Below are positions 1-64,000 of a DNA stretch of 64,000 nucleotides, in pieces (positions within the stretch are counted from its first letter, which is position 1; each line of letters opens with the position of its first letter). Under the pieces are notes generated by a model, which made no database searches, had not been told where the DNA came from, and saw only the letters and a program-made list of their open reading frames with translations. The position numbers and the translations under genes are program-made. The stretch is from IMG/VR virus record IMGVR_UViG_3300012931_000759, positions 276,393-340,392 of that record; one strand, 5' to 3'.

Positions 1-12
1 CGCAGAATCTTC

Positions 13-945
13 ATGGATTTTGTGGTAATGTTCGACAAGAAATTTATGGTCGAGGGTCTTGTCTGCGTGTCTTCGATACTTGAGTATGGGCCGGACGCAA
101 AGGTGTTCGTCCTATGCTTAGACCAGGAAGTGGACAAAATTGTCCAGCGGCATCTGTCGTCCGATCGCGTCGTTTGCATCCAACTCCTGGAGCTGGAGTA
201 CAAATACCCGGCCATAGCGGCCACCAAACCGTCAAGGCCGTGGGCTCCTTACACCCAGTCGCTGAAGCCCTTCCTGCCCGAGTACATCTTCAATACCCAC
301 GGAACCAAGGCGTTAACATACGTCGATTCGGACATGCTGTTCTGGGGCGATTGTAGTGAAATCGATCGCGAGATGGGTGACTGCTCCTTCATGGTGACCT
401 CTAGGGGGCAGGACCCCCCTCCGGACTACGGGTATTTCAACGGGGGTTGCTTCTCTTGCCGCGACGACCGGAACTGCCGCTTGTTCCTAACCTGGTGGCA
501 GGATCGGTGTGTGGAATGGTGCCTGTGGCAGACTGGCCCTAACGGAGCGTTTGGCGAGGAGGGGTACTTGAACATCATTGTTACTGAGCCGAATAGGTTT
601 GGTGGCATACACGTGTCGAGGCATCCCGGCATTAATCTTGCTCCTTGGAACGTAAAAATGCATAAGCTTGAGAGTTGGAACGGAGGTTTTGTGGTAGATG
701 GCCATTTCCCGCTAGTATGCTACCATTATCAGGGATTCGGCGGTATCAAATTTCCTTCCGCGATGCCGGTGGATATGATGTTCAAGAAACTCACTGCCCT
801 ATATGCCCCGTACCGCGACAAGCTGTCCGCTACAACCAAGGTGACGGCAGCCGTCCTGCCTCCGGAAAACATGGCACTCGATGGGCGGAAGATTTACCAG
901 GAAGGCGGTGTTTACAGGAAAAGGATGAGGGCCAACCTCCTGTAA
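13..945 (+). CDS. Putative GT-A fold nucleotide-diphospho-sugar transferase (paralog 1 of 3)
   Basis: DxD-type motif YVDSDMLFW; shares FLxWWxxxCxEWCxW, PGINL(A/G)PWN and LVCYHY blocks with 7549..8388 and 8391..9245. Confidence 0.7.
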   Translation: MDFVVMFDKKFMVEGLVCVSSILEYGPDAKVFVLCLDQEVDKIVQRHLSSDRVVCIQLLELEYKYPAIAATKPSRPWAPYTQSLKPFLPEYIFNTHGTKALTYVDSDMLFWGDCSEIDREMGDCSFMVTSRGQDPPPDYGYFNGGCFSCRDDRNCRLFLTWWQDRCVEWCLWQTGPNGAFGEEGYLNIIVTEPNRFGGIHVSRHPGINLAPWNVKMHKLESWNGGFVVDGHFPLVCYHYQGFGGIKFPSAMPVDMMFKKLTALYAPYRDKLSATTKVTAAVLPPENMALDGRKIYQEGGVYRKRMRANLL

Positions 946-990
946 AAATAGGGAAAACACAAAGACTTCCAAATACACAACCGACCGTTT

Positions 991-1025
991 AAAAAGGAGT
1001 AATCTTCCCTTTTTTCTTTGTTTCT
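991..1025 (+). terminator. Possible intrinsic terminator
   Basis: AAAAAGG(991-997)...CCTTTTT(1008-1014) imperfect hairpin followed by a T-rich tract, just after the first CDS. Confidence 0.3.
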
Positions 1026-1038
1026 GCTGTCAAAAATC

Positions 1039-1055
1039 TATCAATAGATTGGCAT
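1039..1055 (+). promoter_or_regulatory. Recurring intergenic motif, copy 1 (TATCAATA-GATTG-GCAT); candidate phage promoter
   Basis: Same spacing as copies at 43720, 45094 and 46469; overlaps the palindrome AATCTAT-CA-ATAGATT. Confidence 0.5.
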
Positions 1056-1065
1056 TAAGGGCAAG

Positions 1066-1251
1066 ATGCGACCTAGGATCAAACCACAGCTTGTAAACAA
1101 ATGTATCCATTGTACTTGCAAGGTTATCTCTTCGCGATGTGATGAATGCCTTAGATACCAGCAGTGCTGTAGTTTTTTTTTTGAGCGTTTGGGAGCGCAA
1201 CGGGACGTTACAAAGGGAACGTGGAGCAGGCAGTTGCCCTGTCCAAATTGA
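1066..1251 (+). CDS. Possible small Cys-rich protein
   Basis: 61 aa ORF with CIHC, CDEC and CC motifs, 10 nt downstream of motif copy 1; may be spurious. Confidence 0.25.
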   Translation: MRPRIKPQLVNKCIHCTCKVISSRCDECLRYQQCCSFFFERLGAQRDVTKGTWSRQLPCPN

Positions 1252-1391
1252 ATGATGTCTCGATTCCAAAGGCGATACAGTGGTGTCGAGAAAACCGTTT
1301 CAGGATCTACATTCCTAGGGAATCCTTGGAGATTTGGTATTTCATGGGTTTTCTTGTCTGTGAAATGCTATTGCTACAAATGGGGCCCACA

Positions 1392-1577
1392 ATGAGCGAA
1401 TTGTCTAAGTATGCGGAACGAAAGCAGATTAACATCCGGTTGGAATTAGAACTCCACGATTTTCTAGTAGAGTACGCCAGGCAGAACTACAAAACCGTCA
1501 CGGCCGTCGTGCGTGAGATGATAGCCGCCCTCTACCGACAGCACCAGGCGGCACAGAAGACTGCGGACGATGAATAG
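1392..1577 (+). CDS. Ribbon-helix-helix (Arc/CopG-like) DNA-binding protein
   Basis: KQINIRLELELHDFLVEYARQNYKTVTAVVREMI fits the RHH strand-helix-helix pattern; start placed at ATG 1392. Confidence 0.65.
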   Translation: MSELSKYAERKQINIRLELELHDFLVEYARQNYKTVTAVVREMIAALYRQHQAAQKTADDE

Positions 1578-1613
1578 GCGCATGGACGCGATGGCTATGC
1601 TGATGGGATTTCA

Positions 1614-1640
1614 TTGACGGTGCTTGCCGCCATGTACAAT
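1614..1640 (+). promoter_or_regulatory. Weak sigma70-like promoter candidate
   Basis: TTGACG(1614-1619)...TACAAT(1635-1640), but the spacer is only 15 nt. Confidence 0.25.
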
Positions 1641-1642
1641 TG

Positions 1643-1793
1643 CGATGCGGTTGCGGAGCAACCGTGGATCGAAATTTAAATGACGCGCGGAGAATTTATC
1701 TCCGTGCCTTGATGGCTATATCTGTTCCTGCGGATAGCAGGAATACAACCGTCTATCAGCTTTGCTCAACTATGGATAAATCCAGATAGGCGG
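1643..1793 (+). ncRNA. Candidate structured RNA or leader with four consecutive stems
   Basis: CGGTTGC-GGA-GCAACCG; GCGCGGAGA-ATTTA-TCTCCGTGC; TTCCTGC-GGATA-GCAGGAA; CCGTCTATC...GATAGGCGG enclosing TGGAT-AA-ATCCA; mismatches read as G-U pairs on the + strand. Confidence 0.4.
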
Positions 1794-1811
1794 AAAGGTA
1801 GCAGAAAGCAA

Positions 1812-4082
1812 ATGAAAGTAAGATGGCACACAATGGCCGGCACCAACCATTCGTGGGCGTTTGTAGCCCAGGCCTTGGCACGGGCGATGAAACAGAGTGG
1901 TCATTCTGTGTTCATCAAATCGACAAACGGTCTAGAGCATTTTCCCGAAGACCTGAAGCCTCTTCTTCTGCCGGGCTATCACAGCCACCCCTCGTTACCA
2001 GAGGTTGCCTTCCTTGGCGAAAAGGGCATCACCAACTCCTTGTCTGATATTCCCAGTTGTGACATAAGAGAGTCTCCAGACCAGAACAGGCCATACGACC
2101 TGGAACTCGCCTACACCATCCTCTACCAGATACCGCGTCGGTTCTATGCCGAATCGGCATGTAGAATGGTTATTTGGAACTTCGAGAGTTCAATCATGCC
2201 CCCTGGATGGCAGATGTATCATCGCGGCGTGGATTACATCCTACCATCCAGCCAGTACTCCTCAGATATTTTCCTCCAGAATGGTGTACCGGCCTCGAAA
2301 CTTGTAGTTGTGCCGCATGGCGTGTACCGTGAGATGTTCCACCCCGGCATTCCGCCGTTCAAACTTCACACACAGAAGCGGATCAAGTTCCTACACAACG
2401 CAATCCCACACCACCGCAAGCTCCATGAACGCGTCATCGGGGCGTATCTTGACGCATTCACCGGGGACGACGACGTGTGCCTGGTGCTGAAGACCAAGTT
2501 CCTCCAGCCTTCCAAGGACAAGCCCTTCGAGGTCGACGTGCGCGAAATCCTGGAACGGAAACTGAAAGGCTGCCCGAATCCGCCCGAGATCGAGGTGATC
2601 ACATCCTTCGTCCCCGATATCGGATCGCTCTACACTGCCTGCGATGCGGTCGTCAGTATGAGCTCGTGTGAGGGCTATTGTCTTCCTTTGCTTGAGGCCT
2701 TGGCTTGCGGAAGTGTAGTTATCGCGCCCCGGCATGGCGGCCAACTTGATTTCCTGGATGACAGGAATGCGCTACTCGTGGACACTGGCGAGATGAAGGC
2801 TCCCTTGAGTATGCAGTACTGGACGCATGCCCCGGAGGCCGTCGTGGGCGACCCTAGCGAGAGGCATTGCGCCGAACTCATGCGGCGCGTATACGCCGAT
2901 CCGGCGGGGGAAAAGGCGCGCGTCGCCGAGGCAGCTCGCGTGACAACCGAGCGGTTCACGTGGGAGGCGGCAGCCAAACAGATCGTCGACCTGGCCGAGA
3001 CTCGCATGACCGAAAAGGCAATTTCTCCGTCGCCCCGCAAGAGAAGCGTCCTGTACGTGGTGCCCTACGACATGGCCGGTGGCGGCGAAATGTGGGTACG
3101 CGAGACCATCAAACGCCTCGACAAGAGCCGGTACGAGCCGAGCGTTGTGTTTCCGCTGGGAGCGAGGCCCGAGCTGGTCGCCCTGTTCAGCGACCTCGGG
3201 GTGCCATGCGACGACCTGAGGAACCAAGGGACAGGCAATGCGCTGAAGTGTATGATCGAGTCCGGCAAACCTGACATCGTCCATTTCTACAACAGCCTAC
3301 AGGTCTACAGCCTCCTTATGCGCACGATCCAGGAGGGTGCGTGGGGAGGCAAGCTGGTCGAGACCGTACACAGCGAACTGATGTGGCCGGACTCGATGAT
3401 GAAGGTCGCCGCACGACGCGGCGTCTCCATGATCGTCGGCGTCTCCGAGACCATCTGCGCGCGACTTGCGCGCCTCGGCAATCCGAATGTCAGGCACCTT
3501 CCGCAGCAGGTCGCATGGGACCGCTTCTCCGTCCCGAGGGGCAAGGAGGTTCTCGGAGAGATGGGGTTACCCACCGACAGGTTTACTGTGGGTACGGTGG
3601 CGCGCCTCTCGCCCGAGAAGAACATCCCGATGGTCCTGGCCTGCGCCAGGGCGATGCCCGACGCGCTGTTCGTGGTCGTGGGTGAGGGCCCGCAGGCCAC
3701 AGTCCTGAATGGAATGGCTTCCGGCCTCGCAAACGTGGTGTTCGCCGGACGGCGATCCGACGTCGAACGGTTCTATGCCGCCTTCGACGTCCTGCTTCTA
3801 CCATCCACCATGGAGGGTCTGCCGCTCACGATACTCGAGGCGATGGCGGCCGGGACACCGGTCGTTGCCTCCAAGGTCGGTGCCATTCCCGAGGTGGTGT
3901 CCGACGGAACGAACGGTTTCCTGGCCTCCAAGGCGCAGGAGTACGTGGCGGCCTTGGAGAAGCTGCGCGACCCGGCATCCAGGGATAGCATGGGCAAAAA
4001 TGCCATGGCGCTGGCTGACATCCTGAGAATGCGCGGCAACACCCAGAACATTAATACATTGTACGACTCGCTATTCAGGTAA
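1812..4082 (+). CDS. Tandem two-domain GT4-like (GT-B) glycosyltransferase
   Basis: Two E-x7-E motifs (EGYCLPLLEALACG; EGLPLTILEAMAAGTPVV), plus ARLSPEKN and GGGEMW. Confidence 0.9.
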   Translation: MKVRWHTMAGTNHSWAFVAQALARAMKQSGHSVFIKSTNGLEHFPEDLKPLLLPGYHSHPSLPEVAFLGEKGITNSLSDIPSCDIRESPDQNRPYDLELAYTILYQIPRRFYAESACRMVIWNFESSIMPPGWQMYHRGVDYILPSSQYSSDIFLQNGVPASKLVVVPHGVYREMFHPGIPPFKLHTQKRIKFLHNAIPHHRKLHERVIGAYLDAFTGDDDVCLVLKTKFLQPSKDKPFEVDVREILERKLKGCPNPPEIEVITSFVPDIGSLYTACDAVVSMSSCEGYCLPLLEALACGSVVIAPRHGGQLDFLDDRNALLVDTGEMKAPLSMQYWTHAPEAVVGDPSERHCAELMRRVYADPAGEKARVAEAARVTTERFTWEAAAKQIVDLAETRMTEKAISPSPRKRSVLYVVPYDMAGGGEMWVRETIKRLDKSRYEPSVVFPLGARPELVALFSDLGVPCDDLRNQGTGNALKCMIESGKPDIVHFYNSLQVYSLLMRTIQEGAWGGKLVETVHSELMWPDSMMKVAARRGVSMIVGVSETICARLARLGNPNVRHLPQQVAWDRFSVPRGKEVLGEMGLPTDRFTVGTVARLSPEKNIPMVLACARAMPDALFVVVGEGPQATVLNGMASGLANVVFAGRRSDVERFYAAFDVLLLPSTMEGLPLTILEAMAAGTPVVASKVGAIPEVVSDGTNGFLASKAQEYVAALEKLRDPASRDSMGKNAMALADILRMRGNTQNINTLYDSLFR

Positions 4083-4096
4083 GGTGGCGCAGGGAC

Positions 4097-7000
4097 ATGG
4101 ATGAGATTAACCCTAAGTTGTGGGACGGCGACTTCGGGGAATTGCGCGAAGGTGAGGGCGAGGGCCGTCAAGGTTGCCGCTTGGAGGGGTCGAGCGCTTC
4201 CGCGAACGTGCCACTTATCGGCATTGAGCCCTGGTCGGTGTACCGCTTCCAAGTAACCTTAAGGAACGCGGGTGGAAGCGGTCGGCTGTGCTTTAATCTG
4301 CGCGTCAATGGCCAGGATTTTCCGCCCGCCATGCTCGACTGTCCAGCCGACCCGCTTTGGCGCGTGTTCGAGGTCGATGTGGCGACAGCCCGGTGCGTCA
4401 AGGGTACACCGGGCATCTTTAGGATCCATCGTCTTCCCGTGGATTCGGGAACGATGCTCGTAGGGCGTATCGCCGCAGAAAAGTTGCCGCATGGCGTCGG
4501 GCCCACACCTGAACCTAGGTTAGTGGCCACGGAAGGCAACATCGGCATCTGTGCGCCCGTCGCAAAATACGCTGTGTTGATGGAGGAAGGTATGGATGAG
4601 TTCGACCAGCAATTTTGGCGCGGTAAGAACCTTGTCGCCAAGAAGGACGATCGGGGCGCAAAATGTCTCTCCATGGAAGGCGACAGATCCATCATATTCG
4701 TGCCCGTCAAGGTAGAGCCGAACTCGGTGTACAGGTGCCAACTCGACCTAAGGCGCGAGACCGGGAATGGCAAAATCTACTGTAACCTCTACGCCAACCG
4801 AAGTTTTGATTTCCCACACATCTCCCTCGCGTGCGAGCTGGGCAGCTGGGGAACCTACGACATCCAGGTCAGGACCGGGACTTTTCCGCCCAACCTCCCC
4901 ATTGTGCTGAGGTTGTGGCGGTCGCCTGCGGGAACCGGATCCCTGCTCGTGAAGCGCATAGCGCTCGAGAAGCTGCCGCCGGACGCGCCTGCCGAGGAGC
5001 CGAAACTGGTGGTGTCCTCGTCTGTCGAACGGCTTATGGTGGTCCTTCCGCCGACGGTGGAAAAGACGATCCCTGCGCCCAAGGGGATACGCGTGCCGCG
5101 CGCAAACAAGCCGCCCCCGATCGAAGTACTTCCACACCGCAAAAGAGTGCCCGACCTGCCCAACAGGCTGTCCTACTCGCGTTTTGAGCGGGAACCCACA
5201 AAAGTCCTCGTTGTGTCAGAGATGGGGGACGAGACGGCTATGCGGGAGGCCTTCGAGGCCATAGGTATCTCATGCGAGGGCGCAGCCATGGCCGGAAATG
5301 TATCGCGGTTCCCCGACATGGCGCAGAGCGCCGCCGCGAACTGGATCCACTTTCACATCCGCAGAGGAACACTCTTAACTCCGGAGATTGTCGATGGGAT
5401 CAGAAACGCCAGGCCGGGCATCGCAGTCACTATGTGGGCGCAACCCGGATGGCCGCTTTTCGACGCGGCATTGCTCCGGGTTCTCCGCGCCGCCGATCTT
5501 GCGCTGGTTGGTGGTGACATCGAGCTAGCCACCTGGCGCGCTGCTGGATGCTTTAACGTCGAACTGTGGGATCCGGGTGCTACAAACTTGTCCCCTTCCG
5601 GCGAGGATTCTGGATACGATGTGGTAGCGGTGTCAGACGATCCGTCCGATCCACATTCAGATCTTGCTGCGGCGCTGGCCGGGAAGTTTGGCGCGCGTGC
5701 CGTCTTCGCGCCTAGGGAGGATGTTGGCAGGCGTGTTGCCCTGGGCGGAGTCGGTGTAGCAGTGTTCGCAGACCAATGGCCATCACGCAGCCTGTTCGGC
5801 CTCATGGCCACCGGAATCCCAGTGGTTGCTAGGCGGTCCCTTGGCACCATGGAGTGGTGTCGGAACGGAATCGACCTTCGCCTTTTCGACACCCCTGAGG
5901 AATGCGTAGCTATCGTTTCCCAGCTGCTAGACTGTCCCGAGGTCGCGCAGACTATTGGCGCGGAAGGGGCAGCCCTGGCTGCCACCCATTCGCGGATCGC
6001 ACGCGCCAAGGAGCTAGCCACACGGCTCGGGTGCTTTGAGACAACCATGACCTGCTTTCCCAAGGACCGGACATCCTACACGTTCGGACATGTGCTCTGT
6101 GCCATGAAAGCGGCACCCCCGGAGCTGATGGGCCGCAGTGGCAACGGGGAGGTGGATGTTTCAACCGCTTCGTTCGCCGAATGCCGCGATCTTGAAGCCA
6201 AGATCATCAGATCCAACCCGGATCTATTACATATCCATCTGGAGGACGAGGACGACGGTCTGCCTTGGCGCGACCTGCTGATAGATCTCCGCAGGCGCAT
6301 GCCGCATATGCTGGTTACAGTGTGGCATCATGGTGGCCAGGGGGTCGACAGGAGGATGATGGATCTGCGTTTCCTGGTTGACCACATGTTTGTCGGGGAT
6401 ACAGAATCGCTGGCACGCTACCGCGCGGAGTCTATCGTAGGCGTCGCGGAATGGAGTGCCGGGGTAGCCCCTTCGGAAAATCCTATAGCTTTCCGCGAGG
6501 CCTTGTACACCCTTGCCAAGAGTATGGGGACGAGAAGGGACACTTTCCTCAGGGGCGCAGACGGACAAATGGTTGACCTAACAGTGTTTATCGGCACCTG
6601 TAACCGGTACGACCAGCTACGGAGAGCGGTCGAGACAGCGCTTGCCTCGGCAGGCAATCGAACAATAGAAATCATCGTGAACGATGCCGGATCCACCGAT
6701 GGAACACAGGATTGGATGCGCAAGATGGCAGTCACCGACAAACGGATTGTTCCAATCTTCTCCGGTAAACGCACAAGTTTCACACAGGCCTTCAACGAGG
6801 CTCTACAGATTACAAAAGGTAAGTACATCTGCTGGCTCAGCGACGATATAGTATCAGAGGGTCAGTCCCTATCCGACATGTGCTCAATTATGGACGAGAT
6901 CGAACCCATGGACATGGGCGGGTTCTGCGTACGCAACTCCTGGGGCTACGAGTACACAGTCAGGAAGGACACCGGATTCTATTTCCCGCCAGTTGGGTGT

Positions 7001-7546
7001 GTATACACGGAAACCATGCGCAAACTCAACGGTTTCAACATGGACTATCCGTACTACTCCCAGGACACCGACCTCGCCATGAGGATGTTAAGGCTTGGCG
7101 GGAGGATCGTGGCTTGCGTAGGCTGCCGCCTCCTACACAACTGCCAGAACGACGAGCTGCGTCGGAGCAATTCGGCAAACCACACAAACGCGATGACGGA
7201 TGTCAAGTATAACCTCGCGGCCTGGCGGCCTGGGGAATACGCCAAACTTCCCTATCCCAGCGTGCTTTTGGTTCCGACCGGCGGCTGCGGGCCAGAGGAT
7301 ATCCTCCGGATGGCAAGGGCTATCAGGGCCCAGTATTCACATTCGCACATGTCCGTAGGCGGCGAAGCCTCGGAACGTCTGGATACGCGCGGATCGAACT
7401 CCTTCCTGCGTAAAATCCCGACAGCCAATTGTCGGACGCCCTTCCTGTTCGACCTTGTGGTCGAGGTTGTGCCGGGCGGCGGCAATCTTGTGCGCCCATC
7501 CGACAGGTTAGATATACCTTTTGTGCGCAAACTCTTACAGGGATAA
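4097..7546 (+). CDS. Multidomain glycosyltransferase: two beta-sandwich (CBM-like) repeats, CgeB-like GT-B region, C-terminal GT2
   Basis: Duplicated ~165 aa N-terminal units; SRSLFGLMATG...AATHSRIARAKE; GT2 motifs IIVNDAGSTDGT, WLSDDI and SQDTDL. Confidence 0.8.
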   Translation: MDEINPKLWDGDFGELREGEGEGRQGCRLEGSSASANVPLIGIEPWSVYRFQVTLRNAGGSGRLCFNLRVNGQDFPPAMLDCPADPLWRVFEVDVATARCVKGTPGIFRIHRLPVDSGTMLVGRIAAEKLPHGVGPTPEPRLVATEGNIGICAPVAKYAVLMEEGMDEFDQQFWRGKNLVAKKDDRGAKCLSMEGDRSIIFVPVKVEPNSVYRCQLDLRRETGNGKIYCNLYANRSFDFPHISLACELGSWGTYDIQVRTGTFPPNLPIVLRLWRSPAGTGSLLVKRIALEKLPPDAPAEEPKLVVSSSVERLMVVLPPTVEKTIPAPKGIRVPRANKPPPIEVLPHRKRVPDLPNRLSYSRFEREPTKVLVVSEMGDETAMREAFEAIGISCEGAAMAGNVSRFPDMAQSAAANWIHFHIRRGTLLTPEIVDGIRNARPGIAVTMWAQPGWPLFDAALLRVLRAADLALVGGDIELATWRAAGCFNVELWDPGATNLSPSGEDSGYDVVAVSDDPSDPHSDLAAALAGKFGARAVFAPREDVGRRVALGGVGVAVFADQWPSRSLFGLMATGIPVVARRSLGTMEWCRNGIDLRLFDTPEECVAIVSQLLDCPEVAQTIGAEGAALAATHSRIARAKELATRLGCFETTMTCFPKDRTSYTFGHVLCAMKAAPPELMGRSGNGEVDVSTASFAECRDLEAKIIRSNPDLLHIHLEDEDDGLPWRDLLIDLRRRMPHMLVTVWHHGGQGVDRRMMDLRFLVDHMFVGDTESLARYRAESIVGVAEWSAGVAPSENPIAFREALYTLAKSMGTRRDTFLRGADGQMVDLTVFIGTCNRYDQLRRAVETALASAGNRTIEIIVNDAGSTDGTQDWMRKMAVTDKRIVPIFSGKRTSFTQAFNEALQITKGKYICWLSDDIVSEGQSLSDMCSIMDEIEPMDMGGFCVRNSWGYEYTVRKDTGFYFPPVGCVYTETMRKLNGFNMDYPYYSQDTDLAMRMLRLGGRIVACVGCRLLHNCQNDELRRSNSANHTNAMTDVKYNLAAWRPGEYAKLPYPSVLLVPTGGCGPEDILRMARAIRAQYSHSHMSVGGEASERLDTRGSNSFLRKIPTANCRTPFLFDLVVEVVPGGGNLVRPSDRLDIPFVRKLLQG

Positions 7547-7548
7547 AT

Positions 7549-8388
7549 ATGGACTTCTGTACATACTTCGACTCCGCGTATCTGATCAAGGCCAAGGTGT
7601 GCCGACATACGCTGATATCTAGGACTCCAGTCAGACTTTTCGTGCTATGCCTCGACGACAAGGTGGCAGAGGTCGTGTCACATTGGCCGGAGACCGTGGC
7701 CATATCACTGTCTGATATCGAAACCTACCGCCCTGCCCTCTTAGGGGTAAAGAGCCGGAGGCAGTCCAAGGAATATTACGCAACGATTACGCCAATCCTG
7801 CCACAGTTCATCTTCGACCAGTTTGGCGTCCGAACACTGTTCTACACGGATGCAGACATGGCCTTCTGGTCACCAGCCGAGGAGATCGCCGAGGTCATGG
7901 GCGACAGGTCCCTGCTAGTGACGCCGCACGAAAACCCGATTGCTGTGGCTGGAGGGGCCGGCTTTTTTAATGTGGGCATCCTTGGATACCGAAACGACCA
8001 CAACTGTCGGGTATTCTTGGAATGGTGGGAAGCTAAGTGCCTGGAGTGGTGCGAGTGGCGCGCCCTGCCTGACGGAAGATGTGCTGATCAGGGATATTTA
8101 TCGATTCTCCATGCTCAACCGGACTGCTTCGCGGGTGTGGTAACCAATCCTTCTCCCGGAATCAACCTTGGTCCATGGAATCTAGCCCTCCACGGCACGG
8201 AAAAGAGGGATAGCATGATCATACTGGATTGTCGACATAACCTAGTATGTTACCATTACCATGGATATAAGAATATGGGGGGCACATGTGTAAATGACAC
8301 GGGGTGGGAAGTGTCCTCCTGGAATATGAATCACATCTACCTCCCATACCATGACCTAATCTTAAGGGCACAGGCGGGGACATTATAG
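7549..8388 (+). CDS. Putative nucleotide-diphospho-sugar transferase (paralog 2)
   Basis: MDFCTYFDSAY start at 7549; FYTDADMAFW; ADQGYL. Confidence 0.75.
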   Translation: MDFCTYFDSAYLIKAKVCRHTLISRTPVRLFVLCLDDKVAEVVSHWPETVAISLSDIETYRPALLGVKSRRQSKEYYATITPILPQFIFDQFGVRTLFYTDADMAFWSPAEEIAEVMGDRSLLVTPHENPIAVAGGAGFFNVGILGYRNDHNCRVFLEWWEAKCLEWCEWRALPDGRCADQGYLSILHAQPDCFAGVVTNPSPGINLGPWNLALHGTEKRDSMIILDCRHNLVCYHYHGYKNMGGTCVNDTGWEVSSWNMNHIYLPYHDLILRAQAGTL

Positions 8389-8390
8389 AC

Positions 8391-9245
8391 ATGGACTTCT
8401 GTACATATTTCGACAGCGCATATGCGACAAAGGGATGGGTCTGCCACAGGACACTGATCGACCGCAGCCCAGGATCCCGATTGTTTGTGCTCGCCTTGGA
8501 CGATAAGACTCTGGCGCAGGCCGAGGATCTTGTGGGCAGGAGGATTGTGCCGGTCAGGCTGGCGGACATCGAATCATACTGCCCAGCGCTATTGGCTATA
8601 AAGGAAACTAGGCAGCTCAAGGAGTACTACGCGACGATCTCTCCGGTGCTGCCCTTGTTCCTGTTCGACCGGTTCGGGATGGAGACCGTATTCTACACCG
8701 ATGCGGACATGGCCTTCTGGTCGGAACCGGAGGAGATCGCGGACGTGATGGGCGATAGTTCACTGATGGTCACCGACCACGGGTTCGAGCCGCCTAGGAC
8801 AGGAGTGCGCTTTAATGTGGGAATCCTCGGCTACAGGAACGACGCGTACTGCCGAGAGTTCCTGGAATGGTGGCGCGACCGCTGCCTGGAGTGGTGCGAG
8901 TGGCGAACCCTTCCGGATGGGAGGTGTGCAGATCAAGGATATCTAAACATCCTCCACGACCAGCCCGGAAGGTTCAAGGGCGTGCTGTCGTGCCCACAGC
9001 CAGGCATCAACCTTGGGCCATGGGGGATAGGCAGGCATACGATTGCGGCCGAGAGCGGGCACCTGAGAATCGACGGCAGGCACAATCTGGTCTGCTACCA
9101 CTACCACGAGTTCAGGATGACTGGACCAGACTCGTATTACCCGACTGGCTGGAAACACACGGCAAGCGACAGACGACTTGTGTATGAACCGTATTTCGCG
9201 CTGACTCGCCAAGCTATGTTCGGCACCATATGGAGCAGCAAATGA
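8391..9245 (+). CDS. Putative nucleotide-diphospho-sugar transferase (paralog 3, tandem duplicate)
   Basis: Motifs nearly identical to the previous gene (MDFCTYFDSAY, KEYYATI, FYTDADMAFWS, FNVGILGYRND, LPDGRCADQGYL). Confidence 0.75.
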   Translation: MDFCTYFDSAYATKGWVCHRTLIDRSPGSRLFVLALDDKTLAQAEDLVGRRIVPVRLADIESYCPALLAIKETRQLKEYYATISPVLPLFLFDRFGMETVFYTDADMAFWSEPEEIADVMGDSSLMVTDHGFEPPRTGVRFNVGILGYRNDAYCREFLEWWRDRCLEWCEWRTLPDGRCADQGYLNILHDQPGRFKGVLSCPQPGINLGPWGIGRHTIAAESGHLRIDGRHNLVCYHYHEFRMTGPDSYYPTGWKHTASDRRLVYEPYFALTRQAMFGTIWSSK

Positions 9246-9901
9246 GTAAAGAGAAAGATTATCTCTGGTGGACTCTGCCTGAAGTTGCCGTCGAGCACGA
9301 TAACATGAACCGGGCCTATTTCGAGAAGGGGGAAGCGGGCAAGTATCCGTATTTCGATATCCTACAGCAGGCAATGCGACTTGTTGACCAGCAGGATGCG
9401 AGAACGCATCCGCTGGCGTGCCTGGATGTCGGATGCGGCGCCGGGTGGCAGGCCGTATACCTGGCCAGCCTTGGCCTGGATGGTAGGTTTTTCTATGAGG
9501 GGATGGACATCTCGCAGCACATGTGCGAACGGGCGAAGCGGAACTATCCAGCTGGGACCTTCCACACGGCCGACATCATGGAGTTCGAGCCAAAACGCCA
9601 ATGGGATGTTGTGATGGCCTGCGGCTCCATCGAGCACTTCTCGGACTGGAGGGCGTTCCTCGGACGCCTGGCCGGACTGTCGTCCGAATGGATCATCGTC
9701 CACAAGGTGTTTTTCCAGGACGGGGCCGACAAACCCACGGAGAGGATCACCTGCCCGACATATGCCGGCAGGACGCAGACCAGGATGGTGATAGACTACA
9801 GCGAGTTTGCGTGCGCCCTTGATGCGCTTGGCTACGCGGTTGCGCACCGGTTCGACTGGGACATGAGGGCCGTGAGCTGCGTGGTAGCGAGGAGGAAGTA
9901 A
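9242..9901 (+). CDS. Class I SAM-dependent methyltransferase
   Basis: LDVGCGAG motif I, GMDIS, WDVV; ATGA overlap with the upstream gene. Confidence 0.85.
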   Translation: MSKEKDYLWWTLPEVAVEHDNMNRAYFEKGEAGKYPYFDILQQAMRLVDQQDARTHPLACLDVGCGAGWQAVYLASLGLDGRFFYEGMDISQHMCERAKRNYPAGTFHTADIMEFEPKRQWDVVMACGSIEHFSDWRAFLGRLAGLSSEWIIVHKVFFQDGADKPTERITCPTYAGRTQTRMVIDYSEFACALDALGYAVAHRFDWDMRAVSCVVARRK

Positions 9902-9906
9902 CCATC

Positions 9907-10329
9907 ATGGGCAGAAGTAGTCCCAAAAACAGGAGAGAATACAACAGGAAATACTGCCTTGAACACGGCGATGTGATCAGAGCGCAGAAAAAAGAGCATT
10001 ATCTGCTCAACAAAGACAAAATCAAACAAAGCAGAAAAACCGTGCAAGGTCGATACAGCAGTTACAAAGAGAACGCCAAACGGCGCAAAGTGAAGATGGA
10101 GCTTACGTTTGAGCAGTTCGACTGTTTGACCAGCCAGCCCTGTGTGTACTGTGGTGGATGGTCGGAACTTGAACCCGCGCCATACACAGGCCTGGATCGT
10201 ATCGCGAATGATCAAGGATACACCGTGGATAACTGTGTTCCATGTTGCGAGACCCATAATATGATGCGCAAACGGCTGCCCATCATGGCATTCCTGGATG
10301 CTGTCGTTGCCGTATCTGACCGAATGTAG
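9907..10329 (+). CDS. HNH-type (phage/NCLDV-like) endonuclease
   Basis: LTFEQF...PCVYCG...GLDRI...GY...NCVPCCETHN; paralogous to the C-terminus of 33753..34334. Confidence 0.7.
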   Translation: MGRSSPKNRREYNRKYCLEHGDVIRAQKKEHYLLNKDKIKQSRKTVQGRYSSYKENAKRRKVKMELTFEQFDCLTSQPCVYCGGWSELEPAPYTGLDRIANDQGYTVDNCVPCCETHNMMRKRLPIMAFLDAVVAVSDRM

Positions 10330-10340
10330 GAGTAGAGCCA

Positions 10341-11228
10341 ATGCCCAAAGTGGATTTTGCGATGATTGTTTTCAACAGTGATTATGTTCTGCGCGAAAAC
10401 CTTGAGACCATTTATCCATGGGCTAACAGGATCATCATCACCGAGGGTCCGGTCATCCACTACCAGCGGATGGGCTTCACGGGCTCCACGGACGGCACCA
10501 TCGCGACCATCCAGTCGTTCCCGGATCCCGAGAAGAAGATCGTCCTCATCCGAGGCCAATGGCCGGAGAAGGACGAGATGGTTAGCGCGCAGGATGCGCA
10601 CTACACGGGGGACTTCGTCTGGCACGTGGACTGCGACGAGATCTACTGCCCCGAGGACATCGCCAAGGTCTTCGCGTATTTGGATTCGCATCCCGAGTGC
10701 TACTCGATGGGATTCCGACTGCGCTCGTTTTTCGGCGGTTTCGACCGTTACATCAGCGGCTTTGAGGAAAGGTGGGATACCGTCAGGATCCAGCGCATCG
10801 TCCCGGGCGTGTCGCGGTGGAAGAACCACCGCCCGCCCACGATGGTCTGGCCGCCAACCGGCAGAACCTGTAAGGAGATGGGCCACGTCGACTTCATGGC
10901 CACGGATTCGTGGGGTATCCGAATCTACCACTACTGCTCGGTGTTCCCGAAGCAGGTCAAGGCGAAGTCGGACTACTACCGCGCCTGGGGTGGCGACGGC
11001 ATCATCGACCTCTGGGGCCTCTATGTGAATTGGATGCGCGCGCCGGATGACGCTGGTAGGATTGCCGCCGAGCAGCCAACCAAAGGGGTACAGGAGTGGA
11101 TTCCGTCCCGCCGAGGTCCGGCGTTCACCGCGCCGTTCGTCGGCAAACATCCGGAAGCGATCCGGAAGGCCATGGACGCACTGAAGATGCGCATCCGCAG
11201 GGAAGGGGAAGAACTCGGCATCTGGTAA
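10341..11228 (+). CDS. GT2-like glycosyltransferase
   Basis: IIITEG...STDGT, WHVDCDE DxD motif, IYHY. Confidence 0.75.
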   Translation: MPKVDFAMIVFNSDYVLRENLETIYPWANRIIITEGPVIHYQRMGFTGSTDGTIATIQSFPDPEKKIVLIRGQWPEKDEMVSAQDAHYTGDFVWHVDCDEIYCPEDIAKVFAYLDSHPECYSMGFRLRSFFGGFDRYISGFEERWDTVRIQRIVPGVSRWKNHRPPTMVWPPTGRTCKEMGHVDFMATDSWGIRIYHYCSVFPKQVKAKSDYYRAWGGDGIIDLWGLYVNWMRAPDDAGRIAAEQPTKGVQEWIPSRRGPAFTAPFVGKHPEAIRKAMDALKMRIRREGEELGIW

Positions 11229-11238
11229 AGAGGAAAAA

Positions 11239-11466
11239 ATGGACTACAATGACCTGAGAAGCAAGGTGATCTCCAAAGTGGGCAAGGGGAACGCGCAAGA
11301 CATTCTAGAGCAACTACAGCAGTTCGAGCAGCGTGGGCTGCTGGCAAATGGCGTTGACCAGTGTATCGACTCGGTCAAGTTGGCGCCCCCCGTGGCCGGA
11401 GGACGCCGACAAACTCGATCTCTGGGGCAAGGCCGCCTTGGCAGCCGAGATCCGAAAGAATCTTAA
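11239..11466 (+). CDS. Hypothetical protein
   Basis: 75 aa ORF filling the gap, GAGG-type RBS upstream. Confidence 0.45.
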   Translation: MDYNDLRSKVISKVGKGNAQDILEQLQQFEQRGLLANGVDQCIDSVKLAPPVAGGRRQTRSLGQGRLGSRDPKES

Positions 11467-11487
11467 TCGCGTGCTGGGGGTAACGGG

Positions 11488-12429
11488 ATGATCAGAGTCT
11501 TCTCCGACAAGCGGTTCCTGCCGCCGGGCTTCTGTTGCCATATTCTTCTGCCCTTCTGGGACCAACAGAAGGAGGTAGGCGATCCCGACGCCGACAGGTT
11601 CGACCAGTACATCTTGAAGGGCCAAGAGATTTTCCGGATGGAGTCACTGTTCGGGGCGGATCTTGCCGTCTACCCGGCTCCGCCCACGCGGGACCCGAGG
11701 GCCTTCCGGGAGTTCCAGGAGATGACATTCCCGAAACCGCTGGCCGTGTTTTTCAACGACGACTCCGACGAGATCCTGGAGTACCGCGAGGGGACGACAG
11801 TGTTCCGCACCTCGTTCTACCGCTCGACGCGGCGGCCTACGGAGTTCGCAGTGCCCGGCTGGAGCATGGACCATGGAAAATTCATCGAGCGCCCTTGGGC
11901 GCCGATCCCGACCGTCGGCTTCTGCGGCCAAGTGTACCCGCTCGATGTCCGTAAGGTGGCCCTTGATGTCCTGGAGGGTGACCAGAGGATTGCGAAGCGT
12001 TTCATTAGGCGCGGCCAATTCTGGGGTGGCTGGATAGCCAGTGGGCGGCGCAGCGAGGTCGGGAAGCAAGTGAGGAACGAATTCCGGGTAAACATGATGG
12101 ACAGCGACTACATCCTGTGCGCAAGGGGTGGAGGCAACTTCTCCTACAGGATTTACGAGACCATGATGAGCGGGCGGATTCCCCTTCTGGTGGACACGGA
12201 TTGCGTCCTGCCGTACGAGGCCGAGGTGGAGTGGCGCAAGCTATTCCCGACCGTGGACAAGGCGGACATCCCGCAGATCGGGGACGCGCTGCTTGATTAC
12301 CACAACGGCATTGGCCCAAGGCATTTCGAGGAGCGCCAGCGGGAAATGCGACGGCTCTGGGAGGAGTGGATTTCCCCGGTGGGGTTCTTCTCCAACTTCC
12401 ACAAGCACTTCAAAGGAGTATTGGTATGA
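11488..12429 (+). CDS. Exostosin-like (GT47-related) glycosyltransferase
   Basis: SDYILCARGGGNFSYRIYETMMSGRIPL matches the exostosin C-terminal pattern. Confidence 0.75.
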   Translation: MIRVFSDKRFLPPGFCCHILLPFWDQQKEVGDPDADRFDQYILKGQEIFRMESLFGADLAVYPAPPTRDPRAFREFQEMTFPKPLAVFFNDDSDEILEYREGTTVFRTSFYRSTRRPTEFAVPGWSMDHGKFIERPWAPIPTVGFCGQVYPLDVRKVALDVLEGDQRIAKRFIRRGQFWGGWIASGRRSEVGKQVRNEFRVNMMDSDYILCARGGGNFSYRIYETMMSGRIPLLVDTDCVLPYEAEVEWRKLFPTVDKADIPQIGDALLDYHNGIGPRHFEERQREMRRLWEEWISPVGFFSNFHKHFKGVLV

Positions 12430-13094
12430 CTGGCTTCCATGGCAACAAGGTCCTCCAGTGCCTGGTGGACACGGTGATCGTACAGGGCGGCGTCACATCT
12501 TTCGTCGAGACGGGCACGCACTACGCCGCCACGGCGCTACATATGGCTAAACGGCACCCTTCGCTGCCGATCTTCACCTGCGAGATCGACGAAAACTACC
12601 ACGCCGCCAGCCTGGCGACGCTACGGCCGCACGTGAACGCGCACCTTTCGAAAGAATCGTCGGAGAAGTTCATCGCGCGCCTGATCTCCGAGAAGGCGCT
12701 CGGGGACCTGCCGATGTTTTTCCTGGACGCGCACTGGTACGACTACTGGCCGCTGCCGGACGAGGTGGCCGCCATCGCGGCGCTGCCTCGCTTTGTCCTC
12801 CTGGTGGACGACTTCGCGGTGCCGGGGCAGTCGCACTTCGAGACATCCGCCGGCGGCGGCGGAACCATCGGCGAACACAGGACAAAACCGGACACCCGTC
12901 CCTGCGGGATGCCGCTGATCGAGTCGCTGCTTCCGCCGGATTGCGAGGTCGCCTATCCCGCATACGGGAAGCTAGAAGCCTACGGGACATCGAACACGCC
13001 GCACCTTGTGGGATACGTCGTAGTCGCAAGGGGGGTTTCCGGAATCGAAGCCGCCAAGGGCGACAAACTGCACACCTGGGGAGGCATCAGATGA
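12426..13094 (+). CDS. Putative SAM-dependent methyltransferase
   Basis: FVETGT, TCEID, FFLDAHW, LLVDDF; ATGA overlap. Confidence 0.65.
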   Translation: MTGFHGNKVLQCLVDTVIVQGGVTSFVETGTHYAATALHMAKRHPSLPIFTCEIDENYHAASLATLRPHVNAHLSKESSEKFIARLISEKALGDLPMFFLDAHWYDYWPLPDEVAAIAALPRFVLLVDDFAVPGQSHFETSAGGGGTIGEHRTKPDTRPCGMPLIESLLPPDCEVAYPAYGKLEAYGTSNTPHLVGYVVVARGVSGIEAAKGDKLHTWGGIR

Positions 13095-13828
13095 TGATCC
13101 CGGAGCACCTGCCGACCGACGAGGGCGATGAACGCCGCACAGCCGTGGTCGTGGCCAGCTGCTCGCGTTTCGCCCAAGTCTGGATGCCATTTTTCGCGCT
13201 GTTCAAGCGGTACTGGCCGGACTGCCCGTACCGCGTCCTCTTCGTGTCGGACGAAGAGAAGGCGGCGATGCCGGTGATAGAGGGTGTCGAGAACATCTCC
13301 TTTCCGAAGGACTGCGGATGGTGTACCAACATGATCCTCGCGCTTTCGCGGATACAGGACGTGGACCGGATCATCCTGTTCCAGGAGGATTTCCTGGTGA
13401 ACGCGCGAGTCGACACGCACGCTGTGCGCCAATTCGTAAGGTATGCGCACGACAGGGATGTGGGGTGCCTGCGCCTGTGCCCATGCCCAGGACCGAACAG
13501 TAGATGGGAGGTCCCATGGCTCGGTGAACTTGGCCGCGATGTCGAATACCGCGTCTCGCTCCAGCTCGCCATCTGGAAACGCCAGGTCTTCATCGGCCTA
13601 ATGAGGCTTGGCGAGATCCCATGGGCCATCGAGGCGAACGGGGCCGCGAGGTCGGCCGCCGTGGCGGAACCGTTCTTGAGCGTGTGGCGCGAGTCGGACG
13701 ACATGCCGGGCGGTCCGGTGCGGTACTTTATCACGGCCGTCACACGCGGCATGTGGGAACGCGGGGCGTTAGACCTCCTGGAGCGCGAGGGCATTCCCAT
13801 GGACGGAATAACGAGGGTGATTCCATGA
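13091..13828 (+). CDS. Putative glycosyltransferase-like protein
   Basis: VVASC...W.PFF..F.RYWPDCPY, ILFQEDF, SLQLAIW; cluster context. Confidence 0.55.
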   Translation: MMIPEHLPTDEGDERRTAVVVASCSRFAQVWMPFFALFKRYWPDCPYRVLFVSDEEKAAMPVIEGVENISFPKDCGWCTNMILALSRIQDVDRIILFQEDFLVNARVDTHAVRQFVRYAHDRDVGCLRLCPCPGPNSRWEVPWLGELGRDVEYRVSLQLAIWKRQVFIGLMRLGEIPWAIEANGAARSAAVAEPFLSVWRESDDMPGGPVRYFITAVTRGMWERGALDLLEREGIPMDGITRVIP

Positions 13829-14232
13829 TCGACATCGAAAAGATGGCCTGGAGCCTTCCGGGGATCTCGGACGAGCGCGGCAACCTGCGCTGGATCGAGG
13901 GTGGGGCCACAATCCCGTTCGAAATCAGGAGGGTTTTCTACATGGCCGACGTGCCCTACATGGCAATGCGCGGTGGTCATGCCCACATAGCCGCCCACCA
14001 GTTCATTGTGTCGCTAGTCGGCGGATTCGATGTTGTATTGGACGACGGGAGCAGCCAAAAACAGACGAGGCTTAATCATCTTGGGGTTGGACTCTATGTC
14101 CCACCGATGACCTGGTGCGAGATCACTCGTTTCGACCATGGCAGTATCTGCCTTGTGCTGACATCCGAGCACTATAACGAAGCGGATTACATCAGAGATC
14201 GCACCATGTTCCTGGAAAAGGTGAAGCAATGA
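13825..14232 (+). CDS. fdtA: FdtA/QdtA-family cupin dTDP-6-deoxy-3,4-keto-hexulose isomerase
   Basis: DERGNL, IPFEIRRVFY, RGGHAH, GLYVPPMTW, YNEADYIRD. Confidence 0.85.
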   Translation: MIDIEKMAWSLPGISDERGNLRWIEGGATIPFEIRRVFYMADVPYMAMRGGHAHIAAHQFIVSLVGGFDVVLDDGSSQKQTRLNHLGVGLYVPPMTWCEITRFDHGSICLVLTSEHYNEADYIRDRTMFLEKVKQ

Positions 14233-15317
14233 ACGTTCCGTTCCTGAACCTGGACCGCGAGGCCCAGATGCTCATCGGCCTCGGCCTAATGGCCGACATC
14301 GAGGAGGTCATCCGGTCCGGGCGGTTCCTGTTCGGTCCGAAAGCCGCCGAACTCGAGATCCGGCTGTCCGAGATGTTCGGGCGGGAGGTAGTGCTGGTGG
14401 GCAGTGGCACGGACGCCTTGGCCCTTTCCCTGAAGGCTGTCGGCGTGGGTCCGGGCGATCTGGTGGCCGTGCCGGCTATCTCCGCCATCCCCACGGCTGT
14501 CGCCATTCATATGGTCGGGGCCGAGCCGCTCTACATCGACGTGGATGGCGGATTCACCATGGATCCGCGCAAGCTGGAGAAGATGGCGAACCACCCGCGC
14601 CTGAAAGCCGTCGTTCCGGTCCACCTGTACGGGAATCCCGCCGACATCGGCAGGATCCGTGTAATCTGCTGTGCCAACCGCCTGATCCTGGTCGAAGATT
14701 GCGCCCAGAGCCTTGGGGCCTACAGCCATGATCTGCCCTTGGGGACGCTGGGTTCGGCCGGAGCGTTGAGTTTCTACCCGACCAAGAACCTCGGCTGCAT
14801 GGGTGACGGCGGCGCGGTGGTCGCGTGCGACGCCAACATGGCCAAGGCGATCCGGGAGCTGCGCTTCTACGGCCAGGAGACGAGCCACAAAATGGGGCGC
14901 TTCATCGGCATGAACAGCCGCATGGATGAGATCCAGTGCGCCATCCTGCTGAGGAAGCTCCAGCTTCTGCTGGCCCAGTTCGGCCGCAGGCGGGAGATGA
15001 AGGTAATGTACGACGCCGCCATGGCTGAGACCCGGTTCTGGACACCGGCATGGCGCGAGGGGGCGATGCCCCACCTGTACCCGATCATGGCCGAGGATCG
15101 CGCGAAAACGATCGCGGCCTTGGCCGAGAGGGGCGTCGGGACGGCGATCCACTACCCGTTCCACCTGATGGAGGCCGTGGAGGGGGCGCCCGGCGCGGGC
15201 GAGCTTTCGCAGGCCAAGATGTACGTGGGCAAGGTGATCTCGCTGCCATTCAACCCATGGATGACGGACGACGAGATAAAGCATGTCCTACAGTCGGTCA
15301 AGGAGGTGGGGGAGTGA
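14229..15317 (+). CDS. DegT/DnrJ/EryC1/StrS PLP-dependent sugar aminotransferase (FdtB-like)
   Basis: SGTDAL, PVHLYG, EDCAQS, SFYPTKNLGCMGDGG, GMNSRMDEIQ. Confidence 0.92.
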   Translation: MNVPFLNLDREAQMLIGLGLMADIEEVIRSGRFLFGPKAAELEIRLSEMFGREVVLVGSGTDALALSLKAVGVGPGDLVAVPAISAIPTAVAIHMVGAEPLYIDVDGGFTMDPRKLEKMANHPRLKAVVPVHLYGNPADIGRIRVICCANRLILVEDCAQSLGAYSHDLPLGTLGSAGALSFYPTKNLGCMGDGGAVVACDANMAKAIRELRFYGQETSHKMGRFIGMNSRMDEIQCAILLRKLQLLLAQFGRRREMKVMYDAAMAETRFWTPAWREGAMPHLYPIMAEDRAKTIAALAERGVGTAIHYPFHLMEAVEGAPGAGELSQAKMYVGKVISLPFNPWMTDDEIKHVLQSVKEVGE

Positions 15318-16030
15318 TGTACTATGTGTACGAACTTGTGGATCCCAGAAACGGCAAAGTGTTCTATGTAGGGAAAGGAAGCAAGAGTAGAGCAACTGAT
15401 CACCAGCGCTATGTGGTAACGGAGAACAAGGAATACAAAGAACAAAACCCAAAAAGATTCAATAAGATAGCAAGCATACTCCGCTGTGGCCTTTCCGTTG
15501 AAGTAAGAATAGTACAGCGCTTTGATAACGAGGATGAAGCATATACCTTTGAAGAACAAAGGGTAGAGCACTACGGTCTAGCGAACCTTTGTAATCTTAT
15601 GAAAGGTGGAAAAGCCGGTCCGGTCCTATTTGGCGAGAAAAATCCGATGTTTGGAAAGCAAAGACCGGATTACAGCAACATCCTAAAACAACGAAACTCG
15701 GAGAACAATCCAGCCAAACGACCGGAAGTGCGCGAGAAAATGAGAAATAGTTGGAACGCTGATAGACGAAAAAGATTCGGACACGAAGTCAGTGAAAGGA
15801 TGCGGGGGCAAAGTAACCCTGCTCATCAGTCTGGCGTGAGACAGAAGATGAGTGAGCGCATGCGTACGCATCATCCCAGTGCCAAAATCACGGCTGATCA
15901 GGTACGGGAAATTCGGCGCAAGCATCTGGAGGAAAATATCTCGCAGCAGGATTTGGCCGTTGAATATGGCCTAAGTAAATCGGCTGTTTGTAACATCATC
16001 AATCGCAAACGATGGGGACATGTCCAATGA
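15317..16030 (+). CDS. Free-standing GIY-YIG (LEM-3-like) homing endonuclease with C-terminal HTH
   Basis: YYVYELVDPR..FYVGKG..R, EAY..E, LCN..GG, NPMFGK; AT-richer than its neighbours. Confidence 0.8.
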   Translation: MYYVYELVDPRNGKVFYVGKGSKSRATDHQRYVVTENKEYKEQNPKRFNKIASILRCGLSVEVRIVQRFDNEDEAYTFEEQRVEHYGLANLCNLMKGGKAGPVLFGEKNPMFGKQRPDYSNILKQRNSENNPAKRPEVREKMRNSWNADRRKRFGHEVSERMRGQSNPAHQSGVRQKMSERMRTHHPSAKITADQVREIRRKHLEENISQQDLAVEYGLSKSAVCNIINRKRWGHVQ

Positions 16031-16965
16031 GACTCCTAGTGACTGGAAATTGTGGTTTCATCGGACAGAGTTTTGTCCGGATGTACAAGGACAAACACGA
16101 AATCGTGGGCATCGATGCGAAACTCTATGCCCACGATTGGCGGGCAGCTTTGCTTTGTCCAACTATGTTTGGGGATATAGCGGATCCTACCCATCTTGAT
16201 GATCTTTTTAAGTATTATGGCCATTTTGACGCCATTGTGAATTTTGGTGCTGAGAGCCATGTGGACAACAGCATCAAGTCACCAGAACCATTCATACATA
16301 GCAACTTCATGGGTGTGTTTCGCTTGCTTGAGTTTTCCAGGAAATACCGAGTTGGAAGGCTGGTACAGATATCTACGGACGAGGTGTACGGGGATCTGAT
16401 GCCAGGCGATCCGCCGTTCTCCAACCTCCATGAACTGAAACCTAGTTCTCCGTATTCGGCCTCCAAGGCGGCTGCCGACATGCTGGTTTTGTCGTATGGC
16501 AGGACTTACGGAATGGATGTAGTTATAACCCGTTCATCAAATTGTTTTGGTCCATACCAATACAAAGAAAAGTTTCTCCCAGTTGTGATTCTGAACGCCC
16601 TAAGGAACCACACAATACCAGTGTATGGAACTGGTACAAACCAACGAGAGTGGACCTATACGGATGACAACTGCCGCGGGATCATGGCCGCGCTGGAGCG
16701 CGGCAAGCCGATGGGCATCTACAACCTCGGCAGCGGGACGGAAGCCAGAAACATCGATATGGTTGGCAAGATCCTGGACATGATGGGTAAACCGCAGTCG
16801 CTTATCAAATTCATCGAGGATAGGAAAGGTCATGACTTCAGGTACTTCCTCGACTCATCATTGGCGGCAGCTGAACTTGGATGGCAAGCCTCGACACCGC
16901 TGGACTACGGTCTACAGCAAACGATCGACTGGTTCGCCGCGAATCCGACATATTGGGATGCCTAA
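16027..16965 (+). CDS. rmlB: dTDP-glucose 4,6-dehydratase
   Basis: VTGNCGFIG, AESHVDNSI, STDEVYG, PYSASKA, DRKGHDFRY. Confidence 0.95.
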   Translation: MRLLVTGNCGFIGQSFVRMYKDKHEIVGIDAKLYAHDWRAALLCPTMFGDIADPTHLDDLFKYYGHFDAIVNFGAESHVDNSIKSPEPFIHSNFMGVFRLLEFSRKYRVGRLVQISTDEVYGDLMPGDPPFSNLHELKPSSPYSASKAAADMLVLSYGRTYGMDVVITRSSNCFGPYQYKEKFLPVVILNALRNHTIPVYGTGTNQREWTYTDDNCRGIMAALERGKPMGIYNLGSGTEARNIDMVGKILDMMGKPQSLIKFIEDRKGHDFRYFLDSSLAAAELGWQASTPLDYGLQQTIDWFAANPTYWDA

Positions 16966-18089
16966 TGGAAAATACAGGCGCAAGATACTATGTGTACGAG
17001 CTTACCGATCCAAGGGATGGATCCATATTCTATGTCGGTAAAGGCAGCGGCAGGAGGATTCACATACATGCGCTCTCCGTGAAAAGACAGGACAGTAGGT
17101 ACAAAAGGCATAATCCAAAGCTATTCAATAAGATATCGTCGATACTCTCCGATGGGGAAACTGTTGTAGAGATGATTGTTAGACGCTTTCATGACGAGGA
17201 TGAAGCCTATGTCTTCGAGACTAGAAGGATATTAGATATTGGTCTCAACAATCTCTGTAATATCCTTCCTGGAGGCAAAGGTGGTCCTTCTGGAGATGAC
17301 AATCCCTCAAAAAGACCAGAATTTAGGGAATTTATGCGTTCACTATGGAAGAACGAAGCATATAGATGCCAAATTACCGAGGCTTTGAGCAGGTTTTGGA
17401 ATGATCCGGACAATAAAAAAATGATGTCCGAAAGGCTCAAAGCGATATGGACAGAGGAAATGAGATTGGCGTGGAGTGCGGCAATGTCAGCTATGTGGGA
17501 TCGTCTCCCGGAGAGAAGAGCTGAATTAGCCATCCGAATGAGAGAAAACAATCCCTCACAGACCGATGAGGTCCGGCGCAAATTAAGCATAGCATGGACG
17601 GACGACAGGCGTGAAAAGTTCAGGGCAAAGATATCCGGTCTACACCATCGCTCAAAGACGCCGGAGACCAGGGCAAAAATAAAAGCTTCCTGGACAGAGC
17701 AGAAGAGGCGCAACTTGTCGGAGAGGATCAGGGCAACATGGACAGAGGAGAGGCGGGCTGCGCTCGGTAACAGGTTTCGCGGAACAACTGGTCCTAAAAG
17801 GAAAATCTCTGTCAATGATTCCTTAAGAATAAAGGATATGTATGCCTCTGGTATAAGCAGGAAAATCCTAGCATCCACATTTGACGTTAGCGTAACCACA
17901 ATACATAAAGTCATACATGGCAATTTCACAGACAAACCCTCGCGGATTTCAATAGATGCGTCAAATATCGGCGCCATACAAGAGATGAGAGAAAATGGAG
18001 CCTCGTATAGGGAAATAGCCTTGGAATTCGGCACAAGTGTAGGAGCGGTAAGAAATTTCCTCAAACGTCATTTTGGAGGCATAATATGA
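16965..18089 (+). CDS. Free-standing GIY-YIG homing endonuclease with NUMOD3-like W-repeats and HTH domains
   Basis: YYVYELTDPRDGSIFYVGKG; repeated (A/S)WTEE.R units; ASYREIALEFG HTH. Confidence 0.8.
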   Translation: MENTGARYYVYELTDPRDGSIFYVGKGSGRRIHIHALSVKRQDSRYKRHNPKLFNKISSILSDGETVVEMIVRRFHDEDEAYVFETRRILDIGLNNLCNILPGGKGGPSGDDNPSKRPEFREFMRSLWKNEAYRCQITEALSRFWNDPDNKKMMSERLKAIWTEEMRLAWSAAMSAMWDRLPERRAELAIRMRENNPSQTDEVRRKLSIAWTDDRREKFRAKISGLHHRSKTPETRAKIKASWTEQKRRNLSERIRATWTEERRAALGNRFRGTTGPKRKISVNDSLRIKDMYASGISRKILASTFDVSVTTIHKVIHGNFTDKPSRISIDASNIGAIQEMRENGASYREIALEFGTSVGAVRNFLKRHFGGII

Positions 18090-18847
18090 AGGGAATAGTT
18101 CTTGCTGGGGGCACAGGTTTGCGTTTGGGACCCTTGTCAAAGGTGACAAATAAGCACCTCCTTCCTGTCGGACCGGTTCCAATGCTATTTCATCCAATCA
18201 GCCAATTCCTCGAAAATGGTATCGAGGAAATCTGTGTAGTTTCAGGACTGTTTCACCTAGGATCTGTTGTGGAACTTCTTGGAAGTGGCAGCCGATACAG
18301 ATGCCAATTCACATACAAGGTCCAGGACGAGGCTGGAGGCATTGCTGAAGCCTTGCTACTTTGCCAAGATTTTGCGGGCGACAGCGATATTGCGGTTATT
18401 CTCGGTGACAATATTTTCGGGGAATTGTTGGATTTCAATAGATCAGTTAAAGGAGGCGTCCTATACCTGAAAGAGGTTCCTGATCCTCACAGATTCGGCG
18501 TAGCGGAAGTCGACCACCTAAAGCGCCTGGTTGATATAGAGGAAAAGCCAGAGAATCCCAAAAGCAATCTTGCTATTACTGGAGCTTACCTATATTCGCC
18601 AGCTGTCTGGGAATTAGCTGGGCAAATTAGTAGGTCGGCGCGGGGCGAACTTGAAATTACGGATATCAATAAGGCATTGATTTGTAAAGGTATTGTCGAC
18701 ACATTTGAAATGGGAGGATGGTGGTCGGATGCTGGAACGCAAGAGTCGTTTCGCAAGGCCAACCAGGAGGTGTGGGACAACCTATGCCCACGGCTCATGG
18801 ACAGGATTTTGGGCATGTCGAAGGCATGTCGGGAGGAAAAGCGATGA
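18086..18847 (+). CDS. rmlA: Glucose-1-phosphate thymidylyltransferase (short SpsI-like form)
   Basis: GIVLAGGTGLRL, NKHLLPV, LGDNIF, EEKP, SARGELEITD, WSDAGT. Confidence 0.93.
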   Translation: MKGIVLAGGTGLRLGPLSKVTNKHLLPVGPVPMLFHPISQFLENGIEEICVVSGLFHLGSVVELLGSGSRYRCQFTYKVQDEAGGIAEALLLCQDFAGDSDIAVILGDNIFGELLDFNRSVKGGVLYLKEVPDPHRFGVAEVDHLKRLVDIEEKPENPKSNLAITGAYLYSPAVWELAGQISRSARGELEITDINKALICKGIVDTFEMGGWWSDAGTQESFRKANQEVWDNLCPRLMDRILGMSKACREEKR

Positions 18848-19719
18848 AAGTATCGGTGGTTATATCCGCATGCGACAACAGGGTCCACCTGTTTGAACGG
18901 GCTCTAGACACCTGGGCGTCCCAGACAATGCCCAAGGATGAGTTCGAACTGTTGGTTGTAGACGACGCAGAACGCGAAAGCCTCCGCCAGCTGTGCCAAA
19001 CTAAGGGTCCTGCCTGTGGGCTAAATATACGGTTCATTAGGATCGACAAGTCCAGGAGTGTGATCCCGGTAAAAAGCTTCATTCCGGTGCTGACGAACAA
19101 CGTGGGTTTCCGCAAGGCGGCTGGGGAAGTTGTAGTCGTGACCGGCCCGGAGACGCTACAAGCATCCACCAACATGGAGATGGCCTGGACTATGCGCGAT
19201 AGAACCGAATGTGCCTATGGCCTCGTTTTCCGGGCGAACGCGTCCGCGACAGACTATATCGCTAAGGGATGGGACCGACTGAGGCGCCTTCCGATAGAGC
19301 ACCTTCTCCAGATCCCCGGGGCGAAGGACAACTGCGTCACGATGTCACCTCACCCACCGGCCTATTGGTACTTTATGAGCGTTGCTAAAAAATATGTCGA
19401 GCAGATAGGTGGAGTTGATGAACGATTTCTTGGTGGCCTCTGTGCAGAGGACGACGACTTCTCCAATCGCATGAGGATGGCCGGAGTTGAGCCTGTGTTC
19501 GAGCACAGAATTGTGGGGATCCACCAGGATCACTCAAGAGAAGACCACAACGACGGCGTCCACATCAACCGGCGCGAAGGTCTAGGGTACAACCTCTGGG
19601 TTCATAATTTCAGTCTAATGCAGGACAACTTGGTCAAAGGGGATCCAGTTGCGAACCAAGGGTATGATTGGGGAAGCTCTGACTTGACCATCATCGACGA
19701 GACGTACGGAGGCCGATGA
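18844..19719 (+). CDS. GT2 glycosyltransferase
   Basis: VSVVI, FELLVVDD, IGGVDERF..AEDDDF. Confidence 0.85.
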   Translation: MKVSVVISACDNRVHLFERALDTWASQTMPKDEFELLVVDDAERESLRQLCQTKGPACGLNIRFIRIDKSRSVIPVKSFIPVLTNNVGFRKAAGEVVVVTGPETLQASTNMEMAWTMRDRTECAYGLVFRANASATDYIAKGWDRLRRLPIEHLLQIPGAKDNCVTMSPHPPAYWYFMSVAKKYVEQIGGVDERFLGGLCAEDDDFSNRMRMAGVEPVFEHRIVGIHQDHSREDHNDGVHINRREGLGYNLWVHNFSLMQDNLVKGDPVANQGYDWGSSDLTIIDETYGGR

Positions 19720-20294
19720 TGAAGCTACACATGGGATGTGGGACAGTGTACCTCAAGGGGTACATAAATATAGACGGCGCCCCTGACTATCTTTCCGACG
19801 AGTGCCCTACGGAACTTCTGACCCAGAATGCAACTGAGTTCGACCGGTACTATAAACAAGAGTTCTGTACACTTCCAGGGCATGTGGTTGCCGACCTGAA
19901 GCACAACCTGATGGAGCCACTGCCATTCCCCAATGGGTTCGTGGACGAGATCGTAATGTACCAGGTCTTGGAGCATATCCCAGTTTACGAGGTTGGGAAA
20001 CTCGTGGCTGACATCGCGCGTGTGCTCAGGATCGGGGGCGCATTTATCGTGAGCGTTCCGGACATCAAAGAAACCGCGAAGTTGTTGGCGGCTGCCCAAA
20101 CCGAGCAGGAAGAGGATTGGGCTATCAGACTCCTACACGGAACACAGAGAAACCAGTGGTCCCACCATTTCTGCGGATATGTAACTCGCACTCTCAAATC
20201 GCTCCTTGCGCAGCATGGCTTCTCGACCTTTGAGGATATGCCGAGCATCAACTTTTACCCAGTCATACACCTAAAGGCAATCAAGGGGGGATAA
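19716..20294 (+). CDS. Methyltransferase (Methyltransf_11-like)
   Basis: KLHMGCG..YLKGYINID, LPFP, VLEHIP, RVLRIGG..VSVPD. Confidence 0.8.
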   Translation: MMKLHMGCGTVYLKGYINIDGAPDYLSDECPTELLTQNATEFDRYYKQEFCTLPGHVVADLKHNLMEPLPFPNGFVDEIVMYQVLEHIPVYEVGKLVADIARVLRIGGAFIVSVPDIKETAKLLAAAQTEQEEDWAIRLLHGTQRNQWSHHFCGYVTRTLKSLLAQHGFSTFEDMPSINFYPVIHLKAIKGG

Positions 20295-21263
20295 ATGAGA
20301 GTCATGGTAACAGGTGGAACAGGCTTTCTCGGCACGCATGTCGTCGCCGAACTTGAAAATCGTGGACATATAGTTGATGCTTTGCCAACTCCTAGTGAAA
20401 ATTCCGGGTACGACCTTACAAATATGTGCGATGTCGTAGCTGCATTCTCGCTCCCGATACCGCCCGATGCCGTCATCCACCTGGCCGCCAAGTGCGGAGG
20501 CATTGGGGCAAACATGCGTCGGCCGGGGGAGTTCTTTAGGGACAACATCTTAATGGGTGTTAATACAATAGATGTTGCGAAAACCTGTGGCATCAGGAAG
20601 TTCGTGTGCGTGGGTACTATATGCGCTTATCCGGAGCACACACCGGTGCCGTTCAAGGAGACTGATCTTTGGAAAGGATATCCGGAGCCCACAAATGGAG
20701 CATACGGTATCGCCAAGAAGGCACTTATGGTCATGCTACAGTCATACCGGCAGCAGTATGGCTTTAACGGGATCTACCTCCTACCGGTCAATCTCTATGG
20801 GCCTGGAGATCATTTCTCCCTGGAGGACTCGCATGTCATCCCAGCAATGATCCGTAAATTCGACACGGCTAAGGACGAGGGAAGGCCCACCGTCTCCTTG
20901 TGGGGCACTGGCAGTGCCTCCAGGGAATTCCTGTACGTCAAGGACGCAGCTAAAGGGATCGTTGACGCACTGGAACGCTACGATGGGCCGGAGCCGGTAA
21001 ATCTCGGGAATGGGCACGAAATCTCGATCCGTAAACTGGCGGAGAAGATACAGGACACGGTCGGCTACAATGGGATCATCGAGTGGGATATCTCCAAGCC
21101 CGACGGCCAGCCGCGCCGGTGTCTCGACACGAGTCGCGCCAAGGAGCTGTTTGGTTTTGAGGCCAAGACGCCATTCCTGCTCGGGTTGATCGAGACATAC
21201 GAATGGTGGCTGGCCAATAAGGCCGTCATCCTGGCGCAAGAAAATATGTCGCATAAGGAATAA
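20295..21263 (+). CDS. fcl: GDP-L-fucose synthase
   Basis: VTGGTGFLG, HLAAKCGGIGAN, YGIAKK, SHVIPAMIRK, WGTGSASREFL, KPDGQPRR. Confidence 0.95.
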   Translation: MRVMVTGGTGFLGTHVVAELENRGHIVDALPTPSENSGYDLTNMCDVVAAFSLPIPPDAVIHLAAKCGGIGANMRRPGEFFRDNILMGVNTIDVAKTCGIRKFVCVGTICAYPEHTPVPFKETDLWKGYPEPTNGAYGIAKKALMVMLQSYRQQYGFNGIYLLPVNLYGPGDHFSLEDSHVIPAMIRKFDTAKDEGRPTVSLWGTGSASREFLYVKDAAKGIVDALERYDGPEPVNLGNGHEISIRKLAEKIQDTVGYNGIIEWDISKPDGQPRRCLDTSRAKELFGFEAKTPFLLGLIETYEWWLANKAVILAQENMSHKE

Positions 21264-21265
21264 TT

Positions 21266-22258
21266 ATGAAACATACAGCACTCATTACTGGAATAGGTGG
21301 ACAAGATGCTAGTTTTATGGCCGAATTCCTTTTGGAAAAAGGGTATCGCGTCATTGGTTTGATTCGCCGTAACGCCATGCGCAGTCTGGGAAACGCGGCT
21401 CATCTTGAGAACGACATCGACATCGAGGAGGGAGACATCACGGATGCCACCTCGATGATGCGTATCATTCAGCGCTCTAGACCGCATGAGATCTATAATC
21501 TGGCGGCCCAGTCCCATGTAGGGACCAGTTTTGAGCAACCGGTGGCCACGGTGAACATCGACACCCTCGGGGTGGTTAATATCCTTGAGGCGATTAAGAC
21601 CCTCGGGTTCTCAACCCGGATCTTCCAGGCCTCGACAAGCGAGTTGTGGGGTGACTCTCTTCCACCACAGAACGAAGAAACCGTCATGCGTCCGCGCAGT
21701 CCATATGCCATAGCAAAACTTGCGTCGCATTGGTTCATCAGGATGTATCGCGAGGCGTATAGGATGTACTGCTGCGCCGGTATTACCCATAACCATGAAT
21801 CTGAGCGGCGCGGTCCGCTTTTCGTGACCAGGAAGATTTCGCTTGGGGTGGCCAACGTTCTGAAAGATCCATCGTACAGGATCAAACTGGGCAACATTGA
21901 CGCCGCTAGGGACTGGGGCTACGCCCCGGATTTTGTAGAGGGGTTCTGGCTATCTCTACAGCAGCCAAAACCCGACGATTTTGTCTTCGCCACTGGCGAG
22001 ATGCACACAGTTGGGGAGTTTGTAGAGAAAGCCTTCGCTAGGGCTGGAATAGAGGACTGGGGCACGTACGTCGAGGTCGACCGTTTCATGATGCGCCCAT
22101 TGGAGGTTGAGAGCTTGTGCGGGGATCCATCCAAGGCCAAAGCGACACTTGGGTGGGAGCCGAAAGTCAAGTTCGAGCAGCTCGTCAAGATCATGGTTGA
22201 GTACGACTGTAAGCTGCTCGGTGTCGAAGATAAATTGCCGAAAATAGAGGGAAAGTAA
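21266..22258 (+). CDS. gmd: GDP-mannose 4,6-dehydratase
   Basis: ALITGIGGQD, YNLAAQSHV, QASTSE, SPYAIAK, NHESERRG, FVTRKI, RDWGYA. Confidence 0.95.
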   Translation: MKHTALITGIGGQDASFMAEFLLEKGYRVIGLIRRNAMRSLGNAAHLENDIDIEEGDITDATSMMRIIQRSRPHEIYNLAAQSHVGTSFEQPVATVNIDTLGVVNILEAIKTLGFSTRIFQASTSELWGDSLPPQNEETVMRPRSPYAIAKLASHWFIRMYREAYRMYCCAGITHNHESERRGPLFVTRKISLGVANVLKDPSYRIKLGNIDAARDWGYAPDFVEGFWLSLQQPKPDDFVFATGEMHTVGEFVEKAFARAGIEDWGTYVEVDRFMMRPLEVESLCGDPSKAKATLGWEPKVKFEQLVKIMVEYDCKLLGVEDKLPKIEGK

Positions 22259-23055
22259 TGAGCCAACGACACCATTCGACCGTCGGAGTGTATATGCCAG
22301 CGCACAACGTTGTAGCATACATAGGCGACGCCATCAAGAGCATTATCGCCCAAGATTTCAAGGACTGGGAACTTGTGGTGCTGGATGACGCCTCGGATGA
22401 CGGCACTTTCGAGGCGGCCATGAAGGTGGCAAACGACCATTGTTGTGTTCTGCGCAACGACACCCGTTGCGGCCTGATCGGAAAGCTGAAGAACGAGAGC
22501 ATTGACCGCCTTTACAAACCTGAGTTTATCTGTCACGTGGGAGCGGACGATACGATCCCACCCGACTGCCTGTCATCGTTTGTGTCATTTATGCGTGTTA
22601 ATCTAGACCTGGTGGCGGCCTGTGGTACATTCGACTGTTTCGATGACGCAGGGAATAAGTGGATGATGCCGCACGTCCTGGCAGACAAGGGCTTCAGCAG
22701 AGAGAGACTTTTGCGATACATGAATTTCTACCCACAAAGATTTTATAGGAAGGAAGCTGTTGAAATAGTTGGAGGATACTCTAACACCCTGTCGTCAGCG
22801 GTTGACTACGATTTAGCTCTTAGGCTCGACGAAAAGTTCCCGGGCAGACTGGGACGACTTGAGGGAAAAATCACCTATCACTACCGGCAGCACCCCTTAC
22901 AGATTTCGAGGGCAGCTAGGTTGGAGCAAGATCTGAATGCCAAGGTAGCGCTCCAAACGGCTCTTGATCGTCGCAAAACCGGACAGGAGGTAGTGAACGA
23001 CAAGCCGCCTTTCCAGCTTAGGGAGCAAGAGGGGCACTTCATATGGGGAAAGTGA
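22258..23055 (+). CDS. GT2 glycosyltransferase
   Basis: MPAHN..YI..AI.SI..Q, LDDASDDGT, GADD, AVDYDL. Confidence 0.88.
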   Translation: MSQRHHSTVGVYMPAHNVVAYIGDAIKSIIAQDFKDWELVVLDDASDDGTFEAAMKVANDHCCVLRNDTRCGLIGKLKNESIDRLYKPEFICHVGADDTIPPDCLSSFVSFMRVNLDLVAACGTFDCFDDAGNKWMMPHVLADKGFSRERLLRYMNFYPQRFYRKEAVEIVGGYSNTLSSAVDYDLALRLDEKFPGRLGRLEGKITYHYRQHPLQISRAARLEQDLNAKVALQTALDRRKTGQEVVNDKPPFQLREQEGHFIWGK

Positions 23056-23951
23056 TGAGGAAAATCCTTGTTTGCGGTTCAGCTGGATTTCTGATGTCGA
23101 ACATGATGCGGTACATGTTATATCGCACAAAGGATTACGAGTTCGCCAGCATCGACCCATTGCGGAACAAGGAGGACCAGCGCAATATCTACATGCACAA
23201 GAGGCATTCATTCCATGTGGGTGATGTCGGCAATCCCGAACTTCTGGATAGGGTAGTACGCATCGAGAATCCGGACATTGTGGTTATAGGTACCGGAACG
23301 CCGCAACCTATTTACTCTAATGGTGCGGCTGTCGAGGATATTGTTCTCCCGACAGCCTCTGTATGCGACCTTTCCAAGATCTACGGCTTCCGTGTTGTGC
23401 GGCTAGTACCAGATGTGGATATTACAGATATGGGTAGCAGATCCCTGTGGAATCATGTCGAGACCATGGTGTTTGATGTGAGGGGCACAGTTTTACGTAT
23501 GCCAGTATGTTTTGGAAGGAGGGGTCGTGGCTTGTTCGAACAGGCGTTGTGTACAATCCTCTCAGGGCATGCTTGTTCAGGATGGAAACTAGATACTAGG
23601 AAAAGATGGTACGCCTATGCAGAGGATGTGGCTTCTATGCTCTGGTTTATTATGGAGAATCCAACTGTGCGCATTCCTGGACCACCTCCGATCCCAAACA
23701 TAGTCAGGATGCCAGCCCTTGGATGCGCCAATACAGCGGATATGATTGCTATGGCGCATCCTGTGTTGGGGTGGGGACAACCCTTTACATATAATATATA
23801 TATGGGAAAGGAAGAGCCAATATTACCAGGCTGGATGCCAGACTCTAAAGATCTTATTGATGCTGTTTTAAAAACAGCAAAATGGTATACAATGAATAAG
23901 TGGATTTTTGATACAGAAGGCTACATATCCCCTCTATCCGGAGGACGTTAA
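23055..23951 (+). CDS. Divergent RmlB-like NAD-dependent epimerase/dehydratase, possibly non-catalytic
   Basis: ILVCGSAGF Rossmann start, R.WYAYAEDVA, KTAKWY..N; no recognisable STDE or YxxxK. Confidence 0.55.
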   Translation: MRKILVCGSAGFLMSNMMRYMLYRTKDYEFASIDPLRNKEDQRNIYMHKRHSFHVGDVGNPELLDRVVRIENPDIVVIGTGTPQPIYSNGAAVEDIVLPTASVCDLSKIYGFRVVRLVPDVDITDMGSRSLWNHVETMVFDVRGTVLRMPVCFGRRGRGLFEQALCTILSGHACSGWKLDTRKRWYAYAEDVASMLWFIMENPTVRIPGPPPIPNIVRMPALGCANTADMIAMAHPVLGWGQPFTYNIYMGKEEPILPGWMPDSKDLIDAVLKTAKWYTMNKWIFDTEGYISPLSGGR

Positions 23952-23988
23952 AGAAATATCCGCGTGCGCGAGCACTGTCAAGCGGAAA

Positions 23989-25398
23989 ATGGAGAATACC
24001 AAGATGACCGAGGAAAAAACGAATCACGTCGTTGTGGAGGAAAGCACACGACCCGGCGCCCAGGCCGATGATGAATTGGAGCGCCACCTTGCGGAGCCCC
24101 CGCTGGATCCGGCAGTCCTGGAGCGTCTTCGCGCCAAGCAAAACACAGCAAAGGAGGCTACTGTACCGGCACCTGTGGTGCCGACGAAAACGGACCGTAG
24201 CCTGAACTTTGGAGTCGTCGGCCTAGGACAGGCCGGCTCCAGGATTGCTGAGGCTTTCCATGATCTCGGATACGATGCCTGCGTTATCAACACAGCAACG
24301 CAGGACCTGGAATTCATCGGTATGCCCGAGAACAGGAAACTATTTCTGCCCTTCGCTCTTGGAGGTGCGGGTAAGGAACTCGACAACGGGCGGCAGGCCG
24401 TCGAGCAGAATGCCGAGGCTATCATGACCAAACTACACGCGATGTTTGGTGACAAGAATCAGATGATGCTGCTTGCCGTCAGTGGCGGCGGCGGCACTGG
24501 GAGCGGCGGTGCTGAGGCCATCATTGGGCTCATGAGTACGCTTGGTAAACCAGTTGGTGTGATCTACGTTCTACCCATGGACACCGAAGATTCACTAACA
24601 AAGCATAATGCCGTCACGACATTGGGTAGGCTGGCCAAAATGACTAGCGCCGACACAATCTCTACTTTGATCGTGGTCGACAATGCGAAGATCGAACTAC
24701 TGTACCCAGGATTGAGCAAGGCGGCCTTCTGGCCAGCAGCTAATCGGGCGATCGTTGAGCCACTTCATCTGTTCAACAGTCTGTCGGCTATGGCTACGCC
24801 GTACGATAGTCTAGATTCGATGGACTTCGGACGTATCTTCACGGCTGGCGACTGTCTGATCTACGGGATGATGGAGGTTCCAAACTACAGGGAGACAACC
24901 GCCATCGCCGAGGCTGTCATGAGCCAACTTGAAGGAAGTCTCTTGGCGGGGGATTTCAATTTGAAAGAGGCTAGATTCGGCGGACTTCTTGTAGTAGGAA
25001 GCCCGCAGTCAATGGCAAGTTTGCCAGCGGAAAACATCCATTACGCGGCCCATATGGTGAGTGAGGCCTGCGATTATGCGCAACTGACTCGTGGAGTGTA
25101 TGAAATCCCAGACATTGGGGATGATGTTGTGCGCGTCTACACAATGTTTAGTGGTCTCGGACTTCCGGCGGCCAGGATCGACATCCTCAAGCAGGAGGCT
25201 GAGGACCAAATGCGGCAGATCCACGAGAAGGAGAAGACACGCGCCTCGCGGATGGAGGTTGATTACGGGGCTGGGGGCGGAACTGTTGCGAAGGCTCAGG
25301 AAATCCGCCGACTTATACAGAAGGACAAGAGTAGTTTCGGCAAGCTGACATCGAACGCCAACAGGCGTCCCGACATCATTGATCGCCGGAGGCGCTAA
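23989..25398 (+). CDS. Tubulin/FtsZ-family GTPase (PhuZ/TubZ-like by context); alternative start at 24004
   Basis: GVVGLGQAGSRIA, INTA.QDL, GGAGK, tubulin signature SGGGGTGSG, VVDN, LDSMDF. Confidence 0.88.
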   Translation: MENTKMTEEKTNHVVVEESTRPGAQADDELERHLAEPPLDPAVLERLRAKQNTAKEATVPAPVVPTKTDRSLNFGVVGLGQAGSRIAEAFHDLGYDACVINTATQDLEFIGMPENRKLFLPFALGGAGKELDNGRQAVEQNAEAIMTKLHAMFGDKNQMMLLAVSGGGGTGSGGAEAIIGLMSTLGKPVGVIYVLPMDTEDSLTKHNAVTTLGRLAKMTSADTISTLIVVDNAKIELLYPGLSKAAFWPAANRAIVEPLHLFNSLSAMATPYDSLDSMDFGRIFTAGDCLIYGMMEVPNYRETTAIAEAVMSQLEGSLLAGDFNLKEARFGGLLVVGSPQSMASLPAENIHYAAHMVSEACDYAQLTRGVYEIPDIGDDVVRVYTMFSGLGLPAARIDILKQEAEDQMRQIHEKEKTRASRMEVDYGAGGGTVAKAQEIRRLIQKDKSSFGKLTSNANRRPDIIDRRRR

Positions 25399-25410
25399 GC
25401 AGGAGTTCCT

Positions 25411-26949
25411 GTGCCGGTTCGGATCATCATCAATAATATTTGGTCGCGTATTAGCGGTTTGTCCGAGGCTGGCATAGGGCTCGTCGACGATCTTGACCTA
25501 CAGCTGAGTTTCCATATTGAAGGCTATCAGTATATGCGGGCTTTCAAGCAGGGTTGGTATGACAAGGAGAGCGGCCAATGGCGACACTGGGATGGTCGCA
25601 GACATCTGCTCAACCAGAAGATGGTGTTCCCCACCGGGCTTCTGACTAGGGTCACGGCGTTCCTCGATCGGCGTAAGGTCGCGTACGAGTTGAGCGACCA
25701 GCGCGCGCCCGTCGTGGGTGGTGGGCGTTTCGATGTGGCCGGGCGCACCCCTTGGCCGCACCAGAAGGCCGCAGTCGAAGCGGCGCTGAAGGCCGAGCGT
25801 GGAATTATCCGCATTGGGACAGGTGGTGGTAAAACATACATGGCGGCAATGATGATTGCCGAGTACAATATACCGACGATGATATACGTCGTCGGTAAAG
25901 ACCTACTCCACCAGTTTCACCGCGAGATGAGCAAGGCCCTTGGACGCAATAGTGTCGGTATCGTGGGAGATGGATACTGCGATGTGCGCAGATTTACTGT
26001 GTGTTCTGTATGGACTGCCGCCACAGCATTTGGACTGAAGTCTCATGTTTCATTGGATGACGAGGACTGGGCACCAGATATTGTGTCCATAGGCCCCAAA
26101 AGCAAGCGGGCCATTCAGAGTGCTGTGGAGAACGCCAACCTGGCCATTTTCGACGAGGCGCATTTTCTGGCGTGCGAAACAATCCAGGAGATCTTCAAGG
26201 CAAGCAAATGTTGTCGGTACATGTTTGGCATGACCGGCACGGATTGGAGGGATGATGGGGCAGATCTACTCCTAGAGGCCTCGTGCGGCGGGCGCATCTT
26301 CAATATGCCTGCGTCTAAACTTATAGAAATGGGGTACTTGGTCACGCCCAAGATAGCGCTGGTGGAGATGCCGCCGCTCGATGAGCCCTGCCCGAACAGC
26401 TGGAGCGCGGTGTACAGCCGCTACGTGACGCACAACGAAGTCCGGAACCAGGCGATTATTGATGGGGCGCGAAGGCTCATCAACATGGGAAGAAAGGTTC
26501 TGATCCTCGTGCGTTATCTTCCACATGGCCAAAAACTTGTCGACATGCTACAGGATTTGCCCGTATTCTTCGTCAATGGGAGATTGGACGGCGAAACCCG
26601 GCAGGCGGTCAAGGAGCGGTTCGAAAGGGGTGAACTGCGCTGCCTAGTGGCGTCGTCGGTTTTCGACATCGGCGTCGACATTCCGAGCCTAGACGCGCTA
26701 GTACTGGCCGGGGCGGGAAAGTCGACAGTACGCGTCCTACAGCGCATTGGCCGCGTTATACGGGCGGCGGAAGGCAAGAAGGACGCCATTGTGATGGACT
26801 TTATCGACAATGCCAAATATCTCGATAAGCACTCCGCAATCCGTATCGCCGTCTACGAGGCAGAGCCAGGGTTCAGGCTCAAGTTTCCGAAGGGGTTTGA
26901 CCACGACTCGCTCAAACGGATCAAAAAGCTCAAGGCGAAAATCGGCTGA
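25411..26949 (+). CDS. Superfamily 2 DNA helicase (UvsW/XPB-like)
   Basis: GTGGGKT, DEAH, GMTGT, GVDIP, QRIGRVIR, MDFID. Confidence 0.9.
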   Translation: MPVRIIINNIWSRISGLSEAGIGLVDDLDLQLSFHIEGYQYMRAFKQGWYDKESGQWRHWDGRRHLLNQKMVFPTGLLTRVTAFLDRRKVAYELSDQRAPVVGGGRFDVAGRTPWPHQKAAVEAALKAERGIIRIGTGGGKTYMAAMMIAEYNIPTMIYVVGKDLLHQFHREMSKALGRNSVGIVGDGYCDVRRFTVCSVWTAATAFGLKSHVSLDDEDWAPDIVSIGPKSKRAIQSAVENANLAIFDEAHFLACETIQEIFKASKCCRYMFGMTGTDWRDDGADLLLEASCGGRIFNMPASKLIEMGYLVTPKIALVEMPPLDEPCPNSWSAVYSRYVTHNEVRNQAIIDGARRLINMGRKVLILVRYLPHGQKLVDMLQDLPVFFVNGRLDGETRQAVKERFERGELRCLVASSVFDIGVDIPSLDALVLAGAGKSTVRVLQRIGRVIRAAEGKKDAIVMDFIDNAKYLDKHSAIRIAVYEAEPGFRLKFPKGFDHDSLKRIKKLKAKIG

Positions 26950-27631
26950 GTGTACGTGCGGCGCACGCAAGCAGGTGTCGTATGCCGGAGACGGGGTTGA
27001 ATACCCTGTTTTCTTTTGTCCGTCGTGCGGCCCGGACAAGCGCAACGAGTGGGAGCTTTGGTGGAGTGAGTACAGACTCCTGTGGCAGGATAACAGTAAA
27101 TGGGAAGAACCCAAACATCGCCTTCCGTGTCTGCTTGGGTTCTTCTGCGCAAAATACGCGGATCTGTACGGAAATCCGTTCCGCTTTACCTACGCTAGTC
27201 CAAATCCATACACAAGCAAGGATTTCATCATGGGCCGCCGCCTGCTCGCTATGTTCGATGGCGACGCCAAGGCGGCCAGGACCTATCTCAAGTGGGTTTT
27301 TGCGTTCAAGATCCGGAATACAAACTATGTGGTGAGCAGCCTTGGCTTCTTCGTGTCACAGAAATTTGTGGCTGAGTATATGCACGCCAAGGCGCGGTCG
27401 CGGGTGCTGCGGAGATCGAGCCCGCTTCCGACGGATTTCGTGGAGTGGTGCCTGGCCAACGAGCCGGAAATATTCGACCGCCAGGAGTTGGAGACATGGA
27501 ATGACCTGAACGGCCTGGTAACGCACGTAAAGCACTACGGGAAGGATGACACCGAAAGCAGGGTGGTAACTGAGGCGGTCCGCAGGGGAATGCTGCCGCG
27601 CGGTCCAGATTATGTTAGGCTGGAGGACTGA
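26810..27631 (+). CDS. Hypothetical protein with N-terminal CxC...CxxC; start uncertain
   Basis: Fills 26950-27631; CTC...CPSC; the only upstream ATG overlaps the helicase by 140 nt. Confidence 0.55.
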   Translation: MPNISISTPQSVSPSTRQSQGSGSSFRRGLTTTRSNGSKSSRRKSAECTCGARKQVSYAGDGVEYPVFFCPSCGPDKRNEWELWWSEYRLLWQDNSKWEEPKHRLPCLLGFFCAKYADLYGNPFRFTYASPNPYTSKDFIMGRRLLAMFDGDAKAARTYLKWVFAFKIRNTNYVVSSLGFFVSQKFVAEYMHAKARSRVLRRSSPLPTDFVEWCLANEPEIFDRQELETWNDLNGLVTHVKHYGKDDTESRVVTEAVRRGMLPRGPDYVRLED

Positions 27632-27635
27632 GAAG

Positions 27636-28136
27636 ATGGACATGATCGAAACGATGCGGCGAAGTGAAGCCGTGGAGATTTCGTTGAGGAACGGCCATGT
27701 GGTGTATGGGCGTTTCCTTGGGGTTTCGGGCAAGAATCTCATCTTGTGTGATCCGGACGGGGCGGTATTATTTGTGCCGTTTGCCGAGGAGAACGTGGCC
27801 TATATTAAGGTAGTTTCGGCCGATCCCGAGATCAGCCGGATGCTCGACCGTCTGTACGGAGACCGCCCATCCCACCAGCCGGTCGAGCCGCCAGAGGCCC
27901 AACCTGGTCGGCGGCTCCAGGATGAGCTGTCGCTGCGCCGTGTAGATCCGCCCGATCCTGAGCCGGGGAGAGTTGACGTACAGCCGGTCATCCTTGGCGG
28001 ACTGCCTGCCAACCGGCACGCCGCGATCGAAGAGGTCAAGGAGAGGCATCGCCACTCCAATACATTCGGGTCGAGTCAGACTGCGCCCAGGCCCGCATAT
28101 AGGCCGCGCATCCAGAGGGAAGACAAGGAAGAATGA
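27636..28136 (+). CDS. Hypothetical protein (Sm/Hfq-like N-terminal beta region possible)
   Basis: GGAGG RBS at 27622; VEISLRNGHVVYGRFLG; ATGA overlap downstream. Confidence 0.6.
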   Translation: MDMIETMRRSEAVEISLRNGHVVYGRFLGVSGKNLILCDPDGAVLFVPFAEENVAYIKVVSADPEISRMLDRLYGDRPSHQPVEPPEAQPGRRLQDELSLRRVDPPDPEPGRVDVQPVILGGLPANRHAAIEEVKERHRHSNTFGSSQTAPRPAYRPRIQREDKEE

Positions 28137-28813
28137 TTTCACAACGCAAGACTGAGGCCGAGAAGGCCCGCATAGTGGCGAACTGCGGCAGGTGTGGAGG
28201 GGTCGGCTGCGCGTACTGTCAGAAGTACTGTTCCTTCATAGACCGTATGTCCGAGGCGGGGATCCCGGTTGATTACTGGTTCCGCGACATGGAAAAATGG
28301 TACGGCGACCCCGATTTCGCAGAAGAATTCAAGGTTTCCTACCTATCCAGGATAGAGGCGGCCTACGCAGATGGTCGGGTTCTCTGCCTCCTTGGGCATA
28401 GGGGCGTCGGCAAGACTATGGCGGCGTGCTCGGCACTAAAGAAGGCTATCCTCTCCGGGTATTCGGCGCATTACACGTCGCTTGTCGACGCCGTTGATTT
28501 CCTCGTCTCCGGAGACGCCCACGACTACCGGCAGCTCCTGAAGTCTGTAGATTTCCTGGTGATGGACGAGGTTGACCAGCGGTTCTTTGACCACGTCAAC
28601 AGCCGCGCGCTGTATGGGAACCAGTTCGAGTATATTCTTAGGACCAGGACGCAGAACCGGCTTCCGATGATTATGTGCTCGAACTCTGAACGGGTTGAGG
28701 ACATCTTTTTCAACGACCAGGCGCAGGCGTCTTTTGTGTCCCTTGGGACACAGTTCTTCGCAACAATGCGCGTGGGTGGCCGGGATGCCAGACCCAAGGA
28801 GGGTGGGCAATGA
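28133..28813 (+). CDS. DnaC/IstB-like AAA+ ATPase (helicase loader) with Zn motif
   Basis: CGRCGGVGCAYC, Walker A GHRGVGKT, Walker B LVMDE, R.R...LP.I.CSN. Confidence 0.82.
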   Translation: MISQRKTEAEKARIVANCGRCGGVGCAYCQKYCSFIDRMSEAGIPVDYWFRDMEKWYGDPDFAEEFKVSYLSRIEAAYADGRVLCLLGHRGVGKTMAACSALKKAILSGYSAHYTSLVDAVDFLVSGDAHDYRQLLKSVDFLVMDEVDQRFFDHVNSRALYGNQFEYILRTRTQNRLPMIMCSNSERVEDIFFNDQAQASFVSLGTQFFATMRVGGRDARPKEGGQ

Positions 28814-30216
28814 GCGAGATTTCGCTGGACCTGAGGATGCTGGCGTACGCTCTTTCTGACAAAAGGATCCTCCTTGCCATGGCGACCACTGTGCGTGGAG
28901 AGCACTTCAATCCGGAATTTCGGGTACTGTGGGAGTTGGTCTCCAGGTGCTTTGCGAAGTACAAGGACATCCCCACGGCCAACGTACTTGAACATGTTGC
29001 CGACCTGGCGTGGGAGCAGCTAGTCGAGACATACCGCCGGGTTCTTGAGGCTATTCCATTGATCGACAGGCGGGAATATCCGGTCGACCTGGAGAAACTC
29101 AAGGCAAGGGCAAACGACAATATTCTCCGTAGGATGGGACAGCACGTCTACCAGAAGAACTGGAATGGACACGGGTTCGATAACCTACATGAGGCGAACA
29201 AGGCGTTACGTGAAACGGTCTCTAAGCTGGATCAGCTGTACAAGACGGAATCCTACAAGGAAGGCTCTTTGGCAGGGACTGCCTCCGAGGCCTGGGGTAA
29301 GTACCAGCGCACGAAACGTGATCCGGCCTCTGCCGCCGGGATTCATCTTGGATTTGCCGAGTTCGATCGCATCACTAACGGGATCAGGGAAGGCGAGCTT
29401 CTGCTCATTGGCGGCGAGTCCGGCACGGGCAAGTCGGCGCTCTCGATGAACATGGCTGTCAACGCGTGGCTTGGGGCCAACAAGGTGCCGACCGATCCGG
29501 ACGCGGATCCTAAAAACTTCGCTCCCGGCCGTGCGGTGGTGTACTTCTCGATCGAGATGCCCTACGAAGCCCTTGAGAGGCGGCTCCACGCGTGCGTTGC
29601 AGGGGTGCCACTTTACGGCATACGTGACGGCACGCTAGATGTAGCAGAGGAGGCCCGCTACCTGGCCGCCCTTCGGTTTATACAAAAGTACCCGCACCAG
29701 TTCCACATCATCGACATACCGCGCGGCGCGACCATGCGGTACATCGAGACCAAGTACCTGGAGCTATGCCAAGACAATACCGATGATCCCATCCATCTGT
29801 CTGTGGTCGATTACCTGAACCTGATGTCCATGGACGGCGAGGATGAGGGCGGCCCTGATTGGCTAAAAATCGGGAAACTGGGCGAGCAAGCGCATGAGTT
29901 CACCCGCGTCCATGGTACGCCCATGATCTCTCCGGTTCAACTAAACCGCCCGCCCAAGGAGGAGGCAGCAAGGGCCGCGAGGCCGGATCAGGATCGGATA
30001 GCGCGCAGCCTGATGCTGGTCCAGAACGCTAATATGGTTCTAAACATCGAGAAGCGCAAGGATGAGCATTTGACAAAAGACATGAGAGTTCACATAGTGA
30101 AGATGCGCGACGGCGAACAGGGCCTTTTCACCCTACAGAAGAGGCTGGATGCCATGCGGCTGTTCGATGACCCCACGGACTGGACACCCGGATCGTATGA
30201 GGCTGGAAACAATTAG
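28810..30216 (+). CDS. dnaB: Replicative DNA helicase
   Basis: GGESGTGKS, YFSIEMP, VVDYL, QLNR, KMRDGE. Confidence 0.9.
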   Translation: MSEISLDLRMLAYALSDKRILLAMATTVRGEHFNPEFRVLWELVSRCFAKYKDIPTANVLEHVADLAWEQLVETYRRVLEAIPLIDRREYPVDLEKLKARANDNILRRMGQHVYQKNWNGHGFDNLHEANKALRETVSKLDQLYKTESYKEGSLAGTASEAWGKYQRTKRDPASAAGIHLGFAEFDRITNGIREGELLLIGGESGTGKSALSMNMAVNAWLGANKVPTDPDADPKNFAPGRAVVYFSIEMPYEALERRLHACVAGVPLYGIRDGTLDVAEEARYLAALRFIQKYPHQFHIIDIPRGATMRYIETKYLELCQDNTDDPIHLSVVDYLNLMSMDGEDEGGPDWLKIGKLGEQAHEFTRVHGTPMISPVQLNRPPKEEAARAARPDQDRIARSLMLVQNANMVLNIEKRKDEHLTKDMRVHIVKMRDGEQGLFTLQKRLDAMRLFDDPTDWTPGSYEAGNN

Positions 30217-30231
30217 GCGGGGAAAAAGGCC

Positions 30232-30519
30232 ATGCCGATATATGACTACATTTGCGAGGAATGCGGCCACGTCTTCGAGGAGTTTGCGCGTATCACGGAT
30301 CCTCCGATTAATAAATGTCCGGCCTGCGGCCTAACGGGACGCGTATGTCGCCTAATCTCGAGCGGCACAGTTGGCACAGTAGAGATGAACGGTCGGGAGT
30401 ACTTCAATCGTGTCTTAGAACCGGAGGCCAAGCGGATCGCCGAGAAGATTAAGCACGGGGATGATGCCGCAATCGCTGATGTTTTTGGCGAGGGCCCTCC
30501 TGCAAAAAAAGTCGGTTGA
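30232..30519 (+). CDS. FmdB-family zinc ribbon protein
   Basis: MPIYDYICEECG..FE...CPACG...RLIS. Confidence 0.85.
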   Translation: MPIYDYICEECGHVFEEFARITDPPINKCPACGLTGRVCRLISSGTVGTVEMNGREYFNRVLEPEAKRIAEKIKHGDDAAIADVFGEGPPAKKVG

Positions 30520-30544
30520 ATTCCGGCTGCCCTGTGCGTATAAT
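30516..30544 (+). promoter_or_regulatory. Sigma70-type promoter upstream of prkA
   Basis: TTGAAT(30516-30521)-17 nt-TATAAT(30539-30544). Confidence 0.6.
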
Positions 30545-30614
30545 CTCTTTAAACAGGGGAAGGATTGCGTCCCGCTCCGGCCAAAGGCCGGGAAAAACCG
30601 CGAAAGGATGGAGC

Positions 30615-33600
30615 ATGGAAGTGATCAACACCGGCAAAAAGGGCAAGAAGACCAAGGATCAGGAAGAGACGGCGGAGAACGGGGCGCTCGACCTTGTTGC
30701 CCTCATTGAGCAATGTGCGGCCGAAGAGGATCTTGAGCCATGGGAGGGCACGCTTCGCGATTATCTCCCGATGGTACAGGATGATTGTACACTGGCGGAC
30801 ACGGCCCACGCAAGGCTGTGGCGCATGATTGAGACAGTCGGCATCAAGTTCGACGACAAGGATGAGCGGAAAGAGCATCCCGAGTACAGCTTTTTCACCA
30901 ACGAGTTGTTCGGCATCAATGACACGCTGGCCAGCGTCATGGAATATCTCAGGGCTGCCGCAGCTGGATCCGACGTCGCCCGGCGAATCCTGCTCCTATA
31001 CGGGCCCACGAGTTCCGGTAAATCGCAGTTCGCAATCCTCCTTAAGGAGGGTCTGGAGAAGTTCTCGCGCACCAAGGCCGGGCGCATGTTTGCCCTCAAA
31101 GATTGCCCGATGCACGAGAACCCCTTGAACGCGGTGCCCAAGGCTGCGAGGGAGCAATTGAAGGCTAAGTATGGCCTCAATATTGAAGGTGACTTGTGTC
31201 CGCGCTGTGCCTACAGGCTCAAGACCGAGTTCAACGGCGACTTCATGGCTCTGCCGGTCGAGCGCGTGCTCCTGTCCGAGGCCAACCGAGTGGGTATCGG
31301 CACGTTCCAGCCGGCCGATCCCAAGTCGCAGAACCAGTCCGAGCTGACGGGCTCCGTCAACTTCGCCAAGCTGGCCGAGCTGGGCTCGGAGTCGCACCCG
31401 CTGGCTTTCGACTTCAACGGCGAGCTGAACAAGGCCAACCGCGGCATGATGGAGTTCATCGAGCTCCTGAAGGTGGACCGCAAGTTCAGGCACATCCTCC
31501 TGACGCTGGCGCAGGAGAAGCGCATCAAGGCACAGAATTTTCCGCTCATTTTCGCGGACCTAGTAGTAATCAGCCATAGCGTGTCTGGCGATATGCCTGT
31601 TCCCTATAGAGAGAATGGGTTGGTTCGATTTACCACAATGAGGCAACTGTGTGATGCCAACAACACCAACATCGAGGTTCTTGCTGCCGATGCCAATGGC
31701 AAGCCCGCATGGACGAAAGTGAAAGGATTCTATCGTCACCAGTTCTCTGGCAAAATGGTGAAGACCGTACAGGTTGATGGTGTTGTCAACACTACTTGGC
31801 ATCATTCTTTGATTGGCAAGGCGGACAATGCGCCTTTTCTGCCCGAAACGCTTCAAGATGTCCTGGCATTCAGGAATGTTCCTGAACAAACCGAACTTGG
31901 GACATTCGATGTTCCGGTTCCCGATTCGTTGTCCTATTTACCCGTTAATACCCCAGGTATCTTGTCCACGGATTGCTGTGTTCCCGAGCAATCCTTTGCT
32001 CGTGTTAAACCAACTGGCAACAAGAAAAGTGATGGAGAATACGGCAAATATTGGATCAAAACTCGCTACGATTCTTGTTCCGAGGAAGCGAAAGACATTG
32101 TTGCTCTTCTGTGTTGGTATGCTACAGAGGGTCATGTCTCGAATGAGCATGCGATCATTTCCCAAGCCAACCTGGAAACTCTATTTTCCCTGAAGAAGAG
32201 AGCGGAGAGGGTTTCTTCAGCCATAGGGTCTGTGTTTGATCGATCGGATGAGGAGGATCACACTAGCCGCCTTCACCTTTCGGCAAGGGTGTGGCGGGAA
32301 ATTCTTGAGCACAATTGCGGAAGATATAGCGAAAACAAGCGTTTGCCAGATTTTGTGTTCAATTTGCCTCGTGAGTTGCGTGAATTCGCTTTACGAGAAC
32401 TCATAAAGGGAGATGGTCAGACTATGCCATCGTTCGCATCCTGCGAGGAATATGCCAAAAAGTACTTTGCCTTCAAAACGACAAGCATTATTCTGGCAGC
32501 CCAATTCTGCTATTTGGCAAGTTCGCTTGGGTACGATTTTGGCGTACATCATGGATATACGAAAAAGGGAAAGGATTTCTTTGGCATCAATTATCGGGAA
32601 CGAACGAAGCCCATACTAAGGAAAAACAGGATCGAGACCGTTGAGGTGTCCGACAGCGAAGTATTCGATATCGAATGCGTGGACAATCATTCTTTTGTGG
32701 CTGGCGTTGGCAACCTTGTTTGCCACAATACGAATGAGACCGAGTACCTCAAGTTCCTCGCCCAGAAGGAGGAGGAAGCGCTCCACGACCGCCTGTGGGT
32801 CATCAAGTTCCCCTACAACCTGCGCCTCGAGGACGAGATCAAGATCTACGAGAAGCTCATTTCCAGGGCGGCCGGGTTCCAAGGTATCCACATCGCGCCA
32901 CACACCCTGCGCGTGGCGGCGATGTTCGCCATCCTGAGCAGGCTGGAGGAGTCCAAGGACCAGAAGTTCACCCTGCTGACCAAGATGCGCCTGTACAACG
33001 GCGAGAAGGTCGACGGGGCCGGCAAGGAGGACGAGAAGAGGCTGCGCGAGGCTGCCGAGCGCGAGGGCATGGACGGCATCAGCCCCCGCTACATCGTGAA
33101 CCGCATCTCGGCCTGCTTCACCAAGCACGGTCGGACCTACATCACCCCGATGGACATCGTCCGCAGCATCAAGGAGGGGTTCTCCACCAACGCCAAGCTG
33201 TCGAAAGAGGACATCTCGCGGTTCGAGAACATTATCACGACGGTGATGGAGGAGTACAACAAGATCGCAACAAACGAGGTTCAGAAGGCTTTCTTCCTGA
33301 ATTTCGAGCACGAGATCAAGGATCTGCTCAATAACTACATCGACAACGTTGGTGCCTATCTGGACGATGACAAGATCCAAAACCACTGGGGCGAAATGGA
33401 GGAGCCGAACCACCGCCTCATGAGGAGTGTCGAGGAGAAAATTGGCATCACCGACGGCGGCAAGGATGCTTTCCGCCAAGAGGTGTACCGCAAGATGATC
33501 AAGAGCAAGAGCGAGACGGGCGACTACGACTACCAGAACCATCCGCGCCTGAAGGAGGCGCTACAGAAGCAGTTGTTCGAGGAGCGCAGCGACATCATCA

Positions 33601-33752
33601 GGCTGACGGTGTCCGTGCGGAATCCTGATGCCGATGCGCTCAAGCGGCTGAACGAGGTCATCAAGACCTTGAGCGAAAAATGCGGTTACACTCCGGAGAG
33701 CGCCAATGATTTGCTGCGTTATGTCAGCAGCATATTGGCGAAAAACAGCTAG
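30615..33752 (+). CDS. prkA: PrkA/YeaG AAA+ protein kinase, intein-containing
   Basis: LLLYGPTSSGKS, CPMHENPL, GIGTFQP.D, GELNKANRGMMEFIE, H|TNETEY, HIAPHTL, EGMDGISPRY. Confidence 0.92.
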   Translation: MEVINTGKKGKKTKDQEETAENGALDLVALIEQCAAEEDLEPWEGTLRDYLPMVQDDCTLADTAHARLWRMIETVGIKFDDKDERKEHPEYSFFTNELFGINDTLASVMEYLRAAAAGSDVARRILLLYGPTSSGKSQFAILLKEGLEKFSRTKAGRMFALKDCPMHENPLNAVPKAAREQLKAKYGLNIEGDLCPRCAYRLKTEFNGDFMALPVERVLLSEANRVGIGTFQPADPKSQNQSELTGSVNFAKLAELGSESHPLAFDFNGELNKANRGMMEFIELLKVDRKFRHILLTLAQEKRIKAQNFPLIFADLVVISHSVSGDMPVPYRENGLVRFTTMRQLCDANNTNIEVLAADANGKPAWTKVKGFYRHQFSGKMVKTVQVDGVVNTTWHHSLIGKADNAPFLPETLQDVLAFRNVPEQTELGTFDVPVPDSLSYLPVNTPGILSTDCCVPEQSFARVKPTGNKKSDGEYGKYWIKTRYDSCSEEAKDIVALLCWYATEGHVSNEHAIISQANLETLFSLKKRAERVSSAIGSVFDRSDEEDHTSRLHLSARVWREILEHNCGRYSENKRLPDFVFNLPRELREFALRELIKGDGQTMPSFASCEEYAKKYFAFKTTSIILAAQFCYLASSLGYDFGVHHGYTKKGKDFFGINYRERTKPILRKNRIETVEVSDSEVFDIECVDNHSFVAGVGNLVCHNTNETEYLKFLAQKEEEALHDRLWVIKFPYNLRLEDEIKIYEKLISRAAGFQGIHIAPHTLRVAAMFAILSRLEESKDQKFTLLTKMRLYNGEKVDGAGKEDEKRLREAAEREGMDGISPRYIVNRISACFTKHGRTYITPMDIVRSIKEGFSTNAKLSKEDISRFENIITTVMEEYNKIATNEVQKAFFLNFEHEIKDLLNNYIDNVGAYLDDDKIQNHWGEMEEPNHRLMRSVEEKIGITDGGKDAFRQEVYRKMIKSKSETGDYDYQNHPRLKEALQKQLFEERSDIIRLTVSVRNPDADALKRLNEVIKTLSEKCGYTPESANDLLRYVSSILAKNS
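31578..32729 (+). mobile_element. Intein (Ser1...His-Asn, +1 Thr) with LAGLIDADG endonuclease in prkA
   Basis: SVSGD start, TTWHHS block B, WYATEG and LIKGDG motifs, VFDIEC..NHSF...CHN end; removal restores VISH-TNETEY; lower GC. Confidence 0.9.
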
Positions 33753-34334
33753 ATGGCCAATGAGATTTGTGCCAGATGCGGCAGACCGAGAAAAGTGGCC
33801 GAAAGAACGCCAGATGGTCCAATTTGCCACAACTGCTACAAAAAAGAGCACATTGAGCCATGCCGGTTCTGTGGGAAACAGAAAGCAGTTGCTGCCCGAG
33901 ATGATAACGGCGCGGCCATCTGCGACAACTGTAACAAAGAACACAACAAATGTTCGTGTTACGTGTGCCATGAAGTTAGACAAGTTCGTGCGCGTGCGGA
34001 AAACGGACAGCCACTGTGTCTTGCTTGTCATCGTTTGACTAATCTTGGACAGTTTTTCGCATCGTACAAGAGAGGAGCCAGCCTGCGCGGTCATATATTC
34101 GAACTCACGTTGGATGAGTTTGAACAATTGGTGCGCAGGCCATGCTGGTACTGTGGACGCTACAACCGGGGAGAAATTTTCAGCGGCGTGGACAGAATCG
34201 ACAGTTCATGCGGCTATGTTCGAACCAATGTGCTACCGTGCTGCGGCGAGTGTAACCTGATGAAAGGTTCCTTGTCCAAGGACGCGTTCCTTGCTAGCAT
34301 TGTGCGCATAGCCAGACATTTGGAAAACAAATGA
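33753..34334 (+). CDS. HNH endonuclease with three tandem N-terminal zinc-ribbon repeats
   Basis: CARC..CHNC, CRFC..CDNC, CYVC..CLAC; then FELTLDEF..PCWYCG..GVDRIDS..GY..NVLPCCGECNLMK. Confidence 0.75.
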   Translation: MANEICARCGRPRKVAERTPDGPICHNCYKKEHIEPCRFCGKQKAVAARDDNGAAICDNCNKEHNKCSCYVCHEVRQVRARAENGQPLCLACHRLTNLGQFFASYKRGASLRGHIFELTLDEFEQLVRRPCWYCGRYNRGEIFSGVDRIDSSCGYVRTNVLPCCGECNLMKGSLSKDAFLASIVRIARHLENK

Positions 34335-35500
34335 ACGACTCCTACAAGGACATCTGGGAACTCCGACAGCCCGGTCGACGCGACTCAGAACGCCATAAGG
34401 TGCGTATCAGAAAGGCTATCAAGGAGAACCTACGGGAGCTGATCGCGGAGGAGAATATCATCTCCTCCGACGGCAAACGCAAGGTCAAGGTTCCGGTGCG
34501 CTACCTTGATATGTGGCGATTTAAATTCGGTCCTAATTCTAAGTCCAAGGATGTTGGTCATGGCGAAGGTGATCCTGGCGACATCATTGCCAAGGAAGGC
34601 AAGGGGAAAGGTAATAAGGCAGGTGACCAGCCGGGTGAGGAGTTGTACGACGAGGAGGTCGAACTAGCCGAAATCGTGGACATGATGCTGGAAGACCTCG
34701 GCCTCCCATGGTTAAAGCGGAAAGAGAATCAGGTCGAGATCGAGACAGAAGAGATGGTTTTCCACGACATCGCCGAGAAGGGTCTTCCCCCGAACGTCGA
34801 CCTGAAGCGGACACTCATCGAGAACCTGAAGCGGAACTCTATCGCCGGGAAGCCCTCGTTCGGCAAGATTGTGCCGGACGATCTGCGGTACAGGGTGTGG
34901 GAGAATGTGGTAGAGAAGCACTCTAACGCATCTGTAATCCTAATCATGGACCGCTCCGGGAGCATGACGGACGATAAAAAGTATATCGTGAAGTCTTTCT
35001 TCTTCTGGATGGTTAGTTTCCTGCGCATGAAATACGGGAATGTGGAGGTCGTCTTCATCGCGCACGACACCGAGGCCAGGGAGGTGGGGGAGGAGAACTT
35101 CTTTGCCATCTCTGATGGGGGAGGCACGCGCATCAGTTCCGGGCTGGAGCTGGCCAAGACGATCATCGAGACTAGGTTCCCCACAAACATCTGGAATAAC
35201 TACGTCTTCTCGTTCTCGGACGGCGAGAATTGGGATACGGACAACGAGCGCTGTATAGCCATGTTCAGAGAGTTACTTGGGATGTGCCAGGCGGTTGGAT
35301 ATGGGGAGGTGTCGTATACCGATCAGTTCTACAGCTGGTCCTCGTGGCGCGGCCACTGGTCGACCCTCCACGATGCCATTAAGGAGGCGGACGACCTAGT
35401 TGGGGAACCGAGATTCCTACAGGCGGCAATCGTGAAGCGCGAGGACCTATACGACTGCCTGCGTCAGTTTCTGGATGTCGACGGGAAGGAGAAGCCATGA
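34331..35500 (+). CDS. yeaH: YeaH/YhbH (DUF444) vWA-domain protein
   Basis: D.ERHK.RI..AI.ENL, DLRYR, MDRSGSM, FIAHDTEA, GGTRISS, FSDGENW. Confidence 0.92.
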   Translation: MNDSYKDIWELRQPGRRDSERHKVRIRKAIKENLRELIAEENIISSDGKRKVKVPVRYLDMWRFKFGPNSKSKDVGHGEGDPGDIIAKEGKGKGNKAGDQPGEELYDEEVELAEIVDMMLEDLGLPWLKRKENQVEIETEEMVFHDIAEKGLPPNVDLKRTLIENLKRNSIAGKPSFGKIVPDDLRYRVWENVVEKHSNASVILIMDRSGSMTDDKKYIVKSFFFWMVSFLRMKYGNVEVVFIAHDTEAREVGEENFFAISDGGGTRISSGLELAKTIIETRFPTNIWNNYVFSFSDGENWDTDNERCIAMFRELLGMCQAVGYGEVSYTDQFYSWSSWRGHWSTLHDAIKEADDLVGEPRFLQAAIVKREDLYDCLRQFLDVDGKEKP

Positions 35501-36966
35501 GGGACAGTCGCATCGTTGACTTGGAGCAGCTGGCGCGCAAGAACGGGCTCGATTTTTTCCCGGTGGTATTCGAGGTCGTAAGCGAGAATACGATGAACAA
35601 CGTGTGCGCCTACGGCCTGCCCACCAGGGCCAGGCACTGGAGTTACGGTCGTTCGTACGACCACCAGCGGATCTATGGGGAGATGGGGTTTTCGAAGGTG
35701 TTCGAGATGATCACCAACAACGATCCCTCGTACGCATTCGTCCTGGATAGCAACACGGAGGCCCAGAACCTCCTGATCGTGGCCCACTGTTTCGGGCACA
35801 GCGACTTCTTCAAAAACAATATAACATTCCAGGGCAGTGACCGCAACATGGCGCGGCATGCCGCGGAGCACGCCAACAGGATCGATGAGTACATCGAACA
35901 ATACGGCCTAGATGCGGTCGAACGCCTGATGGATATCGGTTTCAGCCTCGATTCCCATATCGATGTCCACAAGGGGCTGTATCGTAAAAAGTACCCAAGG
36001 AGGCACATCGAGGAGCGCCGGGTGAAAGCGAACGAGTTCGACGACCTGGATCCAGCCAAGGCTAGGCGGCCCTCCATGATCCGCGAGGTGGTAAACGCCA
36101 CCATGCCTCCTCACCCAGAGAGGGACTTGTTGTGGTTTTTCATCCAATATGCGCCATTGGAGGACTGGGAGCGCGACATTCTCGACATCGTGCGTGAGGA
36201 GTCGTTCTATTTCTATCCACAACGCCTAACCAAAATCATGAATGAAGGCTGGGCCGTTTACTGGCATGCTGAACTTTTACACCAATACAAGAATATCACG
36301 CCCGAGGAGATGATCGATTTTGCGCGTACCCACGAACGGGTTGTTCAGCCGGGAAACCCGTTCGACATTAATCCGTACTATCTCGGTTATAGAATCTACA
36401 AAGACATAGAGAAGCGCTGGGATAGGATGTATGCCGAGGGCGAATCGTCCATCACGGGCCGCCAGAAAATTTTCGAGGTTCGGCGTGACGAGGACGACGT
36501 GTCATTCCTGCGCAACTACCTGACGGCCGACTTGGTCCAAGAGCTGAAGCTATTCACCTTTGGGCGCGAGAACGAGGAGCCGGATCAGGACGAGGATGAG
36601 GAGGTCCTGTACGAGATCAAGAGCCGTATGCGCGAAGAAGTTGTCGAGGCCTTGGTGAAACCCCGGTACAATAACTGGGCACCCAAGATCGTGATCACGG
36701 ACGCAAGCTCCGAGAAGATCTGCCTGCGGCACGAAAGTGAGGAACTGGGCACGCTCAATTTCCGGTACGCCGAGCATATGCTTGAGTACGTTTGGGAGCT
36801 TTGGGCTGCGCCCGTGGAGTTGCGGACCAAGGACGACAATGGCAGGGAGGTTGTGCTCCTGTTCGACGAGGCTGGATTTTCGCAGCGAACACTTGAGGAG
36901 GAGTTTGACCTCGATGATGATGGAGACGAGGAAAAGGACGAGGGTCCGTTCAAGAAGACCCCTTAG
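35497..36966 (+). CDS. spoVR: SpoVR/YcgB family protein
   Basis: HWSYG, AHCFGHSDFFKNN, LEDWERDIL..VREE..YFYPQ..TKIMNEGWA..WH, NPYYLG. Confidence 0.93.
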   Translation: MRDSRIVDLEQLARKNGLDFFPVVFEVVSENTMNNVCAYGLPTRARHWSYGRSYDHQRIYGEMGFSKVFEMITNNDPSYAFVLDSNTEAQNLLIVAHCFGHSDFFKNNITFQGSDRNMARHAAEHANRIDEYIEQYGLDAVERLMDIGFSLDSHIDVHKGLYRKKYPRRHIEERRVKANEFDDLDPAKARRPSMIREVVNATMPPHPERDLLWFFIQYAPLEDWERDILDIVREESFYFYPQRLTKIMNEGWAVYWHAELLHQYKNITPEEMIDFARTHERVVQPGNPFDINPYYLGYRIYKDIEKRWDRMYAEGESSITGRQKIFEVRRDEDDVSFLRNYLTADLVQELKLFTFGRENEEPDQDEDEEVLYEIKSRMREEVVEALVKPRYNNWAPKIVITDASSEKICLRHESEELGTLNFRYAEHMLEYVWELWAAPVELRTKDDNGREVVLLFDEAGFSQRTLEEEFDLDDDGDEEKDEGPFKKTP

Positions 36967-36977
36967 CGGAGGAAAGT

Positions 36978-37538
36978 ATGGCAAGGGTTTGTATCACCGG
37001 GCACCGCCCGGATCCTTTTCTGGTGTCGCATTACCAACTTGAGGCTGTGGAACGTCTCGCTGGCAATGTTACCTGCGCGCTCAAGCGCGAGTACGGCGAC
37101 GAGCTGATGTTCAACTTAGGTGGAGCTGTGGGCGCTGACCAATGGATGGGCGCTGCCGCCATTGAACATGGCGTGAAGTACAGCCTATTCCTGCCGTTCT
37201 TGCCACAGATCCAGGCCCGTTACTGGGACGAGCAGCAGCGCGACGAACTTGACCGCCAGATGAAGGGCGCCGCTAAAATCGTGATCGTAGATCCATCGGG
37301 CCAATACGACGTTGCCAAATACTACGAGCGCGACCGCCTGATGGTGGACGAGGCCGATTTTGTCGTGGCGTTCTGGGTCGGCCGTCGACGCGGAGGCACC
37401 TTTGAGACGATGAAGTATGCTCTATCCAAGTCGAAATTTGTACTCAACGCCATGGATCACCTGCGTCCTGTGTTCAAGCAGGACTTGGAGAGCGGATGGA
37501 CTCCGCCACACTTGAGAGGGGAAACCGAAGATGAATAA
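36978..37538 (+). CDS. YspA/DUF1273-like SLOG-fold protein
   Basis: CITGHRP, GGAVGADQW, LPF..Q...W, RDRLMVD, GGTFET..YA. Confidence 0.8.
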   Translation: MARVCITGHRPDPFLVSHYQLEAVERLAGNVTCALKREYGDELMFNLGGAVGADQWMGAAAIEHGVKYSLFLPFLPQIQARYWDEQQRDELDRQMKGAAKIVIVDPSGQYDVAKYYERDRLMVDEADFVVAFWVGRRRGGTFETMKYALSKSKFVLNAMDHLRPVFKQDLESGWTPPHLRGETEDE

Positions 37539-38175
37539 TGGGGTCAAGACCCGTCGCTACCTTGTGAACAACGAGGAAATCCTTGTGCTGATTGAATCCT
37601 GGCGGAATGCTAACCAGCACGAGAAAACCAAGCTTGCGAACCAGGTAGTTTCTCGTCTCGCCTTCCTTGTTCACTCCAAGATTAGGCTCCACAAGGGGTC
37701 CCCACTGTACGACGATCTCCTCCAGGAGGGGCGGCTAGGTATCATGAAGGCCCTTCAGGATTTCGAGCCTGAACGTGGCCGTAATTTTTTCATGTTCGCC
37801 ACTTGGCATATTCAAACTAGGGTGCGCCGACTACTTCTGCGCGAGGTGCGTCGTTGCGAGTCCCCGGCTGGAGATATGCTGCTGGTGGCCAAAAGTGTCT
37901 CCGAGACCCGCGAGCACCTCCTAGCGCAGGAGACCGGCACTGCCCTTGAGAGTCGGGAGAGCTGCGGTGCTATTATGAAAGTGCTGAGTTTCCTGTCGGA
38001 CAGCGACCGCAAAGTGCTAGTTATGCGTTTCGGCTTCGACGGCGAAGAGCCTCGTACATTCCAGCAAATCGGGAACGAACTTGGAATTTCCAAGCAGCGC
38101 GCACAGCAAATCGAAGCCGGTGTTTTGCGCCGTCTGCGCAGGAATAATGAGCTTATGGACCTAATTGGTGGGTAG
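37531..38175 (+). CDS. Sigma70-family RNA polymerase sigma factor (regions 2 and 4)
   Basis: DDLLQEGRLGIMKALQDFEPERG..F..FATWHI; MRFGFDGEEPRTFQQIGNELGISKQRAQQIE. Confidence 0.9.
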   Translation: MNNGVKTRRYLVNNEEILVLIESWRNANQHEKTKLANQVVSRLAFLVHSKIRLHKGSPLYDDLLQEGRLGIMKALQDFEPERGRNFFMFATWHIQTRVRRLLLREVRRCESPAGDMLLVAKSVSETREHLLAQETGTALESRESCGAIMKVLSFLSDSDRKVLVMRFGFDGEEPRTFQQIGNELGISKQRAQQIEAGVLRRLRRNNELMDLIGG

Positions 38176-38184
38176 GAGAGTGGT

Positions 38185-41100
38185 ATGCCGATGATCTACT
38201 TGGTGGATGACATCGAATCCACTATCAAGAGAATGTTATCTGACGAGGAGCTGAGGGGTCTTGGTCTCAACAAGATCAAAGTGCGCCGAACCCTATCCTC
38301 GTTTAGGGGTGACGAGATTGCCGCTTCCGTTTTTCTCAAGAAATACGCCCTGCGTGATGCTGATGACGAGGTAGCCGAGCTGACCTTGGAGGAGGCCAAG
38401 GATCGGTGGGCGGTTGCCATCGCCAAGGGGGAGGAGCTGTTCTCTGGCGAGCGCAAGGAGGCTCCGTACTTCCGTGAACTGTATGAGCATTTCCTACCGG
38501 CTGGCCGCCAGATGTTTGCTTTGGGTAACAGCCAGATGAGAAACGTAACGTTCACGAATTGTCTGTCTGGCAGCACATTTGTGCCAACGGACGCAGGTTT
38601 ACGGAAATTGGATGCGCTGTCCAAGACAAAGGTGCGCCTGAACGGCAAAAGCTATATGGCCAAGGTTTGGCGCACGGGATCCAAGCTCGTTAGACGGTTG
38701 GATACTGTTGAAGGGTATTTTGCCCTGCCGACTGGCGACCATCGGTTCCAATTAGTCGATGGATCTTGGCGTTCTGTGGACAAACTCCAGCCCGGTGACC
38801 GCATTGTGTTGGGACATGATAGTAGGCCTTTTGGTCCTTCTAATGAACATGAAGAATTGAGAGGTTTTGCGGCTGGCCTATTTGTTGGAGTTGGTACATT
38901 TGCCGGTGAAGGTTTCCAGGTCGCAAATGTGCGTCTGTTCGGGAAGAATTCAAGATTCTTGGTGGAAAAGATTGCCAGTTTGTATGGTGGCAGTCCTCTC
39001 TCTCATGCTGAACATATATCCTATAACAGTACAGCATGGGCGCGCGATATGTTCGAAAGTACAGGCATCCAGCACGGCAATAAAACGATCACTGATCGTC
39101 TCATGTCCCAATCATGGTCGTTCCTGCGTGGTTTTTTGCGAGGACTGTTTGATGCCAATGGATGTGTTATTGATAGCCAAAAAAACCACCAGCGGCAGAT
39201 CGTGCTGGTCCAATCGGATCGCGACATGCTATGTCGGGTACAGATCCTCTTGTTGGCGTTTGGTATTCGTTCGGTCATATACAAGGGAGAATTTCCCAAG
39301 GGTGTTTTTCAGTGTCGACAAGGATGGTCTTTACACATTAGTAGACGTTCGTTCGAGACATTTGCCGAGTTCATAGGATTTGCGCATCCAAGCAAGGCGG
39401 CAAAGATGCGCACTGCGTTGAACCGTGCGCCTTTTAAGCCGGACATTTGGTATGCTCGTGTCAAAAGCGTAACGAATTTTCAACGCATGGATGTGTACGA
39501 TATGAGTGTTTTTGGTATACATGCGTTTCCGGCAAACGGTTTGGTTGCCCATAACTGCTATGTTACCCAGATCGAGGATGACAGTATTGAGGGCATCTAT
39601 GGCGCGGCCCAGAAACTGGCCAAAACATACTCGTACGGCGGCGGCATCGGACTGTGCGTGGGTGAATTGCGCCCTGCGGGCGCGCGTGTGTCGAACAGTG
39701 CGCGCCAGTCGACCGGCTCCGTCAGCTTCATGGAGCTGTTCTCGCTGACGACGGGCCTGATTGGCCAAGCGGGGCGCCGTGGCGCCCTAATGATTACCAT
39801 GCCAGTATCCCATCCAGACGCAGAAGAGTTCATCGAGGTCAAACACGGGAACACTGACAAGGTTAAGTACGCGAACATTAGTCTGAAACTGACCGACGAG
39901 TTCATGCAGGCCGTCGTCGAGGACAGGATGTTCCGGCAGACCTACACCACGAAGCATGAGACGGTGTGGCGCGAAGTGCGCGCCCGTGACCTATGGCAGA
40001 AAATCATCCAGAGCGCCCGTGACTCGGCAGAGCCCGGCCTGATGTTCTGGGATCGCATGGTGACCATGTCGCCCTCGGAAATTTACCCGAGATTACAAGT
40101 CCATAGTACTAATCCTTGTGTGACGGGAGATACTTTAGTTGCGACGCCTTCTGGCTGGAAAAGGGCCGATTTATTCCAAAAAGGCGATCATATTTCTACT
40201 GTGTGTGGTTTCGGTTTGGTCGAAAGAGTAGAAACACATCATAATGTACCGGTCTACAAAGTAGAATTTTCAGACGGAACGATATTGAAAGTAACTGCTG
40301 CCCATCAGTTCCATGTGGCAAAAAAGGATACAAAAACAGAAAAATATCCAAGGAAATATACTCCTACCAGGCTAGATCAAATGGAAGTTGGGGATTTTGT
40401 AAGGGCTTCTGGTTTCGAATGTCCAGATCTGCCAGAAGGCCAATTAAAAGATTTTTGTGACGCTTTTTTGGCTGGTGTGTTGTTGGGAGACGGATGTTAC
40501 ACTCCAAAAATGACAGCTAGTAAAGTGGTAAAGATTGCATCTGATATCAGAGACAATAAATGGAACGAGCTACTAAAGAGCAAATTTGGAGAACGTGGTG
40601 TGATATTATCTTGCTACGGGGCGACAGATGGGTCATGTTCTTGTAGTCTTACCTCGCAGAATGGCGACTTGGTGAGCTTGGTGGACGAATTTGGTCTGGT
40701 TCACACATATTCTTATCATAAGCGTATTCCTGATCATTTGTGTTTTGGAAACAAAGAACAAATGCGAGGTGTTCTAGATGGTCTTTTCTCCACTGATGGA
40801 AATGTGAATCTTAGCGGAGACTCTCCACAGATAAGGTTGAAATCCACATCACGGTTTATGTTGGCCCAAGTTAAGAGAATGCTTCTGATGTTTGGCATAT
40901 TCTCGTCATTGGGGAATGTCGGTAAAACTTCAATAATACTTGGGCGAAAAGTAAAATCACGAGACCGATACGAATTGGTTGTGAGCGGGCAAAGTGTCGA
41001 TTTTTTCATCAGACGTATAGGGATCTCTCATCCAGCAAAGAAGGCGTTATGCCAAGATTTGCTTTTGAATTGGGCTTTGACTGGTAACACTTGGAGAGTA

Positions 41101-42591
41101 AAACTGAAATCGGTTGAGTTCATGGGATGCGAAACGGTCTATGATATCTATGAACCATCCACCGATACATGGATTACGGATGGAATTGTTTCGCGCGGTT
41201 GTGGAGAGCAGATCCTGGAGAAAGGCGGCGCCTGCGTGCTGGGCTCGCTGTTGCTCCACACCTTCGTGGTCGACCCGTTCACGCCACAGGCGCGATTTGA
41301 CTTCGACTGCTTCAAGCAGATGACCAGGCGAGCCGTCAGGCACCTGGATAACGTGGTCGAGCTGAACTTTGGTCGGCATGCCCTCGAAGAGCAGGAGGAG
41401 GCGGCCCAGCTCGGACGCCGAATTGGCCTTGGAGTGACTGGCCTCGCCGATACACTTGCGGCCCTTGGCATCAAGTACGACTCTGAAGAGGCACTTAAGG
41501 CGGTCGACCAGGTTATGTCGGCCAAAAAAGACGCCGAATACCGTGCTTCAATCGACCTGGCTATGGTACGCGGGCCTTTCAGGATGTTTGATCCCAAGGC
41601 ACACTATGAGCAGGGTTTCTGCGCCACGTTGCCGGAGGAGATCAAGGCGTTGGGACGCGAGCGTGGCCAGAGGAACGTTGCCATCTCGACCGTCGCTCCG
41701 GCCGGTAGTCTGAGTGTGATAGCCCAATGCTCAAGCGGTATCGAGCCCGTTTTCGCGCTTCGCTACAAACGATATGTCGAACTGGGCTCGGAACGAAAGG
41801 AGTTCTCCATCCGCCACCAAGGTTTGTCGCGCATGGCTGCAGTTCTGGGTAGCGAGACGGCACCGTGGTGCTGGGTCACGGCCCATAGTATCGACCACCG
41901 ATTCAGGGTGGCTATGCAGGGCGTCATCCAGAGGCATACTGATGCCTCGATCTCGAGTACCATCAACCTACCTAAGGATGCCATGGCCGAGACCGTCGGC
42001 GAAATCTACATGGACGCCTGGAAGGCGGGACTGAAGGGAATTACGGTGTACCGTGAGGGCGCGCGAGAGGGTATACTTGTAACAGAGGAGTTTGCCCGGC
42101 AGGCTGGATCCCCGATGGACACCATTATCTACGAGGCGAGAGCGGAGGCGGGGGACAAGTTCTATATTCCGATCTCCTACACTGGAGGTGATGTAAGGAA
42201 GCCTTACCAGGTGTTCCTGATCAACTACAAAACCTCTGAGAATGACCGGTTTGCCAAAATGGGCAACGATTTGGTGCGTATGCTGCGCGAGAAAGGCGTA
42301 GAGGACGCTGACCCGAAGCGTTTCCAGAAGTACCTGGATCGGAGCACGACACAGCTGGGGAAGATTACAAGATTCCTGTCCCTCTCCATGAAAACGGGCC
42401 ATTTTGAGGAGGCAGTCGAGATTCTTGGCGAGCATGGCACGGTTGGAACGCTAGCTGCCGAGCTATACAAGATTCTTCGCATAAGTCTCGCAAACGCGAA
42501 GGTTTTGTGCCCCAACTGCGGTAGCTCGAACGTCAGGATGGAGGAGGGATGTCGGCATTGCCTGGATTGTAGTTGGTCGGGTTGCGGATAG
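38185..42591 (+). CDS. nrdJ: Class II (adenosylcobalamin-dependent) ribonucleotide reductase with two inteins
   Basis: FLPAGR, N|CYV, GGGIG, GRRGALM, AEPG, TNP|CGEQ, RRIGLGVTG, VAPAGS, GLKGITVYREG, C-terminal CPNC...EEGC..C..C. Confidence 0.93.
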   Translation: MPMIYLVDDIESTIKRMLSDEELRGLGLNKIKVRRTLSSFRGDEIAASVFLKKYALRDADDEVAELTLEEAKDRWAVAIAKGEELFSGERKEAPYFRELYEHFLPAGRQMFALGNSQMRNVTFTNCLSGSTFVPTDAGLRKLDALSKTKVRLNGKSYMAKVWRTGSKLVRRLDTVEGYFALPTGDHRFQLVDGSWRSVDKLQPGDRIVLGHDSRPFGPSNEHEELRGFAAGLFVGVGTFAGEGFQVANVRLFGKNSRFLVEKIASLYGGSPLSHAEHISYNSTAWARDMFESTGIQHGNKTITDRLMSQSWSFLRGFLRGLFDANGCVIDSQKNHQRQIVLVQSDRDMLCRVQILLLAFGIRSVIYKGEFPKGVFQCRQGWSLHISRRSFETFAEFIGFAHPSKAAKMRTALNRAPFKPDIWYARVKSVTNFQRMDVYDMSVFGIHAFPANGLVAHNCYVTQIEDDSIEGIYGAAQKLAKTYSYGGGIGLCVGELRPAGARVSNSARQSTGSVSFMELFSLTTGLIGQAGRRGALMITMPVSHPDAEEFIEVKHGNTDKVKYANISLKLTDEFMQAVVEDRMFRQTYTTKHETVWREVRARDLWQKIIQSARDSAEPGLMFWDRMVTMSPSEIYPRLQVHSTNPCVTGDTLVATPSGWKRADLFQKGDHISTVCGFGLVERVETHHNVPVYKVEFSDGTILKVTAAHQFHVAKKDTKTEKYPRKYTPTRLDQMEVGDFVRASGFECPDLPEGQLKDFCDAFLAGVLLGDGCYTPKMTASKVVKIASDIRDNKWNELLKSKFGERGVILSCYGATDGSCSCSLTSQNGDLVSLVDEFGLVHTYSYHKRIPDHLCFGNKEQMRGVLDGLFSTDGNVNLSGDSPQIRLKSTSRFMLAQVKRMLLMFGIFSSLGNVGKTSIILGRKVKSRDRYELVVSGQSVDFFIRRIGISHPAKKALCQDLLLNWALTGNTWRVKLKSVEFMGCETVYDIYEPSTDTWITDGIVSRGCGEQILEKGGACVLGSLLLHTFVVDPFTPQARFDFDCFKQMTRRAVRHLDNVVELNFGRHALEEQEEAAQLGRRIGLGVTGLADTLAALGIKYDSEEALKAVDQVMSAKKDAEYRASIDLAMVRGPFRMFDPKAHYEQGFCATLPEEIKALGRERGQRNVAISTVAPAGSLSVIAQCSSGIEPVFALRYKRYVELGSERKEFSIRHQGLSRMAAVLGSETAPWCWVTAHSIDHRFRVAMQGVIQRHTDASISSTINLPKDAMAETVGEIYMDAWKAGLKGITVYREGAREGILVTEEFARQAGSPMDTIIYEARAEAGDKFYIPISYTGGDVRKPYQVFLINYKTSENDRFAKMGNDLVRMLREKGVEDADPKRFQKYLDRSTTQLGKITRFLSLSMKTGHFEEAVEILGEHGTVGTLAAELYKILRISLANAKVLCPNCGSSNVRMEEGCRHCLDCSWSGCG
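38560..39555 (+). mobile_element. Intein 1 in nrdJ (Cys1...His-Asn, +1 Cys) with degenerate LAGLIDADG
   Basis: CLSGST, TGDHRF, GLFVGVG and GLFDANG, VYDMSV..HAFPANGLVAHN. Confidence 0.92.
40117..41199 (+). mobile_element. Intein 2 in nrdJ with non-canonical C-terminus (...IVSRG|C) and intact-looking LAGLIDADG
   Basis: CVTGDTLV, VTAAHQF, GVLLGDG, GLFSTDG, VYDIYEPSTDTWITDGIVSRG; removal restores STNP-CGEQ; AT-rich. Confidence 0.88.
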
Positions 42592-42602
42592 CAGGTTCTC
42601 TC

Positions 42603-42869
42603 ATGAATATTCCCGTGATCGAACTCTTGGCACACATCTGTCTCAACAGGGAGGAAGCGGACTCCGAGCTTCCGCGCGCCTTCCGGAAAGTGGTGAAGCA
42701 GGGCCTCCGCAGGATGTTTGAGCCTATCCTTGGTTCGCAGGTCGGATATGCCATCGAGCATCTAATTGTGGCCGCAAAGGCCTTTGATCTGGTCAGAGAG
42801 GACGGCGAATATCTGATTGCCGTCATCAAACCGAAAGAGAGCCACATATGTCCGACGGAGCGAAACTGA
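42603..42869 (+). CDS. Hypothetical protein
   Basis: ORF fills the gap after nrdJ. Confidence 0.5.
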   Translation: MNIPVIELLAHICLNREEADSELPRAFRKVVKQGLRRMFEPILGSQVGYAIEHLIVAAKAFDLVREDGEYLIAVIKPKESHICPTERN

Positions 42870-42870
42870 A

Positions 42871-43239
42871 ATGACCACCATCCTGGCGGATGTCGGCGAC
42901 GAGCGGCAGGCCATCGACGAGGAGCGGCAGGCCTGGTTGCGGCGCGTGCTGGTTGCCCTCGGAGCCGACGAGGCGACCATTTCCGAGAACACGCTGGAGG
43001 CCAAGCGCCACGTCTCCAGCCTTGGCCTGGATGTAGAGGGGCATCCTGACGGATCCATCGATATTGCTCGCCTGGAGATCTCAGTTATTGCCAGCGAGGA
43101 CAAAGAGGTTCCGATCGAGACGGGACGCCAGCTGGTGGCCCAATGGCTGCCGCCGAAGCTGCTGCGCGTCAAGGACAGGCCGAGGGATTATTACCGGATC
43201 ACACTGTGTGAATGGGCTCTGCCTTTCCAGATGAAATAG
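42871..43239 (+). CDS. Hypothetical protein
   Basis: Abuts the previous stop; typical codon usage. Confidence 0.6.
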   Translation: MTTILADVGDERQAIDEERQAWLRRVLVALGADEATISENTLEAKRHVSSLGLDVEGHPDGSIDIARLEISVIASEDKEVPIETGRQLVAQWLPPKLLRVKDRPRDYYRITLCEWALPFQMK

Positions 43240-43249
43240 GAGGAGAAAG

Positions 43250-43708
43250 GTGTCTTTTTACGTCAAGAACAAGAAAGGTGATTTTGTTCCCGTAAAGGTT
43301 GAGCAGGTCCTGTCAAAAGATTGGGCTGGCAAGTTGATCATGGTCCGGATCGGCAGCGACGAGCACCCAGCGGATGAGCAGGAGCTGATCGATGTGAATG
43401 ACAGCCTCGACACGGCCACCGTGATCGAAATGCTGCCGGATACCAGCTTCCTCATCACTTCATTCGCCATTCAGTTCGACGTCGTCGGCAGTCTGGAGGA
43501 GCTGAGAAAACAGTACGTGGCCGTGCGGGTTACTGGTGATGACGATCTGTCCAAACTTGGGGGTCTCCAAAAGCACGCTAGGGAGAAACTGAAGGGAAAG
43601 GCCAAGAAAGTCGCCGTACTTCCGACGCCCTTGACCGTGGATGACTATCATGAAGTGATGAAAATCAAAGAACGATGCGATTTGCGCAGATCGCGCCGGG
43701 GGAGATGA
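43250..43708 (+). CDS. Hypothetical protein
   Basis: AGGAGGAG RBS before a GTG start. Confidence 0.65.
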   Translation: MSFYVKNKKGDFVPVKVEQVLSKDWAGKLIMVRIGSDEHPADEQELIDVNDSLDTATVIEMLPDTSFLITSFAIQFDVVGSLEELRKQYVAVRVTGDDDLSKLGGLQKHAREKLKGKAKKVAVLPTPLTVDDYHEVMKIKERCDLRRSRRGR

Positions 43709-43719
43709 TCGGCAAAACC

Positions 43720-43736
43720 TACCAATATCGAAGCAT
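43720..43736 (+). promoter_or_regulatory. Recurring motif, copy 2 (TACCAATA-TCGAA-GCAT)
   Basis: Intergenic, upstream of phoH. Confidence 0.5.
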
Positions 43737-43793
43737 TACATTGAAAGCAACCGCACCAGCGCTCGGCATCGGCCGAAGGAGGGTTTCGCCACC

Positions 43794-45080
43794 TTGACGA
43801 AACGATTCCTGATAGACACCAATGTTATTCTACATGACCCGAAAAGTATTGAAGTTTTCGCAGACAATGAAGTAATCATCCCCATTCCGGTGTTGGATGA
43901 ACTCGACCAGATCAAGGTCCGCCCTGATGAAAAGGGGCGGAATGCCCGGTCGGTCATCCGTCGTCTGGACGAGCTGCGCTCCCTCGGCTCCTTGAATGCC
44001 GGAGTGCGGCTCCCGTCCGGTTCCCTTATTCGCGTGGAGTTAAACCACCGCGCGCTTCCGCAGCCCCTCATCGACAGTGTTGACAACCGCCTGATTGGTA
44101 CAGCTCTAGGCCTGATACAAGAGAAGCCCGACGTGCCCCTTATCGTGGTGACCAAGGATATCAACCTGCGGGTAAAATGCGACGCTCTCGGCATCATTGC
44201 CCAGGACTATGAGCGCGACAAACTCGCCAAGATGCCGGATGCCCTTTACACCGGGTTCCGGACCCTCGATGTCCCCTCGTCTATCATCGACGAGCTGTAT
44301 GTCAAGAAAGTTGTGAATATCGAACTGCCCGACGCGCACATCAACGAGTTTGTGCTTCTACAGTCCGTTGACCGCGAGAAACACAGCGGCATTGGGCGCG
44401 TGGTCGTCCCCAACTGCCTGGTTCTCGTCACGCCGCCCAACGAGGCGTGGGGCATTAAGCCCCGCAACCTTGAGCAGAAGCTGGCGCTCTCGCTTCTCAT
44501 GGATCCCGAGATAAAGCTGGTAACCCTCGTGGGCCGCGCGGGATCAGGAAAGACCCTCATGGCTGTCGCTGCTGCGCTCCACCAGACCGTGGAGCGGAAG
44601 CTATTCCAGCGGGCGCTGCTGTCCCGACCAGTTCAGCCGCTTGGACGCGATATTGGATTCCTGCCCGGTACGGTCGAGGAAAAGCTCGCCCCCTGGCTGG
44701 CCGCCCTAAACGACAGCCTCGAACTCCTGTTTGCCAAGGATATGGAGATGCTGGAAATATACAAGCGACAGGGTATCCTACAGGTTGAGCCTCTCACATA
44801 CATCAGGGGACGCAGCATCCCCAACTCCTTTATGATCGTGGATGAAGCCCAGAATCTCACCCTCCATGAACTCAAGACTATCGTTACCCGCATCGGTGAG
44901 GGAAGCAAAATCATCCTGACGGGGGACCTTGAACAAATCGATAATCCTTTCGTGGACTTCGCCAGCAACGGACTCACCAACGCCATCGAGCGTCTCAAGG
45001 ACAAGGCCATCACAGGTCATGTCACTCTCCGCAAGTGTGAACGTTCCGAACTCGCCGAACTCGCCGCCGAAGTGCTCTGA
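43794..45080 (+). CDS. phoH: PhoH-family ATPase with N-terminal PIN domain (PhoH2/YlaK-like)
   Basis: IDTNVILHDP, VTKDINLRVK, GRAGSGKT, GFLPG..EKL.PW, YIRGRS, DEAQN, GDLEQID; GGAGG RBS and TTG start. Confidence 0.93.
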   Translation: MTKRFLIDTNVILHDPKSIEVFADNEVIIPIPVLDELDQIKVRPDEKGRNARSVIRRLDELRSLGSLNAGVRLPSGSLIRVELNHRALPQPLIDSVDNRLIGTALGLIQEKPDVPLIVVTKDINLRVKCDALGIIAQDYERDKLAKMPDALYTGFRTLDVPSSIIDELYVKKVVNIELPDAHINEFVLLQSVDREKHSGIGRVVVPNCLVLVTPPNEAWGIKPRNLEQKLALSLLMDPEIKLVTLVGRAGSGKTLMAVAAALHQTVERKLFQRALLSRPVQPLGRDIGFLPGTVEEKLAPWLAALNDSLELLFAKDMEMLEIYKRQGILQVEPLTYIRGRSIPNSFMIVDEAQNLTLHELKTIVTRIGEGSKIILTGDLEQIDNPFVDFASNGLTNAIERLKDKAITGHVTLRKCERSELAELAAEVL

Positions 45081-45093
45081 TTTCATTCTGATA

Positions 45094-45110
45094 TATCAAT
45101 AATCTCACAT
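45094..45110 (+). promoter_or_regulatory. Recurring motif, copy 3 (TATCAATA-ATCTC-ACAT)
   Basis: Intergenic, at the start of the structural-gene block. Confidence 0.5.
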
Positions 45111-45187
45111 TTGTATGGGTTGTGCGGAAGTCTTCTAGGCCTCCGCGTAACCCGTCGCCATATGGCACGATTGGAATCGGAGACGCG

Positions 45188-46456
45188 ATGGCTACCCCCC
45201 CTTTCCTACGGAATGCGTATCCAGCCGATCTTGCAGCAGGCGTGGACACGTCCACATTGGTTTCTGCCGATGTGCTAGACGTAGACCAGGATCTTGTTCC
45301 CTCGAGCATCCTCGTTTACATCGATGGCGCGTTGGCATATGATGGTGCCTCCGGATTTGTCGCGCCGTTTTCCGGGACGGTATCCACAACAACCGTGGAT
45401 GGGTACGATGGCTACCATCTCTCTGTGGCCCGGTCAGTATCCTATTCCAATTCTTCGTGGATCATGGTGCGCGTGGTTGCCAGGGACACGGATGATCTTG
45501 TCCTGGATGAAATCTGGCAATTCTACACAGTTACGGTTCTTGCGGCCTTGCGACAAGGTCCGTACGAGATCTCGTTGGATGCGGAGTTCAGCGGTCCGAT
45601 GATGTTGTCGACCCTACAGGACGCATCGTACTTCTCCCTTGACAGGGCTTATGTACGGGCCTTGGATCCCTTGCCGCCCGGTAGCGCCGCACCCATGGGC
45701 GTGCGGCTTTGGGTGGAGGGTTTTCGTGGCGAACAGCCTTTTACGCTCACCATATCTCCTCTGGTTCGGGATGTTGCGGGCAATGTTCTTCCACCAAGTG
45801 GTCGCGTAGCCACCATTCTTCCGTTTCAGTCCTCGGCTTTCCTCTCCAACACGGATGGGTTTGTGCGTTCTTGGCACGAAAGCCGCCTTATCCTGAAGGA
45901 CGGCCTCCGGGCCTATCTTGCCGACACCCGTGGGATGGATGTGTTCGATATCGAGCACGGCCTCGGCAGGTCGGTGAAGTGGGCGCAGATATTGGACTCG
46001 TACGGGACAAGGGCGGCCTGTATCCTCGGGACGGCCAACTATGCTTTCGAAGATATGGAGCCCCCCTTCCTGGCCAACCGTTCTCCTACTCCAGGGGCCA
46101 CGGGCGTTCCACTAGGGACGAACATTCTGCTTTCAGTGGCCGATCTTGTGACGGCGGTCGAGGTGACGGCTGTGGCTGTCTATGTGAACGGACGGTTGGC
46201 ATTCGGTGGTGCGAGTGACGGTGGATGGGCGAACGGCTACGGCGGGCAGGTTTCAGTCGGCCACCAGATCATCGACATTCGGCTGTATCCTCCTGCGGGA
46301 GGGATTGTGGTTGGCACAAATACAGTGTCGGTCCTGGCCGCCGACCTTGTTGGGAATCTGCTGGATACCAGTTATACATTCACAGTGGGCGCCCCTCCGC
46401 CGACGGCTGGTGGATTCGGCACTGGCGGCTTTGGCACTGCGCCGTTCGGTGAGTAG
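45188..46456 (+). CDS. Putative virion protein with Ig-like repeats; paralog of 54505..56520
   Basis: PPFL.N..P repeats, DGYDGY, C-terminal GGFGTGGFGTAPFG. Confidence 0.6.
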   Translation: MATPPFLRNAYPADLAAGVDTSTLVSADVLDVDQDLVPSSILVYIDGALAYDGASGFVAPFSGTVSTTTVDGYDGYHLSVARSVSYSNSSWIMVRVVARDTDDLVLDEIWQFYTVTVLAALRQGPYEISLDAEFSGPMMLSTLQDASYFSLDRAYVRALDPLPPGSAAPMGVRLWVEGFRGEQPFTLTISPLVRDVAGNVLPPSGRVATILPFQSSAFLSNTDGFVRSWHESRLILKDGLRAYLADTRGMDVFDIEHGLGRSVKWAQILDSYGTRAACILGTANYAFEDMEPPFLANRSPTPGATGVPLGTNILLSVADLVTAVEVTAVAVYVNGRLAFGGASDGGWANGYGGQVSVGHQIIDIRLYPPAGGIVVGTNTVSVLAADLVGNLLDTSYTFTVGAPPPTAGGFGTGGFGTAPFGE

Positions 46457-46468
46457 GTAGCAAAAATC

Positions 46469-46485
46469 TGTCAATAATTCCGCAT
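46469..46485 (+). promoter_or_regulatory. Recurring motif, copy 4 (TGTCAATA-ATTCC-GCAT)
   Basis: Intergenic; CAAAAATCTGTCAATA matches the copy at 1031 in 15 of 16 nt. Confidence 0.55.
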
Positions 46486-46541
46486 CAGATGGGGATATAC
46501 GGTTCCGGATCGACCGGAAACGATTCCGTCAGGAGGCATAG

Positions 46542-48734
46542 ATGAGGGATAAGGGTTCCATGGGATTGACCCAAAGTTTCCGCCTGATCCGGTTCAAGGA
46601 CGTAGAGGGACTAGATGCGGAGGATCTTCTGGAGTATACTCCGGACGGCATTCAAGTCCGTTCAGAGATGCTCGGAAAAGTGGTCGAGGATGCTGTCCAT
46701 CGTAACAAATGGACCAGGCGGGGGCTGACCAGGATCCTTTATGAGTGTTTCAAAGGCCACAGCGGTAGTACCAGTCTATATCCGGCCGAGGTGACGTACG
46801 GGCAGCAGAATAACTGCTTCGCCGCGCTTTTTGTGGCGGCAGACGACGCTGGCACGGCGGCTAGCCGCTCCATATCTGGAAACGCCTTGGACACGATCAC
46901 GAAATCCAGCAACCAGATTTACCTAGTCAATGGAAATTTTACGGGTGCCGATGTAGGCAAACTGATCCAGATCACTGGTGGCACCCGGGAAGGCAATAAG
47001 GGTTTTCGGCTCATCACCCAGGTGCTGGGCGCAACCACTGTTGTGGTTACGGGATACGGCTCCTCCGGAGGTTTTGCCTCCAACGCCACGGAGAATTTTG
47101 GTGGCGTCGCCCTGTGGACCATTGTTCGTCCGGCGGATGCGCGTGTTGAATGGAATGAGTCGGACGGTCAGTTCAATACCAAGATTCCGCAGGGAAACGC
47201 TTCCGGCGCGGCTCTTTCTGAACGTGGAAGTAGGGCTTGTCTTATTTCTGATACGGCCGCAAGTACCTTTAGGCGAATGTCGATCGGATATGTTACAACT
47301 AATCCTTTCCGTGAAATTGAGTATGTTTTCTATGCCTTGGGTTCTTCTATCAGTAGGAACGTCACAGGCTCGCCCCTTGATAGTATTTTTGCTCAAACCA
47401 ATACAATTACATTGACCAATGCGAATTTTTCGCCGAGCGATGTTGGTAAGATTTTAAAAATTTCTGGCGCATCAAACTCTATAAATAATGGGCAGAGGCG
47501 TATTACTGTCTATGTAGATAATACACATGTTAAGACAGATGGACAGTATGCTATAGATGCCTATGAGAATTTTATGAGCGCGCAAGCGCAAGATGGTTTG
47601 TATTCTGCCTCGGCAGAAACCGGATATAAGGGTCTTGATTATTTGCCACTAAAGACCATAGGTCTTTCCGAGGGCATAGCCTGTGGATCAAGTGAGACCT
47701 CGAATCGCACTGGAATTCACTCTGTGCTCGGAATACAGCCAACATTACAAGGTGTGTGTGACCGCATCTATGTTCATGAGGGTACAGGCCTCCATAAATA
47801 TACTGGAGCTGAGACTCTTGGAACATTTGGTGATGGATACGTTCAGGACTCTTCTGTAGGTAATTTCACTGGTGATAAAATCTGTGATGGCTATGTACAG
47901 GGTGAAGGTTTAGATGGTTATGTAAACCTTGGAAGTAGGTGGATGTCTACGGCCGGTAGTAACCATATAATTGGACGTGTTTGGTCAACTACGACTGCGA
48001 AAAAACTCACAGGTATCCGCATAATTTTTCCGCTAGGTGAGAATAAGAATAATTGTCCGGATAGTTTCTTTATTCAGTATTTAGATGCCTCAACGGTTGG
48101 AGATATTCCTGGTAATTTACAGCCAGCAAATAATAGTTGCTGGACTACTATAGGAAGTCTTTATAGTAACCAGGGTGACACCATATTTTCCAATAGAGAG
48201 TATGGTGTAGAGTATACGTTTACCATTCCTGGCGGGGCCGATGCATATGGCATTAGATTATATAATCTGAATGCCTATTCCAATACTGCGGCTGTAGAAG
48301 TTGCGGAATTATATGCTTTTACAGCCGTACCTACTATTTTGATGACAGCGGATACGACGGACCAACTGCGCCTTGCGATTAAGGCTTCACCGTTGTCTGC
48401 TGATTTTCGGAACTTCTATCTTGGGTCATTATCTACAACTAGTGTCGCAACTTTGGTGAACACATTAAATGCACAACTTCGCGGCTATCAGATTGAGGCT
48501 GTGCGGTCCAATTTTGGATATTTATGGATTCGCGGTACTGTACAAGGCAATAATAGCTATTTGACATTAGATTCCATAGATAATGGATCTTCTGCAAACA
48601 CATTATTAGGTATGCCAGTATCAACTATCCGTCGGGCCAAGCAGGGTGCGACGCAGGTTATCATGAAATTGCCTTGTGACGCATTAGCTATCATCTACAG
48701 ATTTGCTATTTCGGGCGATTTACCCATGCCCTGA
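46542..48734 (+). CDS. Putative virion (tail/fiber) protein
   Basis: G/S/T/N-rich; internal repeat NF(T/S)..DVGK...I(T/S)G; three DGY; discoidin-like beta segment; AGGAGG RBS. Confidence 0.55.
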   Translation: MRDKGSMGLTQSFRLIRFKDVEGLDAEDLLEYTPDGIQVRSEMLGKVVEDAVHRNKWTRRGLTRILYECFKGHSGSTSLYPAEVTYGQQNNCFAALFVAADDAGTAASRSISGNALDTITKSSNQIYLVNGNFTGADVGKLIQITGGTREGNKGFRLITQVLGATTVVVTGYGSSGGFASNATENFGGVALWTIVRPADARVEWNESDGQFNTKIPQGNASGAALSERGSRACLISDTAASTFRRMSIGYVTTNPFREIEYVFYALGSSISRNVTGSPLDSIFAQTNTITLTNANFSPSDVGKILKISGASNSINNGQRRITVYVDNTHVKTDGQYAIDAYENFMSAQAQDGLYSASAETGYKGLDYLPLKTIGLSEGIACGSSETSNRTGIHSVLGIQPTLQGVCDRIYVHEGTGLHKYTGAETLGTFGDGYVQDSSVGNFTGDKICDGYVQGEGLDGYVNLGSRWMSTAGSNHIIGRVWSTTTAKKLTGIRIIFPLGENKNNCPDSFFIQYLDASTVGDIPGNLQPANNSCWTTIGSLYSNQGDTIFSNREYGVEYTFTIPGGADAYGIRLYNLNAYSNTAAVEVAELYAFTAVPTILMTADTTDQLRLAIKASPLSADFRNFYLGSLSTTSVATLVNTLNAQLRGYQIEAVRSNFGYLWIRGTVQGNNSYLTLDSIDNGSSANTLLGMPVSTIRRAKQGATQVIMKLPCDALAIIYRFAISGDLPMP

Positions 48735-48743
48735 GGTGAAATT

Positions 48744-49409
48744 ATGATAACCGGACATTTCGACCTTGTGCTTAAAAATGCCAAGGGACTCGTAGACGAG
48801 GATTTCCATGAAGCACATCAATATGGGCGACTACCTTATATGTTGGATAGTTTAAATACAGAACTTGAAGCCCATACCGACAATCTAGTAATGGACGGTG
48901 TTGTGCTATATCTGGGATATAATTTATTCCAGGTAACTGATACTGCAGGATCACAAATAAGTGTTTTGGCTACTAGTACTTCAGCATGGTTTAGTTGTAT
49001 TTGTTTGCTGACAACTGATAGTGAGCCGAATTACACATCTGAATGGAATAGAACCTCATTTACTTTTCAGACTCCAAGTAATGTTCCGGAATCAGCTAAC
49101 ACCTCGAGTGGCGGTAAGCGTTTTAAAGAAGATGCCTCAGAGGTACCGGATGTAAGGTCGGATCAAGGCGGCAGGGAGGCGATTTTTTACCGTGACCGGT
49201 GGTTATACCTTCCATCGCAGGGAATATCATCCAACATCCGAAGTATACAGGCACATATGGCAAACAATCAGGATGGTGGCAATAACTATTATTTTGGACG
49301 TTCTGCTAGGATTCGCATTAAAGATGCCGGCGGAAATCCTATCATCATCAGTAAGACTTCAAGCCAAGTATTGCTTGTTGAGTATCGACTGTCGTTTGTA
49401 AGTATCTGA
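48744..49409 (+). CDS. Hypothetical structural-type protein
   Basis: GAGG RBS; S/T/N-rich; cluster context. Confidence 0.55.
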   Translation: MITGHFDLVLKNAKGLVDEDFHEAHQYGRLPYMLDSLNTELEAHTDNLVMDGVVLYLGYNLFQVTDTAGSQISVLATSTSAWFSCICLLTTDSEPNYTSEWNRTSFTFQTPSNVPESANTSSGGKRFKEDASEVPDVRSDQGGREAIFYRDRWLYLPSQGISSNIRSIQAHMANNQDGGNNYYFGRSARIRIKDAGGNPIIISKTSSQVLLVEYRLSFVSI

Positions 49410-49454
49410 TCACGTAGATTTGTACGGAATCGTTTTGACGCGAAGGTACCCTAG

Positions 49455-51596
49455 ATGACAAGTCGCATTTCGATTTTTGTGAATGATTTCAATGACGATA
49501 TACAGGATCTTCCGGTTATGTCGGGGAATGGAGTTGTGTCTGAAACCGGTGGGGCGTTGGTTGTATCTTCGGATGGCAACCATAACATGAACTGGAATTC
49601 ATCAGGGCGCAACGGAAAATTACCTTATGTAACTGTCCCAATTATCTCAGAATTTACCAAGGTTTATTATGAGTTTACGGTAAAATCATGGACGACGACC
49701 AATCCAACTTATAGCCATTTTGTGGCAGCCTTGTTTCAGAGTGATGCCATTCTTTGGATTCTTGGATCCTCGGATGGTCTGAATTTTTGGGTGATGAAAA
49801 ATTGGGGAACCGCAAGCGCAAGTATTGCGACCACATTACCCCGAAAATTTCGTTTTGTGTGGGATAGATCTAATCCAATCTCGAGTACGTTGACTGTTCA
49901 ATACCAAGTTAGTGCCGACCCTTACATCTGGGCGGATATCGTCTCCAACCAGGCCATAAGTATGACGCCGATCGGGCTCGGTTTTGGTATCAAGAATACG
50001 AATACGTTTCCTGACTGTACAGTTCAATATGAGAATACCGAGATTTATGCCGAGAATGATCAATTCTCACTCTTGGATCAATGCGGTATTGAGGACTCTG
50101 TAGGAACTGGTACCGAAATTATTGGTACTGGCATTTTGTCGGTCGATAAACTACGCAATATTGACAATACTAATAGTGTTGAAGATGAGGGTTTTGCTCG
50201 TCTCGGCTTTGTACCAGCATACTGCCCATCAACCAATGATTTAGAGGGTCATCCATTTTTTTTGGATACGTTTGGTGCACCACGTCTACGAAGTGCCTTT
50301 TTATACGATGCGACACATGATCCTTGGAACAATCCATTTATTTACAATTTAGATGGCTATGGACGCGACGGTCACCATTATATTGGTGGTATACAACAAG
50401 TTACGATGGCTCCATGGGCCACGGAGGTCGTAAGTGCTGATCGCAGTTCGAGGTCTGACTTTCCCGTTCGCTCGCTTATTGTCATTTCTCAGAACGAACT
50501 AGTGATATTCGATCTGGACAATTGGCCGACATCAATTATGATGTGGATGCGTTTTAGGCTGGGCGACGCCTCCAATCAGTATCTGGTCAACAGGATCGTC
50601 GATTCGCTGCGTGCGGTCAGGATGCTCAATGGAACCCTGATGGTTGGATCCCAGGATAATGGTACAGAAAGGGGCGGGCTCTTCTGCGTGGATTTTAAGC
50701 GAACCGGAACGGACTTTTTTCTTCTTGTCCGTTCTGATGGATGGTGGAATGGAACCCTCGGGCGTAACATTACGCACCGCAACCAGACAGGTAACTGGGT
50801 CAGCCAAGGTACAGGCTTCAAGCTGGATAGCGAATACGTCCATTACATCGGTGCTGCCATCGACAACAGTCTGGCTAATCGCGAAAGGACGTGGGTAGTC
50901 GCTGGCTCAGAGGGTCTTATCAGGATTGTAGAAATCCTGGCTAATCAGCCGCAGTTTGACTACAAACCGGTTGGTACTTTGACTGGGCCTCTCAACGATC
51001 TCATCACAGGTTTGAAGTGTTCATTCTTCGACAGTGCCGGTTGGCTATGGCTTGGATGGGGATCCTATGTGTTTCGCGCGATAGCCGATTTCCGGGGAGG
51101 CGTAATAGTGATGGGCGACAATCTCGGCGGCTCCCCGGAGGGACGGCACCGTTATGTTCAACTCCTCCACCCATCGGAATTAGTTGTAGTCAAGTCTTTA
51201 ACGCAAGTTAACGAGAGCATTTACGCGGCCACAAATGTAGGTGTGTACAGAATCAACAGGTTTACCATGGAGGCCTATCTCTGCTATACGATTTCCGGAG
51301 GTTTAGGGGGTGGAATGCTGAATCGGCCACCTGCCGGTGAGTTGCTCGGCGGAGAAGCTAAATACACAGAATGGGCTAAGGGCTTTGTGGTCAACCATTC
51401 TGGAAAACCCATCGGATATCTTGCAGTGGCCTCGGCGCAGACTACATTCTCCTCATCCTTACCTACGCATGGTAGCGGTGCTGTGACCCTAATCCGAACA
51501 TATGACGATAGTGTGATAGACCGGCGGATACACACCGGGGTATCCTCTGGATTGACCGAAGACGGTGCCTGGTTCTTTATGCCTTTTGGCACATAA
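49455..51596 (+). CDS. Putative virion protein (lectin-like N-terminus plus propeller-like C-terminus); paralog of the next gene
   Basis: N-terminal ~200 aa aligns with 51604..54501 (NDF.D..QDLPV.SG.G.VSETGGALVVS...RNGKLPY...TTLPRKFRFVWD). Confidence 0.55.
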   Translation: MTSRISIFVNDFNDDIQDLPVMSGNGVVSETGGALVVSSDGNHNMNWNSSGRNGKLPYVTVPIISEFTKVYYEFTVKSWTTTNPTYSHFVAALFQSDAILWILGSSDGLNFWVMKNWGTASASIATTLPRKFRFVWDRSNPISSTLTVQYQVSADPYIWADIVSNQAISMTPIGLGFGIKNTNTFPDCTVQYENTEIYAENDQFSLLDQCGIEDSVGTGTEIIGTGILSVDKLRNIDNTNSVEDEGFARLGFVPAYCPSTNDLEGHPFFLDTFGAPRLRSAFLYDATHDPWNNPFIYNLDGYGRDGHHYIGGIQQVTMAPWATEVVSADRSSRSDFPVRSLIVISQNELVIFDLDNWPTSIMMWMRFRLGDASNQYLVNRIVDSLRAVRMLNGTLMVGSQDNGTERGGLFCVDFKRTGTDFFLLVRSDGWWNGTLGRNITHRNQTGNWVSQGTGFKLDSEYVHYIGAAIDNSLANRERTWVVAGSEGLIRIVEILANQPQFDYKPVGTLTGPLNDLITGLKCSFFDSAGWLWLGWGSYVFRAIADFRGGVIVMGDNLGGSPEGRHRYVQLLHPSELVVVKSLTQVNESIYAATNVGVYRINRFTMEAYLCYTISGGLGGGMLNRPPAGELLGGEAKYTEWAKGFVVNHSGKPIGYLAVASAQTTFSSSLPTHGSGAVTLIRTYDDSVIDRRIHTGVSSGLTEDGAWFFMPFGT

Positions 51597-51603
51597 GGCA
51601 ACA

Positions 51604-54501
51604 ATGACTGTCCAGCGCATTCCAATCTACATCAATGATTTCAGTGATGGCGTACAGGACCTTCCTGTTCTATCGGGAGCTGGTTCAGTTTCTGAAACGG
51701 GTGGCGCGCTGGTCGTGTCGGCTTCCACTAGTCAGAATCTGGATTGGTGGTCGACATATCGCAACGGGAAATTGCCCTATATACCTATCTCGCTCTCGGA
51801 CAACTACACTAGAATCTACTACGAATTCACCATTAGATCCTGGACGACAGCTAATACATCGGTAAGTGCGCTTGTTGTTGCTCTTTTCCAGAATGACATG
51901 ACCCTTCTCTGGTTCCTCTATAGCCAGGATGGTTTAACATTCAACGTCTATAAGAACTGGAACACCAGTTCCCTTGGCAGCATTGTAACAACGCTGCCCA
52001 GAAAGTTTCGATTTGTGTGGGATCCGTACGATTTTAAAGTGACCGTACAATGTCTGACCACCGAAAGCCCGCCTACATGGACAACTGTCATGGCAGCGCA
52101 GACCATAGGCATGACACCTATTGGCCTCGGATTCAGCATTAAGAACTGGAATACTTTTCCGGCGTGTACAGCCCAGTACGAGGACACCGAGATCTACGCC
52201 GAAAATTTCCAGATGCTCGACACTGATCCCTTTGGCGGTATTGAGGACTCGCTTGTGTTTCCATCCCCCGGACCATCCGTTGGTAGCGGAGGCGGTGGTA
52301 TCGGCCTAAATGGAGCGGGGCCAACCCAGGATGGATGGCAGAATAACGAGCCACTCCTTGGTTTCGAGGATGCTGGGAGGTTACTATCCGCAGGAGGCTC
52401 TCCGGATCCAATGTCGGGAATTCCGGACGGGGTGTTTATTCCGGAGCCAAGCGGGCTTGAGGACACGGTGTTCCTACCGAATGTCGGCGGGACGCCGGAT
52501 TGGGTGACGGGGATACCCGAGGGTTCGATTCCGTCGAATCCGAAAGGCGGCGCGGAGGATAGTAGTTATATCGAGGCAACGGCGCCAACATATGCGAAGG
52601 AAGTTAATGACGTAGATGGGCGTGAGACACTTAGTGGGAGTAGCGTCCGCCAGGTTTATTTGTACGACGCCTCGCAGGACCCATGGTATACGCATGGAGC
52701 AGACTACTACGGGGCCGCACAGAATGGGAAGTGTTATTACAACGGGGTAGAGTGCGGTCCCGGCGCGTTCAGTGTGTCCGGCATTTTCAACGATACGGCC
52801 TGGTCAAGGCCGGGAGGCTATCTGGATGCGATCTCGACTGCGAAGGATAGCGAAATCAGCGTCCCATTATCTGGCACGGTACGTTTCACCAGTTCGGCAG
52901 CAGGTGGGTTTTCGTATACGCAGATCCGGAGCACTCTACGATGGTTCTTGACCGGCGATTTCGATATCCAGCTCGACTATAACATCGTATCGGTCGGCTT
53001 TGGCCCCGGCGACGGCGGCATCATCTTCGAGGCTTACATCGATCCAAATAACTACTTCTACGTCCGCAGGAAAATATTCGGAGGTGGCCGGTACGATAAG
53101 GATGTGAGGAATAATGGTGGTTGGACCTCATATGCTTTTGTATCTACTAGCGACACAAGTGGCAGTATGCGGCTCACCCGTACCGGCTCTGTCGTGAGGT
53201 CATATTACTGGAACGGCGCATCGTGGACACAGATTGGCAGTGACTTCACCATGACCTACAACAGGCCAATGTGGGTGAATGTTGGATACTCATTCAACCT
53301 GATCCCGACAGTGACGGTGCTTGAGGTGAGCAGATTCATAATCAATTCCGGAGCCACTACAAATCTGATCGGCTGGGCACGGGAGGTGGCCGGAACCTAC
53401 CGGGGCACCTTGGCCGCTTTTCCCCCGCGTGCCCTTCTAGCCTCGTCCGGAAACGGGTTCGACATTCTTGACGCGGACACACAGAAGCTCTGGATGAGCT
53501 TTCGCAGTGCGACAAGTAATCTTGTGGGCGGAGATGCCAACTTCTACATCCGGCAGATTGTGGCCAAGGACGGTGTGCTGTTTGTGGCCTACCGCAACTT
53601 TGACTCACTGGGAACGGCCAATGGATGGGTGGCCTGGATCGATTTTACGGTGGACTCGGTACGCCTTGTGCGCGGACCGACCCAAGGTGACGGCGGGTTG
53701 ATCTACAATGTCGAATTGTCAACGGGCATTTGGCCGAAAGACGCCTCCAACGGATGTATCGCTTTCAGGAATTCTGCGCGGGGTTATATGGCCTCGTTCA
53801 ACGCCGACTGGGCTATGCAGCATTCGCGCGGCAATTGGTGCGACCTATTACACGATTCTGGGTTTCAGTACCGCGCGCTGGCGAACAACGGCGGCGCGAT
53901 GATACAGAAATGGAAGAGATGGCGATTCGAGGGATTTGGTAATCAGAACTGGAGCACTCCGGACAAGGGTATCTCGACCAAGACCACTGCGATGAAATGG
54001 TTACTGTTTAATCCGACTACCAAGGCTCTCTATTACCATGATCGGAGCCAGCTCCATGTTGCCAATTTCGCGACTTGGAGCGCTGTTCTAAGCGGTGCTG
54101 GTGGTACTTGGATCGAAGACAATAGCTATAATCTGTCAGGAAGCGTCGATTCCAACACTGCAGTTGGCGAGGCCCAGGATAAAATGATGCTATACGATGG
54201 ATATCTATGGTATCCGCGCGTAAATGGGGTATACAGGATTGATCCAGGAATCGGCATCTCCATGCTGTATTATGGCATGGTCGGATCAGGCGCCGTACAG
54301 GAAATCCTACCTGACTATACTACGGTGGCTTCGATCCACCAGTCAAGTGACGGGACAACAGCTTTTCTAGCTATAGGGATCCAGTTCATCCGTGACAAGC
54401 AATCGTGTGACCAGGTTGTGCTTGTGGATATTTCGACAGACACAATATATGGTGTAGGGGCCATTACTAAGGGCCGTACAACCTATGCGATGGCGGTGTG
54501 A
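51604..54501 (+). CDS. Putative virion/receptor-binding protein
   Basis: Paralogous N-terminus; Gx-ED linker repeats; LTGDFDIQ...MRLTRTGSVVRSYY concanavalin-like insert. Confidence 0.55.
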   Translation: MTVQRIPIYINDFSDGVQDLPVLSGAGSVSETGGALVVSASTSQNLDWWSTYRNGKLPYIPISLSDNYTRIYYEFTIRSWTTANTSVSALVVALFQNDMTLLWFLYSQDGLTFNVYKNWNTSSLGSIVTTLPRKFRFVWDPYDFKVTVQCLTTESPPTWTTVMAAQTIGMTPIGLGFSIKNWNTFPACTAQYEDTEIYAENFQMLDTDPFGGIEDSLVFPSPGPSVGSGGGGIGLNGAGPTQDGWQNNEPLLGFEDAGRLLSAGGSPDPMSGIPDGVFIPEPSGLEDTVFLPNVGGTPDWVTGIPEGSIPSNPKGGAEDSSYIEATAPTYAKEVNDVDGRETLSGSSVRQVYLYDASQDPWYTHGADYYGAAQNGKCYYNGVECGPGAFSVSGIFNDTAWSRPGGYLDAISTAKDSEISVPLSGTVRFTSSAAGGFSYTQIRSTLRWFLTGDFDIQLDYNIVSVGFGPGDGGIIFEAYIDPNNYFYVRRKIFGGGRYDKDVRNNGGWTSYAFVSTSDTSGSMRLTRTGSVVRSYYWNGASWTQIGSDFTMTYNRPMWVNVGYSFNLIPTVTVLEVSRFIINSGATTNLIGWAREVAGTYRGTLAAFPPRALLASSGNGFDILDADTQKLWMSFRSATSNLVGGDANFYIRQIVAKDGVLFVAYRNFDSLGTANGWVAWIDFTVDSVRLVRGPTQGDGGLIYNVELSTGIWPKDASNGCIAFRNSARGYMASFNADWAMQHSRGNWCDLLHDSGFQYRALANNGGAMIQKWKRWRFEGFGNQNWSTPDKGISTKTTAMKWLLFNPTTKALYYHDRSQLHVANFATWSAVLSGAGGTWIEDNSYNLSGSVDSNTAVGEAQDKMMLYDGYLWYPRVNGVYRIDPGIGISMLYYGMVGSGAVQEILPDYTTVASIHQSSDGTTAFLAIGIQFIRDKQSCDQVVLVDISTDTIYGVGAITKGRTTYAMAV

Positions 54502-54504
54502 TAT

Positions 54505-56520
54505 ATGGGACGGGCGACCATCGCGGCATCATATTTCTGGGGCATCGTCAATCATACCATCATACAAGGAGATGGGATGGTTAGTCCCTCTCTGTCCTCT
54601 GTGACGGTGGGGGATCCTAATACGGTTCGTGTGGTATTTGATCGCACTATGTTACAGGACGGATATCTGTTACGCCTTGACAACTACGCCATCACAAAGA
54701 CGGCCGATCCGACAATCGCCTTGGCGGTTTTCCGCGTGCTGTCCGTCGCCAACCGACCGGACGCAGTCGATTTGATTACACAGGACCAGGAGGCGGTCGC
54801 CTACAACTTAGTTGTGGGAATGGCTCCAGTCAGCGAACCTATCAGGGACGCTTACGGAAACCCCTTTACGCCTAGTTACATGGGTTTTACTGGCCAGGCG
54901 CCCCCGGCGACATCCTACAGTAGCCTCTATATGTTCTCAGGGTTTGAGGCCGGAATGGATGCCAAGACGGAAGAGAGTTGGGACCCCGATCTGGATCCCC
55001 CGTATCTTGCACACCTAGATCCAGCCGACGGATATATCAATGTCGACGCGAATCCGCAGATACATCTGGATATCCTGGATGCGATTAGCGGGGTTAACGA
55101 ACTGTCGGTGTGGATCAAGATAAATGGGATCTATGCTTGGCTGCTCGGCATGGAGCAGCCCGGATTCACCGTGATGCGATCCACAGTCCCCATGGGCTAC
55201 CGATACGAGATCAAACGCTCGCTTACGTTCGGCCCACATCAGTTGGTGTTGATCGAGGTGTATGCCGAAGATCTGGTCGGCATCCCCAACATTCTTTCGA
55301 CAAGTTACTCATTTACCACAATTGGGAGCAGCCATACCCCATTCCTACGTAATTTCGATCCCACTCCTGAAATCGGCGGTGTGCCACCGTCGTACAGCTA
55401 TTCGTTCGATCTGCTCGACGACTACGACGATGTAAACCCTGCCACGATCCTATTCTATGTCAATGGTGCCCAGGTTTACAGCGGAGCCACGGGACTTTGG
55501 ACGGCGCCATATGACGGATACATAGGGCGCGTGGAGAATATCGATGGATATGACGGATACCATGTGCGGATCGACCATCCATCCTTCCCCAATTCTTCAA
55601 GAGTCAACATCCGAGTTGTAGCTTTCGATTTCCATGCCACAATGTTAGACCAGACCTACGGGATCTGGATTGCGCCGATGGCTTTTGCGCCGACCATTGA
55701 TCCGTACGAGATTACCCTTCGCCTGTCTTTCAGTGGTGCGATGGATTCCACAGTTGTTCTTGATGCTTCGCTGTTCCGCCTTTCGGGCGGCGCTTATGTG
55801 CGGAAGGTGGATGCTCTTTCGCAATCGGAGCTACAACTTTGGGTTGAGCGCATGCTGGGACCTGGACCGTTCACCCTGACGGTGTCCAGCCTTGTTGCTG
55901 ATAGTCATGGGGGACATCCAGTTGGGGACATTGTTCTGGCGGTTCCCGTATTCCATTCGGATGCCCTGTTCTCCAACAACGACGGGTTGCTGCGGTCGTG
56001 GCATGAGAATCGGCTTGTTCTAAGGGATGGACAGCGGGTGTATTTTGCTGGCCTGCGTGGAATTGATGTTCTGGACATTAGACTCGGAATGACGGCCGCC
56101 AACCGTTGGGCTCAGGTACTCGATGCGTACGGCGTGAATGCGATGTGCCTATTGGGCTCAATGGACGGATATGATTTTGCTACTGGGGCGCCCCCTGCTC
56201 TAGTAAACCCCGATCCTGCCCCGGACGTTGTCGGTGTTCCGACGGACACGGATATCCTATTCTCGGTCACCGAGACGATTATCGCAGTCGAGACGACATC
56301 GTTGGCGATCTATGTCGGAACCGCCCTCGTGTTCAGTGGCATAGGTGGCTGGGCCGGACACTGGGGTGGGCAGATCACAGTTCGCTCACGGGCGCTCGAT
56401 GTCGAATTGTTCCCGCCAGAGCCGTTCGAGCCGGATTCGAGGATTCAAGTGAGGGTCATCGCCAGCGACCTGCTCGGCAACTTGTTAGACAGATCCTACA
56501 CTTTTACGACAGCTGTATAG
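54505..56520 (+). CDS. Putative virion protein with Ig-like repeats
   Basis: C-terminal ~400 aa aligns with 45188..46456 (PYEI.L..FSG.M, RSWHE.RL, WAQ.LD.YG, DL.GNLLD.SYTFT); six DGY. Confidence 0.6.
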   Translation: MGRATIAASYFWGIVNHTIIQGDGMVSPSLSSVTVGDPNTVRVVFDRTMLQDGYLLRLDNYAITKTADPTIALAVFRVLSVANRPDAVDLITQDQEAVAYNLVVGMAPVSEPIRDAYGNPFTPSYMGFTGQAPPATSYSSLYMFSGFEAGMDAKTEESWDPDLDPPYLAHLDPADGYINVDANPQIHLDILDAISGVNELSVWIKINGIYAWLLGMEQPGFTVMRSTVPMGYRYEIKRSLTFGPHQLVLIEVYAEDLVGIPNILSTSYSFTTIGSSHTPFLRNFDPTPEIGGVPPSYSYSFDLLDDYDDVNPATILFYVNGAQVYSGATGLWTAPYDGYIGRVENIDGYDGYHVRIDHPSFPNSSRVNIRVVAFDFHATMLDQTYGIWIAPMAFAPTIDPYEITLRLSFSGAMDSTVVLDASLFRLSGGAYVRKVDALSQSELQLWVERMLGPGPFTLTVSSLVADSHGGHPVGDIVLAVPVFHSDALFSNNDGLLRSWHENRLVLRDGQRVYFAGLRGIDVLDIRLGMTAANRWAQVLDAYGVNAMCLLGSMDGYDFATGAPPALVNPDPAPDVVGVPTDTDILFSVTETIIAVETTSLAIYVGTALVFSGIGGWAGHWGGQITVRSRALDVELFPPEPFEPDSRIQVRVIASDLLGNLLDRSYTFTTAV

Positions 56521-56530
56521 GGGACCAATA

Positions 56531-57727
56531 ATGCCGATCACGATTCAGAACCAGAGCCCAGCCAGCGGCGCCTCGGGCGTTTCCACGACCGTCGATGTCC
56601 AGATCGACGTCGTGAGGGCGGCGCCCGTATTACTTTTGGCCGAGATCCAGATATACATCGAGGGCGATTGGGCTTTCGATGGCGGGAGCGCGACGCCTTT
56701 TCATGGTCAATACGCCGGGCCCGGCTCATTAGTGTCCCCTGTGGCGGACGGATACCGCATCATCCTGGATCGTCTTACCCCGTATCGCGAGGAGTTCGTC
56801 AACGTACAGGTGAGGCAGACCGGACAGGGTCCAGTCGGCGGCTGGTCATTTCGCGTGGGCAACAGCCCGGTTAGCGATTTCTACTTCTCCGACGGCTACG
56901 GAATCCGCAGGCTACACATGAGGCAGCTGGTGGGCGAATGGAAACCGTACGAGAACGCAAACACCGACGGCTACGCTATGCCGATCATCCTATCTGCGGC
57001 GGTCACTCCGGGCTGGCCGAGCGACAATGTGCGCACAATGACCGGGGCTCGCCCCGACGGATACCTTTTTCTCGTGTCCAGCACGGAAGATGGCGTGGCT
57101 GTCACGCAGAACGAGACGGGCGGTCTGCGAATTTATTCAGATGGCTATGACACGCTGTCTGCGCACATGACCGCGCAGGGAACTTTGTACCTGATCAACA
57201 GGACATTGAATAGGCTGGAGGTGTACTATGGAGCCGATTACAGGACACCAAACCGCCCGCCTGATTTCTTCTACGACACATCTTCCACGCCAACGCTGCT
57301 CGATGGAAATTTGTCGGCCCTCCATATTGCTGAGGGAAGGTCGACCGTTCTCGTGGGAGGGACGCGATTGTACGTCGGCTGCTCGCGATATCCCGACGGA
57401 AGCGGGGGCGGCATCACGAAGATCGAGACGTACGACGCCCAGATCGACGGCTATTCGGAAGGCCATGACGGCTACGGTCGTTCGTATACATATGGTATCG
57501 CTGGCAGCCCGACGGATTTTCCGATCCTCGGGGGCAGTGTGCCGGATGTAGTGGCGGTCGATTCCAACGAAACTGAGGGAATCCTGTTTGTTGCGACCAA
57601 CGACGGCACAGAGGTCGGCGGAGGTCTTTCGCAGATGTCGATCTCCCGAAATGTCCTGCTCCTGTTCATGACCAAGGAAACCGGCCAACTACCCTCCAAT
57701 GTGATCAAGGATATTGCAGCTCCATAA
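56531..57727 (+). CDS. Putative virion protein, DGY-rich
   Basis: NQSPA Ig-like start, propeller-like repeats (PSDNVR, LPSNVI); seven DGY. Confidence 0.55.
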   Translation: MPITIQNQSPASGASGVSTTVDVQIDVVRAAPVLLLAEIQIYIEGDWAFDGGSATPFHGQYAGPGSLVSPVADGYRIILDRLTPYREEFVNVQVRQTGQGPVGGWSFRVGNSPVSDFYFSDGYGIRRLHMRQLVGEWKPYENANTDGYAMPIILSAAVTPGWPSDNVRTMTGARPDGYLFLVSSTEDGVAVTQNETGGLRIYSDGYDTLSAHMTAQGTLYLINRTLNRLEVYYGADYRTPNRPPDFFYDTSSTPTLLDGNLSALHIAEGRSTVLVGGTRLYVGCSRYPDGSGGGITKIETYDAQIDGYSEGHDGYGRSYTYGIAGSPTDFPILGGSVPDVVAVDSNETEGILFVATNDGTEVGGGLSQMSISRNVLLLFMTKETGQLPSNVIKDIAAP

Positions 57728-57824
57728 AAACAAATGGATGCGCCGGTGTGCGGGATGCCAGCCATGGCAATGTCGACCATTTCCGCCCCGGATGATTATC
57801 CGAGGATAGCAGAGGGGAAAACAG

Positions 57825-58112
57825 ATGGACAATGGCGAGGCGGCCAAGCTGGCCGAGTCGGTGCTGACTCGGAAGATGGAACTAGAAAGGCAGGGGCTCA
57901 AACCGCGCCTCGTCCTGCTTGGCAACAAGGCCTTCAAACTCCTGGAGGCGGATTGGCTGGAGGCTGCCGAGGCGCTCCCTTGGGGCGATTCACTCGCCTA
58001 CGAGCTGCGCATGCGCCGCGCTCAGCGTGGTACGATTTTTCTCGGCGACGGCAGCATATTCGGCCTGTGGGTGGTGAAAGTCGAAACGATCGAAGGGTTC
58101 CAGGTGTTCTGA
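57825..58112 (+). CDS. Hypothetical protein
   Basis: GAGG RBS; TGATG coupling with map. Confidence 0.6.
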   Translation: MDNGEAAKLAESVLTRKMELERQGLKPRLVLLGNKAFKLLEADWLEAAEALPWGDSLAYELRMRRAQRGTIFLGDGSIFGLWVVKVETIEGFQVF

Positions 58113-58870
58113 TGCTGATTCGTCTGAAAACACAGGAGGAGATCGAGGGATTCGCGAAAGCGGGTCGATTGGCGGCCAGAATTCTCGGCCAGCTGGCCGA
58201 GGAGGCCAAGCCTGGCGTTACGACAGGGTGGCTCGATAGGCTGGCCAGAGAGGCCTGCGTTGTGAGCGAGGCGGTGCCGGTGTTCCTCGGTTACCACGGT
58301 TTTCCTGCAGCCATATGCACCTCTATTGGAGAGGAACTGGTACACGGCATTCCGGGCGACCGGATCCTCCAGGAGGGCGATCTGCTGAAGATCGACATTG
58401 GCGTGGATCTGGACGGCTTCATCGGTGATACCGCTAATACTATCAGGGTCGGAAGGGCGCAGTCAGACGATCTGGACAGGATGTGCCTCGACTGCCACAC
58501 GGCGCTGCTGCGTGGTATTGCGGCCGCTAGATCGGGGTGCGATTTAGGCGATATTGGCGAGGAGATCAGTTGTGTCGCACGGCAAGGAGGCTGGAAGGTT
58601 GTTGTCAACTACGGCGGCCACGGCTTGGATCGCGGGGTGCTCCACGCGGATCCATTCGTGGACAACGTCAGGGCACGCACACTCCGGCTTCGTCCTGGCA
58701 TGGTGCTTGCTATCGAGCCAATGTTCGTTGCGGGACTCAATGCTGATACCAAGTTGGCTGCGGACGGGTGGACGGTGCTTGCAAGTGGTCCAACGGCACA
58801 TTTTGAATACAGTATTGTGGTCTCCGAATTTGGGGAACCACGTATCCTTACGAAGATGGGGGAAGAATGA
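58112..58870 (+). CDS. map: Methionine aminopeptidase type I
   Basis: FLGYHGFPAAICTS, VHGIP, GDLLKIDIG..GDTA, GGHG, LHADP, AIEPM, AHFE. Confidence 0.95.
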   Translation: MLIRLKTQEEIEGFAKAGRLAARILGQLAEEAKPGVTTGWLDRLAREACVVSEAVPVFLGYHGFPAAICTSIGEELVHGIPGDRILQEGDLLKIDIGVDLDGFIGDTANTIRVGRAQSDDLDRMCLDCHTALLRGIAAARSGCDLGDIGEEISCVARQGGWKVVVNYGGHGLDRGVLHADPFVDNVRARTLRLRPGMVLAIEPMFVAGLNADTKLAADGWTVLASGPTAHFEYSIVVSEFGEPRILTKMGEE

Positions 58871-59547
58871 GTAGACCATTGTTTGTCACGTTCGAGGGAG
58901 GGGAGGGTTCGGGGAAAACCACACAGTTGGGGCTGCTGTCTGCCTGGATGGCCAAGCTCAATATTCAGCACGTGGCGACGAAGGAACCAGGATCGCCGCA
59001 ATTGGGGGAGTGCGCGAAAATACGACAGTTACTGCTCGATCCTTCGAACGATCTCACGTCGTCGGCGGAGCTCATGCTTTTCCTCGCTGATCGCTCTCAG
59101 CATGTGGAAAAGCTGATCCGTCCCAGCCTGGCCATGGGACTTCATGTGATCTGCGACCGGTATGTCGATTCGACAAGAGTCTACCAAGGAGTCAGTCGGG
59201 GGATCGGCAGAAGTAGGCTCGACCCTATGCTCGAGTTTGTCACCGGTGGCCTGATGCCGGACCTGACATTTGTTTTCGATGTGCCGCCCGAGGTCGGCCT
59301 GGAGCGCGCCAAGGCCAAAGGGGCTGGCGGGGACCGTATAGAGCGAGAGGCGATCGAGTTCCACATGAAAGTCAGACAGGGGTTCCTAAAGCTGGCCGGT
59401 ACCTTGTCCGAACAGGGCAGGATCGTTCTCATCAACGCCGCGCCGCCCAAGACGGTGGAAGCCATTCACGCGGAGGTGGTTGCCCACATGTCCAGGAAAC
59501 TCTGGGTCGACGAGCCGACCGAGCAGGAGACGGACAAGGATGAGTAA
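58867..59547 (+). CDS. tmk: Thymidylate kinase
   Basis: TFEGGEGSGKTTQ, KEPG, ADRSQH, ICDRYVDST..YQG, PDLT. Confidence 0.96.
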   Translation: MSRPLFVTFEGGEGSGKTTQLGLLSAWMAKLNIQHVATKEPGSPQLGECAKIRQLLLDPSNDLTSSAELMLFLADRSQHVEKLIRPSLAMGLHVICDRYVDSTRVYQGVSRGIGRSRLDPMLEFVTGGLMPDLTFVFDVPPEVGLERAKAKGAGGDRIEREAIEFHMKVRQGFLKLAGTLSEQGRIVLINAAPPKTVEAIHAEVVAHMSRKLWVDEPTEQETDKDE

Positions 59548-60565
59548 TACCTGTATCGTGGTGTGCGACAAAAAGTACGATATCGGGACGCGTGTCGTCC
59601 TTTGGGGTGAGCCGGGCGGTCTGTGCGCCTACGACACCAAGGCGTACGAAACCCAGGATCGCAAAACTGGGGAGATCGTGGTGGTTAAGGGGAAGCGGTA
59701 CAAGTCGAGGCTCGCGCTCGGCGGAACGCCGAACCTGGAAAAGCTGAAGAAGATCGTGTGGCAGTTTGCTCTTCACCACTCCGGCCTGTACAGGTCGCGG
59801 GACACCTACGACACCCTCCAAGAACGTGGATTGTCCGTCCATTTTATACTGGACGACGATGGTACCCTCTACCAGTGCCTCGATGTGCGCGAGCGCGCCT
59901 ACCACATCGGGGGCAACAACGCCATGTCGATCGGCATCGAGATCGACTCTCGCGCTGCTGCCGGAAAATACCCTGACGCCTATGACGAGGTCCACCAGAA
60001 GAAGTACAAGGTCGGCCCGCGTAGAGTCAAAAGCGACACTATCCACGGCATGAAGATGAAGGGGTTCGAATACACCGACGGCCAGTATGCCACGCTGGCC
60101 AAGCTGGCTAAGAAACTGTTGGAGATCTTCCCTCTCATCCGGCCGGATTTTCCACGCGGCGCCGACGGAAGTGTCATTAAGATGGAGCTGAAGGATCCCA
60201 AGGCGTTCAAAGGTATCATCTGCCATTACCAGGTAACCAGTACCAAGATTGATCCTATCGCGTTCGACTACGACCGGTTCCTGATAGGCATCGGTACCAA
60301 CAAACTTGCCGTATCCGGCGGCGGCGGGGAGGAGCCGGAGGTCGAGACAGAGGAAGCGGTTCTGCCGCCAGCGGACCTGTCCACTTGGCTCGCGAGGCAG
60401 AAGGCTCTTAAGGCACTCGGCTACGATCCCGGAACTGTGGACGGCGTATTTGGGCCACACACGAAGGCCGCACTTCAGGCGTTCCAATCGGATCAAAGTC
60501 TCGATCCTGACGGAATCTGGGGCCCGAAGACCGAAGCCGTCATGCTAGCCACTATGGGGGAATAA
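59540..60565 (+). CDS. N-acetylmuramoyl-L-alanine amidase (Amidase_2) with C-terminal peptidoglycan-binding domain; candidate endolysin
   Basis: LHHS, SVHFILDDDGTLYQ, AYH.G..N..SIGIEI, ICHY..KIDP; LGYDPGTVDGVFGPHT..A...FQ...DGIWGPKT. Confidence 0.9.
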   Translation: MSNTCIVVCDKKYDIGTRVVLWGEPGGLCAYDTKAYETQDRKTGEIVVVKGKRYKSRLALGGTPNLEKLKKIVWQFALHHSGLYRSRDTYDTLQERGLSVHFILDDDGTLYQCLDVRERAYHIGGNNAMSIGIEIDSRAAAGKYPDAYDEVHQKKYKVGPRRVKSDTIHGMKMKGFEYTDGQYATLAKLAKKLLEIFPLIRPDFPRGADGSVIKMELKDPKAFKGIICHYQVTSTKIDPIAFDYDRFLIGIGTNKLAVSGGGGEEPEVETEEAVLPPADLSTWLARQKALKALGYDPGTVDGVFGPHTKAALQAFQSDQSLDPDGIWGPKTEAVMLATMGE

Positions 60566-62031
60566 TGCGGATTAAACTGGCCGGATTCAACATGGACATC
60601 GAGTTGGTCGGCAAGTTGGCTAACCTTACATCCGATGTCCTGACCCCCGAGACCATCTCGGCCGCCTATGCAAGGATCAGCCGTGATCCGAGGCCGGTTG
60701 ATGAGCTGCGCCAGGCGGCCATCGATGATGTTATCAAGGCGCGCGCCTCTAATGAGCAGATCGTTTTTGGCCTTGGCCACGCCTCGGTCGCCGAGCATGC
60801 GGTTTTCAATTTTGACATCATGGGTGTGTCCCGTTTGGCCATAGAGGCTGTTGAGCATGCTAGGTTGGTTAGTTTTACAGAAAAATCACAGCGCTACGTC
60901 AAGCTTGGCGAGGAGTTCGTAATGCCGCAGGAGGTTGTGGAGGCTGGTCTGGCGGAGCGTTTCCGGACCCTCGTAGCCGAACAGCACATGGCCTATATCG
61001 AGATCTTCAAGGCGATCTGCGACTATCTCCTGTCCAAGGCGCCAGGCGCCACAAAAGAGGAACAGAAAGCCATCGAGGGGAGAGCCAAGGAAGACGCGAG
61101 ATATGTCACATCGCTGGCAATCGAGGGACAGCTCGGGATGACCTGTAACGCTCGGAACCTAGAGCATATGATCCGCCGCCTCCTGTGCCATCCGCTCCAC
61201 GAGGCCAAAACTATAGGCGCGCTTCTCTACAGCGAAGCTCACATGGTGGCGCCATCGCTTCTCCGGTACCTGGAACCCACGCGGGAGAATCTTCAGGCGA
61301 TGCTCGATCTTCGCAAATTGGCGCAGGAGGTCTCAGCACCTGTGAAGGAGGCGGGATGGCCGGAGAACGGCGATTCGCCGGTGAGACTGCTGTCCTGGGA
61401 CGATGATGCTGACGTCAGGGTGATGGCGGCGCTAATTCATACCCATACAGGACTGGACATCGACAAGTGCGAACAGTGCGTCTGCTGCCTGGAACCGGAG
61501 CAGGAAGGCCGACTTCTCCAGGCTGTGTTCGGATCACTTCAGTCGTGGGATGCGGTTCCGCGAGCTTTCGAACTCGCGGATTTCCAGTACGAGCTGGCCG
61601 TATCCGCGTCCTGTTTTGCCCAGCTGAAGCGGCACCGGATGGCTACGCTGTTACCACAGGGATACGATCCTTTCCTAGGTTACACGGTTCCCTCCTCTGT
61701 GCTGGATTCCGGTATGGAGGATAGGTTCAAGGAGATTATGGACGCGAGTGCGGCCATGTGTGGCGAGTTGAGACGCCGAGGATTTCCATCTGCCGCTCCC
61801 TACGCACTCACACAGGCGCACAGGCGACGCGTTGTCGTCAAAATGAACGCTAGGGAGCTGTACCATTTCAGCAGGCTGCGCCAGGATCGCCATGCGCAGT
61901 GGGACATCCGCGCGGTGGCTGACTTGATGGTTACCGCAGCCAAGAAGGCCTGCCCGCTGACGATGTCCCTTGCTTGCGGCAAGGACGAGTTCGAATCCCA
62001 GAAGGCGGCGGCCTTGGCAGAGGAAACATGA
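60565..62031 (+). CDS. thyX: FAD-dependent thymidylate synthase (long two-domain form)
   Basis: GHASVAEHA, SFTEKSQRYV, EDARY, NARNL, QLKRHRM, MNARELYH..RLR...HAQWDIR. Confidence 0.92.
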   Translation: MRIKLAGFNMDIELVGKLANLTSDVLTPETISAAYARISRDPRPVDELRQAAIDDVIKARASNEQIVFGLGHASVAEHAVFNFDIMGVSRLAIEAVEHARLVSFTEKSQRYVKLGEEFVMPQEVVEAGLAERFRTLVAEQHMAYIEIFKAICDYLLSKAPGATKEEQKAIEGRAKEDARYVTSLAIEGQLGMTCNARNLEHMIRRLLCHPLHEAKTIGALLYSEAHMVAPSLLRYLEPTRENLQAMLDLRKLAQEVSAPVKEAGWPENGDSPVRLLSWDDDADVRVMAALIHTHTGLDIDKCEQCVCCLEPEQEGRLLQAVFGSLQSWDAVPRAFELADFQYELAVSASCFAQLKRHRMATLLPQGYDPFLGYTVPSSVLDSGMEDRFKEIMDASAAMCGELRRRGFPSAAPYALTQAHRRRVVVKMNARELYHFSRLRQDRHAQWDIRAVADLMVTAAKKACPLTMSLACGKDEFESQKAAALAEET

Positions 62032-62164
62032 GTATTTTGGCGAAAATCCTAGAAATGGCGGGGAGATACGAGTCCATAGTGTTGTGGTTGCTTGGGAATT
62101 TTCCGCCAATTGTCGACCAACTCTCTGTTTTGTCGATATTCTTTTCATAGCGCGGGAGGAAACC

Positions 62165-62362
62165 ATGGGCAAAGTCCTGGAGTTCGAGTTCGATGGCGGG
62201 GGAATGTTGCGCTTCGAGCTTTTGGTGGACGGCAGGCTGATCATCCGTCTTCAGGCCGCGCATCCAGGCGAAGGGTTGAAGATCACCTCCACCTCGGTCG
62301 CGGTGGACCCAGGAAAGGTCGAGGTGATCCAAGCTTGGCTCGCCCGAGGAGGTGCCGAATGA
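62165..62362 (+). CDS. Hypothetical protein
   Basis: GGAGG RBS; ATGA overlap downstream. Confidence 0.55.
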   Translation: MGKVLEFEFDGGGMLRFELLVDGRLIIRLQAAHPGEGLKITSTSVAVDPGKVEVIQAWLARGGAE

Positions 62363-62931
62363 GCTGGACTGCCGACAGGGAACGGCTCCAAGCTGAGGTG
62401 CGCAAGCTGGACCCGGCCATCCGTCTCACGACGAAGAATTCGTGGTTTTGGAAGGTGTTGGCCTGGATCCTGTTCATCATGAGTTTCGGTAAGTTTAAGT
62501 ACAAGGATTTCCTTACCCGTTTCGCTACCACACTGGGCCATGTCCAGGCCTATCCGAAGGAGTGGAATACGGCATCAGTCGAAAGGGTGATGATCCACGA
62601 GAGTCGCCATAGCTGGCAGGCCAGGATTTGTGGATTTGGCATCCATCCCATAGTCGGTCTGCCAATCATGGCCATCCTTTACGGTTTCCTTCTTTTCCCT
62701 GTGTTGCTGGCGGTCTTCAGGGTCTGGTTTGAACTCGACGCCGACAGGGCGTATTGGCGTTACGGCCTGGCGAACAGAACCATGAGTGCGGACGGGGTGC
62801 GTTGGCGCGCGCAATCGTTCGCTGAGACGATCTCCAGTCCGGCATACATGTGGTCCATTTGGCGCAGATTCGCAGTATGGTGGTTCGGGCGCACAGCAGA
62901 GAAGGTGATCGCGGAGCGATCGAACATATGA
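62359..62931 (+). CDS. Membrane-associated HExxH (zincin-like) protein
   Basis: MIHESRH...FELDA; two hydrophobic segments. Confidence 0.55.
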   Translation: MSWTADRERLQAEVRKLDPAIRLTTKNSWFWKVLAWILFIMSFGKFKYKDFLTRFATTLGHVQAYPKEWNTASVERVMIHESRHSWQARICGFGIHPIVGLPIMAILYGFLLFPVLLAVFRVWFELDADRAYWRYGLANRTMSADGVRWRAQSFAETISSPAYMWSIWRRFAVWWFGRTAEKVIAERSNI

Positions 62932-64000
62932 AGACATACGACCTGGCGGTTGTCGGAGCCGGGCTTGCCGGTACCATGGCTGCGGTTGCCGCAGTCGAAG
63001 CCGGTCTGGACACCGTGGTGCTCGAAAAGGGGCATGGTCCGGGTGATCGCCGCAATTTGGTCAACGGATGGCTAGGACGGGCGCTGTACACAATGACCCG
63101 TCTCGATGTCGGAAACATCTGCCTCGAACCAAGAAGTGTGGCTGCGTTCAATACGGTGTTTGAGCTTTGCCGTGACGCCAACGGTGGAAAGCTGGAGAGG
63201 CACTTGGGCGGCAGTCACATCCTATCCGAGGATCTTCCCCTACAGGCGCTTGCGAGGTTGTATTACTCTGCCGACGCCGAGTGTGGCCGAGAACTGGCAC
63301 AGCGCCTCCACAAGCGGCTGCTTGTGCCGGGGAAGACCGATCTCCTGTTTGGAGCCGAGGTAGAACGCGCGGAATGGGATGGGAGCCGTTTTTTGCTCCA
63401 CACTAGGCGCGGCAGGTTGGCGGCCGCGCGATGTATGGTGGCAACAGGTGGACATTCGGCCGAATGGATTCGTCTCCTTTGCGCGTCGGTTGGCATTGAA
63501 CCTGCCGCCGCCCATGCCAGGCTCGGGGTTCGGGTTGAGGTGCCCGAGAGACTGCTCCGCACGTTCCTCAGGGTGGCAGGCGATCTCTGCTTGTCCAACG
63601 GCGACGTTGTGATGGACGACATGAGAGTCGGCTCCATGGTCGGCGATCGCGAGGATGAGGGGCTCTTGTCGGCGTTTGCCCACACGCTGTCGGGTCACCG
63701 AGCTGAGCGGATAAGTTTTATGGTCAGCCTGGATTTCGGGACGGATCTCTCCGAATTGGCTAGGATCGTCAGGATTGTGAACATCCTCTCGAACGACAAG
63801 GTAAAGCGCGAGAGGGCGGCGGATTTCGTGGACGGCCACAGTGCCCTGAAGCATGTAGAGCAGTTCGACCCCGTGCGCGCAGCGCTGCGGGATCTTGATC
63901 GAATGGTGCCCTCCCTCCTTGGATACGCTACTGTCTATATCCCGGAGATGAGGATCGGCGGGGTTCTTCCGGTCGATGAGAAGATGAGAACAGCTTTCTC
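62928..64000 (+). CDS. FAD-dependent oxidoreductase (truncated at window end; absent from the ORF track)
   Basis: ATG 62928 translates to MKTYDLAVVGAGLAGTMAA...VLEKG (GxGxxG), later VATGG; appears open to the window end. Confidence 0.8.
   Translation, partial: MKTYDLAVVGAGLAGTMAAVAAVEAGLDTVVLEKGHGPGDRRNLVNGWLGRALYTMTRLDVGNICLEPRSVAAFNTVFELCRDANGGKLERHLGGSHILSEDLPLQALARLYYSADAECGRELAQRLHKRLLVPGKTDLLFGAEVERAEWDGSRFLLHTRRGRLAAARCMVATGGHSAEWIRLLCASVGIEPAAAHARLGVRVEVPERLLRTFLRVAGDLCLSNGDVVMDDMRVGSMVGDREDEGLLSAFAHTLSGHRAERISFMVSLDFGTDLSELARIVRIVNILSNDKVKRERAADFVDGHSALKHVEQFDPVRAALRDLDRMVPSLLGYATVYIPEMRIGGVLPVDEKMRTAF

Follow-up and report, generated by a model that had tools for sequence, protein, structure and literature searches.

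The second intein in the ribonucleotide reductase (RNR) gene of this huge phage belongs to a large, strongly conserved family, found in bacteria, archaea and phages, that ends in glycine instead of the asparagine (or Gln/Asp) used by every described protein-splicing mechanism. This suggests that the intein, if it splices as we infer from sequence, most likely completes splicing by a chemistry that has not been described, and we found no paper describing one. The intein lies within a 64,000-nucleotide stretch of DNA (positions 276,393 to 340,392 of IMG/VR record IMGVR_UViG_3300012931_000759; here referred to as the window), in which a single open reading frame encodes a class II RNR of the nrdJ type. 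The 361-aa insert sits between Pro and the thiyl-radical Cys of this RNR and carries a LAGLIDADG endonuclease. The initial annotation, made from the sequence alone, had reported that the insert ends in Ser-Arg-Gly rather than His-Asn at this cysteine, and we found that observation to be exact.

The Gly-terminated intein and its conservation

To define the boundaries of the insert, we aligned the flanking sequences to Thermotoga maritima NrdJ (TmNrdJ). The exteins aligned to TmNrdJ residues 134 to 321 and 322 to 639, and the flanks of intein-2 matched ...STNP321 and C322GE... without gap or overlap, placing the insert exactly before the catalytic Cys. In the translated gene, residues 645 to 1005 read TNP/CVTGDTL...ITDGIVSRG/CGEQ, so that the N-x-C-x-E finger-loop motif (TNP-CGE) is reconstituted across the insert. 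The intein has the features expected of a Hint splicing domain at its N terminus, within its fold and at position +1, but it lacks a C-terminal residue able to cyclize. An AF2 model of the insert had a pLDDT of 91 and a pTM of 0.90, and the top Foldseek hits were the TliVMA, PI-SceI and PI-PfuI inteins (E = 1e-20 to 1e-15), although the match to the Pfam Intein_splicing model was only 19.6 bits, below the 35.8 cutoff. The endonuclease (Pfam PF14528, E = 1.6e-15) has two LAGLIDADG motifs, with the catalytic acidic residues D125 and D227 conserved. The first intein of the same protein has a normal His-Asn end and serves as an internal control. The coordinates of these features are given in Table 1.

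Table 1. Features of the nrdJ gene and of its two inteins (positions in the window; conservation is among Gly-type family members)
Coordinates	Strand	Feature	Observations
38185-42591	+	nrdJ-type class II RNR gene, 1468-aa precursor	Two inteins; barrel domain (Pfam PF02867, E = 3e-90); C-terminal CxxC...CxxC tail
38560-39555	+	Intein-1 (332 aa), canonical	FTN/CLSG...VAHN/CYV; inserted before the Cys equivalent to TmNrdJ C134
40117-41199	+	Intein-2 (361 aa), Hint splicing domain plus LAGLIDADG endonuclease	Ends Ser-Arg-Gly; GC 0.42 against 0.57 in the exteins
40117-40119	+	Cys1 (block A nucleophile)	Invariant in 182/182
40231-40233	+	Glu39, acidic residue specific to the Gly type	Glu in 178/182; Tyr in the Asp type; Phe, Met, Trp or Leu in the Asn type
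40288-40314	+	Block B (KVTAAHQFH; T60, H63)	T60 99.5% and H63 100% conserved
40465-40497	+	LAGLIDADG motif 1 (FLAGVLLGDGC)	Pfam PF14528, E = 1.6e-15; G120, G124 and D125 conserved
40771-40803	+	LAGLIDADG motif 2 (VLDGLFSTDGN)	G218, D221, G222, D227 and G228 conserved
41137-41172	+	Block F (VYDIYEPSTDTW): D343 (F:4), D350, T351, W352	D343, D350 and W352 invariant in 182/182
41164-41166	+	D350 (GAT)	In place of the canonical F:13 His
41173-41199	+	Block G (ITDGIVSRG), turn D355-G356	G356 and G361 invariant; position 359 is S, Q or N
41191-41199	+	S359 R360 G361 (TCG CGC GGT)	Position 360 is Arg in 155/182, and Q, V, L, M or K in the rest
41200-41202	+	Cys+1 (TGT), first C-extein residue, RNR thiyl-radical cysteine (TmNrdJ C322)	Invariant

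We next asked whether the unusual end could reflect a sequencing error or the recent decay of a His-Asn end. An independent Logan assembly of one wetland run gave an identical contig over positions 39900 to 41500 at a word depth of 9, and a second run, from another study, contained 100% of the sampled words; these comparisons rest on contigs rather than raw reads, and the runs may be the source of the window. The decisive evidence is conservation. All 119 homologs, at 39 to 58% identity, end in x-x-G/CGE, as do 80 species-level genome loci (out of 152 found) and 12 viral loci down to 30% identity. All 199 relatives recovered at this site end in x-x-Gly/Cys, which is far beyond chance or error. 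The conserved residues are encoded by all of their synonymous codons: Gly uses GGA, GGG, GGC and GGT 31, 15, 17 and 18 times, respectively, and Arg and Ser each use all six codons. These data refute error or recent decay as an explanation.

To evaluate selection on the intein, we estimated dN/dS for its separate parts. The ratio was 0.18 for Hint-N and 0.17 for Hint-C, compared to 0.30 for the endonuclease and 0.29 for the flanking extein. Conservation of (S/T)RG/C ends under purifying selection had been proposed beforehand as a test, and the outcome was positive, with (S/Q/N)-(R/Q)-G/C ends conserved in the family. At least eight natural mini-inteins, of 132 to 150 aa, have lost the endonuclease but keep C1, TxxH, E39, D-T-W and xxG/C, which we take to mean that only splicing can be selecting for these residues. 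The hosts include Patescibacteria, Chloroflexota, Acidobacteriota, DPANN archaea and phages. In this phage lineage, a syntenic low-GC relative keeps the same intein at 58% identity, while the exteins are 57 to 61% identical.

Three active-site layouts at the RNR site

The residues for Asn cyclization (block-F His, penultimate His and terminal Asn) are all absent in an otherwise intact intein and host gene. To determine what accompanies the terminal Gly, we compared inteins inserted at this site and found three layouts that exclude one another. A terminal Gly occurs with Asp at F:13 in 199/199 cases, and a terminal Asp occurs with an F:13 residue of L, F, I, V or T in 130/130 cases. In the canonical layout, F:13 His occurs with terminal Asn or Gln; across inteins with these ends, F:13 is H, S, N and others but never D. 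Only positions 39, 350 and 361, along with position 291 in the endonuclease domain, separate the Gly type from both other types. In the AF2 model, the last strands span residues 351 to 354 and 357 to 360 with a turn at 355 to 356, so residue 350 pairs with residue 361 across the final beta-hairpin, a register taken from predicted secondary structure and extrapolated one residue beyond the DSSP strands. In canonical inteins, His F:13 is stated to act directly on Asn G:7 (PMC4031507).

We also asked how the types are related, using a phylogeny from which the trait columns had been removed. The Gly and main Asp types together form one clade (support of 100/99), and a small Gly subgroup is sister to the Asp clade (97/90). 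The carboxylate has therefore switched between positions 350 and 361 during evolution.

The interpretation offered in the initial annotation was thus partly supported. It had proposed that the residues for the last step were lost together, suggesting an undescribed resolution of the branched intermediate (Arg assisted or by a trans factor) or a regulated nonsplicing state. The absence of the cyclization residues and the conserved ends do point to an undescribed way of completing splicing. However, these residues were not simply lost but were replaced by a different conserved set, Asp350, Gly361 and Glu39. Arg assistance is unlikely to be essential, since Arg is replaced in 15% of members, and neither a trans factor nor a permanently nonsplicing state was supported.

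Candidate mechanisms for the last step

Our best reading, which we hold with only moderate confidence, is that intein-2 is a working, mobile member of a large and old clade of RNR inteins, here referred to as the Gly type, in which cleavage of the bond between the final intein residue and Cys+1 does not use cyclization of the terminal residue. In this view, steps 1 and 2 are probably canonical, with an N-to-S shift at Cys1 assisted by T60, H63 and D343 followed by transfer of the N-extein to Cys+1. For step 3, the invariant Gly361 would leave room for the side chain of Asp350, whose carboxylate would do the job of the terminal Asn/Asp side chain, either by attacking the Gly361 carbonyl to form a mixed anhydride that is then hydrolyzed or by acting as a general base for water. 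The clade-specific Glu39 possibly helps, and the freed Cys+1 amine would then complete the S-to-N shift. The conservation and purifying selection, the mutually exclusive layouts, the hairpin register in the model and the common ancestry of the Gly and Asp types are shown by our analysis, whereas it is inferred, for this and every other Gly-type intein, that splicing occurs at all and that D350 is the catalyst.

A less likely alternative is thiol-based resolution. The Gly361-Cys+1 amide could be opened by an N-to-S acyl shift at Cys+1, as at intein N-junctions and the Hedgehog G/C site, or by attack of the Cys1 thiol with His63 acting as a Cys-His dyad, and the exteins would then be joined as in native chemical ligation. 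The intein would leave either as a linear Gly-COOH form after hydrolysis or as a head-to-tail circular protein if the Cys1 amine captures the Gly thioester, with D350 acting only as a general acid/base. Gly-Cys is the sequence most prone to the N-to-S shift, and the invariance of Gly361 is therefore equally predicted by this route. In addition, Gly361, Cys+1, Cys1 and H63 are all invariant, and canonical inteins at the same site sometimes have Ser1. However, Cys+1 is fixed by the RNR anyway, so its invariance says nothing, and the Cys+1 thiol cannot hold both the N-extein and the intein acyl group at once, so the order of steps would have to change. This route also does not explain why an Asp appears at exactly the cross-strand position or why the sister clade carries the Asp at the terminal position instead.

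It is also possible, although unlikely, that the precursor stays unspliced, permanently or until a signal arrives, leaving this RNR copy inactive or regulated and the element persisting only through homing. No cyclizable terminal residue is present, inteins at catalytic Cys residues have been proposed as redox switches, and the low GC content of intein-2 suggests recent arrival; a phage RNR is dispensable enough that this particular copy could be nonfunctional. A permanently nonsplicing state is nevertheless hard to reconcile with a splicing domain under stronger constraint than the endonuclease, with mini-inteins that retain all the motifs, with the invariant extein motif TNP/CGE and with the presence of the element in 152 species-level genomes, including small-genome Patescibacteria and DPANN. 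From established RNR structure, a 361-aa insert at the tip of the RNR finger loop is incompatible with catalysis. Conditional splicing is not excluded. Removal by a host- or phage-encoded protease or ligase in trans is very unlikely, and we found no evidence for it. The same mobile element occurs in bacteria of at least five phyla, in four DPANN archaeal lineages and in phages, all autocatalytic N-terminal residues are conserved, and no conserved neighboring gene beyond the phage replication genes was seen between the window and the sequence designated L098.

Relation to known Hint domains and implications

The closest described systems are inteins with a C-terminal Asp (Chy RIR1 type) or Gln (CIV RNR and Pab/Mma Pol II) (Amitai, Dassa and Pietrokovski, JBC 2004, as cited in PMC4031507), which likewise have an atypical terminal residue and an RNR host. 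Chy RIR1 is reported to splice, and its Ala mutant reportedly still cleaves (Amitai et al. 2004). The Asp type found here, whether or not Chy RIR1 itself belongs to it, sits at the identical site (/CGE), shares T351/W352, T28 and D53 with the Gly type and, like it, lacks His at F:13 and at G:6. Asp and Gln can still cyclize on their own backbone carbonyl, whereas Gly has no side chain, and in the Gly type the Asp is on the opposite strand and Glu39 is added. Class 1 inteins with a LAGLIDADG homing endonuclease (PI-SceI, PI-PfuI and TliVMA) share the predicted fold, Cys1, block B TxxH, the F:4 Asp, Cys+1, two LAGLIDADG motifs and in-frame insertion at a catalytic residue, but their terminal Asn, penultimate His and F:13 His are replaced here by G, R and D, and step 3 as defined for class 1 cannot occur.

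Class 2 (Mja KlbA) and class 3 (MP-Be DnaB, WCT motif) inteins set the precedent that clades of inteins have rewired one step of the pathway using compensating residues. Those classes change step 1 or 2 (no Cys1; a block-F Cys nucleophile) and keep Asn cyclization, while in the Gly type steps 1 and 2 look canonical, F:4 is Asp rather than Cys, and step 3 is changed. Hedgehog/Hog and bacterial intein-like (BIL) domains share the Hint fold, Hog shares the Gly/Cys scissile bond chemistry (N-to-S shift), and some BILs process without the full intein residue set. However, these domains cleave or transfer rather than splice an essential enzyme, they have no homing endonuclease, and in Hog the G/C lies at the N-terminal rather than the C-terminal junction of the Hint module.

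We consider it about as likely as not that the Gly-type inteins are a fourth mechanistic class of protein splicing, in which the branched intermediate is resolved without any cyclization of the terminal residue and a carboxylate on the neighboring beta-strand (Asp350, perhaps paired with Glu39) acts instead on a Gly-Cys bond. The excised intein would then carry no succinimide and, depending on the route, could even be released as an anhydride-linked or head-to-tail circular protein. For annotation, rules that require a His-Asn end will miss or misbound these elements, many of which are currently named only as homing endonucleases or hypothetical proteins. The natural mini-inteins give enzymologists a defined target (D350, E39 and G361), and the family offers protein engineers a potential Asn-free, succinimide-free cleavage and ligation module. 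The (D350, G361) and (L350, D361) pair is a clean natural example of a side chain, inferred to be catalytic, moving between adjacent strands. Protein splicing is taught as four steps, of which the only irreversible one is cyclization of the terminal Asn (or Gln/Asp), and a widespread, selected clade with terminal Gly would show that the Hint fold has a second way to cut the C-terminal junction.

The ribonucleotide reductase precursor and its inserts

To establish how the unusual C-terminus is placed within its host protein, we first examined the open reading frame that contains it, which encodes a class II ribonucleotide reductase (RNR) precursor (Pfam PF02867, E = 3e-90) carrying two in-frame inserts. 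The first of these, intein-1, is canonical (FTN/CLSG...VAHN/CYV, with a slash marking each splice junction), while the second, intein-2, reads TNP/CVTGDTL...ITDGIVSRG/CGEQ. The extein pieces align end to end with Thermotoga maritima NrdJ residues 134-321 and 322-639, with nothing missing or duplicated at the intein-2 junction, and intein-2 therefore sits exactly before the thiyl-radical cysteine. Intein-1 interrupts the Cys equivalent to T. maritima NrdJ C134, so that both inteins sit at catalytic or redox cysteines; the orthologous protein P0002 lacks intein-1. Shifted splice junctions for intein-2 (TNPC/V...GC/GEQ and V/SRGC) were considered and rejected, because the exteins align exactly at P321/C322 and the family is homologous to canonical inteins that use the same Cys1. 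An RNA-level explanation (an intron) was also rejected, as no Rfam match was found on either strand of 37500-43500 and the insert is in frame with protein-level conservation.

Coordinates of the features described in the window and in related viral sequences
Feature	Sequence	Position	Strand	Length
Free-standing ORF with homing-endonuclease and HTH matches	window	16881-18086		
PhuZ-like tubulin ORF	window	23908-25395		
PrkA ORF	window	30516-33749		
Intein in the PrkA-like kinase	window	31578-32729		384 aa
Class II RNR precursor (nrdJ)	window	38185-42591	+	1468 aa
Intein-1	window	38560-39555		
Intein-2	window	40117-41199		361 aa
Many ORFs with no Pfam or PHROG match	window	45122-57724		
Non-RNR viral protein with a Gly-type intein at its extreme N-terminus	L092	314-4354		1346 aa (protein)
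Natural Gly-type mini-intein	L093	4268-4714		
Region of the syntenic low-GC phage compared with intein-2	L098	6001-9441		

Intein-2 has Cys1, block B T60-x-x-H63, block F V-Y-D343, and two LAGLIDADG motifs. An AlphaFold model built on a 40-sequence alignment has a pLDDT of 91 and a pTM of 0.90, and its best structural matches are solved endonuclease-containing inteins (TliVMA, PI-SceI, and PI-PfuI, with E = 1e-20 to 1e-15). In contrast, a sequence-profile search of the PDB gave only weak matches to canonical inteins, and in a tblastn search of phage GenBank sequences the nearest hits were canonical inteins of only 23-27% identity. The three residues linked to Asn cyclization are all different: block-F position 13 is Asp350 and not His, the penultimate residue is Arg360 and not His, and the last residue is Gly361 and not Asn. 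The initial annotation, which had described an RNR intein ending in Ser-Arg-Gly instead of His-Asn at the catalytic cysteine, was thus correct in every detail of its observation.

The window is part of IMGVR_UViG_3300012931_000759, a 340-kb huge-phage contig from a wetland that carries PhuZ-like tubulin (which fits a jumbo phage), DnaB-type helicases, a PrkA/DUF444/SpoVR trio, PhoH, a sigma factor, and thymidylate synthase, all on one strand. The PrkA-like kinase contains a third intein, inserted between the AAA and C-terminal domains, which starts with Ser (ISH/SVSGDM), ends with a canonical CHN/T, and was not flagged by Pfam at E <= 0.001. The GC content of intein-2 is 0.42, compared to 0.57 for the exteins, which suggests a fairly recent arrival by homing. 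A syntenic low-GC phage (L098) has an orthologous nrdJ that lacks intein-1 but has the Gly-type intein at 58% identity, with exteins that are 57-61% identical. In that phage the GC content of the intein matches that of its host (about 0.33), consistent with recent transfer into the high-GC phage from a lower-GC donor.

Conservation of the Gly end

We next asked whether the Ser-Arg-Gly end could reflect a sequencing or assembly error. An independent assembly of a public wetland run contains an identical contig across 39900-41500, and a second run, from another study, holds all sampled words, although these comparisons rest on Logan contigs rather than raw reads and the runs may be the source of the window. 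The end is not an error, and the stronger argument for this is comparative. A search of 5.8 billion proteins with the intein region found 345 relatives, and all 119 listed homologues (39-58% identity, full coverage) sit at TNP/C and end x-x-Gly/CGE. A scan of one genome per species found 152 genomes encoding it, and the 80 that were retrieved come from Patescibacteria, Chloroflexota, Acidobacteriota, Nitrospinota, and Poribacteria and from DPANN archaea (Woese-, Micr-, Aenigm-, and Nanoarchaeota). Carriers of the element include OY969772.1, an 802-kb Aenigmatarchaeota scaffold (JAVZHQ010000001.1), and Thermoflexus hugenholtzii. Twelve IMG/VR viral contigs carry it as well, down to 30% identity. 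In one viral locus (L092), a Gly-type intein ending QQG/CGEF lies at the extreme N-terminus of a non-RNR protein, with an N-extein of only 9 aa and just the three residues CGE carried over; this may be an ectopic copy used as a self-cleaving leader, or a chimeric contig.

In 182 non-identical members, C1, G13, D53, G54, H63, D343, D350, W352, G356, G361, C+1, and E+3 are invariant, and the intein-2 copy in the window keeps every one of these residues. The -2 residue is Arg in 155 members and Q, V, L, M, or K in the other 27, while the -3 residue is S, Q, or N. Selection acts on the protein. Across 81 DNA sequences the terminal Gly uses GGA/GGG/GGC/GGT 31/15/17/18 times, and Arg and Ser each use all six codons. 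Pairwise dN/dS (49 pairs, dS 0.2-1.5) is 0.18 for the N-terminal splicing region and 0.17 for the C-terminal one, compared to 0.30 for the endonuclease and 0.29 for 120 flanking extein codons. At least eight natural mini-inteins of 132-150 aa, from several subclades (the viral locus L093 and the proteins P0197, P0222, P0227, P0235, P0239, P0259, and P0260), have lost the endonuclease but keep C1, TxxH, E39, D-T-W, and xxG/C. Once the endonuclease is gone, only splicing can be keeping these residues; these mini-inteins would also be convenient material for experiments.

Active-site layouts and phylogeny at the insertion site

We next compared intein-2 with other inteins at the same site. A profile search of 1.84 billion cluster representatives returned 391 proteins at E <= 1e-30, including related inteins at this site with other ends, and we tabulated block-F position 13 against the terminal residue for all inteins at /C[GSA]E. 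Terminal Gly occurred with Asp at block-F position 13 in 199 of 199 cases, and terminal Asp with Leu, Phe, Ile, Val, or Thr in 130 of 130, while all inteins with terminal Asn or Gln had His, Ser, Asn, or another residue at that position, and never Asp. Only three splicing-domain positions separate the Gly type from both other types: position 39 is Glu in the Gly type, Tyr in the Asp type, and Phe, Met, Trp, or Leu in the Asn type; position 350 is Asp, Leu, and His, respectively; and position 361 is Gly, Asp, and Asn. Thr351 and Trp352 are shared by the Gly and Asp types only. The Asp type (S-[LF]-D/CGE, with T-L-T-W in block F; P0133 and P0267-P0384) is itself large, giving 371 hits mostly from Chloroflexota, Ktedonobacteria, and Acidobacteriota, and always has an aliphatic residue at block-F position 13. 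Further unusual ends occur at the same site in P0204, P0216, P0248, and P0177, namely T-G-N/C and T-G-Q/C (penultimate Gly) as well as S-N, A-N, and R-N. This one site hosts an unusually wide range of C-terminal chemistries.

In the predicted structure, the last two strands are residues 351-354 and 357-360, with a two-residue turn at D355-G356, and position 350 is therefore the cross-strand partner of 361 in the model. This agrees with the published view that His at block-F position 13 acts directly on the terminal Asn (PMC4031507).

To determine how the three types are related, we built a careful maximum-likelihood tree of 84 same-site inteins with positions 39, 350, and 359-361 removed. The tree splits 36 Gly-type and 18 Asp-type inteins from all Asn/Gln types plus 4 stray Asp types with support of 100/99. 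Within the former group, 34 Gly-type inteins form a clade (100/98), the 18 Asp-type inteins form a clade (100/99), and two Gly-type inteins of a D-E-W...QQG subgroup are sister to the Asp clade (97/90). An earlier quick tree that showed a single Gly clade was too optimistic, and monophyly of the Gly type was rejected because the careful tree needs two changes. These data indicate that the pair (Asp350, Gly361) and the pair (aliphatic 350, Asp361) have interconverted, in a direction and a number of events that the tree does not resolve.

A proposed chemistry for C-terminal cleavage

The N-terminal machinery is untouched, so steps 1 and 2 are probably canonical. For step 3, the data point to a carboxylate that can sit on either strand of the final hairpin: at the terminal residue in the Asp type, where the chemistry is known (Asp can cyclize; PMC4031507), and at position 350 in the Gly type, with Gly making room. 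We therefore propose that Asp350 cleaves the Gly361-Cys+1 bond, either as a nucleophile, through a mixed anhydride, or as a general base for water, and that the clade-specific Glu39 may help. Whereas the conservation, the selection on the protein, the exclusive layouts, and the branching of the tree come directly from the sequences, splicing by these inteins, the activity of the phage copy, and the catalytic role of Asp350 are inferred. The C-terminal-Asp Chy RIR1 intein reportedly splices, and its Asp-to-Ala mutant reportedly still cleaves at the C-terminus (Amitai et al., JBC 2004), which would fit a cyclization-independent route in this lineage if Chy RIR1 belongs to the Asp clade seen here; however, Carboxydothermus was not named among the top 120 hits of a search with an Asp-type intein.

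The interpretation in the initial annotation, that the branched intermediate is resolved in an undescribed way (Arg assisted or by a trans factor) or that the insert is in a regulated non-splicing state, is supported only in part. Arg360 as the key catalyst was rejected because it is replaced in 27 of 182 members (15%), which weakens the Arg-assisted idea. A trans factor does not fit the phylogenetic spread, and a dead or purely regulatory insert does not fit the selection data. The main rival to our proposal is instead a thiol route, through an N-to-S shift at Gly-Cys+1 or attack by Cys1/His63, which also explains the invariant Gly and would predict a thioester-linked or circular intein but does not explain the Asp swap.

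Full-text literature searches on Asn-less, Gly-ending, and class 4 inteins, NrdJ inteins, CPR/DPANN inteins, the motifs themselves, and Chy RIR1 returned no description of an intein ending in Gly or of Asn-independent splicing, although most subscription journals fell outside the searches and prior mention cannot be excluded. The 2014 mechanism review lists only Asp and Gln as substitutes for the terminal Asn (PMC4031507). Intein-2 is clearly an intein by descent and fold, but it fails the defining terminal-residue criterion in a conserved, compensated way.

What the first reader, a model, noticed from the sequence alone, without database searches (positions are those of the whole stretch)
45188..57727. 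Asp-Gly-Tyr (DGY) motif strongly enriched across the putative virion proteins
Seen (manual count): 20 DGY in about 4100 aa (2, 3, 0, 1, 1, 6 and 7 per gene, including DGYDGY twice). I noticed only one elsewhere in the window, in the helicase; a rough composition estimate predicts 1-2. Codons vary (GAC/GAT, GGC/GGA, TAC/TAT), so the repeat is at protein level, and it occurs in non-homologous contexts. Inference: DGY is a shared short linear motif, for example a modification sequon (Tyr O-glycosylation is known from some S-layers), a metal-binding turn, or a docking, cleavage or cross-linking site. A sequon for the 1-24 kb glycosylation cluster would make a complete phage virion-glycosylation system.
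Basis: partly seen in the sequence, partly recalled or inferred. Interest (0 to 1): 0.82.

Follow-up and report, generated by a model that had tools for sequence, protein, structure and literature searches.

The report
DGY hairpin motif in phage fibre proteins
The Asp-Gly-Tyr excess is real and turns out to mark a whole family of adhesin-like proteins in a clade of huge phages, but it looks like a beta-hairpin turn that builds the fold, not a glycosylation tag.

Summary
The count is exact. There are 20 DGY in seven adjacent + strand genes (4,155 aa) against 1.3 expected, and 1 in the other 16,669 aa. All 20 are in frame and use mixed codons.

The signal is much wider than the window. In 145 non-redundant relatives DGY occurs 740 times against 44 expected, and it is the top tripeptide. 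DGF occurs only 33 times. Five related huge-phage loci carry DGY in the same cassette downstream of PhoH, with almost none (2 occurrences) in their flanking genes. Seventy-nine unrelated phage loci show no DGY-rich ORF.

Fifteen of the window's 20 sites lie in three conserved proteins built from a Big_5-type Ig-like domain and a beta-propeller. In 492 copies of that domain one column carries D/N/G, then G, then Y/F. That is the residue pattern of a type I' beta-turn followed by an aromatic. Two AlphaFold2 models place DGY at strand-turn-strand junctions. The Tyr is in phase with core-facing hydrophobic residues.

Best reading: a structural hairpin signature of a phage-specific domain family, in a variable tail-fibre or adhesin cassette.

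A Tyr-modification sequon is not excluded. The glycosyltransferase cluster co-occurs across the clade. One relative carries a sulfotransferase of the Pfam family Sulfotransfer_3, weakly like protein-tyrosine sulfotransferases (TPSTs), inside its cassette.

The parts
45122..46456 (+). Cassette gene 1. The ATG at 45188 is probably the true start. Architecture: Ig-like domain, linker, Ig-like domain. It is a paralogue of the C-terminal 390 aa of the gene at 54505. Two DGY (nt 45398, 45407) form a DGYDGY.
   Evidence: 44% identity to g54505 residues 279-668; Ig HMM hits at aa 26-136 and 314-422, i.e. nt 45197-45529 and 46061-46387; orthologues in L002 and L003; ATG at 45188.
46542..48734 (+). Variable cassette gene, 730 aa, with no homologue in the relatives' cassettes. 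Three DGY within 30 residues (nt 47832, 47886, 47913), in a short internal DGYV repeat.
   Evidence: The atlas gives only leads, to discoidin-type (F5/8 type C) carbohydrate-binding phage proteins.
48744..49409 (+). Variable cassette gene, 221 aa, no DGY and no family hit. It lies in a low-GC patch (42.5% at 48-50 kb).
49455..51596 (+). Variable cassette gene, 713 aa. Its N-terminal 216 aa are 57% identical to the N-terminus of the next gene, which suggests a shared anchor with different distal parts. One DGY (nt 50352).
51565..54501 (+). Variable cassette gene, 978 aa, with a C-terminal beta-propeller (about aa 617-978). One DGY (nt 54196), followed by a hydrophobic strand.
   Evidence: and 103 (atlas structure match to YncE/NHL propellers, TM 0.77 normalised by the target).
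54505..56520 (+). Conserved cassette gene, 671 aa. It has an N-terminal Big_5-like domain, three Ig-like domains of the DGY subfamily (nt 54997-55320, 55339-55662, 56191-56511) and a short LVIVD-like segment. Six DGY (nt 54658, 55027, 55513, 55543, 55552, 56164).
   Evidence: Big_5, 24.4 bits against cut-off 23.6; the DGYDGY core is invariant in 10 homologues; model: strand 337-346, turn D347-G348, strand 349-357, with the 10-residue pLDDT block means for 331-360 at 84-94.
56531..57727 (+). Conserved cassette gene, 398 aa. Ig-like domain (nt 56534-56854) followed by a beta-propeller (nt 56858-57724). Seven DGY (nt 56747, 56891, 56966, 57056, 57140, 57446, 57467).
   Evidence: model, pLDDT 73; propeller fold matches; five sites keep DGY in 10-14 of 15 homologues; 244 relatives.
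43794..45080 (+). PIN-PhoH gene. It is the conserved upstream boundary of the cassette in all related phages examined.
57734..60565 (+). Conserved downstream boundary: M24 peptidase, thymidylate kinase and an amidase with a peptidoglycan-binding domain, followed by ThyX at 60565-62031. No DGY.
1812..23951 (+). It holds GT4, GT2 (three genes), a GT47-like gene, methyltransferases, FdtA, a DegT aminotransferase, a nucleotidyltransferase and four epimerase/dehydratase genes. Two GIY-YIG homing endonuclease genes interrupt it. No link to DGY has been shown.

Best explanation
DGY is a structural beta-hairpin signature. Asp-Gly makes a tight two-residue (type I'-like) turn. The Tyr opens the next beta-strand with its ring on the hydrophobic face, capping the edge of the fold.

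It is the hallmark of a phage-specific subfamily of Big_5-type Ig-like domains. The same idiom is reused at other hairpins of that domain, in the blades and loops of the attached beta-propeller, and in further beta-rich proteins of the same gene cassette.

The cassette lies between PhoH and the M24 peptidase / thymidylate kinase / amidase / ThyX genes in a clade of uncultured huge phages (300-450 kb). Its gene content varies from 3 to 12 or more genes. It encodes fibre- or adhesin-like proteins, with tandem Ig arrays of up to 24 domains, lectin-like domains and propeller tips. These are most likely tail fibres or receptor-binding proteins.

The excess in the window has two causes. One is domain duplication and paralogy: 15 of 20 sites lie in three related proteins. 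The other is strong purifying selection on the motif.

Shown: the enrichment, its conservation, its position at predicted turns, the residue pattern at the main column, and the cassette synteny. Inferred: the exact turn type, burial of the Tyr ring, and the virion role.
For: 1. Domain hallmark. An HMM found 492 copies of the Ig-like domain. They hold 495 DGY: 42% of copies have DGY at column 70 and 19% at column 67. At least ten further columns carry it at 1-7% each, against about 0.04% expected per column. The Gly and Tyr of that site are invariant among copies only 22-42% identical.

2. Turn signature. Columns 70-72 read DGY 205, NGY 49, GGY 26, NGF 18, DGF 12, GGF 8. That is D/N/G then G, the classic residue preference of a type I' turn (textbook knowledge), followed by an aromatic.

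3. Models. In g54505, strand 337-346, a two-residue loop D347-G348 and strand 349-357 are predicted, with the 10-residue pLDDT block means for 331-360 at 84-94. In g56531, D73, D121, D176 and D204 lie at strand-loop-strand junctions.

4. Periodicity over 734 sites. The hydrophobic fraction is 0.17 at +1, 0.54 at +2 and 0.48 at +4, against a background of 0.35. The Tyr therefore shares a face with core-type residues.

5. Propeller context. DGY followed by a hydrophobic strand recurs about once per blade in g56531. Fold matches are to YVTN, NHL, lactonase and PQQ propellers.

6. Family-wide enrichment of 16.6-fold. Related loci L002, L003, L013, L014, L162 and L163 carry the motif in the cassette, while their flanking genes hold only 2 DGY in all, both in L013. 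Seventy-nine control phage loci show a ratio of 1.6 and no ORF with 3 or more DGY.

7. Fibre or adhesin nature. Fold matches are to tandem Ig, cadherin, SbsC and SiiE. Relatives carry Laminin_G_3 domains and hit PHROG tail and virion-structural families.
Against: A purely structural idiom does not obviously explain four things.

- Tyr is preferred over Phe about 22:1 family-wide (740 DGY against 33 DGF) although Phe is nearly as common overall.
- Asp and Tyr are coupled at the main column. Y:F is 205:12 with Asp and 106:47 without (odds ratio 7.6, P = 9e-11). Subfamily structure could also cause this.
- Tandem forms (DGYDGY, and DGYxDGYDGYG) are highly conserved in three unrelated contexts. 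One is a loop that AlphaFold2 models poorly (residues 304-314 of g56531).
- The motif is confined to one cassette, and ordinary phage proteins lack it.

Limits of the evidence. No model coordinates were available, so burial, phi/psi angles and the hydrogen-bond partner of the Tyr hydroxyl are inferred, not measured. Model confidence is moderate (pLDDT 72-73). Other virion genes of this phage lie outside the window and were not examined.
Confidence: 0.6

Rival explanations
1. DGY tips form a functional surface instead of a purely structural element, or as well as one. Asp, Gly and Tyr at the loop ends of the Ig-like domains and on the propeller would bind a host-surface ligand (a polysaccharide) or Ca2+. 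Alternatively they would mediate contacts between domains or subunits that stiffen the fibre, as Ca2+ sites do in cadherins and in the SiiE adhesin.
For: DGY recurs at several different hairpin ends of the same domain (columns 29/30, 44/50, 56/59, 67/70, 93/96). The fold resembles Ca2+-rigidified tandem-Ig adhesins (cadherins, SiiE). There is a strong Tyr-over-Phe and Asp-over-Asn preference. Conserved tandem DGY loops are modelled with low confidence, as interface or ligand loops often are. The cassette proteins look like receptor-binding proteins, with lectin-like domains, propellers and variable gene content.
Against: No ligand or metal site could be tested. There is no upstream D-x-D pattern like that of DxDxDG calcium loops (logo). 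The Tyr is in phase with core-type residues. The sites are conserved across proteins that otherwise diverge strongly, whereas specificity-determining residues usually vary.
Confidence: 0.2
2. DGY is a Tyr O-glycosylation sequon, and the glycosyltransferases and nucleotide-sugar enzymes encoded at 1.8-24 kb use it to glycosylate the fibre proteins.
For: A large glycan cluster is present. Its 756-aa GT4 protein is found on every large contig that carries the DGY cassette: 340, 441, 318, 305 and 301 kb and two contigs of about 97 kb. The Tyr preference is strict. Short sequons with an acidic residue at position -2 or -1 are known in bacteria, for example PglB D/E-X-N-X-S/T and Bacteroidota D-S/T-hydrophobic (from established knowledge). 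Tyr-linked S-layer glycans exist (PMC2943079).
Against: The co-occurrence is among close relatives only, so it is not independent evidence. Homologues of the glycosyltransferase are far more numerous and widespread than the cassette families (more than 80 near-full-length hits and many N-terminal-domain hits in other huge phages). The cluster lies 20-50 kb from the cassette. The motif sits in tight hairpins of folded domains with the Tyr on the hydrophobic face. At the main column about 27% of the 487 occupied domain copies lack Tyr. PMC2943079 contains neither 'consensus' nor 'sequon' and gives no motif for Tyr-linked S-layer glycans.
Confidence: 0.07
3. DGY tyrosines are sites of another covalent Tyr modification, most concretely O-sulfation by a phage sulfotransferase that weakly resembles protein-tyrosine sulfotransferases (TPSTs). 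Oxidative cross-linking is another possibility.
For: In the related 318/452-kb phage a 257-aa Sulfotransfer_3 gene lies inside the DGY cassette and itself has no DGY. Its best matches among solved structures, though weak (E = 0.02-0.06), are human TPST2 and TPST1, and it has a similar PAPS-binding loop. Tyrosine sulfation sites typically have nearby acidic and turn-forming residues (established knowledge). Asp is at -2 in every site and at +1 in 21% of sites.
Against: No homologue was found in the window or in any other fetched cassette. The metagenome scan returned only identical copies. The Sulfotransfer_3 family also contains carbohydrate sulfotransferases, and the only NCBIfam hit is a weak one to NoeE. 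Known TPST substrates are unstructured segments, typically with Asp at position -1. The structural evidence listed above also counts against this reading.
Confidence: 0.06
4. The excess is an artefact of composition, of recent duplication, or of a repeat at DNA level.
For: Asp, Gly and Tyr are somewhat elevated in these proteins. Two of the genes are paralogues and the Ig-like domain is repeated.
Against: Composition expects 1.3 and a Markov null 4.6. Seventeen independent sites remain after collapsing paralogous ones (P = 8e-14). Codons vary and the motif occurs only in frame 0. The same excess is seen in 145 representatives at 50% identity or less.
Confidence: 0.01

Closest known systems
Type I' two-residue beta-hairpin turns (Asn-Gly, Asp-Gly, Gly-Gly) flanked by an aromatic residue
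   Same: A two-residue loop is predicted between antiparallel strands. The residue pattern at the main column is D/N/G then G. An aromatic residue starts the next strand.
   Different: In proteins generally Asn-Gly is at least as common as Asp-Gly, and no particular following residue is required. Here Asp outnumbers Asn 11:1 and Tyr outnumbers Phe 22:1 across the family. The motif also occurs in tandem.
Asp-box (S-x-D-x-G-x-T-W), the hairpin motif of sialidase-type propellers and other folds
   Same: It is a short Asp/Gly/aromatic hairpin motif. It recurs in propeller blades and in unrelated folds, and it is structural, not catalytic.
   Different: The spacing and residues differ: D-x-G-x-x-W against D-G-Y. 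DGY is not an Asp-box by sequence.
Tyrosine corner of Greek-key beta-sandwiches (consensus L-x-P-G-x-Y)
   Same: A Tyr-specific structural motif (Phe is not tolerated) at the start of a strand next to a Gly-containing connection in Ig/FN3-like sandwiches. This would explain the Tyr-over-Phe preference.
   Different: In a classic corner Gly is at Y-2 with Pro at Y-3. Here Gly is at Y-1 and Asp at Y-2. The defining hydroxyl-to-backbone hydrogen bond could not be checked.
Big_5 (PF13205) bacterial Ig-like domains in phage tail fibres and S-layer or adhesin proteins
   Same: Pfam Big_5 hits (precomputed on homologues). The same overall consensus, ending in D-x-x-G-N ... Y-x-F-x-T. Tandem arrays, with fold matches to SbsC, cadherin and SiiE.
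   Different: This is a distinct subfamily. Its best-conserved feature is DGY (or DGYDGY) at the hairpin before the I-D-P strand. So far it has been seen only in one clade of huge phages.
Glycosylated mycobacteriophage virions (Freeman et al. 2023, cited in PMC12619734)
   Same: Phage-encoded glycosyltransferases together with structural proteins.
   Different: In those phages glycans are attached at the C-termini of capsid and tail-tube subunits. Here no modification has been shown, and the candidate residue is a Tyr inside folded hairpins.

Membership tests
Big_5 (PF13205) Ig-like domain | Match to the Pfam model above its gathering score | tested here: met
   g54505 residues 562-669 score 24.4 bits against a cut-off of 23.6. 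g45122 is below the cut-off at 19.1 bits. Several homologues carry a precomputed PF13205 hit. This is marginal membership of a divergent subfamily.
Big_5 (PF13205) Ig-like domain | Beta-sandwich fold occurring in tandem arrays | tested here: met
   The AlphaFold2 models are all-beta, with seven to nine strands per roughly 105-aa unit. Foldseek matches tandem Ig, cadherin and SbsC chains at E = 1e-7 to 1e-10. Giant relatives contain 15-24 tandem copies.
Type I' beta-turn hairpin | Two-residue loop between adjacent antiparallel strands, with D/N/G at the first loop position and G at the second | tested here: met
   DSSP on the model gives E337-346, loop D347-G348, E349-357. Column 70-72 counts are DGY 205, NGY 49, GGY 26, NGF 18, DGF 12, GGF 8.
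Type I' beta-turn hairpin | Left-handed backbone phi/psi angles at both loop residues | not testable with these tools
   The structure tool does not return model coordinates.
Asp-box | Sequence pattern S/T-x-D-x-G-x-T/x-W/F | tested here: not met
   Over 740 sites Gly directly follows Asp and the aromatic directly follows Gly. There is no Ser/Thr preference at -2 (logo).
Tyrosine corner | Gly at Y-2, Pro or polyproline conformation at Y-3, hydrophobic residue at Y-5 (L-x-P-G-x-Y) | tested here: not met
   Gly is at Y-1 and Asp at Y-2. No Pro enrichment appears upstream.
Tyrosine corner | Tyr hydroxyl hydrogen-bonded to the backbone of the preceding connection | not testable with these tools
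   No coordinates. The Tyr-over-Phe preference is compatible with it but does not show it.
DxDxDG calcium-binding loop | Asp or Asn at positions -4 and -2 relative to the D-G | tested here: not met
   Position -2 is mostly G, I or Y, and position -4 mostly V, T or S. The six commonest residues at -2 do not include Asp, and Asp is 0.09 at -4, which is background level.
Protein glycosylation sequon | Acceptor residue in an exposed, flexible segment and obligatory for recognition | tested here: inconclusive
   The sites are at predicted hairpin turns with Tyr in phase with hydrophobic residues. Tyr is absent from about 27% of the 487 occupied domain copies at the main column. Solvent exposure could not be computed.
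Protein glycosylation sequon | Demonstrated glycan on the residue and a cognate transferase | not testable with these tools
   Needs mass spectrometry or an enzyme assay. Only clade-level co-occurrence with the glycosyltransferase was seen.
Tyrosine O-sulfation site (TPST-type) | Acidic residues next to Tyr, in an unstructured segment | tested here: inconclusive
   Asp is at -2 in every site and at +1 in 21%. But the sites are predicted to lie in folded hairpins.
Tyrosine O-sulfation site (TPST-type) | A protein-tyrosine sulfotransferase encoded by the same genome | tested here: not met
   None in the 64-kb window (tblastn). A Sulfotransfer_3 gene lies in the cassette of one relative only. The other 276 kb of this phage could not be read.
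YVTN/NHL/LVIVD-type beta-propeller (C-terminal part of g56531) | Propeller fold with 40-50-aa blades | tested here: inconclusive
   Foldseek and atlas matches to PQQ, NHL, lactonase and YVTN propellers have TM 0.33-0.50. There is no Pfam repeat hit. Parts of the model have low confidence.

The most novel reading that the evidence does not exclude
DGY (more generally D-[GA]-Y) is the recognition site of a virion tyrosine-modification system in a clade of huge phages. The candidate enzymes are the sulfotransferase, weakly similar to protein-tyrosine sulfotransferases, found inside one relative's cassette, or the clade-wide glycosyltransferase cluster. Dozens of tyrosines on tail fibres or adhesins would then be covalently decorated. 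That would be a new kind of phage surface chemistry with a three-residue sequon.
Probability: 0.12. Interest if true: 0.85.

Novelty: new variant of a known kind. Interest (0 to 1): 0.45.

Why it matters
The motif is a simple and very specific marker. Three or more DGY per protein was never seen in 360,000 aa of control phage proteins. It picks out a previously undescribed family of Ig-like and propeller fibre proteins, and the variable cassette that probably sets host recognition, in a clade of uncultured 300-450 kb phages. These proteins have no PHROG assignment and no match in the cultured-phage collection.

It defines a new Big_5-type domain subfamily that could be modelled and used for annotation.

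If the strict Tyr requirement turns out to reflect a modification or ligand contact and not a hairpin hydrogen bond, the same data would point to a new phage surface-modification system with an unusually simple sequon.

Tried and rejected
1. DNA-level repeat or out-of-frame signal: rejected. All sites are in frame 0 with mixed codons.

2. Composition or dipeptide bias: rejected.

3. Similarity to cultured phages: none for the region by megablast or for two of the proteins by tblastn. Only PrkA finds distant Thermus-phage hits.

4. PHROGs, Pfam and NCBIfam on the seven proteins: only weak Big_5 hits.

5. Sequence search of solved structures with profiles A1 and A2: nothing useful.

6. Literature: the phrase 'DGY motif' is absent from the library. 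'Asp-Gly-Tyr' gives nothing relevant. The 'moraphage' paper (PMC12619734) mentions none of this window's marker genes (PrkA, SpoVR, tubulin), so it gave no link to this clade.

7. PhoH as an anchor for finding related cassettes: it returned mostly unrelated phages, which I used as a control set instead.

8. A search with the broad domain alignment A5 failed for lack of a conserved stretch. The narrower alignment A6 worked.

9. Walking the 318-kb relative: gene tables were returned but no DNA.

10. g48744 as a sulfotransferase homologue: no similarity.

11. Asp-box, classic tyrosine corner and DxDxDG loop: the sequence patterns are not met.

12. Solvent exposure of the tyrosines could not be computed, because model coordinates are not returned.


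Full report
**Setting**

The window is the last 64 kb of a 340,392-bp IMG/VR contig. Nearly all genes are on the + strand. Pfam identifies:
- a tubulin/PhuZ-like protein, UvsW- and DnaB-type helicases, and a PrkA / DUF444 / SpoVR trio;
- a sigma factor, an intein-bearing ribonucleotide reductase, and PIN-PhoH;
- an M24 peptidase, thymidylate kinase, an amidase with a peptidoglycan-binding domain, and ThyX.

This is an uncultured huge phage. The DGY region has no DNA match, and two of its proteins no translated match, in 50,697 phage records.

**The observation**

I translated the seven + strand ORFs between 45122 and 57727. They hold 2, 3, 0, 1, 1, 6 and 7 DGY, 20 in 4,155 aa, exactly as reported. 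There is one DGY in the remaining 16,669 aa, where 2.5 are expected.

- Per-protein composition expects 1.31. None of 20,000 shuffles exceeded 8.
- A first-order Markov expectation is 4.6 (P = 9e-8).
- DGY is the most enriched tripeptide by twelve orders of magnitude in P.
- Twenty of 32 xGY and 20 of 53 DGx are DGY.
- All 20 are in frame 0, and Asp and Tyr codons are evenly mixed.

Two qualifications apply. First, g45122 is a paralogue of g54505 residues 279-668 (44% identity), so the two DGYDGY are one site. After collapsing homologous positions 17 independent sites remain (P = 8e-14). Second, 15 of the 20 sites are in g45122, g54505 and g56531.

**The signal extends far beyond the window**

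Homologues of g56531 (19 found) and g54505 (11 found) keep the sites. Five of the seven g56531 sites are DGY in 10-14 of 15 sequences. Most homologues carry extra copies, including an inserted DGY-x-D-x-DGY and a triple DGY-C-DGY-DGY. The DGYDGY core of g54505 is invariant.

A profile search of 1.84 billion cluster representatives found 244 relatives. The 145 new representatives (99,502 aa, 50% identity or less to each other) contain 740 DGY against 44 expected. That is 16.6-fold and again the top tripeptide.
- Variants are rare: DGF 33, NGY 68, EGY 20.
- DAY is also enriched, 209 occurrences (6.5-fold), so the motif is D-[GA]-Y.
- Single proteins of 2,320-3,630 aa carry 33-53 copies.

**The cassette**

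In six related loci the order sigma factor, ribonucleotide reductase, PhoH, cassette is conserved. Where the downstream flank was seen, the cassette is followed by M24 peptidase, thymidylate kinase, amidase and ThyX. The loci are L002 (a 305,730-bp NCBI assembly), L003, L013, L014, L162 and L163.

The cassette varies from 3 to at least 12 genes.

| Locus | DGY in cassette genes | DGY in flanking genes |
|---|---|---|
| L002 | 16 | 0 |
| L003 | 13 | 0 |
| L013 | at least 72 | 1, plus 1 in PhoH |
| L014 | 55 | 0 |
| L162 | 35 (all 12 ORFs of 150 aa or more in the 20-kb locus belong to the cassette) | none in the locus |
| L163 | 17 | 0 |

In the window, g46542, g48744, g49455 and g51565 have no counterpart in the relatives' cassettes. 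They sit partly in a low-GC patch. In L013 and L014 a further paralogous family of about 700 aa has its own conserved DGY sites, including a DGYDGYG.

As a control, 79 unrelated phage loci fetched through PhoH (360,265 aa) have 88 DGY against 54 expected, and no ORF has three or more.

**What the proteins are**

- g54505 has a marginal Big_5 hit. Its model is a string of beta-sandwiches that matches tandem Ig, cadherin, SbsC S-layer, PrgB and SiiE adhesin structures.
- g56531 is an Ig-like domain followed by a beta-propeller. Fold matches are to PQQ, NHL, lactonase and YVTN propellers at TM 0.33-0.50.
- g51565 ends in a propeller.
- g49455 and g51565 share a 57%-identical N-terminus. That is the usual layout of alternative fibres on one anchor.
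- Relatives add Laminin_G_3 lectin-like domains and 15-24 tandem Ig-like domains.
- Some cassette members in relatives hit PHROG 'tail protein' (E = 1e-19) and 'virion structural protein' families.

A tail-fibre or adhesin role is therefore likely, but it is inferred.

**Anatomy of the motif**

An HMM seeded on g54505 residues 277-392 collected 492 domain copies with 112 match columns. They contain 495 DGY.
- 42% of copies have DGY at column 70 and 19% at column 67. Column 67 is an extra DGY occupying the three columns immediately before column 70; 124 of the 492 copies have gaps there.
- Smaller numbers occur at columns 93/96, 56/59, 44/50, 29/30, 12 and others. Each is far above the roughly 0.2 occurrences per column expected by chance.
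- The Gly and Tyr of column 70-72 are invariant in copies only 22-42% identical.
- At that column the triplets are DGY 205, NGY 49, GGY 26, NGF 18, DGF 12, GGF 8. That is D/N/G followed by G, the textbook preference of a type I' two-residue turn, then an aromatic.

In the g54505 model the segment is strand 337-346, loop D347-G348, strand 349-357, with the 10-residue pLDDT block means for 331-360 at 84-94. In g56531, four of the seven DGY sit at strand-loop-strand junctions. One (146) lies in the low-confidence segment 114-154 and two (306, 313) in a low-confidence loop.

Over 734 sites the residue after Tyr is strongly polar (hydrophobic fraction 0.17). Positions +2 and +4 are hydrophobic (0.54 and 0.48, against a background of 0.35). 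The Tyr therefore lies on the hydrophobic face of the strand it starts.

In the propeller, DGY followed by a hydrophobic strand recurs about once per blade.

**Interpretation**

These data fit a structural hairpin idiom. An Asp-Gly tight turn is followed by a Tyr that caps the core. The idiom is inherited through domain duplication and reused at other hairpins.

Several things are not fully explained.
- Tyr outnumbers Phe 22:1 across the family, although at the hallmark column Phe reaches 13%.
- Asp and Tyr are statistically coupled (odds ratio 7.6, P = 9e-11).
- Tandem DGY forms are conserved in three unrelated contexts.
- The motif is confined to one cassette.

A hydroxyl-dependent hydrogen bond of the tyrosine-corner type would account for the first two. 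A shared ligand, Ca2+ or interface role, or a modification, would account for all four.

**The glycosylation hypothesis**

The cluster at 1.8-24 kb is real. It holds GT4, three GT2 genes, a GT47-like gene, methyltransferases, FdtA, DegT, a nucleotidyltransferase and four epimerase/dehydratase genes.

Its 756-aa GT4 protein is on every large contig known to carry the cassette. But it has over 80 near-full-length homologues, many with inteins, against 19 and 11 for the cassette families. It lies 20-50 kb from the cassette. The co-occurring phages are close relatives. So the co-occurrence does not discriminate between hypotheses.

The Tyr-linked S-layer glycan review I consulted contains neither 'consensus' nor 'sequon' and gives no motif.

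**An unexpected lead**

In the 318/452-kb relative a Sulfotransfer_3 gene (59 bits against a cut-off of 27) lies inside the cassette. Its best matches among solved structures, though weak, are human protein-tyrosine sulfotransferases. No homologue is present in the window or in the other cassettes. The family also includes carbohydrate sulfotransferases. I keep Tyr modification as a low-probability, high-interest alternative.

**Verdict**

The most likely explanation is a structural beta-hairpin signature of a new phage-specific Big_5-type Ig-like and propeller protein family in a variable fibre cassette (confidence 0.6). A functional surface (0.2) and Tyr modification (about 0.13 combined) remain open. 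It is a new variant of a known kind.

Noticed in passing
L162:15785-16558 (identical in L164 and L165, both at 10001-10771): A 257-aa Sulfotransfer_3 protein lies inside the DGY cassette of a related 318/452-kb phage. It has a PAPS-binding loop like that of protein-tyrosine sulfotransferases, and its best (weak) matches among solved structures are human TPST2 and TPST1. A Kelch-like 344-aa gene sits next to it. Neither gene has any DGY.
   Followed up: partly
window 30516-33752: PrkA is 1,078 aa here against 646 aa in a relative. About 460 residues are inserted between the AAA and C-terminal domains, and the insert ends in ...HN followed by T. This is probably an intein with a homing endonuclease.
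   Followed up: partly
window 38185-42591: The ribonucleotide reductase large subunit (1,468 aa) carries an intein with a LAGLIDADG endonuclease. In relatives, inteins also sit in PhoH and in the 756-aa glycosyltransferase, but not in this window's copies.
   Followed up: partly
window 1812-23951: This is a large nucleotide-sugar and glycosyltransferase cluster. The genes present (FdtA + DegT + nucleotidyltransferase + 4,6-dehydratase) suggest a dTDP-3-amino-3,6-dideoxyhexose pathway, and the GDP-mannose dehydratase and epimerase genes a GDP-deoxyhexose pathway. Two GIY-YIG homing endonuclease genes (15050-16030, 16881-18089) interrupt it. The two-domain GT4 protein is conserved in many huge phages. 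Its target (virion, DNA or host envelope) is unknown.
   Followed up: partly
window 48001-52000: GC drops to 42.5-48.6% against about 55% elsewhere. The patch covers g48744 and g49455, which have no counterparts in related cassettes. This suggests recent acquisition or exchange of fibre modules.
   Followed up: no
window 23908-25398: A tubulin/FtsZ-family GTPase (PhuZ-like) lies next to the replication genes.
   Followed up: no
window 57734-58870: The M24 peptidase has a Gly-rich N-terminal extension of about 125 aa (13.5% Gly overall) that the 248-251-aa orthologues in related phages lack.
   Followed up: no
window 30516-36966 and L014:1-2649: The PrkA / DUF444 / SpoVR trio, a bacterial stress and sporulation-associated module, is conserved in this phage clade. 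Its nearest cultured counterparts are in Thermus phages (37% identity).
   Followed up: no
L013:20924-27368 and L014:17231-26002: These loci carry three to four tandem paralogues of a roughly 700-aa family with a shared N-terminus, part of which hits PHROG virion-structural families. The family has its own conserved DGY sites. It is absent from the window.
   Followed up: partly
window 45398-57475 (the 20 DGY codon triplets): Within DGY the Gly codon is GGA or GGC in 18 of 20 cases, against 60% of all Gly codons in these genes. This is a mild codon-context bias and is unexplained.
   Followed up: no
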